A stretch of DNA of 35,747 nt from Gammaproteobacteria bacterium (GCA_036502565.1 DASXYJ010000312.1:1-35747), one strand, 5' to 3'. Shown: positions 1-35,747, counted from the first letter of the stretch. Notes: generated from the letters alone by a model not told the origin. Made by a program: numbers and translations.

Positions 1-4
1 CGAC

Positions 5-25
5 AAAATCGCCGGGAGCGATTTT
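5..25. terminator. Stem-loop aaaatcgc/cggga/gcgatttt, possibly a bidirectional terminator of an off-window gene
   Basis: Perfect 8-bp inverted repeat with A-run and T-run flanks, read directly. Its left half (aaaatcgccggg) recurs at 237-248. Confidence 0.3.
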
Positions 26-71
26 GAACAGCGCCGCCTTGGGCGCTGGCCCGAAGGGCGGCGGGCAGGGA

Positions 72-98
72 CAGCCCGCCGTAATCCGACGGGCGCGC
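72..98. repeat. 27-bp direct repeat copy 1 (cagcccgccgtaatccgacgggcgcgc), REP-like
   Basis: Identical 27-mer recurs at 345-371. It contains an imperfect hairpin gcccgccg/taatc/cgacgggc. Confidence 0.7.
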
Positions 99-344
99 TT
101 CTTGTCTTCTCCATGTGCCGGAGAGTCCGCCCGCAGCGCTACGCATCCAGCTCCGCTTGCGGCCCAGGGCGCACCTCCCTGTGCGCCCGCTCGAAGCTTC
201 GCTTCTCGCCCCGACGTTGTGATCGGCGAGTTCGAAAAAATCGCCGGGGTCCGGCGCATGCGCCGGACGACTGGACAGGACGTCCAGGCTGGACGGCACA
301 CCAGGGACGGTTGGCTATCGCCCCTCGAAACGAGCTGCAGGCTC

Positions 345-371
345 CAGCCCGCCGTAATCCGACGGGCGCGC
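345..371. repeat. 27-bp direct repeat copy 2 (cagcccgccgtaatccgacgggcgcgc)
   Basis: Exact match to 72-98. It lies immediately next to the terminator hairpin at 377-400. Confidence 0.7.
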
Positions 372-376
372 CAAAA

Positions 377-400
377 AAGACCCGCCGTGAGGCGGGTCTT
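377..400 (-). terminator. Rho-independent terminator of the 423-1034 gene
   Basis: aagacccgcc/gtga/ggcgggtctt is a 10-bp stem with a GTGA loop. On the minus strand it is followed by tttttt (plus-strand aaaaaa at 373-378). It lies 23 nt below the stop codon. Confidence 0.75.
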
Positions 401-422
401 TCATTTTCATCTTTGCAGCAGT

Positions 423-1034
423 TCAGACGTGACTGGTGATCGCCGCCGGCGCCACGACGGTGGTGGAAGCGGGGACCGCCTGCACCTGTTTCGGATAGGG
501 CAGCGTGGCCAGCAGCGCGTGCAGCGAGGCGCCGTTCACCTGCTGCTTGATGAAGTGGCGGCGGGCGTTGCTGAGGCTCTGGTTGAGGATGCTGAGGCTG
601 TCCTCGTAGCAACTGCCGGTGGCGCAGGCGGTGGAGGAGCCCTTGGCATTGTCGCCGCCGGAGGGCGCGTCGGTGTCGCCCAGGGCGTTGCTCATGGCCG
701 TCTGCAGGATCTCCTTGTTGCGGGCCAGCTCCCGGTTGGTGGCGCAGACCAGGAGCTGCTTGGAATGGCTGCCGATGTCATCGGTGATGCGGCACACCAC
801 CACGTCGGCGAGCTTGGGGTCGTTGGAGAGGGGTTGTTCCAGGGCCAGCTTGATGTCCTGCAGGGCCTCCAGGATGCGCTGCTGCCCGCCCACGGCGATG
901 GCGCCCAAGTAGATGGTGGCCTGGGTGTCGCTGGTCTGGTGGAGCTTGGCGTCGATGAGGTCGTCTGCCCAGGCCAGTCCCGGCAGGAGGGACAACAGGG
1001 CAGTGAGCAGGAAGGTGCGGGGGCGCAGGTTCAT
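423..1034 (-). CDS. Secreted hypothetical protein (203 aa) with four Cys
   Basis: Start trimmed to the internal Met (cat at 1032-1034), giving MNLRPRTFLLTALLSLLPGLAWA, a typical Sec signal. Amino-acid composition is normal, unlike the antisense ORF 24-1061. No family recognised. Confidence 0.6.
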   Translation of the reverse strand: MNLRPRTFLLTALLSLLPGLAWADDLIDAKLHQTSDTQATIYLGAIAVGGQQRILEALQDIKLALEQPLSNDPKLADVVVCRITDDIGSHSKQLLVCATNRELARNKEILQTAMSNALGDTDAPSGGDNAKGSSTACATGSCYEDSLSILNQSLSNARRHFIKQQVNGASLHALLATLPYPKQVQAVPASTTVVAPAAITSHV

Positions 1035-1142
1035 GGGATGCTCCAGTGCGGTGACTACTAAGGAAATAGTAGTACATCCGGCCGGAAGCGCCAGTGATGA
1101 CAGGGAAAACATTTCCGACGGATCCGATCCGACTGCGGGAAT

Positions 1143-1171
1143 AAAAGGAGCCTGCCGTGAGGCAGGCTCCT
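1143..1171 (-). terminator. Rho-independent terminator of the 1230-2099 gene
   Basis: aggagcctgcc/gtga/ggcaggctcct is an 11-bp stem. On the minus strand it is followed by ttttatt. Confidence 0.7.
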
Positions 1172-1229
1172 GTCATGGGCCACCGCGGGCCCATCCCCTT
1201 GAGGTCGGTCCTCTCTCCAGCAAAAAGAC

Positions 1230-2099
1230 TCAGTGCAGTACCGGATCCTGGAAGCAGCGGCGCACCTTCTCGAAGAGCGTCGGCTCCGAGGACATGGTCT
1301 CGGTGTCCTGGCTCAGGCGCTCGAAGCGCTGCGTGAAGGGCGCGAGGCACTCGTCCACATAGCGGCGCAGCTGCGCTTCCTGGGTGGCGTCCAACTGGCC
1401 AGCCGGCTTCAGGCCGAAGGCGGCAGGATGGTGCACGGCCCAGTGGCTGAGGGCGGCGCGGAACGCGCCGTGGCATTCGGCATAGGCTTCGTTGAGGTTG
1501 CGGGTGAGCTTGGTGTGGGCCACCGGCGTCACGTAACCCACCGCCATGGTCACGGCGGTCTTGTCGGTGTTCACGCGCTCACGCAGCAGCTTGAGCAGGA
1601 TCTCCTGGCCGTTCTGCACCATCAGCGCGAACTCGTTGGGGCGCGGCAGCCCGCGGGGCTGGGCCATCTCCAGGCCGATGGCGCGGCAGGCGCGGAAGGC
1701 TTCGTCCCGGGCGGCGTCATAGAGGTTCTGCGCCACGTCCCAGCGGATGGTGAGCGCGGCCGCGTCGTCCTGCAGCATCTGCAGGCGCAGGCCGCCCTGC
1801 TTGTGCATGCCGCAACGGGTGCTGTGGCCGAGGATGATGTGGCGGGATTCGGGGGTGAGCTTCTCCCACACCCGGCGCAGGCCGAGGAAGGACTTGATGT
1901 AGCTCTCCTGGAAGGCCTCGCGCGCGTGGCACTCCTGCAGCACATGCTTCAGGGTGGTGCGTTCCGGCAGGCCCGCCAGCACGGCGTTGCTCACGAACTC
2001 GCTGAGCAGGCCCTTTTGGAAGGGTTCCGGCTGGTCCTGCAAGAGGGCGCGCCAGGTGCCCTGGAGGAAGACGATCTGTGCGGTGGCGGAGGTCTGCAT
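1230..2099 (-). CDS. Hypothetical cytoplasmic protein (289 aa), family not recognised
   Basis: Start taken at MQTSATAQ (cat at 2097-2099). It has no signal peptide and a diverse composition, whereas the same-locus plus-strand ORF 1233-2168 is Ala/Gly/Leu/Arg-rich junk. Two E-C-H motifs are present (LQECHAREAF and YAECHGAFRA). Confidence 0.6.
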   Translation of the reverse strand: MQTSATAQIVFLQGTWRALLQDQPEPFQKGLLSEFVSNAVLAGLPERTTLKHVLQECHAREAFQESYIKSFLGLRRVWEKLTPESRHIILGHSTRCGMHKQGGLRLQMLQDDAAALTIRWDVAQNLYDAARDEAFRACRAIGLEMAQPRGLPRPNEFALMVQNGQEILLKLLRERVNTDKTAVTMAVGYVTPVAHTKLTRNLNEAYAECHGAFRAALSHWAVHHPAAFGLKPAGQLDATQEAQLRRYVDECLAPFTQRFERLSQDTETMSSEPTLFEKVRRCFQDPVLH

Positions 2100-2642
2100 G
2101 GCTCGGGTCCTCAGGGTTGGGGACCGGCAAGGCATGCCAGGGAAGAGGGCGCGGCAGGCGGCCTCTGATCCGGCGGTCCCGCCGCCCTGGGGCTGAAGCC
2201 CTGTAGGCCGGTGACTTTGCGTCCCCAGCTTTCACTGGGTTTGCCTTGATCGGTAGATACATCATAGCAACGACACGATATTATGTCAAGTAAATAGCGC
2301 TCACTTTCGATACCGGCCGTATCTGTAGATTATTCTTCGATATCAATCACTTATGAAAACAGGCCGTCCCTGCATCTGCGCCCAGCTATATTTCCCAGAT
2401 GAGGAGCGGTTCCAGGGCCCAGGCGGCCTGGATGGCCTTATAGGCGTCGCTGGTGGGGAAGAGGCACCGCGATATTCAGCCCGATTCCACTGCGTGGATA
2501 CGCTGACGGAGCCTGGAGGGTGCAGTATTATGTTTAGCTCTTGCCCGACGGGGGTCGGGCGAAAAGACAAGAAGAACGGCCGGCTTGGGTGCGGGAGGGA
2601 TCCGGATCTCCCCAGCCGTCCTGGGAAATCGGAGTCTCAGCC

Positions 2643-3392
2643 ATGAACATGCGATTCGCAGCCCTGCTGATCAGCACCGCAGCACTCAGCGCCTGCTCCT
2701 CCACCCCGTCCAACGACGCCTGGGTGATGCAGGGCGACGTGCCGTGGGTCGATGCCACCGGCCATTGCATGCAGCTGCGGCCCCTGCACGATGAAGAGAA
2801 GAAGGGCTTCTGCTACGACGTCATGACCGGTGCTTACCAGAAGAAGCACCACTACGAGCAGCTGGATCCGAACGAGTTCGCGTTCCTGTACCCGAAGGTC
2901 CAGCCCACCCCCGAGGTGGCCTACCATCTCGCGCCGCTGCCTTCCGAGACCGCCTCGCTCGCGGCCTCCGACGTGAAGCCCACGCCGCTGCCGTACCTGC
3001 AACAGATCTACACCGCGCTGCCGTTCAAGTTCAACAGCGCGCATCTCTCGCAGCACAACCGCACCGCCCTGCACGACTCCTTCAAGAACTGGAACGGCGA
3101 GGGCATCAAGGTGGTGTCGGTGGCCATCACCGGCCACACCGACTCCAAGGGCAGCCAGGCCTACAACCTGCTGCTCTCGCAGTGGCGCGCCCAGTCGGTG
3201 GCCTACTACATGGCGCACCTCGGCGTGACCAAGAAGGACATCCGCCAGGGCGGCGTCGGCATGCTGATGCCGCACCCGGACGCCCAGAGCGACGCCGACA
3301 ACCGTTACGTGGACCTGCAGTTGTTCCTGCAGCCGCCGGTGGGCAACGGCAAGGTGGCGATGATGGATCCCCTGGCGCTCCCCGGCCTCTGA
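2643..3392 (+). CDS. OmpA-family peptidoglycan-binding lipoprotein
   Basis: Start at MNMRFAALLISTAALSAC, with lipobox LSAC and ggag 8 nt upstream. The C-terminal OmpA-like domain reads FKFNSAHLS...ITGHTDSKGSQAYNLLLSQWRAQSVAYYM. Confidence 0.85.
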   Translation: MNMRFAALLISTAALSACSSTPSNDAWVMQGDVPWVDATGHCMQLRPLHDEEKKGFCYDVMTGAYQKKHHYEQLDPNEFAFLYPKVQPTPEVAYHLAPLPSETASLAASDVKPTPLPYLQQIYTALPFKFNSAHLSQHNRTALHDSFKNWNGEGIKVVSVAITGHTDSKGSQAYNLLLSQWRAQSVAYYMAHLGVTKKDIRQGGVGMLMPHPDAQSDADNRYVDLQLFLQPPVGNGKVAMMDPLALPGL

Positions 3393-3413
3393 TCCGTTAG
3401 TTCCAAGATCGAT

Positions 3414-3443
3414 AAAAAAGCCCGCTGCGAAGCGGGCTTTTTT
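3414..3443. terminator. Bidirectional rho-independent terminator
   Basis: aaaaaagcccgc/tgcgaa/gcgggctttttt lies between the convergent genes 2643-3392 (+) and 3508-4185 (-). Confidence 0.85.
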
Positions 3444-3507
3444 GTGGCCTGAAAGCCGACGCCCCGCGCAAGGCCGGGCGTCGTGTCATGCGTGTTCCTC
3501 TGTCCCG

Positions 3508-4185
3508 TCAGGGACTGGAGACCTTCCGCAGGCAGGCGATGATGTCGTCGGACATCTTGACCATGGCATCGGTGGTCTGGGGCGGCTGGGTCATGTCCGG
3601 GCAGCCGGCCTTGTCGCTGTAGGCCTTGAAGGCCTCGGTGGAGAGCTGGTTGCGGGCCGCGTCCAGCCAGGCGCGTTCCTTCTGGGTGGCGGCGTTGTAA
3701 GCGGCGTAGGCGGCATCCTGCTCGGCCGGCGCGGCCTGCGCCTCCTTGTTGTAGCCGAGGATGACGGCGTTGAGCGCGTCGTTGCGCTTGTTCAACTCGG
3801 CGTTCTCGCTGTTGACCTTGGCGATGTCCTGGTTGAGCTCGTCGGCATCCTTCTGGCAGGCCTTGCGTTGTTCCTGCTCGAGCTTCTTGTCCGGGCTGCA
3901 GCGGTTCTGGAAGTCGCCGGTGCCCTTCTTGACGGTGTCGTTCTCCTTCTGCCAGTCGGCGAAGTCGGCCATCAGCTTGGCCTTCTCGGCGGCCAGGGAG
4001 TTGCCCTGGGCGGCCACGTCCTTGTTGCGCTGCACCGCGGCATCCATGCGGCCCTTGGTCGCCGTCACGTCCTTCTGGACGGCTTCGCCGGAACTGATCA
4101 GGTTCATCACCGACTCGGCGCCCCAGGCGCTGGCGGCGCCCAGGCTCAAGGCCAGGGTGATCACAGGGACACGCAGGCTCGTCAT
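3508..4185 (-). CDS. Secreted helical 4-Cys protein, paralog A (225 aa)
   Basis: Start at MTSLRVPVITLALSLGAASAWGA (cat at 4183-4185), a Sec signal. The mature protein is rich in K/E/A/N/Q and looks coiled-coil-like. It aligns end to end with 4378-5064, sharing AESVMNLISSGEAVQK, AGCPD and ACL[RK]KVS. Confidence 0.75.
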   Translation of the reverse strand: MTSLRVPVITLALSLGAASAWGAESVMNLISSGEAVQKDVTATKGRMDAAVQRNKDVAAQGNSLAAEKAKLMADFADWQKENDTVKKGTGDFQNRCSPDKKLEQEQRKACQKDADELNQDIAKVNSENAELNKRNDALNAVILGYNKEAQAAPAEQDAAYAAYNAATQKERAWLDAARNQLSTEAFKAYSDKAGCPDMTQPPQTTDAMVKMSDDIIACLRKVSSP

Positions 4186-4217
4186 GGCGACCTCTTCTTC
4201 AGGAAACCCCTGGGGGC

Positions 4218-4246
4218 ATTGTAGGGGCTGGCGGTCCGCCCACCAA
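4218..4246 (-). promoter_or_regulatory. Sigma70-like promoter candidate TTGGTG-17 nt-TACAAT for paralog A
   Basis: Minus strand reads ttggtg(17 nt)tacaat, ending about 32 nt upstream of the ATG. The same hexamers and spacing occur upstream of paralog B. Confidence 0.45.
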
Positions 4247-4317
4247 GGCCCGGCCGGAGGCCGAGTGGCGGGTCCCCTGGGCCCGCGGGGGCCGGGGAGG
4301 CATGCCTGCAGGCCGCC

Positions 4318-4350
4318 CAAAAGCAGACGCCCGGGTCTCCCCGGGCGTCT
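4318..4350 (-). terminator. Rho-independent terminator of paralog B
   Basis: agacgcccggg/tctc/cccgggcgtct is an 11-bp stem. On the minus strand it is followed by gcttttgg. Confidence 0.65.
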
Positions 4351-4377
4351 TTCGTCCTTGCAGGTCTGTGGCTCCGG

Positions 4378-5064
4378 TCAGGAGTTGGAGACCTTCTTAA
4401 GGCAGGCCAGGACCTCGTCGGTCATCTTCATCATGGCGTCGGTGGTCTTGGCGGGCTTGTTCACGTCCGGGCAGCCGGCCTTGGCGCCGTAGGACTTGAA
4501 GCCTTCGCTCGACATCTGCTCGCGGGCCGCGTCCAGCCAGGCGCCTTCCTTCTTGGTGGCGGCGTTGAAGGCGTCGTAGGCGGACTTCACCGTGCTGTTC
4601 GGGTCGCTCTTGATCGTATCGTTGTACGCCTTGGCCTTGGCGGTGAACTCGTCGCTGCGCTTCTTGAGTTCGCCGTTCTTGGCGGTGCTGGCCTGGATGT
4701 CGGTGTTGATCTGCTGGGCCTCGCTGTTGCAGGCCTTGATCTGGTCCGGGCTGAGGGTCTTGCCGGGGGTGGTGCAGCTGGTCTGGTATTCCTGCTTGCG
4801 CTTGCCGATGGCGTCCTGCTCGCTCTGCCAGGCGGCGATGTCGGCGTTGAGCTTGGTCTGGGAGGTGCTCAGTTCCTTGCCCTGCTCGACCAGGTCCTTG
4901 TTCTTCTTCTCGGCGGCCTCGGTCTTGGCCTTGGCGTCCGCCACTTCCTTCTGCACCGCTTCACCGGAGCTGATGAGATTCATGACCGACTCGGCGCCCC
5001 AGGCGGCGCTGGCGGCGCCCAGGGTGAGCGCCAGGGTGATCAGGGGGATACGCATGCTTTTCAT
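4378..5064 (-). CDS. Secreted helical 4-Cys protein, paralog B (228 aa)
   Basis: Start at MKSMRIPLITLALTLGAASAAWGA (cat at 5062-5064, gagg upstream). It is homologous to 3508-4185 along its full length, with the four Cys conserved. Confidence 0.75.
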   Translation of the reverse strand: MKSMRIPLITLALTLGAASAAWGAESVMNLISSGEAVQKEVADAKAKTEAAEKKNKDLVEQGKELSTSQTKLNADIAAWQSEQDAIGKRKQEYQTSCTTPGKTLSPDQIKACNSEAQQINTDIQASTAKNGELKKRSDEFTAKAKAYNDTIKSDPNSTVKSAYDAFNAATKKEGAWLDAAREQMSSEGFKSYGAKAGCPDVNKPAKTTDAMMKMTDEVLACLKKVSNS

Positions 5065-5104
5065 GGAAACCTCGGGGTTTAAGGTTCGAAAAATCCAGGC
5101 CGCT

Positions 5105-5133
5105 ATTGTAGGGGGTGGCGGGCCGGGCACCAA
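5105..5133 (-). promoter_or_regulatory. Sigma70-like promoter candidate TTGGTG-17 nt-TACAAT for paralog B
   Basis: Identical -35 and -10 hexamers and 17-nt spacer length as at 4218-4246. The flanking bases are also similar (attgtagggg.tggcgg.ccg..caccaagg). Confidence 0.45.
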
Positions 5134-5237
5134 GGGCCGACATACCGGTCCGGAGCCTGCCCGGCGGGCCCCCATGTTGCCTATAACGCAGCCGGGAGGC
5201 CGGGGTTGGCAGGGCGGGCCGGGGGCCGGCCGGCGCC

Positions 5238-6530
5238 TTACAAGATGGCCGAGTAGTCGTCCTGGATGCGGCCCAGGTCCAGCCGGTTCAGGAAGTTGGA
5301 ATAGCACATCCAGGCGGTGATGGCGTTGAGGTCCGCGATCTGCGGCGGCAGGAAGCGGGGCGGGGCCACGATGCCCTCCTGCACGAACTGGGACAGGGTG
5401 CGCACGTCCTCGAGGGTGGTCTTGCCGCAGAACAGCAGCGGGATCCGGTCCAGCATGCCCTTGCGTACCGCGAGGCGCATGTAGTTGTAGATCATGATGA
5501 AGCCCTTGTTATAGGACAGGTCCTTGGTGAAGGGCGGACCGTTGGGGCTGCTGCCGCGGAAGATGCGCGCGGTGCTGCCGTAGCTCTCGCCTTCCTCGAG
5601 GCCCTGCTCCAGGAAGAAGCGGTACACGTCCAGGAAGTCGCCGCCCTTCTCGGCCATGTCCACCGCGCGGATGCGGTTGGCGAGGCGGCGCAGCCGGCTC
5701 GGGTAGGAGGCGAAGGTCACGATCTCCATGAGGATGGCGAGGCCTTCCTGGGTCACAGTGGAGGAGGGTGGTCCCTTGGAGAGGAAGGTGCAGATGGGCT
5801 GCTGGCTGCCGTTCAGCGTGGTGCCGAGATGCACCCAGCCCTCGTGCACCTCCAGCACCTTGAGGTCGCGTTCGTTGAACTTGGCCTCGCGGCGGATCTT
5901 GAGATAGTCGGCGCCGGCGGCGGCGTCGGCCACGATGCCGTCCGAGAGCAGCACCCGCACCGTGCCCTCGCTCTCGCGGAAGGCGTGGTTGATGCGCTTC
6001 TGCAGGATGCGCACCGCCTGCTCGCCGGTGATGGTGCGCGGCTCGGGCTTGAGGAGTTCGCTCTGGTCGATGCTGGCGATGGCATCGCCGAGGATCTGGC
6101 CGAGGTCGGCGAGGGTCGGGCCGCCCTCGTGGAAGGCGTCGCTGGCGGAGCCGTACAGCTCCTGGGAGATGATGCCGAACTCAGGCGTGCCGCGCGCCTC
6201 CAGCATGCGCACCACCTGCATGTACTCACGGCACATGCGCCGCATGATGCCGCCCAGGGAGTTGAACTGGCCGAGGCTGCGGGTGATGTCGCGCTCGATC
6301 TCGTGGAACTCCTGGCGCTTCGTGGCGGGGTCGAAGCCCAGGGGCCGTCCCGCGTAGTAGGCGCCATCCACCTTCGGCAGCTCCTTGGCGCCGGCGGCGA
6401 AGAACTGCTCCTGGATGGAGGCCTCCCACTTGATGTGGTCGAGGATGCGGATGGGCTTCTGCGCCGCCACGATGCGGTCCGAGAGGTCCCGCAGCGTCTG
6501 CCGGTAGTTGGCCTGGGTATCCGCGTTCAT
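5238..6530 (-). CDS. DUF1704 family protein (flavohemoglobin expression-modulating QEGLA-motif protein / putative metallocarboxypeptidase)
   Basis: 430 aa. The literal QEGLA motif (TVTQEGLAILME) is preceded by HEGWVH, an HExxH-type motif. Length and layout fit that family. Confidence 0.75.
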   Translation of the reverse strand: MNADTQANYRQTLRDLSDRIVAAQKPIRILDHIKWEASIQEQFFAAGAKELPKVDGAYYAGRPLGFDPATKRQEFHEIERDITRSLGQFNSLGGIMRRMCREYMQVVRMLEARGTPEFGIISQELYGSASDAFHEGGPTLADLGQILGDAIASIDQSELLKPEPRTITGEQAVRILQKRINHAFRESEGTVRVLLSDGIVADAAAGADYLKIRREAKFNERDLKVLEVHEGWVHLGTTLNGSQQPICTFLSKGPPSSTVTQEGLAILMEIVTFASYPSRLRRLANRIRAVDMAEKGGDFLDVYRFFLEQGLEEGESYGSTARIFRGSSPNGPPFTKDLSYNKGFIMIYNYMRLAVRKGMLDRIPLLFCGKTTLEDVRTLSQFVQEGIVAPPRFLPPQIADLNAITAWMCYSNFLNRLDLGRIQDDYSAIL

Positions 6531-6579
6531 GCCCGTAGAGTACCGCGCTCCCCGGCCGGGGGCCAGAAAAGCCCGACTG

Positions 6580-6607
6580 TAAACAAGAAGCCCCCTTTCG
6601 GGGGCTT
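6580..6607 (-). terminator. Rho-independent terminator of gdhB
   Basis: gaagccccc/tttc/gggggcttc is a 9-bp stem. On the minus strand it is followed by ttgttt. It lies 9 nt past the stop. Confidence 0.7.
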
Positions 6608-6615
6608 CGTCTGGC

Positions 6616-9600
6616 TTAGTGCAGCCGGGCTAGTTTTCTTATCTCTTGCAGGGCGACGGACAAAGATGGGAAGTCGGCGATATTGGCCGCCTTCATGTCC
6701 GAGAGCACGTGGCGTGCATGGTCGAGGCGGGCGGCGTGGGTCTCCAGCCACTGGTCCAGCTGCTTGACCGCGGCGCGCACCTCGCGCGCCGAGCCGAGCG
6801 CCTGGGCCGTGAGCTCACGCTGCTGGGCGTAGAGGTCCTCGCGCAGGGTGCCGCGGGCCACCGCCTGCCAGTGGCCGTCCACCGGCAGCTCCTCGATCTT
6901 GCTGCGCAGCCAGTCGAGCTGCAGCTCGCGGCCGATGTGGAAGTAGACCTTGGCCACCGCTTCCACCGGCAGCTTGGTCTGACGCGCCACGTCCACCATG
7001 TCCATGCCGGCGTAGAGCGGGCCGATGGCGGCGACGCGCCGGGCCAGGGCCTCGGGCACGCCCACATCCACGTACTGCTGCACGCCCTGGTTGAAGGCCA
7101 GGGCCAGGTCATCGCCCAGCACCGCCGGGAAATGCTGCACCAGGCTGCTGATGCCGGGTTGGTACACCGGCACGGTGGCGGCGATGTCGAGCTTGTCGCG
7201 CTGGTGGTCGATGAACCAGCGGGTCACGTGCTTCAAGAGCCGCGAGCTCTGCACCGCCATGGAGATCTGCACGCTAGCGGGGACCTTGTTGTCCAGGGCC
7301 TGCACCGCCTCCCACAGGGCGGGCGTGGAGAGGCTCTCCTGGGCGATGGTGTAGGCGCGCGCCACGGTGGAGGCGCTCACCCCGGTCTCCTCCTGCATGC
7401 GGTGCACGAAGGTGGAACCCATGCGGTTGACGATGCCGTTGGTCACCGCGGTGCAGATGATCTCGCGGCAGAGGCGGTGCTTGGGCATCAGCTCCGCGTA
7501 GCGCTTCTGCAGCGGCGTCGGGAAGTACGTCTCGAGCTCGTTGCCGAGGTACGGGTCTTCCGCCACGTCGCCGGCCAAGAGGTTGTTGTAGATGTCGATC
7601 TTGCTGTAGGCCAGGATCACCGCCAGTTCCGGCCGGGTCAGGCCGCGGCCCGCCTTGCGGCGCTCCAGCAGGCCTTCCTCGCCGGGCAGGAACTCGATGG
7701 CGCGGTTCAGCACGCCGGTCTTCTCCAGCGCGCGGATGAGATAAGCGTGTTCGCTGAGCCGCCCCGGGGCCTGCACCTCGGCCACCGAGATGGCCTGGGA
7801 CTGCATGTAGTTGTCGCGCAGCACCAGCTCCGCCACCTCGTCGGTCATCTCCGCCAGCAGCTTGTTGCGGGCGGCCTCGTTGAGGGTCTTCTCGGAGGCC
7901 ACCAGGTTCAGCAGGATCTTGATGTTGACCTCGTGGTCCGAGCAGTCCACGCCCGCGGAGTTGTCGATGAAGTCGGTGTTGAGCCGGCCGCCGGCCAGGG
8001 CGTACTCGATGCGGCCGCGCTGGGTGCAACCCAGGTTGCCGCCTTCGCCCACCACCTTGCAGCGCAGCTCCGAGCCGTTCAGCCGGATGGCGTCGTTGGC
8101 GCGGTCGCCCACCTCGGCGTGGGACTCGCTGGCGGCCTTCACGTAGGTGCCGATGCCGCCGTTCCACAACAGGTCCACCGGCGCCTTGAGGATCACGCGC
8201 AGTAGCTCGGTCGGCGCGTAGCTGCCGGGTTCGGCGCCCAGCGCCGCCGCGGCTTCCGCGCTCAAGGGGATGCTCTTGGCGCTGCGCGGGAACACGCCGC
8301 CGCCCGCCGAGATCAGCTTGGCGTCGTAGTCGGCCCAGGAGGAGCGCGGCAGGTTGAACATGCGCTCGCGTTCCCTGAAGCTCTTCTCCGCGTCCGGGGT
8401 CGGGTCCAGGAACACGTGGCGATGGTCGAAGGCCGCCACCAGCTTGATGTGCCGCGACAGCAGCATGCCGTTGCCGAACACGTCGCCGGACATGTCGCCG
8501 ACGCCGGCCACCGTGAAGTCGGTGGTCTGGATGTCGGTGCCCATCTCGCGGAAGTGGCGCTTCACCGACTCCCAGCCGCCCTTGGCGGTGATGGCCATCT
8601 TCTTGTGGTCGTAGCCGGCGGAGCCGCCGGAGGCGAAGGCATCGCCCAGCCAGAAGCCGTACTCCAGCGAGATGCCGTTGGCGATGTCGGAGAAGGTGGC
8701 GGTGCCCTTGTCGGCGGCGACCACCAGGTACGGATCGTCCGGGTCGTGGCGCACCACGTCCTTCGGCGGGATGACCCGGGTGCCGGCCAGGTTGTCGGTC
8801 ACGTCCAGGAGACCGCGCAGGAAGGTCTGATAGCAGGCGATGCCTTCCTTCATCACGGCTTCGCGGTCGCCGCCGTGGGGCGGGCGCTTCACGTAGAAGC
8901 CGCCCTTGGCGCCCACCGGCACGATCACGGTGTTCTTCACGTTCTGGGCCTTCACCAGCCCCAGGATCTCGGTGCGGAAATCCTCGCGCCGGTCGGACCA
9001 GCGCAGGCCGCCGCGGGCCACCTTGCCCATGCGCAGGTGCACGCCTTCGACGCGCGGCGAGTACACCCAGATCTCGAACATGGGTTTCGGCAGCGGCAGT
9101 TCCAGCTGCGCCGGGTCGAACTTGAAGGACACGTGGGTCTTGTTGTCGCCGCCCGCGTCCTTCTGGTAGTAGTTGGTGCGCAGGGTGGCGAGGATGGCGC
9201 CCAGGAACAGCCGCAGGATGCGGTCGTCGTCCAAGCTCGACACCTGCTCCAGGGCCGCGGCGATGTCGGCGCGGTGCTTGTCGGTGGAGATGTCGCGCTT
9301 GCCGCTGCCGTGGGGGTCGTTGCGCGCCTCGAAGAGGTGCACCAGGGAGGCGGCGATGCCCGGATGGTTGAACAGCGCCCGCTCCATGTAGGCCTGGCTG
9401 AAGCTGATGCCGGTCTGCAGCAGGTACTTGCAATAGGCACGCAGCAGCATGGTCTGGCGCCAGCTCAAGCCCGCGCTCAGCACCAGGCGGTTGAAGCCGT
9501 CGCTCTCCGCCTCGCCGCGCCAGACGCGGGCGAACTGCTCCTGGAAGGCTTCCTTGAGGCTCTCGACGTCGATCTCGCCGGGGTGCACCAGCTCGAAGTC

Positions 9601-11424
9601 CTGGATCCAGACGATGCTGCCGTCCGCCAGGTCCATCTCGTAGGGGCGCTCGCTGATGACCCGCACGCCCATGTTCTCCAGCATGGGCAGGGCATCGGAG
9701 ATCGGTATGGTCTGCTCGCGGTGGAAGGTCTTGAAGCGCAGGTAGCCCGGCGGGGCGTTGAAGGGCCGGTACAGGCTCATGCGCAGGCCGCCGCTGGCAT
9801 TCAGCGCGTCGACTTCCTCCACGTCGAACACCGCCGCCTTGGGCTTGATGTCGTCCTGGTAGGCGCCGGGGAAATGGTTGCCGTAGCGGGCGAAGAGCTT
9901 GAGGCCGTGCTCCTCGCCGCACTTCTCCACCAGCGCGTCCTTGAGTTCGTCCTGCCAGGAGCGCACCGCCAGCACGATGTCCTTCTCGATGGCGGTGCGG
10001 TCGTACTTGGGCAGCTGCCACGGCGTGGTGCGCACGATCACGTGCAGGCGCGCCAGCGCCGACTCGGACAGCGCCACGGCATGCTCGACGCTCTTGCCGT
10101 TCAGGGCCTGGTAGAGCACGGCTTCGATCTTCTGGCGCACCGCGGTGGTATAGCGGTCGCGCGGCACGTACACGAGGCAGGAGAAGAAGCGGCCGAAGCT
10201 GTCGCGGCGGATGAAGAGCTTGACCCGCTGGCGTTCCTGCAGCTGCACCACGCCCATGGCGGTCTCGAACAGCTCGTCGGTGGTGCTCTGGAACAGCTCG
10301 TCGCGGGGCAGGGTCTCGAGGATGTGGGTGAGGGCCTTGCCGTCGTGGCTGGCGGCCGGCAGCTCCGAGCGGCGCATCACCGCCGCCACCTTCTCGCGCA
10401 GCACCGGGATCTCGCGCGGGCTGGCAGCATAGGCGCTGGTGGTGAAGAGACCGAGGAAGCGCCACTCGCCGCTCACCTGGCCGTCGGCACCGAAGCGCTT
10501 GACGCCCACGTAGTCCAGGTAGCCGGGGCGGTGCACCGTGGCCTGGGAGTTGGCCTTGGTGACGATCATGAACTCCTTGGCGCGGGCGCGCTTGCGCACG
10601 TCCTTCGGCAGCACCAGGAAGCTCTGGCTGACCTTGGACTGGGTCTCGCGCAGGATGCCGAGGCCGGAGTTCGGCACCAGCTTCAGCACCTCCTCGCCGT
10701 TCTCCTCGCCCAGCACGTACTCGCGCACGCCGAGGAAGGTGAAGTGGTTGTCGCCCAGCCATTCCAGGAACTTGATGCCCTCGTCCACTTCCGCGTCGCC
10801 CAGCACGCTGCGGTGCTTCTGCACCGACTGCGTCACTTCCTTCAGCTTGTCGCGCATCGCCTGCCAGTCGCCGATGGTGGCGCGCACGTCGCGCATGGCG
10901 CTCTGCAGGGCGGTCTCGATCTTGCCCAGGGTCTCGGCGCCGGCCTGGTTGTCCACCTCGATGTGCATCCAGGACTCGGTCAGCACGCCGTCCTGCTTGC
11001 CGTCCACCAGGCTGGCGATGGCGCCGCGCGCGTCGCGCTGCACGTGATAGATGGGGTGCACGGTCAGGTGGATGCCGACGCCCAGCCGGTTCAGGGTCAT
11101 GGTGGTGGTGTCCACCAGGAAGGGCATGTCGTCGTTCACCATCTCGATGATGGTGTGGGGGCTCTTCCAGCCGTCCTTCTTCTCGCTCGGGTTGAAGACG
11201 CGGACCTTGGTCTCGCCGCGGGCGCGCTTGGAGCCGAACTCCCAATGGCTCAGGGCCGCGCCGTACAGGTCCTCCGGCGTCTGGGCCAGCACGTCCTCTT
11301 CGGCGATGTCGTCGTAGTAGTTGAGGATGAACCGCTCGAGTTGCGCCGCCGCGGGGTGCTTCTTGGCGAGGGCGATGACCTTCTCAAGATGCTTGTCTTT
11401 GGGCGGGGATTTCCGTTGCGGCAT
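6616..11424 (-). CDS. gdhB: NAD-specific glutamate dehydrogenase, large (~180 kDa) class
   Basis: 1602 aa from MPQRKSPPKDKH (cat at 11422-11424). The catalytic core reads GGLRWSDRREDFRTEILGLVKAQNVKNTVIVPVGAKGGF...GDMSGDVFGNGML. Size and motifs are typical of the Bac_GDH family. Confidence 0.93.
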   Translation of the reverse strand: MPQRKSPPKDKHLEKVIALAKKHPAAAQLERFILNYYDDIAEEDVLAQTPEDLYGAALSHWEFGSKRARGETKVRVFNPSEKKDGWKSPHTIIEMVNDDMPFLVDTTTMTLNRLGVGIHLTVHPIYHVQRDARGAIASLVDGKQDGVLTESWMHIEVDNQAGAETLGKIETALQSAMRDVRATIGDWQAMRDKLKEVTQSVQKHRSVLGDAEVDEGIKFLEWLGDNHFTFLGVREYVLGEENGEEVLKLVPNSGLGILRETQSKVSQSFLVLPKDVRKRARAKEFMIVTKANSQATVHRPGYLDYVGVKRFGADGQVSGEWRFLGLFTTSAYAASPREIPVLREKVAAVMRRSELPAASHDGKALTHILETLPRDELFQSTTDELFETAMGVVQLQERQRVKLFIRRDSFGRFFSCLVYVPRDRYTTAVRQKIEAVLYQALNGKSVEHAVALSESALARLHVIVRTTPWQLPKYDRTAIEKDIVLAVRSWQDELKDALVEKCGEEHGLKLFARYGNHFPGAYQDDIKPKAAVFDVEEVDALNASGGLRMSLYRPFNAPPGYLRFKTFHREQTIPISDALPMLENMGVRVISERPYEMDLADGSIVWIQDFELVHPGEIDVESLKEAFQEQFARVWRGEAESDGFNRLVLSAGLSWRQTMLLRAYCKYLLQTGISFSQAYMERALFNHPGIAASLVHLFEARNDPHGSGKRDISTDKHRADIAAALEQVSSLDDDRILRLFLGAILATLRTNYYQKDAGGDNKTHVSFKFDPAQLELPLPKPMFEIWVYSPRVEGVHLRMGKVARGGLRWSDRREDFRTEILGLVKAQNVKNTVIVPVGAKGGFYVKRPPHGGDREAVMKEGIACYQTFLRGLLDVTDNLAGTRVIPPKDVVRHDPDDPYLVVAADKGTATFSDIANGISLEYGFWLGDAFASGGSAGYDHKKMAITAKGGWESVKRHFREMGTDIQTTDFTVAGVGDMSGDVFGNGMLLSRHIKLVAAFDHRHVFLDPTPDAEKSFRERERMFNLPRSSWADYDAKLISAGGGVFPRSAKSIPLSAEAAAALGAEPGSYAPTELLRVILKAPVDLLWNGGIGTYVKAASESHAEVGDRANDAIRLNGSELRCKVVGEGGNLGCTQRGRIEYALAGGRLNTDFIDNSAGVDCSDHEVNIKILLNLVASEKTLNEAARNKLLAEMTDEVAELVLRDNYMQSQAISVAEVQAPGRLSEHAYLIRALEKTGVLNRAIEFLPGEEGLLERRKAGRGLTRPELAVILAYSKIDIYNNLLAGDVAEDPYLGNELETYFPTPLQKRYAELMPKHRLCREIICTAVTNGIVNRMGSTFVHRMQEETGVSASTVARAYTIAQESLSTPALWEAVQALDNKVPASVQISMAVQSSRLLKHVTRWFIDHQRDKLDIAATVPVYQPGISSLVQHFPAVLGDDLALAFNQGVQQYVDVGVPEALARRVAAIGPLYAGMDMVDVARQTKLPVEAVAKVYFHIGRELQLDWLRSKIEELPVDGHWQAVARGTLREDLYAQQRELTAQALGSAREVRAAVKQLDQWLETHAARLDHARHVLSDMKAANIADFPSLSVALQEIRKLARLH

Positions 11425-11483
11425 GACTTGAGGCCTTGGCTTTTCTTCGGAGTTAGTGGGGCATTTTACTGCGATACATGAGC

Positions 11484-11508
11484 AAACGGCGACCAAGGGC
11501 CGCCGTTT
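11484..11508 (-). terminator. Possible weak terminator or stem-loop between the E2 gene and gdhB
   Basis: aaacggcg/accaagggc/cgccgttt, extendable with one mismatch. There is only a 3-T tail, so read-through into gdhB is plausible. Confidence 0.35.
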
Positions 11509-11532
11509 ACCGCGAGACGCGTCACATGAGCG

Positions 11533-12786
11533 TCATTGTGCCTTTTCCAGGTCCTTGATCACGGCCGCCAGCCAGCGGCAGGCGGTGCCGCCGGTGATGC
11601 AGCGGTGGTCGAAGGTGATGGAGAGGGGTATGCGTTTGTGCACTTCTATTCCGCCCATGACCGGCACCACGTCGTGGCGCAGGCCGCCGGTGCCGAGGAT
11701 GGCCACCTGCGGGGGCACCACCACCGGGGTGGCATAGCGGCCGGCCATCATGCCGAAGTTCGACAGGGTGATGGTCGGGTCCTTCATGTCGGCGGGCGAC
11801 ACGCTGCGGTTGCGGGTGGCTTCCTTGATGCGGTTCAGGTCGTCGCGCAGCTGCTGGGCATTCTTGCTCTCGACCTTGCGCAGGATCGGCACGATCAAGC
11901 CGTCCGGTGTGTCCACCGCCATGGCGAGGTCGACGCGCTCGTGGATGGTGCGCTCCAGCTTCTCGCCGTCGTACCAGGCGTTGAGCTCGGGCTCGGCGCG
12001 GCAGCCGGCGACGATGGCGCGCACGATGCGCACCGTGATGTCCTGCCCCGGCATCCAGCCGTGGATGTCGGCGTCGTCGAAGAGTGTGCACTCGGCGACT
12101 TCAGAGCGGGACTTGGTCATGCTGGCGTGCATGGCACGGCGCGGGCCGCGCAGGGGCTCCGCCACGCCGTACCTCACGTCGGTGCGCTTCTTGGGCATGT
12201 CCCAACGCTGGGTCGGAGCGGACGGCGCCGAGCTGCCGCCACCCTGGGCTGCATTGCGCACGTCCTCGGCGCTCACGGTGTCGTTCTTGCCGGTGGGCGG
12301 GATGCCGGAGAGGTCCACGCCCATCTGCTTGGCGAGGATGCGCGCCGAGGGCAGCGCCTTCACGCGCTGCGGCTCCTGCTTCTGTTTCTTGCGGATGATG
12401 GCGGTCTCCGCCACCACGGCGTTGCTGGTGGGCACGTTACCCACCACGGTGCCGCTGTCCTCGGCGATCGGCGTGCCTTTCTTGGCATCCGGCGCGGCTT
12501 TCTGGGCCGCGGCCTCTTCTTTCTTGGCAGTGGCCGGAGCAGCCGCGCCGCCTTCGATGTCGAAATCCACCAGCGCGGAGTGGGTGGGAATGATGTCGCC
12601 GTTCTTGCCGTGGAGCTTGGCGATCTTGCCGCTCCAGGGGGAGGGCACGTCCACCACGGCCTTCGCGGTCTCGACGGACAGCAGCGGCTGGTCCACCTTG
12701 ACCACATCGCCTTCCTTCACGTGCCAGCTGACGATCTCGGCTTCCTGCAGGCCTTCGCCCAGATCCGGGAGGTTGAACGTCTTCAT
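11533..12786 (-). CDS. Dihydrolipoamide acyltransferase (E2) of a 2-oxoacid dehydrogenase complex, branched-chain type likely
   Basis: N-terminal lipoyl domain (LLSVETAKAVVDVPSP), an Ala/Pro/Lys linker, a subunit-binding segment and a catalytic domain with SITFDHRCITGG. Confidence 0.9.
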   Translation of the reverse strand: MKTFNLPDLGEGLQEAEIVSWHVKEGDVVKVDQPLLSVETAKAVVDVPSPWSGKIAKLHGKNGDIIPTHSALVDFDIEGGAAAPATAKKEEAAAQKAAPDAKKGTPIAEDSGTVVGNVPTSNAVVAETAIIRKKQKQEPQRVKALPSARILAKQMGVDLSGIPPTGKNDTVSAEDVRNAAQGGGSSAPSAPTQRWDMPKKRTDVRYGVAEPLRGPRRAMHASMTKSRSEVAECTLFDDADIHGWMPGQDITVRIVRAIVAGCRAEPELNAWYDGEKLERTIHERVDLAMAVDTPDGLIVPILRKVESKNAQQLRDDLNRIKEATRNRSVSPADMKDPTITLSNFGMMAGRYATPVVVPPQVAILGTGGLRHDVVPVMGGIEVHKRIPLSITFDHRCITGGTACRWLAAVIKDLEKAQ

Positions 12787-12789
12787 CGA

Positions 12790-13767
12790 TTAAGCCTCCA
12801 GCACCTTGCGGATACCCTTCAACACGCGGTCCACGCTCGGCATGTAATCATGCTCCAGCTTGAAGAGCGGCATGGGTATGTCATAACCCGTGACACGGCC
12901 GATGGGGGCCTTGAGGGAGTAGATGGCCTTCTCGGCCACGGTGGCGGCGATCTCGGCGCCCACGCCGCAGTTGCGCGGCGCCTCGTGCACGATGACCAGG
13001 CGACCGGTCTTCTCCACCGACTCCAGGATGGTGTCGAAGTCGATGGGCGCGACGGTGGCGAGATCGATCACGTCGCAGCTGATACCTTCCTCGCCGAGCT
13101 TCGCGGCGGCCTGCAGGGTCTCGTGGACCATGGCGCCCCAGGATACGAGCGTCACGTCCTCGCCCTCGCGCAGCACGAAGCAGGTGTCCAGCGGCAGGGC
13201 CTTGCCGTCGTCTTCCACTTCCGCCTTGTTCAGGCGGTACAGGCGCGTCGGCTCCAGGAACACCACCGGATCCGGATCACGGATGGCGGCGAGCAAGAGG
13301 CCGTAGGCCCGGGACGGGGAGGAGGGCATCACGGTGCGGATGCCGGGCATGTGGGCGAACATCGCCTCGTTGCTCTCGGAATGGTGTTCCGGCGCGTGGA
13401 TGCCGCCGCCCGAGGGCGCGCGCAGCACCATGGGCACGTGCAGGCGGCCGCGGGTGCGGGTGCGCAGGCGGCCGGCGTGGTTGATCATCTGGTCCACGGC
13501 GGGATAGATGAAGCCGGAGAACTGGATCTCGGCGATGGGCTTCATGCCCTGGGTCGCCATGCCGATGGAGAGTCCGGCGATGAGGGCTTCGGCCAGCGGC
13601 GTGTCCATGACACGGTCCTTGCCGAAGCGCTGTTGCAGGCCGGCGGTGGCGCGGAACACGCCGCCGTTCAGGCCCACGTCCTCGCCCAGCACCACCACGG
13701 AAGGATCCTTCTCCATCTCATGGGCCATCGCCATCGTGATGGCTTCGACCATCGTTACCTTAGCCAT
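12790..13767 (-). CDS. 2-oxoacid dehydrogenase E1 component beta subunit
   Basis: Start taken at MAKVTMVEAITMAM (cat at 13765-13767), which overlaps the E1alpha stop by 8 nt. It shows transketolase-like pyrimidine-binding and C-terminal domains (FGKDRVMDTPLAE, PMVLRAPSGGG). Confidence 0.88.
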   Translation of the reverse strand: MAKVTMVEAITMAMAHEMEKDPSVVVLGEDVGLNGGVFRATAGLQQRFGKDRVMDTPLAEALIAGLSIGMATQGMKPIAEIQFSGFIYPAVDQMINHAGRLRTRTRGRLHVPMVLRAPSGGGIHAPEHHSESNEAMFAHMPGIRTVMPSSPSRAYGLLLAAIRDPDPVVFLEPTRLYRLNKAEVEDDGKALPLDTCFVLREGEDVTLVSWGAMVHETLQAAAKLGEEGISCDVIDLATVAPIDFDTILESVEKTGRLVIVHEAPRNCGVGAEIAATVAEKAIYSLKAPIGRVTGYDIPMPLFKLEHDYMPSVDRVLKGIRKVLEA

Positions 13768-14887
13768 GGTGTTCGGCCTCCTCGACGGCTTCATCGCGCT
13801 GGGCGGCGAGGCCCTCCGGCAGGTTGGCGAACATGTGATCGAACATGCTCGCCACCGGCGGCTTGCCGGTGTCCTTATATAGTTTCACTTCGGCGTCCAC
13901 CCGCTCGGCGCATTCCGCCAGCAGGGCATCTTCCTTCTTCTGGTCCCAGGCGCCGGTGTCCATGAGGTACTTGCGGATGCGGAGCAGGGGTTCCTTCTTC
14001 CACTCGCCTTCCACCTCGCCCTTGGGGCGATAGCGGGTGGCGTCGTCGGCGGTGGTGTGGTCATGGAGGCGGTAGGTGAGGGCTTCGACGAGCGTCGGGC
14101 CCTTGCCGGCACGCGCCTTCTCCAGCGCCTTATCCATCACGTCGCGCACGGCGATGATGTCGTTGCCGTCCACCTGGATGCCCTCGATGCCGCCGGCCAC
14201 GGCCTTCTGGGCCAGGGTCTCGCAGGCGGTCTGGGCCGAGAGGGGCACCGAGATGGCCCACTTGTTGTTGCACACCACGAACACCACCGGCAGCTGCCAG
14301 GCGCCGGCGCAGTTGATGGCCTCGTAGTAGTCGCCCTGGGAGGTGCCGCCATCGCCGATCACCGTCACCGCCGCGCGCTTCTCCTTGCGCAGCTTGAAGG
14401 CCGTCGCGGCCCCGGCCGCGTGGTGGTACTGGGTGGCGATGGGCACGCACCAGGCGAAGTCATGCTTGGGGCCCGAGAAGTCGTTGCCGCGCTCGTCACC
14501 GCCCCAGAACAAGAGCACTTCATGGGGCTGCACGCCGCGGTAGAACTGGGTGCCGTACTCGCGGTACATGGGGAAGAAGGCGTCTTCCTGCTTCATGGCG
14601 GCGCCGATGCCCACGTGGGTGGCTTCGTGGCCGAGGCAGGAGGCGTAGGTGCCGAGCTGGCCGGTGCGCTGCAAGGCGATGGCCTTGGTGTCGAAGACCC
14701 GCACGAAGCTCATGGCGCGGTACATCTTCAGGAGCTCCTCCTTGTCCTTGGCGAACTTGGGGAGTTCCTTCTGCACGAGCTTGGCTTCGTGGTCGAGGTA
14801 CTGCTGGTACTTGATCTCGAACGTGGCAGCGGTCTTCAAGGCTTCATGCTCCTGGAAAGCCGCCCGGGGCACTTGAGGGACCTTCAT
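13760..14887 (-). CDS. 2-oxoacid dehydrogenase E1 component alpha subunit (TPP-dependent)
   Basis: TPP-binding motif GDGGTSQGDYYEAINCAGAWQLPVVFVVCNNKWAIS. 375 aa. It is first in the E1alpha-E1beta-E2 gene order. Confidence 0.9.
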   Translation of the reverse strand: MKVPQVPRAAFQEHEALKTAATFEIKYQQYLDHEAKLVQKELPKFAKDKEELLKMYRAMSFVRVFDTKAIALQRTGQLGTYASCLGHEATHVGIGAAMKQEDAFFPMYREYGTQFYRGVQPHEVLLFWGGDERGNDFSGPKHDFAWCVPIATQYHHAAGAATAFKLRKEKRAAVTVIGDGGTSQGDYYEAINCAGAWQLPVVFVVCNNKWAISVPLSAQTACETLAQKAVAGGIEGIQVDGNDIIAVRDVMDKALEKARAGKGPTLVEALTYRLHDHTTADDATRYRPKGEVEGEWKKEPLLRIRKYLMDTGAWDQKKEDALLAECAERVDAEVKLYKDTGKPPVASMFDHMFANLPEGLAAQRDEAVEEAEHHG

Positions 14888-15023
14888 GGGGTCCTGCAGG
14901 CCCGCCGGCGGGGAGTGCTTATATAGATAGCGCCCGGCTTAGGGGCCGGGCGGGGCGGAGATTATACATGAGGCACCCCCGTGACCCCCGCCCGGGGCAA
15001 GGGGGTAGATGGGAGGGGTCGGG

Positions 15024-15029
15024 TAGAAT
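15024..15029 (+). promoter_or_regulatory. Candidate -10 box (tagaat) for kynA
   Basis: tagaat lies 28 nt upstream of the kynA ATG. No convincing -35 was seen. Confidence 0.25.
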
Positions 15030-15056
15030 GACGGCACTTTCGGGCTGGAAACGGGC

Positions 15057-15911
15057 ATGAGCGGCAACAAGCGCGAGCTGGAAAAGGGCATCCATACCGA
15101 CCTCAAGCCCCAGGAGACCTACTCCGGCTACCTCAAGCTCGACGTGCTGTTCGCGGCCCAGCAGCCGGTGACCCGGCCGGCCCACCATGACGAGATGCTG
15201 TTCATCATCCAGCACCAGACCTCCGAGCTCTGGATCAAGCTGGTGCTGCACGAGCTGGACGCGGCCATCCGCCACATCCAGAAGGACGAGCTGGAAGACT
15301 GCTTCAAGATCCTCTCGCGGGTGAAGCAGATCCAGATGCAGCTGTTCAACCAGTGGGCGGTGCTGGAGACCCTCACCCCCACCGAATACGCCGAGTTCCG
15401 CTCGGCGCTGGGCGCCGCCTCCGGCTTCCAGTCGCACCAGTACCGGGCGCTGGAGTTCATGCTGGGCAACAAGTCCGCGGAACTTGTGAAAGTCTTCGCT
15501 TACGATCCCAAGGTACACGCGCTGCTCACCGAGCTGCTGAACCGCCCGAGCCTCTACGATGAGTTCCTGCGTTACCTCAAGCGCCGCGGCCTGGCCGTGC
15601 CGGCCGAGCGCGTAGAGCGGGACTGGTCCCAGCCCTACGAGCGGCATCCCGGCGTCACCGCGGTGTTCAAGGAGATCTACGAGGGCACCCGCGAGTGGTG
15701 GGACGCCTACGAGATGTGCGAGAAGCTCGTGGACGTGGAGGAGTATTTCCAGCTCTGGCGCTTCCGCCACATGAAGACCGTGGAACGCATCATCGGCCAC
15801 AAGACCGGCACCGGCGGCTCCTCGGGCGTGAAGTTCCTGGAGAAGGCCCTGTCTTTGACCTTCTTCCCCGAATTGATAGATGTCAGGACCGAGATCGGCG
15901 TCGTTAAGTAG
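15057..15911 (+). CDS. kynA: Tryptophan 2,3-dioxygenase
   Basis: 284 aa. [16 protein letters not shown]...[19 protein letters not shown]...[13 protein letters not shown]...[24 protein letters not shown] are hallmark bacterial TDO motifs. Confidence 0.93.
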
Positions 15912-15928
15912 CTGATTTCCGGACGGTT

Positions 15929-15957
15929 GGGGCGGTTCCCGCCCCGGGCGGTATAAT
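15929..15957 (+). promoter_or_regulatory. GC stem-loop (ggggcgg/ttc/ccgcccc) followed by a tataat -10 candidate upstream of hppD
   Basis: A 7-bp GC stem without a U-tract sits just after kynA. A perfect tataat lies at 15952-15957, 65 nt before the hppD ATG. The only -35-like hexamer (ttgggg) is at a poor 19-nt spacing. Confidence 0.3.
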
Positions 15958-16022
15958 GTTCAACTCATTGATTTTCCAGCCTTCCGGCTCAGGACGGGAG
16001 GCGAGTACCGAGGTATATAGGC

Positions 16023-17111
16023 ATGAGCGCACAGCCCAACGTCGGCATCAAGCCGGTGCAGTTCGACAACCCCATGGGGGTGGATGGCTTCGAGTTCGTG
16101 GAGTTCGCCGCGCCGAACCCGAAACTCCTGCATGAGCTATTCCCGAAGCTGGGCTTCACCGCCGTCGCCAAGCACAAGCGCAAGGCCATCACCCTGTATC
16201 GCCAGGGCGAGTGCAACTTCCTGGTCAACGACGAACCGAATTCCTTCGCCTCCGAGTTCGCCAAGAAGCACGGCCCCTCGGCCTGCGGCTTCGCCATCCG
16301 TTTCAGCAAGCCCGCCGCGGAAGTGAAGGCCCAGGCCCTCAAGAACGGCGGTGAGGCTATCACCTCGCTGGAATCCACCAAGGCAGTGGACGTGCCGGTG
16401 ATCGCCGGCATCGGCGGCAGCATGCTGTATCTGGTGGACCAGTACGGGTCCAAGGGTTCGGTCTACGACAGCGAGTTCGAATACCTCAAGGGCGTGGACA
16501 AGCACCCCAAGGGCTTCGGCCTCACCTTCGTGGATCACCTGACCCACAACCTGTACTTCGGCAACATGGAGAAGTTCGCGAACTTCTACGAGCGCCTGTT
16601 CAACTTCCGCGAGATCCGCTACTTCGACATCAAGGGCGTGAAGACCGGCCTCATCTCCAAGGCCATGACCGCGCCGGATGGCATGGTGCGCATCCCTCTG
16701 AATGAGTCCAACGATCCCAAGAGCCAGATCAACGAATACCTGAACGAGTACAAGGGCGAGGGCATCCAGCACATCGCCTGCTTCACCGACGACATCTACG
16801 GCAGCGTGGAAGCCATGCGCAAGGCCGGCATGCTGTTCCTGGACACGCCGGACGCCTACTTCGAGATGATCGACGAGCGGGTGCCGAACCACGGCGAGGA
16901 CGTCCCGCGTTTGGCCCGCAACAAGATCCTCATCGACGCGGACCGGGAGACCAAGAAGAAACTGCTGCTGCAGATCTTCACCCAGAACATGATCGGTCCG
17001 GTGTTCTTCGAGATCATCCAGCGCAAGGGCAACGAGGGCTTCGGCGAAGGCAACTTCCAGGCCCTGTTTGAGTCCATCGAAAGAGACCAGATGAAGCGGG
17101 GCGTCCTCTAA
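16023..17111 (+). CDS. hppD: 4-hydroxyphenylpyruvate dioxygenase
   Basis: 362 aa. GFEFVEFAAP...GIQHIACFTDDI...LLLQIFT...GPVFFEIIQRKGNEGFGEGNFQALFESIERDQ is the classic HppD signature. Confidence 0.95.
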   Translation: MSAQPNVGIKPVQFDNPMGVDGFEFVEFAAPNPKLLHELFPKLGFTAVAKHKRKAITLYRQGECNFLVNDEPNSFASEFAKKHGPSACGFAIRFSKPAAEVKAQALKNGGEAITSLESTKAVDVPVIAGIGGSMLYLVDQYGSKGSVYDSEFEYLKGVDKHPKGFGLTFVDHLTHNLYFGNMEKFANFYERLFNFREIRYFDIKGVKTGLISKAMTAPDGMVRIPLNESNDPKSQINEYLNEYKGEGIQHIACFTDDIYGSVEAMRKAGMLFLDTPDAYFEMIDERVPNHGEDVPRLARNKILIDADRETKKKLLLQIFTQNMIGPVFFEIIQRKGNEGFGEGNFQALFESIERDQMKRGVL

Positions 17112-17126
17112 CTTCGGGAGCCGGGC

Positions 17127-18479
17127 ATGAGCCAGAAAGTCAGCGCCATGGAACCCAAGCTCGCAGCCCAGGCAGCGGATTCCGAGAACTATCAATCCGG
17201 TTTCGGCAATGAGTTCGCCACCGAGGCGCTGCCCGGCGTGCTGCCGACGGGCCGCAATTCGCCCCAGAAGGTGCCCTATGGCCTCTATGCCGAACAACTC
17301 TCCGGCACTGCCTTCACGGCGCCGCGCCACAACAACCGCCGCAGCTGGCTGTACCGTATCCGTCCCGCCGCGGTGCACACGCCCTTCAAGCCGCTGCCGG
17401 ATGGCCGTTTCCACAATCGCTTCGACGAGCAGGCGGCGACGCCGAACCAGCTGCGCTGGAGCCCGCTCGCCATCCCGCAGCAGGACGCGACGGATTTCAT
17501 CACCGGCCTGATGACCATGGCCGGCAACGGCAGCCCGGCGACCCAGGCAGGCATCGGCGTGCACATGTACGCGGCGGATCGCTCCATGCAGGGCCGCTTC
17601 TTCTATGACGCGGACGGTGAGCTGCTCATCGTCCCCCAGCAGGGCCGCCTGCGCATCGCCACGGAGCTCGGCATCCTCGATGTGAGCCCGTTGGAGATCG
17701 GCGTGATCCCTCGCGGCATCCGCTTCCGGGTGGAACTACCGGACGGCACGGCCCGCGGCTACGTGGCGGAGAACTTCGGCGCGCCCCTGCGCCTGCCGGA
17801 GCTGGGACCCATCGGTTCCAACGCGCTGGCCAATGCCCGGGATTTCCTCTATCCGAAAGCCGCGTATGAGGACGTGGAAGGCAAGTTCGAGTTGATCGCG
17901 AAGTTCCAGGGCAAGCTCTGGTCCGCGGAGATCGATCATTCACCCCTGGACGTGGTGGGCTGGCACGGCAACCATGCGCCCTATAAATATGACCTGCGCC
18001 GCTTCAACACCATCGGTTCCATCAGCTACGACCATCCGGATCCGTCCATCTTCACGGTGCTGACTTCGCTCAGCGACACGCCCGGCACCGCCAACATGGA
18101 CTTCGTGGTGTTCCCGCCCCGCTGGCTGGTGGCGGAAGATACCTTCCGCCCGCCCTGGTTCCACCGCAATGTGGCTTCCGAATTCATGGGCCTCATCACC
18201 GGCGTGTACGACGCGAAGGAAGGCGGCGGCTTCGTGCCGGGCGGCGCCAGTTTGCACAACTGCATGAGCGGCCACGGCCCCGACGCCGGCAGCTACGAGA
18301 AGGCAGTGGCGGGGGACACTTCCAAGCCCCTGCACATCACCGACACCATGGCTTTCATGTTCGAGACCCGCGCCGTGATCCGCCCGACGAAGCAAGCTCT
18401 GGAAGCCAAGGAACTGCAGGGCGATTACTACGAGTGCTGGCAGGGCATCAAGAAGCATTTTGATCCGAAGCGCCGTTAG
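17127..18479 (+). CDS. hmgA: Homogentisate 1,2-dioxygenase
   Basis: 450 aa. [27 protein letters not shown]...[14 protein letters not shown]...[13 protein letters not shown]...[10 protein letters not shown]. gggag lies 6 nt upstream of the ATG. Confidence 0.95.
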
Positions 18480-18482
18480 TGC

Positions 18483-18854
18483 ATGGCGGTGCGTTCTCTG
18501 ATTGCGTGGCTTTTCTTGGTTATCGCAGGCTGCGCGACAGACAATTTCACATTGTTGACTCCGAACGATGGGTGGAATCGCTTGCCGGGGCCCCCGCCTG
18601 GCGAGAAGGCGATTCTCGCGATGGCGGGTGACCAGGTAAATAAGCGATATAACTCGCCTGATCATCCACAGATTGTCTGGTTTGGGCGGAATGAAGGTGA
18701 GTATCTGCTTTATTTCTACAACAAGACTCCCGTCTACCCGGGAAGACAGTCAGAGCATTGCTTCGATCAGATAGTCCATTTTAAAAAGACTGATCAAGGT
18801 TGGGAGAACACCGACAAGAATTGGCCTCAAATGATTCTGTGTGGCAATGACTAG
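18483..18854 (+). CDS. Small hypothetical lipoprotein (123 aa), family not recognised
   Basis: MAVRSLIAWLFLVIAGC is a signal peptide with lipobox IAGC. The ATG is 3 nt after the hmgA stop. The gene is visibly AT-richer: I counted 25 G+C in the 60 nt at 18661-18720. Confidence 0.65.
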   Translation: MAVRSLIAWLFLVIAGCATDNFTLLTPNDGWNRLPGPPPGEKAILAMAGDQVNKRYNSPDHPQIVWFGRNEGEYLLYFYNKTPVYPGRQSEHCFDQIVHFKKTDQGWENTDKNWPQMILCGND

Positions 18855-18866
18855 CCGGGAGATTCC

Positions 18867-19847
18867 GTGAAACTCGCAAGTCTTAAAACCGGTGGCCGCG
18901 ACGGCACCCTGGTGGTAGTGGACAAGAAACTCCAGAACGCCGTGAAGGTGCCGGAGATCGCTGCCTCGCTGGTGCGTGCGCTGGAGAACTGGGCCATGGC
19001 GGAGCACAAGCTCCAGTCCGTGGCGGCCTCGCTCGAAGCCGGCAAGGCCAAGGACGCGTTCAAGCTGAATCCAGGCGACTTGGCAGCCTGCCTGCCGCGG
19101 GCGCCACAGTTCGTGGATGGCAGCGCCTATCTCGCCCACGTGGAGCGGGTGCGCAAGGCCCGCGGCGCCGAGATGCCGCCGAGCTTCCTCAACGATCCCC
19201 TCATGTACCACGCGGTGAGCGACGGCTTTCTGGCCCCCACGGATCCGATCCGCATGGCCAGCGAGGACTACGGCATCGACTTCGAGTCCGAGGTGGGCGT
19301 GGTGGTGGACGACGTGCCCATGGGCATCTCGGCCGCGGACGCCGTCAAGCACATCAAGTTGGTGCTGCTCATCAACGACGTGTCCCTGCGCAACCTCATC
19401 CCAGACGAACTGGCCAAGGGCTTCGGCTTCCTGCAGAGCAAGCCGCGCTCGGCCCTCTCGCCCACGGCGTTGACGCCGGACGAGTTGGGTCCCGCCTGGA
19501 TCGGCGGCAAGGTGCATCTGCCGCTCATCACCCACCTCAACGGCCAGAAATTCGGCGAGCCGGAGGCGGGGGTGGACATGCAGTTCGACTTTGGCCGGCT
19601 CATCTCCCATGCCGCCAAGACCCGGCCCCTGGCCGCCGGCTCCATCGTCGGCTCCGGCACCATCGCCAACCAGGACGAATCCAAGGGTGCCTCCTGCCTC
19701 GCGGAGAAGCGGGTGCTGGAGATCATAAAGTCAGGCAAGCCGGTGACGCCCTTCATGAAGTTCGGCGACACGGTGCGCATCGAGATGCTGGACAAGTCCG
19801 GCGCCTCGCTCTTCGGCGCCATCGAGCAGAAAGTGGAGAAGTATTGA
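18867..19847 (+). CDS. fahA: Fumarylacetoacetate hydrolase family protein (short ~330-aa type), probable fumarylacetoacetase of the homogentisate pathway
   Basis: GTG start at 18867, with gggaga at 18857-18862. MKLASLKTGGRDGTLVVV and the FAH-fold C-terminal region (GSGTIAN, FGDTVRIEM) are present. Its position between hmgA and maiA supports the role. Confidence 0.75.
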   Translation: MKLASLKTGGRDGTLVVVDKKLQNAVKVPEIAASLVRALENWAMAEHKLQSVAASLEAGKAKDAFKLNPGDLAACLPRAPQFVDGSAYLAHVERVRKARGAEMPPSFLNDPLMYHAVSDGFLAPTDPIRMASEDYGIDFESEVGVVVDDVPMGISAADAVKHIKLVLLINDVSLRNLIPDELAKGFGFLQSKPRSALSPTALTPDELGPAWIGGKVHLPLITHLNGQKFGEPEAGVDMQFDFGRLISHAAKTRPLAAGSIVGSGTIANQDESKGASCLAEKRVLEIIKSGKPVTPFMKFGDTVRIEMLDKSGASLFGAIEQKVEKY

Positions 19848-20432
19848 ATGATCACTCCGACTGGGATCCGAGGCCTATGGTTGGCCTCTCTCGCCGGTGC
19901 TTTCACCCTTATCTCAGGATGTGGCGGGATGACTCGGGACGACGGACAGCCTGAGAGCGTCTTGAACAGATTCCCGCCAGGCTGGATCACGGCGGATGAG
20001 AAGTATGAAGATGATGGCGACATCATCGAATATGTGCCGCAGGGCCAGACGGCGGAGAATTGGTCCGAGATGTTGACGTTCCAGACCTTCAAGAAGGCTG
20101 CCAATGCCGATCCTGCGGGCTACCTGAGCAACATGGCTGCCTTGGCCAAGCTGCATTGCGCGTCCAGTAATCTGCTCTTGAAGGATTCCGTGAAGGATAC
20201 CAACGGTCTGAGGACCGAGATCGGCTTGCTGGGCTGCGCCAAGGATTCGAAGACAGGCGAAGACGAGACGACCTTGTTCAAGGTGATCAGCGGTCACCAG
20301 GCCCTGTACGTGGGCCAGATGGCCAAGCGCTCTGATCCAGCCGCCCCGGCGAATCAGCCGAGCGACGCCGAGATCCAGGATTGGGAGACATTGCTGGATA
20401 GTTTCAAGATCTGCCGCGGCACTAAATGCTGA
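19848..20432 (+). CDS. Hypothetical lipoprotein (194 aa), family not recognised
   Basis: The ATG directly abuts the FAH stop (tgaatg). LWLASLAGAFTLISGC is a signal peptide with lipobox ISGC. Four further Cys are present. GC is lower than in the neighbours: 31 G+C in the 60 nt at 19981-20040. Confidence 0.65.
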   Translation: MITPTGIRGLWLASLAGAFTLISGCGGMTRDDGQPESVLNRFPPGWITADEKYEDDGDIIEYVPQGQTAENWSEMLTFQTFKKAANADPAGYLSNMAALAKLHCASSNLLLKDSVKDTNGLRTEIGLLGCAKDSKTGEDETTLFKVISGHQALYVGQMAKRSDPAAPANQPSDAEIQDWETLLDSFKICRGTKC

Positions 20433-20443
20433 GCATCCAAACC

Positions 20444-21091
20444 ATGCAGCTCTTCACTTACTTCCGCAGCTCCGCCGCCTTCCGGGTGCGCATCGCCCTG
20501 AACCTGAAGGGCCTCAAGGCCGAACCGCATTTCATCCACCTGGTGAGGGACGGCGGCCAGCAGCACAAACCAGAGTTCCGCAAGGTGAACCCGCAGGGTT
20601 TCGTGCCGGCGCTGGTGGATCAGGGCCACACCCTCACCCAGTCCCTCGCGATCATCGAGTACCTGGAAGAGACCCATCCCCAGCCGCCGCTGCTGCCGAA
20701 GGATGCGCTGGGCCGGGCCCGGGTGCGGGCGCTCTCGCTCATCGTCGCCGCGGACATCCATCCGCTGCAGAACACCCGCATCACCAAGTACCTGGAGCAG
20801 GAGCTGAAGCAGGACGAGGCCGCCCGCAAGCGCTGGATCCAGCGCTGGATCACCGAGGGCTTCGCGGCCCTGGAGAAGCTCCTGGCGAACGACTCCGCTA
20901 CCGGAGAGTTCTGCCACGGCGACACGCCCGGCATGGCGGACGTGCTCCTGGTGCCGCAGATGTTCAGCGCCCGGCGCTTCGGCGTGGAGCTGGAGGCCTT
21001 CCCGACGCTGAGGCGCATCGACGAGCATTGCCAACTGCTCAAGCCTTTCCAGGATGCGGCGCCCGCCAAGCAACCCGATTTCGAAGCATGA
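20444..21091 (+). CDS. maiA: Maleylacetoacetate isomerase (GST zeta class)
   Basis: Start at MQLFTYFRSSAAFRVRIALNLKG, which carries the zeta-class SSxxxRVRIAL motif. NPQGFVPALVD and QSLAIIEYLEE are also present. 215 aa. Confidence 0.92.
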   Translation: MQLFTYFRSSAAFRVRIALNLKGLKAEPHFIHLVRDGGQQHKPEFRKVNPQGFVPALVDQGHTLTQSLAIIEYLEETHPQPPLLPKDALGRARVRALSLIVAADIHPLQNTRITKYLEQELKQDEAARKRWIQRWITEGFAALEKLLANDSATGEFCHGDTPGMADVLLVPQMFSARRFGVELEAFPTLRRIDEHCQLLKPFQDAAPAKQPDFEA

Positions 21092-21218
21092 TCAAAGCTA
21101 CTGCGCCTCGCATTGCGTCGTTGCACTTCGGTCTTGCAGTCGGTCATGCACGTAAGAGTGCACTCCCGCCTGCTCGCCTCGTGCGCCTCGCTCTGCTTCG
21201 GCTCGCGACGCTTTGATC
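21090..21218. repeat. Intergenic REP/MITE-like element bounded by a 9-bp inverted repeat (gatcaaagc ... gctttgatc)
   Basis: The inverted repeat at 21090-21098 and 21210-21218 was read directly. There is an internal duplicated motif gcgcctcgc..cttcgg. The right arm resembles 181-226 of this window (gtgcgcc..gctc..gcttcg..acg...tgatcgg). Confidence 0.4.
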
Positions 21219-21247
21219 GGTACGTAGATACTTTTGGGGTCTGACTG

Positions 21248-23680
21248 ATGTTTCATCTACTGCAGAGCGGATTCTTCTGGTGGCCGGTGTTCATCGCCGT
21301 ATTCATCGGCCTCGCTGCCGCGCGTCCGGCGCGCTTCGGCGTGTTCGTGGTGCTGGCAGTGCTGCTGGCCCTGTTCTCGGCCTTCAGCCACAAGGGCGGC
21401 CTCATCGGCCTCTTGTGGGTGATCTACGCTGTCGCCTTGCTGGTGCTGTGGATACCCGCGCTGCGGCGCCTCCTCATCAGCAACCGCCTGCTGAGCTTCT
21501 ATCGCCGTTCCATGCCGGAGATCTCCGCCACCGAGCGCGAGGCGCTGGAAGCCGGCACGGTGTGGTGGGACGGCGAACTCTTCAGCGGCGCACCCCGCTG
21601 GCAGCAACTGCTGGACCTGCCCGCCGCGAAGCTCTCGCCGGAGGAGCAGGCCTTCCTGGATGGGCCGGTGGAGCAGTTCTGCGGGATGCTGGACGATCAC
21701 CGCATCTGCAACGTGGACAAGGACCTCACGCCGGAGGCCTGGCGCTTCATCAAGGAGCGCGGCTTCTTCGGCATGATGATCCCCAAGCAATACGGCGGCA
21801 TGCAGTTCAGCAACACCGGCCACGCTGCGGTGATCCTCAAGATCGCCAGCCGCAGCATCAGCGCCGCGTTGACGGTGATGATCCCCAACTCCGTGGGCCC
21901 CGGGAAACTGCTGCTCAAGTACGGCACCGAGGCCCAGAAGGACCATTGGCTGCCGCGCCTGGCGCGTGGCGAGGAGATCCCCTGTTTCGCGCTCACCGGC
22001 CCGGAGGCGGGCAGCGATGCCGGCGCGCTGCCGGACGTGGGCACGGTGTGCAAGGACGGGCAGGGCACTCTCGGCATCCGCCTCGACTTCGAGAAGCGCT
22101 ACATCTCCATGGGGCCCATCGCCACGGTGCTGGGCGTCGCTTTCAAGCTCGAGGATCCTGAGCACCTCCTGGGTGAGAAGACCCATCTCGGCATCACCCT
22201 CGCGCTGGTGCCGGCCAAGACCCCCGGCGTAAAAGCCGGCACCCGCCACGACCAGCTGCACATGGCCTTCATGAACGGCCCGCTGTATGGCAAGGACGTG
22301 TTCATCCCCATGGACATGGTCATCGGCGGGGTGGAGCAGGCGGGCAAGGGCTGGCGCATGCTCATGGAGTCCCTCACGGACGGCCGCGCCATCTCGCTGC
22401 CGGCCCTCAGTACCGCCACCGCCAAGCTCGCCACCCGCGTCACCAGCGCTTACGCGCGTGTGCGTCGCCAGTTCAAGCTGCCCATCAGCCAGTTCGAGGG
22501 CGTGCGGGAATCCCTGGCGCATCTCGCCGGCAACACCTATGCCATGGACGGGGCGCGGCTCACCACGCTCGCAGCCCTGGACGCGGGCCATAAGCCCGCG
22601 GTCATCTCCGCCATCGTGAAGTACAACCTCACGGAGCGGTCGCGTCGCATCATGGAAGACGCCATGGACGTGCACGGCGGCGCCGCGCTCTCGCTCGGTC
22701 CCCGCAACCCGCTCGGCCAGTTCCACAGCTACCCGCAGATGGGCGTGACGGTGGAGGGCCACAACATCCTGACCCGTAACCTCATCACCTTCGGCCAGGG
22801 TGCCATCCGCTGCCATCCTTATCTATTGAAGGAGCTGCAGGCGGCGGCGAACCCGGACAAGAAGGCGGCGCGCCGCGAGTTCGACGCGGCAGTGATGCAG
22901 CACGTCTCCTTCACCATCAACAACAAGGCCCGCGCCTTCCTGCACGGCCTCACCGGCGGCAACTTCATCGCGGTGCCCACTGCGCCCATGGCGCTGAAGT
23001 GGCATTACCAACAGCTCACGCGCATGAGCGCGGCCTTCGCTTTCGTCACGGACGTGCTGCTGCTCACCCTGCGCGGCGAAGTGAAGCGCCGCGAGCGGCT
23101 CTCGGCGCGCATGGCGGACGTGGTGAGCCAGCTCTACATCGCCTCGGCGGCGCTCAAGCACTACCACGACCAGGGCAACCAGCCCGGCGACCTCATCCTG
23201 GTGGATTGGGTGTGCCGCGACAGCCTCTACCGCATGCAGCAGAGCTTCGATGCGCTGTTCAAGAACCTGCCGAGCCGCTGGTTGGCGTGGTGCCTGCGCT
23301 GCGTGGTGTTCCCCTTGGGCATGCGCTACCGCGCGCCATCCGATGCGCTGGAGCACCAGCTCGCAGCGGCGATACTTCGCCCCTCCGCGGAGCGCGATCG
23401 GCTCACGGCAGGGATGTATCTTCCAGGCGATATGAAAGAGAAAGTGAAGCTCCTGGACGAGGCCTTCCAGAAAGCAGTGGAGACCCGCGGCCTGCGGGAG
23501 AAGCTCAAGGCCGCGGCGCGGGAGAAGACCTTGCAGGCCAAGGGCGATGCCCAGATCACCGAGGCGGTGCAGAAGGAGCTCATCACCCCCGGCGAAGCGG
23601 CGGCGTTGCGGGCCGCGGAATCGCTTCGGCGCGAAGCGATCAAGGTGGATGACTTCGCCGACCTGCGCCGGCCCATTTAG
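21248..23680 (+). CDS. fadE: Acyl-CoA dehydrogenase, long FadE type
   Basis: 810 aa. The hydrophobic N-terminus (FFWWPVFIAVFIGLAA...) precedes an ACAD core (CFALTGPEAGSDAGA, GKGWRMLMESLTDGR) and a C-terminal DUF1974-like extension, as in E. coli FadE. Confidence 0.92.
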   Translation: MFHLLQSGFFWWPVFIAVFIGLAAARPARFGVFVVLAVLLALFSAFSHKGGLIGLLWVIYAVALLVLWIPALRRLLISNRLLSFYRRSMPEISATEREALEAGTVWWDGELFSGAPRWQQLLDLPAAKLSPEEQAFLDGPVEQFCGMLDDHRICNVDKDLTPEAWRFIKERGFFGMMIPKQYGGMQFSNTGHAAVILKIASRSISAALTVMIPNSVGPGKLLLKYGTEAQKDHWLPRLARGEEIPCFALTGPEAGSDAGALPDVGTVCKDGQGTLGIRLDFEKRYISMGPIATVLGVAFKLEDPEHLLGEKTHLGITLALVPAKTPGVKAGTRHDQLHMAFMNGPLYGKDVFIPMDMVIGGVEQAGKGWRMLMESLTDGRAISLPALSTATAKLATRVTSAYARVRRQFKLPISQFEGVRESLAHLAGNTYAMDGARLTTLAALDAGHKPAVISAIVKYNLTERSRRIMEDAMDVHGGAALSLGPRNPLGQFHSYPQMGVTVEGHNILTRNLITFGQGAIRCHPYLLKELQAAANPDKKAARREFDAAVMQHVSFTINNKARAFLHGLTGGNFIAVPTAPMALKWHYQQLTRMSAAFAFVTDVLLLTLRGEVKRRERLSARMADVVSQLYIASAALKHYHDQGNQPGDLILVDWVCRDSLYRMQQSFDALFKNLPSRWLAWCLRCVVFPLGMRYRAPSDALEHQLAAAILRPSAERDRLTAGMYLPGDMKEKVKLLDEAFQKAVETRGLREKLKAAAREKTLQAKGDAQITEAVQKELITPGEAAALRAAESLRREAIKVDDFADLRRPI

Positions 23681-23804
23681 ACTGATTCGCGGTTTCCGTC
23701 CAGCAGCCATCCCTGCGCTGAGTTACCATAACACGACTTATTTCGCGCCCTCAGCGGCGCATGGGAAACCGTTCCCACCGGAGCGGTGACAGGGAATCAA
23801 AGGG

Positions 23805-26588
23805 ATGTCCAAGTCATTCGGTCTGCGCCGGGTCCTCGCCGGACTCGTCCTGCTCTGCGGCCTCGTCGCCGGCGGCGACGCCTGGGCGGTCACCAACTGC
23901 AGGGTGACAGGCGCGGTCAACGTCACGCTCTCGCCTTGTCCTTACAGCAAGACCTTCAAGTTCGGCACCTCGAGCCCCGTGACCTTCAACGTGGCCATGA
24001 CCGGCATCCCGGACACCGAACGCTACTTCGTCGCGATCGGGGGCTCGCAGCCCATCATCCAGCCCAACACCTTCTCGCTCAGCGGCACCTTCAATAACTT
24101 CCAGATCCACTTCGAGACCTACGACAAGATCCCCTCGGGCAAGCAGTCCAGCGTGCTTAACGTGTTCCTGTGCCGGGACAGCGCCTGCAAGAACCTGCTG
24201 GCGGAAGTAGGGCTGCCCTATACCTTCGACGTGGTGGTGCCACCCGCCATCTCAGGCCTCTCGCCCAGTTCCGCCACCATCGGCGGCTCAGCGTTCACGC
24301 TCAAGGTCAACGGCGGCGGCTTCACGCGCGACTGCAAGATCCATCTCGGCAGCAGTGTGCTCACCACCACTTATGTATCCGTCAAGCAGCTCACCGCGAG
24401 TGTGAACCTTGGCAGCGTCACCAAGGGCCAGACTTACAACGTCACCGTGGTGCCGTCCACCAACATCGGTTCCAACGTGGAACATTTCACGCTCAAGAAC
24501 CCGCTGCCGGTCATCACCAAGTTGTCGCCGCGTTCAGGCACGGTTGGCGTGGCGCCTTTCACGCTGGCGGTCACCGGCAAGGGCTTCATCAGCGGCTCCG
24601 TGATCAAGCTGGACGGCACCACGCTCAGCACCAAATACATCTCCCCGACCAAATTGACCGCGACGGTCGATCTGTCCGCAGTCACGGCGGGAAGTGGTTA
24701 TACGGTGACAGTGTCTTCACCCGCTCCCGGAGGTGGAGTATCCGGTCAAGTGAGCTTCGCCTTGAACAACGCCGCTCCCGTGATCACGGGTATCTCACCG
24801 AATCAGAGCAGCATGTCGATATTCCCGAAGGTGGTGACCGTCACGGGGAGTGGTTTCCAGCATAACTCACAGATCCAATGGAACGGCGTCAACCAGTCCA
24901 CGGGCTATATATCTTCAACCCAACTGACAGTGCAGTCGCCGTTCGCCGCGCTGACCACTGCAAATCTGGACACATTGACCGTGACCACCCCGAGCCCCGG
25001 TGGCGGCGTCTCCAATACAGCCACCCTGGAGGTCGATGCCCCGGCGCCGACCCTCGCGTGGGTGTCGCCGGGACGGATATACACCGGGAGCGGCGATGTG
25101 ACCGTCACCGTCAAGGGCGGGTTCCTGAACACCAGCTATCTGGCGTGGAACGGTACGCCCCTCACCAATTTGATCCCGAACTCGCTCTATTACCTGAAGG
25201 GTACGTTTCTACAGGCGACCATTCCCGCGGCTGACTTGACCATGGCCGGCTCCAGCGTCTTGACCGCCGTCACGCCCGGGCCTGGCGGAGGCAGCATCGA
25301 TGTCACGCTGAATATCGTCCAGCATCCGCCGCAGATCACTGGACTCAGTCCGGGTTTCGCGCTGCCCGGCGGGACTGATTTCACCCTGACCCTGGATGGC
25401 ATGGACTTCGATTCCGGTGCCCAGGTGTTCTGGAACGGCGACCAACTTACCATCACCCAGATATCGTCCAGCCAGATCCAGGTGACGGTGCCCGCGGCCG
25501 AGATCGCGTCCGCCGGTGTGGCGAGCATAACCGTCGTGAATCCGGCGGCATCCGGGGGCGTATCGGCAATGGCGACACTCGCGATCGATGCCAGTGGCAC
25601 CGCCGTGGTGGCCCTTGCCCAGCCGTTGAACGACATCGAGTGGGATCCGGCCAAGTCCATCTTCTATGGCGCAGTGTCTGCCTCGGCTTCCAGCGACCCG
25701 CACTCGATCATCAGTATCGACCCCGCCGCTGCGGTGGCAACCGATTCCGTCGATACCACGGACGAACCGATCCTGCTCTCGCTGTCAGGGGACGATACCT
25801 TCCTCTATGCCGGATTCACCAGCCTCTCTGGAGGAAACAGCAGTTACCGGCGCTATTCGCTCCCGTCATTCAGCCAGGATTGGAGTCTATCTTTGCCGAT
25901 ACTGAGCAACGGCCATCCCGAATATCTCAAGGCTCTGCAGGTATCACCCACCTTCTCTCGCCTCTACGCATTCGTAGTCGGAGAAGTCGGTTTTACCACG
26001 TCTAATTCCGGCGTCTCTGTCACGCTCGACGGATATGACACATGGCCCGGTTTTGCCGGCGAACCCTGGGATACTTTGGCCTGGAGCCCAGACGGCACGT
26101 ATCTCTACGGCGGCGATTCAGAGACCAGCACCGCGTCTTTCATGGTTGATGGCTACAGCGATGGTTTCTACCCTGGAGGCGGTACTACAGGGATCAATCC
26201 GATCGTCCATAACGTATGGTCGGGCAGTCGCATGCATGTGGACGCGGCCTCGGGTTTGGTCTACGCGGACAATAGCGCCGCCGTGATCGTGCCCACGACC
26301 GGACAGGCCACGGCCACACTACCGGTTTCCGGTGTGATGGTGCCGGACTCGTCGCTCGGCTGCGCCTACTTGATCACCCAGACCCAGGCCCAGATCGACG
26401 CGGCTGCCGGCGATTGGACGCTGTCGTGCTATAGCACAGCGGATTACACCAGCGTGACGCGCTCCATGGTGATCCCGGGGGTCAACGGCACGCCAACCAA
26501 GATGCTGCGCTGGGGCAACGAAGGCCTGGCCATCCAGACCACCACTTCCATCTATTTCATCTCCGGCCAGATCGTCACCGGGAACTGA
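23805..26588 (+). CDS. Secreted IPT/TIG-repeat protein, paralog 1 (927 aa)
   Basis: Sec signal MSKSFGLRRVLAGLVLLCGLVAGGDAWA, then a 4-Cys N-module, five ~88-aa IPT/TIG-like modules and a ~331-aa C-domain ending LRWGNEGLA...ISGQIVTGN. Confidence 0.85.
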   Translation: MSKSFGLRRVLAGLVLLCGLVAGGDAWAVTNCRVTGAVNVTLSPCPYSKTFKFGTSSPVTFNVAMTGIPDTERYFVAIGGSQPIIQPNTFSLSGTFNNFQIHFETYDKIPSGKQSSVLNVFLCRDSACKNLLAEVGLPYTFDVVVPPAISGLSPSSATIGGSAFTLKVNGGGFTRDCKIHLGSSVLTTTYVSVKQLTASVNLGSVTKGQTYNVTVVPSTNIGSNVEHFTLKNPLPVITKLSPRSGTVGVAPFTLAVTGKGFISGSVIKLDGTTLSTKYISPTKLTATVDLSAVTAGSGYTVTVSSPAPGGGVSGQVSFALNNAAPVITGISPNQSSMSIFPKVVTVTGSGFQHNSQIQWNGVNQSTGYISSTQLTVQSPFAALTTANLDTLTVTTPSPGGGVSNTATLEVDAPAPTLAWVSPGRIYTGSGDVTVTVKGGFLNTSYLAWNGTPLTNLIPNSLYYLKGTFLQATIPAADLTMAGSSVLTAVTPGPGGGSIDVTLNIVQHPPQITGLSPGFALPGGTDFTLTLDGMDFDSGAQVFWNGDQLTITQISSSQIQVTVPAAEIASAGVASITVVNPAASGGVSAMATLAIDASGTAVVALAQPLNDIEWDPAKSIFYGAVSASASSDPHSIISIDPAAAVATDSVDTTDEPILLSLSGDDTFLYAGFTSLSGGNSSYRRYSLPSFSQDWSLSLPILSNGHPEYLKALQVSPTFSRLYAFVVGEVGFTTSNSGVSVTLDGYDTWPGFAGEPWDTLAWSPDGTYLYGGDSETSTASFMVDGYSDGFYPGGGTTGINPIVHNVWSGSRMHVDAASGLVYADNSAAVIVPTTGQATATLPVSGVMVPDSSLGCAYLITQTQAQIDAAAGDWTLSCYSTADYTSVTRSMVIPGVNGTPTKMLRWGNEGLAIQTTTSIYFISGQIVTGN
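24240..25592 (+). repeat. Five tandem IPT/TIG-like modules inside paralog 1 (protein-level repeat)
   Basis: Each module starts P-x-[IL]-[ST]-x-[LIV]-SP, carries FTL.V.G.GF, then L.[AT].[VL], and modules 2-5 end P.PGGG[VI]S (GGS/SGG variants; module 1 lacks it). Five were counted by eye. Confidence 0.7.
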
Positions 26589-26615
26589 CCCCGGCTCTGC
26601 CACAAGGGACACAGG

Positions 26616-29336
26616 ATGTTATCTCTGCGCCGCCTCCTCGCGGGTCTCCTGCTGCTCTGCGGCTTGTGCCTGGGCGGCCAGGCCTGGGGCGCTGCACCGG
26701 CCTGCAAGGCACAGGGCGCAGTCAACATCTCGCTCTCGCCCTGTCCGCTGGCCGTGACCTTCAAGGTCGGTACCGACGAGCCGGTGGCGGTGCACGTCGT
26801 CCTGTCAGGCAATGTGCCCAGCAACTTCTTCGTGTTGCTCAGCCAGTCCGTTCCCGTGATCGAACCCGGCAGCTACCATCTGTCGGGCACCCCGGGCAAA
26901 TTCCAGATCCTGTTCTCCAGCTCCCGCCAGATCAGCGCGGGCAAGCATCCCGTCGAATTGGACGTGAAGATCTGCGCCGACTCGGCCTGCGCCCAGGTGT
27001 TGGTGGATGTGGGCCTGCCTGCCGTCTTCGACGCCGTGGTGCCGCCGCGCATCTCGAGCCTCACACCTGCCTCCGCCAAGGTGGGCGGGACGAGCTTCAC
27101 CCTGCGGGTGAACGGCGCCGGTTTCAGCAGGGACTGCAAGATCCGCTTGGGCAGCACCGTGCTGGCCACCACGTTCAAGTCCGCGAGCCAGCTCGCCGCC
27201 AGGCTCAATCCCAGCAGCCACAACAAGGGGCAGTCTTACAGCGTCAGCGTGATGCCGGCTACCGGCTTCGTCTCCAACGTGGTGCAATTCACTTTCAAGA
27301 ACCCGCTGCCGGCCATCACCGCCATCAGCCCTGTCGAGCTGCCGGCCGGCACCACGGACTTCGCGCTGACGGTCACCGGCACCGGCTTCACCACTGCCTC
27401 CAAGATCAACGTGAATGGCTTTCCGTTCCCCACCAAGTTCGTCTCCAGCACGAAACTGACGACGGGCGCCGCGAGCCTCACCAACGGCGCTGGCGGTCAC
27501 AGCTATCCGGTGGCCGTATACAGCGACGGTCCGGGTGGCGGTCCGTCCAATAGCGAGGACATCACCCTCGACAACATGGCGCCGGTGATCACCGGCATCA
27601 GCCCCAGCTCGACCTTGCTCCAGAACACCAGCAACATCACGGTCAGTGGTAGCGGCTTCGAGCCCAATTCCGTCATCGTGCTCGGGGGCACCCCGCTGCA
27701 GCCCTTTGTCGCCACCAGCACGTCGCTGACGGCCGAAGTGCCGGGCGCGCTGTTGCAGTCACCGGCATTCCTGTCGGTGGCCGTATCCACGCCGGCACCC
27801 GGTGGCGGGATCGCCACCGGACCGGATTTCACCGTCGAGGCGCCGGCGCCGATCCTGTCCTGGGTGTCGCCCGGCAAGTTCCACGTGGGCGACGGCGACC
27901 AGGTCCTGACGGTGCGGATCGATGTGGCCCGGTCCAACACGGTCGTGGAGTGGAACGGCACGCCCTTGACCCTGAGCCGTGCTTCCGCGACCGGCAACCT
28001 GATGCAGTTCCTCCTGCCGAGTGCGGATCTCGCTAGCGCCGGCACCGCGACCGTCAAGGCCCTGACGCCGGCGCCGGGCGGCGGCAGCGTATCCCTGCCG
28101 GTGAGCGTGAGCCTGCCTCCGCCGCAGATCGTCTCCCTCAGCCCCGGCTTTACCGCCGCGGGAAGCGGTGACTTCACCCTGGTGCTGTATGGCGTGGATT
28201 TCGATGCCGGCGCGGTCGTGTATTGGGACGGCGTGGCACTGGCCACGACCTACGTATCCGGTTCCGAACTGCATGCCGCGGTGCCGGCGGCGGATATCGC
28301 CGATGCCGGCGTGGCAGCGGTGACGGTGGTGAACCCCGCCGCCGCAGGCGGCACTTCGCTACCGGCGAGCTTCGCCGTGGACGCCAGCGGCAGCGCCGTG
28401 GTGCCGCTGGCCCAGAAGCTCAACGACATGGACTGGGATGCCACCCGCGCCGTGCTGTATGGCTCCATACCTTCCAGCGATGCGGTCCACCCTCATGCCA
28501 TGGCCGCCATCGATCCCATCGCGGCGAGCATCGTCCGCGCCGCGAGCGTCGGCAGCAGTGGCCAGGACCCCAATCTGGTGTCCGTGAGCGCCGACGGCAG
28601 CTTCGTCTATTTCAACGTCAACGGCTCCATCGAACGCTACACGCTGCCGAACCTCACCCTCAGCCAGGGCTTCACGCCCGGCGCCCTGATCACCTCGCTG
28701 AAGGCCTCGCCGCTCTATTCGCATGTGGCCGCGGCAAGTGTGGTGTTCCTCGGGGATCCCTTGCCAGGAGCACCATACGTCGAGATGGACGGCTCCTCCC
28801 TGCACGTCAACTTCGTGTTCGAGGAATGGGACACCATGAGCTGGAGCACGGATGGTGCCAAGCTCTACGCCGGTGACAACTTCAATCATGCCCCGGGCCT
28901 GGACATCATGAACTTCGACCTGTTGGCGGCCACCCAGACTCCCACCCAGCACGTCGCTCCCTGGGCCGGCACCCGCCTGGATCTGGATGCGGGCTCGGGT
29001 CTCATCTACGCCGACGACAGCACGCGGGTGATCGATCCCTCGACGCTGCACTTCACCACGGCGGTCTATCCGCTCTCCGGCGTGATGACTCCGGATTCGA
29101 CCCTGGGCTGTGCCTATTTCATCGCTCAGACCGCGACACAGGTGACGACGGGGACCAACGACTACACGTTGTCCTGCTATAGCACGGCGGACCAGACGCA
29201 AACCCGCTCCCTGGTGATCCCGGCGGTCAACGGCAAGCCAACCAAGATGCTACGCTGGGGCAACGAAGGCCTGGTGTTCATCACCGATGCGGGCTATATC
29301 TACTTCGTATCGGGGCAGGTAGTGACGGGGAATTGA
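26616..29336 (+). CDS. Secreted IPT/TIG-repeat protein, paralog 2 (906 aa)
   Basis: Signal MLSLRRLLAGLLLLCGLCLGGQAWG. It has the same architecture and anchor motifs as paralog 1 and starts 27 nt after its stop. Confidence 0.85.
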   Translation: MLSLRRLLAGLLLLCGLCLGGQAWGAAPACKAQGAVNISLSPCPLAVTFKVGTDEPVAVHVVLSGNVPSNFFVLLSQSVPVIEPGSYHLSGTPGKFQILFSSSRQISAGKHPVELDVKICADSACAQVLVDVGLPAVFDAVVPPRISSLTPASAKVGGTSFTLRVNGAGFSRDCKIRLGSTVLATTFKSASQLAARLNPSSHNKGQSYSVSVMPATGFVSNVVQFTFKNPLPAITAISPVELPAGTTDFALTVTGTGFTTASKINVNGFPFPTKFVSSTKLTTGAASLTNGAGGHSYPVAVYSDGPGGGPSNSEDITLDNMAPVITGISPSSTLLQNTSNITVSGSGFEPNSVIVLGGTPLQPFVATSTSLTAEVPGALLQSPAFLSVAVSTPAPGGGIATGPDFTVEAPAPILSWVSPGKFHVGDGDQVLTVRIDVARSNTVVEWNGTPLTLSRASATGNLMQFLLPSADLASAGTATVKALTPAPGGGSVSLPVSVSLPPPQIVSLSPGFTAAGSGDFTLVLYGVDFDAGAVVYWDGVALATTYVSGSELHAAVPAADIADAGVAAVTVVNPAAAGGTSLPASFAVDASGSAVVPLAQKLNDMDWDATRAVLYGSIPSSDAVHPHAMAAIDPIAASIVRAASVGSSGQDPNLVSVSADGSFVYFNVNGSIERYTLPNLTLSQGFTPGALITSLKASPLYSHVAAASVVFLGDPLPGAPYVEMDGSSLHVNFVFEEWDTMSWSTDGAKLYAGDNFNHAPGLDIMNFDLLAATQTPTQHVAPWAGTRLDLDAGSGLIYADDSTRVIDPSTLHFTTAVYPLSGVMTPDSTLGCAYFIAQTATQVTTGTNDYTLSCYSTADQTQTRSLVIPAVNGKPTKMLRWGNEGLVFITDAGYIYFVSGQVVTGN
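27042..28385 (+). repeat. Five tandem IPT/TIG-like modules inside paralog 2
   Basis: Same module signature, for example PPRISSLTPASAKVGGTSFTLRVNGAGF and PPPQIVSLSPGFTAAGSGDFTLVLYGVDF. Confidence 0.7.
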
Positions 29337-29386
29337 AGCTCAGACCGGCGCCCGTGATCTGCCGGCCACAGAACTGAGGGGGATGG

Positions 29387-32119
29387 ATGGATAGGATCGA
29401 ACGACTGCTCGCGGCAGCAGCAGTCTTGCTGTCTTGCATGCTGGTCCCGGGAATCGCCGCGGCCGCAGATTGCAGTGCCTCGGGCACCTTGTCCATCAAG
29501 CTGGCACCTTGTCCGCTGAGCAAGCAGCTCAAGGGTGGTGCGGGCACGCCGCTCGCAGTCAATGCCAGCGTCGCCGTCAACGCTTCCATCTCGGGCGGCA
29601 TCGCCATCGTGATCGGAGACTCCGCTCACGTCCTGGACAGCAGCACCCTCTCGCTCATCCAGACCGGACCTACGACCTTCACGCTGCGGTTCGATTCCAA
29701 CCCGAGTCTCGTGGTAGGCACCCATACGGGACGCATCACCATCAAGGTCTGCAGCGATACGAGCTGCCGGACCACCTATGTGTCGGTGGACCTGCCATAC
29801 ACCCTCACCGTCGTCTCTCCCCCGAAGCTCAGCAAGCTCACGCCGGCGTCGGCCACGGCCGAAGGTGCGAAGTTCACCCTGAAGGTGTCGGGTTCCAGCT
29901 TCAAGGCCGGCGACCGGATACGCTTCGGCTCCACGTACCTGGCCACGACCATCAACTCCGGCACGCTGCTGTCCGCGGTGGTGGATGCCCCGGGGATGCG
30001 GGCAGGCAAGACGGTGGAGATCAGCGTGGTCGACACTGCTGGTTTCCAGTCGAATTCGCTGGCATTCAGCCTCAAGAACCCGATCCCCACGCTGACGAGC
30101 GTCAGCCCGGCCAGCGGCAAACTCGGAGCCGCGCCGTTCACCCTCACAGCGCGTGGCAGCAAGTTCACCACCACCTCGGTCCTCATGATGGACGGCGTGG
30201 CGCTCGCGACCGAGTTCGTGTCACCCCACGAGCTGACTGCGAGGGTCAACCTGTCGTCCGCCACTGCAGGCGCACTGCGCGACATCACGGTGCATACGCC
30301 TACTCCGGCTGGCGGCACGTCGGGCGCCCAGGTCTTCGAGGTCGATAACCTTGCCCCCAGCGTCAGCGGGCTCTCCCCGAGCTCCGTGACAGCAGGCAGC
30401 GGAGGCTTCACCCTCAAGATACTCGGCACCCAGTTCGAGGCTGGATCCGTGATCACAGTGGGCGGGGCTTCGCTCACACCGGGCGCCGTATCCGCCCAGG
30501 AGCTCGACGTGTCGGTACCCGCCAGCATGATCCAGGCCGGTTCCGATCTTCCCGTGGTCGTCACCACGGCCGCACCCGGTGGCGGTGTGTCCAGCCCGGT
30601 GCAGTTGGTGGTGAGTAACCCCGCGCCCACCGTAACCTTGATGTCGCCTCTGCATGCAGAAGCCGGTGGGGGTGACATGAGGATCATGGTGGAGGGGAGC
30701 AACTTCAATTCCAGCACGATGCTGGAGTGGGATGGCACGCCCCTGCAGACGCTGTCGCAGACTTCCACGCTGCTGACAGCGATGCTGCCGGCGGCCGACC
30801 TGGCAACTCCCGGCACCGGGACGCTGGCCCTGGTGGCGCCGGCTCCGGGCGGTGGTGAGGTAGACAAGTCCTTCAGCGTCAGTATCCAGCGTCCCGCCAT
30901 ATCCTCGCTCAGCCCGGGATCCGCAGTGCCGGGAGCCAGCGACTTCACCCTGACGGTGCAGGGCAGCCATTTCGATCCCGCTGCGACCGTGTATTGGGAT
31001 GGCAATGCCCTGAGCACAAGCTTCGTATCCGACACCGAACTGCAGGCGGATGTGCCCGCGGCAGACGTGGCCAGCGCCGAGGTTGCCACGGTGGACGTGC
31101 TCAACCCGCCGGAGACCGGTGGAGTATCAAGGCATGCCACCTTCGCCGTCGCGACGGGTGGTACGGCCGTGATGGAGCTCTCCCAGGGACTGGACGACAT
31201 CGCCTGGGATCCGCTGAACTTCACACTCTATGGCGCCGACACCGCGACTGCCGTCACGGACCCGCATTCCATCGTGGCGATAGATCCCGTGACACTGGCG
31301 ATCCAGGATGCGGTGGATACCACGGAGAGCCCCACCCACCTTTCCGTCTCGAACGGCAGCGAGTTCCTGTATGCCGGCTTCAACGGCACTGGCAGCGGTG
31401 GCTCCATCCATCGCTTCACCTTGCCTGCGCTCACCGACGATCTCAGCGCGCCACTGGGGACGAACTTCCTGGGTGCGATCGTGCCCGGAGCCCTGGAAGC
31501 CTCGCCGGTGTATCCCCACGTCTTCGCGACGACCTTCAACGACACCTGCTGTTCTCCCAGGAACCAGGGCGTCGGTGTCTACCTCGACGGCGTCTCTCAC
31601 CCCGTGCTTACCGCCAGCATCTGGGATGCGCTGGCCTGGAGCATGGACGGCACCAAGCTCTACGGCGGTGACAACGAGAGCACGGCGGCATCTTTCATGC
31701 AGGTCCCGGTCATCGTCACGCAATCGGGGAAGGAGCAGACCACGGAATCCATATGGATCGGGCCGCGGATGCATGTGGACGCCGGGACCGGGCTCGTATA
31801 TGGAGACTCGACCTTCAACATCATCGATCCGACCAGCTCGACTGTCACGGGCACCTTCCCCTTCCCCGCGCGGGGGGCCATGATCCCGGACTCTTCATTG
31901 GGCTGTGCGTACATCCTCTATCGGGCGAACCAGAGTGGCTTCAACTACACGTTGAGCTGCTACGACTTGGCCAGCCAGACCCTGGTCCGTTCGCTGGCCT
32001 TGTCGGGTCTGAATGGTGCCCCGGTCAAGGTGGTGCGCTGGGGTAACGAGGGCCTCGCGTTCTATACCGATGCGGGCGCTCTGTATGTCATCTCCGGCAA
32101 GATCGTCACCGGAAATTGA
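29387..32119 (+). CDS. Secreted IPT/TIG-repeat protein, paralog 3 (910 aa)
   Basis: Signal MDRIERLLAAAAVLLSCMLVPGIAAA, with gaggggg upstream. It has the same architecture, is the most diverged of the three, and starts 50 nt after paralog 2. Confidence 0.85.
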   Translation: MDRIERLLAAAAVLLSCMLVPGIAAAADCSASGTLSIKLAPCPLSKQLKGGAGTPLAVNASVAVNASISGGIAIVIGDSAHVLDSSTLSLIQTGPTTFTLRFDSNPSLVVGTHTGRITIKVCSDTSCRTTYVSVDLPYTLTVVSPPKLSKLTPASATAEGAKFTLKVSGSSFKAGDRIRFGSTYLATTINSGTLLSAVVDAPGMRAGKTVEISVVDTAGFQSNSLAFSLKNPIPTLTSVSPASGKLGAAPFTLTARGSKFTTTSVLMMDGVALATEFVSPHELTARVNLSSATAGALRDITVHTPTPAGGTSGAQVFEVDNLAPSVSGLSPSSVTAGSGGFTLKILGTQFEAGSVITVGGASLTPGAVSAQELDVSVPASMIQAGSDLPVVVTTAAPGGGVSSPVQLVVSNPAPTVTLMSPLHAEAGGGDMRIMVEGSNFNSSTMLEWDGTPLQTLSQTSTLLTAMLPAADLATPGTGTLALVAPAPGGGEVDKSFSVSIQRPAISSLSPGSAVPGASDFTLTVQGSHFDPAATVYWDGNALSTSFVSDTELQADVPAADVASAEVATVDVLNPPETGGVSRHATFAVATGGTAVMELSQGLDDIAWDPLNFTLYGADTATAVTDPHSIVAIDPVTLAIQDAVDTTESPTHLSVSNGSEFLYAGFNGTGSGGSIHRFTLPALTDDLSAPLGTNFLGAIVPGALEASPVYPHVFATTFNDTCCSPRNQGVGVYLDGVSHPVLTASIWDALAWSMDGTKLYGGDNESTAASFMQVPVIVTQSGKEQTTESIWIGPRMHVDAGTGLVYGDSTFNIIDPTSSTVTGTFPFPARGAMIPDSSLGCAYILYRANQSGFNYTLSCYDLASQTLVRSLALSGLNGAPVKVVRWGNEGLAFYTDAGALYVISGKIVTGN
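29819..31153 (+). repeat. Five tandem IPT/TIG-like modules inside paralog 3
   Basis: Examples are PPKLSKLTPASATAEGAKFTLKVSGSSF and RPAISSLSPGSAVPGASDFTLTVQGSHF. Confidence 0.7.
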
Positions 32120-32137
32120 TTGAGAAGAAGGTTAGAT

Positions 32138-32174
32138 GAAGAGAAGGCCGGCATCTAGCCGGCCTTCTCTTTTC
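32138..32174. terminator. Strong bidirectional rho-independent terminator after the three-paralog array
   Basis: agagaaggccggc/atcta/gccggccttctct is a 13-bp stem followed by tttc. It sits between the convergent genes 29387-32119 (+) and 32191-32661 (-). Confidence 0.85.
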
Positions 32175-32190
32175 TGATGCAGCGTGGCTC

Positions 32191-32661
32191 TTACATCGCC
32201 GCCGCTTCGTGATCCATGCGGAAGAGGGGCAGACCATCCGGCATCCAGCGGCGGTCGTCCTGCATCAGGTCATGCAACCACTCGGCGCGCTTGGCGATGT
32301 CGCCTTCCATGGCCTTCCAGTCCACCTTGGCATCGCCCACCTGGGGTGCGCTGCTGTTGCCTTGCCCCAGGCGCGTCGCTTCCAGCTGCCACTTGAGGGC
32401 GAAGTAGCGGGCCGCCTCGCGCACGGTGCGGGCGGCGCCGGCTTCCGCGTGGTCGGTGGGCACCACGCCGGTGATGACCCAGTATTTCGGCGAGACGCCG
32501 TGCTTGGGCCACACCCGGCCCAGCATGGCGCGGTGCGGGATGATCCACAGCCATTCGCCGGTGATGTCGGAGTCGAAGATCTGCTGCTTGCGCAGGTAGT
32601 CGGCCACCTGCTGCTGCTGGGCCTGATGCCACTGGGCGAAGGCTGCTTCATCGAAAGCCAT
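32191..32661 (-). CDS. DUF4826-like small cytoplasmic protein (156 aa)
   Basis: MAFDEAAFAQWHQAQQQQVADYLRKQQIF...WVITGVVPTDH. The family is recalled from memory only. It lies 30 nt downstream of zapE on the same strand. Confidence 0.6.
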   Translation of the reverse strand: MAFDEAAFAQWHQAQQQQVADYLRKQQIFDSDITGEWLWIIPHRAMLGRVWPKHGVSPKYWVITGVVPTDHAEAGAARTVREAARYFALKWQLEATRLGQGNSSAPQVGDAKVDWKAMEGDIAKRAEWLHDLMQDDRRWMPDGLPLFRMDHEAAAM

Positions 32662-32691
32662 GGAATATCCCTCTGAATCGGAACGCGAATT

Positions 32692-33779
32692 CTAAGGCAG
32701 GTGAGGCTCGGATAGGTACTCTTTTGTTTGCATCTCGGTCAGCCGGCTCCGGGCCCGCTCGAACTCGAATTCGAGTTTCTTGCCGCTATACAGCTCATCC
32801 AGCCCCACCGCGGCGGAGGCCGCGAGCTTCACGCGCCGGTCGTAGAACTCATCCACCAGGGCGATGAAGCGCCGCGCCGCATCCTCGTCGTCCCGGCCGA
32901 GCTCGGGGATGCCGGAGAGCAGCACGGTATGGAAGCTGCGGGCCAGCTCGATGTAGTCCTCCTGGCTGCGCGGCCCCTCGCAGAGGGCCGCGAAGTCGAA
33001 CCAGGCCACGCCGTCCACGTGGCGGCGGGTCGGGATGTTGCGGCCGTTGATGGCGAGGTCGCCGGCTTCCGGCGCATGGTGGCCCGCCAGGCGCGCGAAC
33101 ACCCTCTCCAGGTGCTCATCGGCCTTGGCGCCGGCAGGCACGTAGAAGAGCTGGGTGTCCTGCATGTGCAGCAGGCGATAGTCGGTGCGGCCGCCAATCT
33201 CCACCACCAGGGTATGGGACTTGATCTGGCGGATGGCGGGCAGGAAGCGCTCCCGCTGCAGGCCGTCCTGGTAGAGCCGGTCCGGCGGCACGTTGGAGGT
33301 GGCCACCAGCGTCACGCCCAGCTGGAACAGGTTCTCGAACAGCCTGCCCAGGATCATGGCATCGGTGATGTCCGAGACGAAGAACTCGTCGAAGCAGATC
33401 ACCCGCGCACGGCTGCGGAAGCGCTGCGCCACCAGCTTCAGGGGATCGGCCTGCTCCGGCAGGGACTTCAGTTCCGCGTGCACCTCATGCATGAAGCGGT
33501 GGAAATGCAGGCGCAGCTTGTCCTCGAAGGGCAGCGAGGCGAAGAAGGTATCCATGAGCCAGGTCTTGCCACGGCCCACGCCGCCCCACAGGTACAGGCC
33601 CTTCACCGCCGGTGCCTCGCGGCCCAGGAAGCGGCTCCAGCTGGCGCGGGGCGCGGTCACCAGGCGCTGATAGAGCGCGTCCAGCACGCCCACGGCTCGG
33701 TCCTGAGCCGGGTCCCGCAGGAACCCATGCTGTTCCAGGTCCGCCTCGTAGCGCTGGCGCGGGGTCTGGGGCTGGTCCA

Positions 33780-33780
<1 letters not shown>
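32692..33780 (-). CDS. zapE: Cell division protein ZapE (AFG1-like ATPase)
   Basis: 362 aa. Walker A is GLYLWGGVGRGKTWLMD and Walker B is VICFDEFFVSDITDA. The typical N-terminus YEADLEQHGFLRDPAQ is present. Confidence 0.9.
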
Positions 33781-35726
<1,946 letters not shown>

Positions 35727-35747
35727 ACTCGGCGGGCCGCTGAGATG

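Follow-up and report, generated by a model that had tools for sequence, protein, structure and literature searches.

The locus described here raises a simple question: what are three consecutive genes for proteins of about 900 amino acids, and how do they come to lie in a row between housekeeping genes? The genes are found on a metagenome-assembled contig of an uncultured soil gammaproteobacterium; the window, i.e. the whole stretch of DNA analysed, is 35,747 nucleotides long. NCBI already annotates all three products as "IPT/TIG domain-containing protein", and the practical gain of the present analysis is a domain-level annotation of these proteins. The reading that we favour, by a modest degree, is that they are exported, disulfide-stabilised, non-enzymatic stalk-and-head binding proteins, encoded by a dispensable array of ancient paralogs in a recombination-prone slot.

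The three ORFs are co-directional on the plus strand, and the protein lengths (927, 906 and 910 amino acids) and spacers (27 and 50 nt) given in a first-pass annotation of this DNA are exact. The same annotation saw no hairpins between the ORFs, and indeed neither spacer has a more stable fold than shuffled versions of it (z +0.57 and +1.33). Shine-Dalgarno-like motifs (AAGGGA; GAGGGGG) precede each ORF start. The layout agrees with the operon-like look noted earlier, i.e. the three genes are probably a co-transcribed array. The NCBI call of ORF3 is 17 amino acids shorter and takes an internal Met as the start (Table 1). The flanking housekeeping genes were found as described: fadE, DUF4826, AFG1/ZapE and an acetoacetyl-CoA-synthetase-like gene. 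The array itself carries no enzyme, transporter, regulator or secretion gene, as had been stated, and no partner gene is conserved in 12 related loci. It had also been called AT-richer than its neighbours. The direction is right, and the count of 32 G+C in positions 24841-24900 was reproduced exactly, but the effect is small (63.9% vs 65.5% G+C). GC3 shows the shift more clearly (0.79, 0.86 and 0.81 for the ORFs vs 0.85-0.95 for the neighbours).

Table 1. Features of the array locus, counted from the first letter of the window.
Feature	Coordinates	Strand	Remarks
Accessory segment	23669..32132	.	8,464 bp; upstream spacer and three genes; absent from syntenic L017
Upstream block GAGTTACCATAAC	23720..23732	+	conserved in alignment of 8 upstream regions; candidate promoter
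ORF1	23805..26588	+	927 aa; HEY3646202.1
ORF1 signal peptide	23805-23888	+	aa 1-28
ORF1 N-module	23889..24239	+	aa 29-145; predicted Ig-like beta-sandwich; 4 invariant Cys (C32, C45, C123, C128)
ORF1 stalk	24240..25586	+	five ~88-aa CoaZ_rpt_PGGG (IPT/TIG-type) repeats
ORF1 repeat T1	24240-24506	+	
ORF1 repeat T2	24507-24776	+	
ORF1 repeat T3	24777-25046	+	
ORF1 repeat T4	25047-25325	+	
ORF1 repeat T5	25326-25586	+	
ORF1 C-domain	25587..26585	+	aa 595-927; predicted 7-bladed YVTN/YncE-like beta-propeller; conserved Cys pair C853/C875
ORF2	26616..29336	+	906 aa; HEY3646203.1
ORF2 signal peptide	26616-26693	+	
ORF2 N-module	26694-27041	+	
ORF2 repeats T1-T5	27042-28379	+	
ORF2 propeller	28380-29333	+	
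ORF3	29387..32119	+	910 aa; HEY3646204.1
ORF3 signal peptide	29387-29461	+	
ORF3 N-module	29462-29818	+	
ORF3 repeats T1-T5	29819-31150	+	
ORF3 propeller	31151-32116	+	
Terminator hairpin and T-run	32131..32178	.	between convergent ORF3 and DUF4826

The conserved block upstream of ORF1 is a candidate for the array's own promoter; where the array has GAGTTACCATAAC, more distant loci carry the -10-like CATGACATAAT. A sigma-70 consensus scan gave no plus-strand promoter upstream of ORF1. We note that this consensus scan for promoters and terminators overlooked the obvious terminator hairpin, too. In the related locus L005 a terminator hairpin separates fadE from the first family gene. At the other end, a single terminator had been proposed to close the array. 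The hairpin is real and strong (dG -34.4 kcal/mol, z -5.85; none of 200 shuffles equals it), but it is not specific to the array: the empty-site relative L017 has a homologous hairpin at its fadE/DUF4826 junction, so the hairpin predates the array. An Rfam search over positions 23000-33000 gave no matches.

It is conspicuous that the array is a dispensable insert that occurs in 0 to 3 copies among close relatives, a point absent from the first-pass annotation. L017 is collinear with the window in blastn, at 84-90% identity, up to position 23668 and again from 32133. According to the gene tables the slot is empty in L017, where fadE directly abuts DUF4826, and also in L018. Other loci have one copy (L006, L007, L010, L011 and L013) or at least two (L005, L009, L014 and L016), and the number of repeats within the family is 3, 5 or 7. 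A profile scan of genome contigs, using the three-paralog alignment and repeat-internal patterns, yielded four repeat proteins of Acidobacteria but no locus of the family; a scan of metagenome contigs with family-specific C-terminal patterns returned one locus, L016. With its varying copy and repeat numbers and chimeric junctions, the locus is a small and clear example of an accessory array in a conserved housekeeping slot of uncultured soil Gammaproteobacteria.

As the window is a metagenome-assembled contig, one may ask whether the array arose as an artefact of assembly or is made up of decaying pseudogenes. We consider this exceedingly improbable. The copies are 41-48% identical and the longest DNA repeat shared between them is 73 nt (at 93%), which makes mis-assembly by collapse or duplication, a concern raised earlier, implausible. 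Both the genes and the slot recur in independent assemblies from other samples, and the three frames are intact and under purifying selection.

The proteins align collinearly from end to end (48% and 41% identity to ORF1), and the anchor motifs listed in the earlier annotation are invariant (SPCP, C.D..C, VVPP, PGGG, SLGCAY, TLSCY, RWGNEGL and VTGN). An old duplication followed by diversification of exposed surfaces had been suggested. The duplication is indeed old: paralog dS is about 1, and separate relatives of each paralog type occur in other genomes. The second part needs qualification, as no region reaches a dN/dS of 1 and the pattern of divergence is in large part one of mosaic recombination. 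One homolog is a chimera of copy 1 and copy 2 with a sharp breakpoint; P0002 and P0005 are ~99% identical in nucleotide sequence up to codon ~205 and 40-65% identical thereafter; and trees built region by region disagree with each other. The dN/dS values (0.24 overall, 0.05-0.57 by region) indicate purifying selection and come from one unsaturated ortholog pair, ORF1/P0002; the values for the paralogs were set aside because their dS, ~1-1.6, is saturating. The N-module is the fastest-evolving region (0.57) and has the highest column entropy (1.79 bits), and repeat T5 is conserved (1.03 bits). In the C-domain, blades 2-4 are variable (1.6-2.6 bits) and blades 5-7 conserved (0.3-1.0 bits); here blades were assigned from the DSSP string and not from coordinates, so that sector boundaries are approximate and the variable loops are not assigned to a face.

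The first-pass annotation had also thought of diversified receptors or decoys. An arms race of this kind, in which positive selection acts on a diversified receptor, a decoy or a surface protein that faces phages, would be in line with the varying copy and repeat numbers, with the fast evolution of the N-module and blades 2-4, and with a GC3 below that of the neighbouring genes. Nevertheless, dN/dS stays below 1 in all regions even at its maximum of 0.57, a figure that is a regional average and leaves room for a few positively selected sites. The window genes scanned include no reverse transcriptase, positions 23700-32200 contain no near-identical repeats that could serve as the template/variable pair of a diversity-generating retroelement, and PADLOC and PHROG models gave no matches at E <= 0.01. 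We think an arms race improbable.

The five repeats per protein had been recognised as IPT/TIG-like, and this is borne out by two models. NCBIfam NF058597 (choice-of-anchor Z, CoaZ_rpt_PGGG) matches ORF1-3 in five stretches each, with 330, 303 and 346 bits against a cut-off of 30 (E 1e-92 to 1e-105; 9e-101 for ORF1). Pfam PF01833 (TIG) matches in 4-5 stretches each, with 76.3, 87.3 and 107.9 bits against a gathering threshold of 20.9 (E = 2e-21 for ORF1). The name "choice-of-anchor" implies a C-terminal sorting signal such as PEP-CTERM, GlyGly-CTERM, LPXTG, the T9SS CTD or similar. No C-terminal sorting or anchor signal was detected in the three array proteins or in 133 retrieved relatives; the C-termini of the array proteins are the last propeller strand (ending in SGQIVTGN), and there is no hydrophobic tail. 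Literature searches gave nothing on type Z or on the array architecture among the matches listed for "choice-of-anchor" proteins, and no relevant match for YVTN or beta-propeller combined with TIG. The earlier view that the cassette is not assignable to a described system is not supported, as the repeats are a curated NCBIfam domain and the propeller resembles YVTN/YncE propellers in profile searches. The parts are mostly of known types, and no new mechanism is shown.

The Cys-containing N-module was correctly placed in the domain plan, and its four Cys are invariant in 16 family members. An AF2 model of the N-module together with T1 (pLDDT 92.1) has tandem-Ig proteins as structural neighbours, including MET and plexin IPT domains, and in this model the N-module is another Ig-like sandwich. 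A word-indexed search, which returned one fragment, had suggested that the module is private to the array family; an exhaustive profile search overturned this, with matches in 692 cluster representatives (E down to 1e-46). The family has no Pfam or NCBIfam model and is unannotated, and we flag it here as a Cys-containing Ig-like N-terminal module of about 700 protein clusters. A PDB sequence search with its profile gave no match even at E <= 10. The module begins within the first 80 amino acids in 141 of 143 proteins, and it usually has a lipoprotein anchor before it and a propeller after it: 113 of 151 proteins have a lipobox and Gly linker, among them P0140, a lipoprotein version of the array proteins' own family. 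The class of the propeller varies (PQQ_2/BamB-like in 45 of 69 proteins, NHL in about 9 of 69). In this wider family, C-x4-C is the only invariant Cys pair (69 proteins aligned).

The propeller-like C-domain of the first-pass annotation is a propeller fold with seven blades in the AF2 model (pLDDT 92.1, pTM 0.91, 27 strands), and as modelled it is closest to YVTN/YncE propellers. Foldseek gives TM 0.66-0.72 to 7-bladed propellers, the best being YncE and eIF3i (0.70-0.72), and the 50 best structural neighbours are all of WD40 or YncE type. A profile of 38 C-domains matches the PDB entries 1l0q (3.4e-22, mainly one query blade aligning to all target blades) and 3vgz (1.1e-11). No single C-domain sequence reaches a Pfam or NCBIfam threshold (for Pfam, 38 C-domains, catalytic families included). 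A word-indexed search with the C-domain found 11 proteins and missed the full-length family, for which a local hmmsearch of the retrieved proteins was needed. We flag this YVTN-like 7-bladed propeller, which travels with CoaZ/TIG repeats, as another domain without a Pfam or NCBIfam model.

Could the propeller be an enzyme, e.g. a lactonase, an NHL/SGL-type hydrolase or a quinoprotein, that the Ig domains merely position? A few C-domain relatives do match Lactonase, SGL and PD40 below threshold (best E 0.012-0.026), and there are weak PDB profile matches to gluconolactonases (E 4e-4 to 0.03). However, none of the 38 C-domains passes a Pfam threshold, and the NCBIfam YncE and PQQ-propeller models give 13-17 bits where cut-offs are 287-400; with the YncE equivalog NF052280, for instance, ORF3 scores 13.1 bits and the second L005 gene 15.2 bits against 400. 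The alignment columns that hardly vary hold residues of blade structure (D, G, Y, W and the RWG motif), and a conserved His/Glu/Asp constellation is missing from them. A catalytic propeller is therefore very unlikely in our opinion, and we infer a binding role.

All three proteins begin with an n/h/c-type signal peptide and have no C-terminal anchor, and an oxidising compartment suits their three conserved Cys pairs. A Tat signal was considered and rejected: the "LRR" of ORF1 and ORF2 is missing in ORF3, the h-regions are strongly hydrophobic, and the disulfides would fit Sec. A signal peptide that closes with the lipobox pattern [LVI][ASTVI][GAS]C is missing from 16 of 17 family members. ORF1 (VLLC) and ORF2 (LLLC) have Leu at -1, i.e. 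no canonical lipobox; "LLSC" in ORF3 fits, but further hydrophobic residues come after it, as does an AAA|AD site resembling that of signal peptidase I, so that the type of this signal peptide is ambiguous. The window genes that were scanned include no transporter gene, and nothing nearby codes for an outer-membrane anchor, a sorting signal or a secretion system. In the three proteins, Pfam and NCBIfam detect no autotransporter barrel, RTX repeats or TPS domain.

Without a canonical lipobox (ORF1 and ORF2), anchor, sorting signal or secretion genes, the proteins could stay in the periplasm, as Sec-exported, soluble or envelope-associated scaffolds or binders like YncE, BamB or TolB-type propellers. 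We give this reading roughly a minor share of our confidence, although more than any other alternative. It would suit the presence of nothing beyond an N-terminal signal peptide; the closest solved propellers, by structure and by profile, include the periplasmic YncE; and the relatives of the N-module are mostly lipoproteins with BamB/PQQ_2-like propellers, a type whose best-known member faces the periplasm. The absence of a secretion signal is, however, no argument for retention, because type II secretion substrates need no recognisable signal. The NF058597 repeats point outwards, being of a type named for surface proteins, and 0-3 copies in close relatives suit an accessory, environment-facing role better than envelope housekeeping. 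An export route beyond the inner membrane is inferred.

As exported binding proteins, the products may be pictured as follows. Removal of the signal peptide would leave a rod of six Ig-like domains, the Cys-containing base module first and the five CoaZ/IPT-TIG repeats thereafter, which would bear the 7-bladed YVTN/YncE-like propeller. Because a lipoprotein anchor usually precedes the base module in the wider family, this module is probably envelope-proximal, and the propeller would be the distal binding head. T5 and blades 5-7 probably form a rigid common core, and blades 2-4 and the fast-evolving N-module probably set the binding specificity of each paralog. Within the fadE/DUF4826 slot, homologous recombination and unequal crossing-over alter, on this reading, the copy number, the repeat number and the combination of domains. 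Should the proteins turn out to be receptors or adhesins of the cell surface, the array could serve as a tractable case of recombination-driven diversification of a binding repertoire. A bolder and rather doubtful extension is that the N-module defines a widespread, undescribed class of envelope-tethered receptors, mostly lipoproteins, with a base, an optional Ig stalk and an interchangeable propeller head. The array would then be a strain-specific repertoire in which recombination reshuffles base, stalk length and head to alter the recognition of, e.g., polymers, neighbouring cells or prey.

The first-pass annotation had been reminded of plexins and semaphorins. The ectodomains of semaphorins, plexins and MET do combine a 7-bladed propeller with IPT/TIG domains, but in the reverse order, and the array proteins have no PSI domain. 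The resemblance is limited to generic folds: there is no Sema or PSI match in Pfam (E <= 0.1), and the propeller's 50 best structural neighbours include none of these proteins. In sequence-profile searches the C-domain is best matched by the Methanosarcina mazei surface-layer fragment 1L0Q (tandem YVTN propeller and PKD), which is likewise extracytoplasmic and joins a 7-bladed propeller to Ig-like domains. Unlike the array proteins, it is archaeal and has the propeller N-terminal to PKD, and it superposes poorly (TM 0.51, rmsd 12.9). The best bacterial structural neighbour is the periplasmic YncE of E. coli (3VGZ/3VH0/7SEU; TM 0.69-0.72), which binds DNA in the 3VH0 crystal; it consists of a propeller alone, with no Ig stalk. 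The array proteins are not YncE orthologs, as their NF052280 scores are far below the cut-off.

Closer in plan is Lp49 of Leptospira (3BWS), a lipoprotein in which an Ig-like domain is joined to a 7-bladed propeller. Its propeller matches the profile (E = 1.9e-6), and it is exported, with the Ig-like part first and the propeller last; however, it is a spirochaete lipoprotein with one Ig-like domain instead of six, and the sequence kinship is that of a single blade motif. Proteins of the NF058597 type share the tandem 88-residue PGGG repeats with the array. In the array proteins these repeats stand between an N-module and a propeller, both of which lack a Pfam or NCBIfam model. Finally, the N-module lipoproteins, e.g. 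Acinetobacter bouvetii WP_005011417.1 (P0146) and P0195, differ from the array proteins in their propeller class (BamB/PQQ_2-like or NHL) and in that most have a lipobox and a Gly linker. Like the array proteins, they carry the N-module after the signal peptide and a propeller at the C terminus, and P0195 even has five CoaZ repeats in between.

The array between fadE and DUF4826 is an accessory, recombining one whose intact genes are under purifying selection, and its products are signal-peptide-bearing rod-plus-propeller proteins made up of one curated and two unmodelled but recognisable domains. The window covers a whole MAG contig of 35,747 bp, listed at NCBI as 'Gammaproteobacteria bacterium'. 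The coordinates and lengths of the three genes (ORF1, ORF2 and ORF3) are those of the first-pass annotation. The same applies to the spacers of 27 and 50 nt and to the absence of hairpins between the genes, i.e. both spacers folded no better than shuffled sequence; each spacer carries a Shine-Dalgarno-like motif. The proteins align from end to end with all the listed anchor motifs invariant, and the identity of the other two to ORF1 is 48% and 41%. The copies share no DNA repeat longer than 73 nt (at 93%), so an assembly duplication was ruled out. The flanks were also correctly named: fadE lies upstream, and the downstream genes, all on the opposite strand, are DUF4826, AFG1/ZapE and one resembling acetoacetyl-CoA synthetase. 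Further upstream are the homogentisate pathway, the branched-chain keto-acid dehydrogenase and a large NAD-glutamate dehydrogenase. The array had been described as AT-richer than its neighbours: the count for one 60-nt stretch is exact, but the overall difference is small (63.9% vs 65.5% G+C). The GC3 of the array genes is 0.79-0.86, vs about 0.90 in the neighbours. We note that the NCBI record of ORF3 (HEY3646204.1, 893 aa) takes the internal Met18 as its start and so loses the greater part of the signal peptide. With the upstream ATG used here, which is preceded at 5-10 nt by the Shine-Dalgarno motif GAGGGGG, ORF3 regains a signal peptide similar to the ORF1 and ORF2 ones.

Features of the window by position
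Feature	Coordinates	Strand	Remark
MATCAP-family ORF	5238-6530	-	429 aa
NAD-specific glutamate dehydrogenase	6616-11496	-	1,625 aa
Branched-chain keto-acid dehydrogenase E1a/E1b/E2 operon	11533-14887	-
ORF next to the operon	14919-15800	-	no match in Pfam scan
Region with a counterpart in L006 and L017	14919-15911
Probable gene of that region	15057-15911	+	284 aa
First small ORF of the homogentisate-pathway cluster	18483-18854		123 aa, no Pfam match
Second small ORF of the cluster	19848-20432		194 aa, no Pfam match
Segment missing from L017	23669-32132
Direct repeat, left edge	23678-23682		TAGAC
ORF1	23805-26588	+	927 aa
Signal-peptide region with the Cys-Gly/Ala motif, ORF1	23805-23890	+
60-nt stretch	24841-24900		32 G+C
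ORF2	26616-29336	+	906 aa
Signal-peptide region with the Cys-Gly/Ala motif, ORF2	26616-26695	+
ORF3	29387-32119	+	910 aa
Start region of ORF3	29387-29440	+
Vicinal Cys-Cys pair of ORF3	~31547-31552	+	aa 721-722
Direct repeat, right edge	32124-32128		TAGAT

All recovered loci of the family, i.e. of proteins with the ORF1-3 architecture, lie in one chromosomal slot, fadE | DUF4826-AFG1-aacS. Among the relatives' loci the slot is empty in L017 (a 1.5-Mb contig) and L018, holds one copy in L006, L007, L010, L011 and L013, and at least two in L005, L009, L014 and L016; three copies were seen in the window only, among the recovered loci. L017 is collinear with the window on both sides at 84-90% nucleotide identity and lacks exactly the array segment. 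The hairpin with a T-run 3' of ORF3, previously read as the terminator closing the array, is indeed strong (dG -34.4 kcal/mol, z -5.85). However, the same hairpin follows the fadE stop codon at the empty L017 junction, so it is the ancestral terminator common to the convergent genes fadE and DUF4826 and not a feature of the array. No integrase or transposase was found within the 8.46-kb insert. The short direct repeat at the insert edges is too short to tell target-site duplication, chance and microhomology apart. In L008 (5780-7756) and L009 (1455-3563) the slot also houses an unrelated secreted protein, which is ~700 aa long and weakly matches DUF6242 and a BamI-like propeller; the slot thus collects differing exported proteins. 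The C terminus of the L009 protein, GGGGGGDFSLLCLAALLSLLSGRRFLS, resembles a GlyGly-CTERM/rhombosortase-type sorting signal. L014 (GCA_050261675.1, JBLNDO010000070.1) is labelled 'Bacillota bacterium'; its DUF4826-AFG1-aacS-peptidase S10 synteny and family genes match the gammaproteobacterial loci, and the contig is probably mis-binned or mislabelled.

One block of the spacer between fadE and ORF1 is conserved in the closest loci, and more distant loci have a -10-like CATGACATAAT at the position of this block. In L005 a terminator hairpin separates fadE from the first family gene. We infer a dedicated promoter for the array and co-transcription of its three genes; a consensus scan found no promoter for the array.

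The five ~88-aa repeats of each protein (T1-T5) correspond to NCBIfam NF058597, 'choice-of-anchor Z repeating domain', with 303-346 bits over five stretches each (curated cut-off 30 bits), and Pfam also assigns them to IPT/TIG. Most family members have five repeats; the second L005 gene and P0078 have three and P0018 has seven. None of the 38 C-domain homologs gave a Pfam or NCBIfam model match. Their profile matches the YVTN propeller 1L0Q of a Methanosarcina surface-layer protein at E = 3.4e-22, and E. coli YncE at E = 1.1e-11. The AlphaFold2 model of the C-domain is a 7-bladed propeller (pLDDT 92.1, pTM 0.91), with TM values of 0.70-0.72 to YncE and eIF3i. The N-module, modelled jointly with repeat 1 (pLDDT 92.1), is an Ig-like beta-sandwich, and the structural neighbours of this model are tandem-Ig proteins. 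Since the repeats and the N-module are both Ig-like and the C-domain is a propeller, each mature protein has six Ig-like domains and then the propeller.

The four N-module cysteines are invariant in 16 family members, and each protein has three conserved Cys pairs, compatible with an oxidising compartment. It can also be seen that ORF3 has a vicinal Cys-Cys pair within a variable propeller loop, and that an unpaired Cys in repeat 1 (RDCKI motif; C177 in ORF1, C174 in ORF2) is missing from ORF3. The three proteins have no C-terminal anchor. A canonical lipobox is missing from ORF1 and ORF2, and ORF3 has an ambiguous 'LLSC'. In most signal peptides of the family, Gly or Ala comes directly after a Cys (LLCG, SLCG, ALCA), ~10 residues upstream of the cleavage site predicted for signal peptidase I; this motif may be a degenerate leftover of the lipobox still present in most N-module relatives.

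The full architecture was found in only about 18 proteins, every one metagenomic. Its parts are more widespread. The C-domain is portable, occurring once or twice per protein in other CoaZ/TIG-repeat proteins. The first impression that the N-module is private to the family was overturned by an exhaustive profile search, which found it in 692 cluster representatives, 147 of them with E <= 1e-10. The first copy begins within 80 residues of the N terminus in 141 of 143 proteins, 64 proteins have 2-4 tandem copies, and a canonical lipobox plus a Gly-rich linker immediately precede the module in 113/151. In this wider set C-x4-C is the sole invariant Cys pair. At the C terminus a beta-propeller is almost always the partner, though its class varies (PQQ_2/BamB-like in 45/69, NHL in about 9/69, plus others). 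P0195 has the exact plan of the window proteins with a BamB-like propeller in place of theirs. P0140 belongs to the family of the window proteins, as a lipoprotein version. A cultured carrier is Acinetobacter bouvetii (WP_005011417.1), where the annotation covers the propeller only.

The paralogs are old, with dS between them of about 1 or more. ORF1-type relatives are P0002, P0003 and P0004, ORF2-type relatives are the back halves of P0005, P0015 and P0024, and the ORF3-type relative is the second gene of L005 (55% identity); the grouping of P0018 with ORF3 is weak. The ORF1-type gene comes first in loci showing two copies. P0005 follows P0002 at about 99% nucleotide identity as far as codon ~205, which lies in repeat 1, and beyond it is ORF2-like with 40-65% identity to P0002. 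Such a chimera would be the exact product expected of unequal crossing-over between copies 1 and 2. The trees of N/T1, T2-T5 and C conflict, and recombination is evident. The genes are under purifying selection, which is least strong at the N-module: in the single unsaturated ortholog pair, ORF1/P0002 (dS 0.47), dN/dS is 0.24 overall, 0.05 in T3, 0.15-0.19 in T4-T5-propeller, 0.25-0.29 in T1-T2 and 0.57 in the N-module. An arms-race, decoy or defence role has little support, i.e. dN/dS is below 1, a diversity-generating retroelement was not found, and PADLOC and PHROGs gave no matches. The variability of the propeller is sectoral: blades 2-4 are variable and indel-prone (entropy 1.6-2.6 bits), and blades 5-7 are conserved, as is the repeat T5 next to them (0.3-1.0 bits).

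Elsewhere in the window, the MATCAP-family ORF has a strong full-length match to PF08014 (E = 2e-134), the microtubule-associated tyrosine carboxypeptidase, and is a bacterial homolog of a family with a eukaryotic-enzyme name. The glutamate dehydrogenase, which has the full set of ACT and helical-motif domains, and the adjoining keto-acid dehydrogenase operon are ordinary housekeeping genes. The counterpart of the next region in L006 and L017 is a + strand tryptophan 2,3-dioxygenase of 284-288 aa, so the true gene there is probably the + strand ORF. In L017 and L018 the two small ORFs of the homogentisate-pathway cluster keep their position, and the second of them matches PF27161 HI_0983 weakly there.

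The proteins would bind ligands without catalysis; an enzymatic role has little support. As the N-module lies directly behind the lipid anchor in three quarters of its relatives, it would form the envelope-proximal base, with the propeller then as the distal head. Specificity would vary from paralog to paralog in blades 2-4 and the N-module. The data are compatible with type II secretion to the surface or out of the cell. Retention in the periplasm is compatible as well, and we regard it as unlikely.

Their scores place the proteins in both the IPT/TIG and the CoaZ-repeat family. With 13-15 bits vs a cut-off of 400 they are not orthologs of YncE, and they belong to none of the autotransporter, RTX and two-partner adhesins. 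In the parallel with plexins and semaphorins proposed earlier, the likeness to Sema/plexin is limited to generic folds. The nearest described analogues among the sequence and structure matches are extracytoplasmic proteins of 'Ig-like domains plus 7-bladed propeller', such as 1L0Q and Lp49. Modestly novel are the unannotated N-module family, consistently paired with propellers of different classes, and the slot with 0-3 recombining copies.
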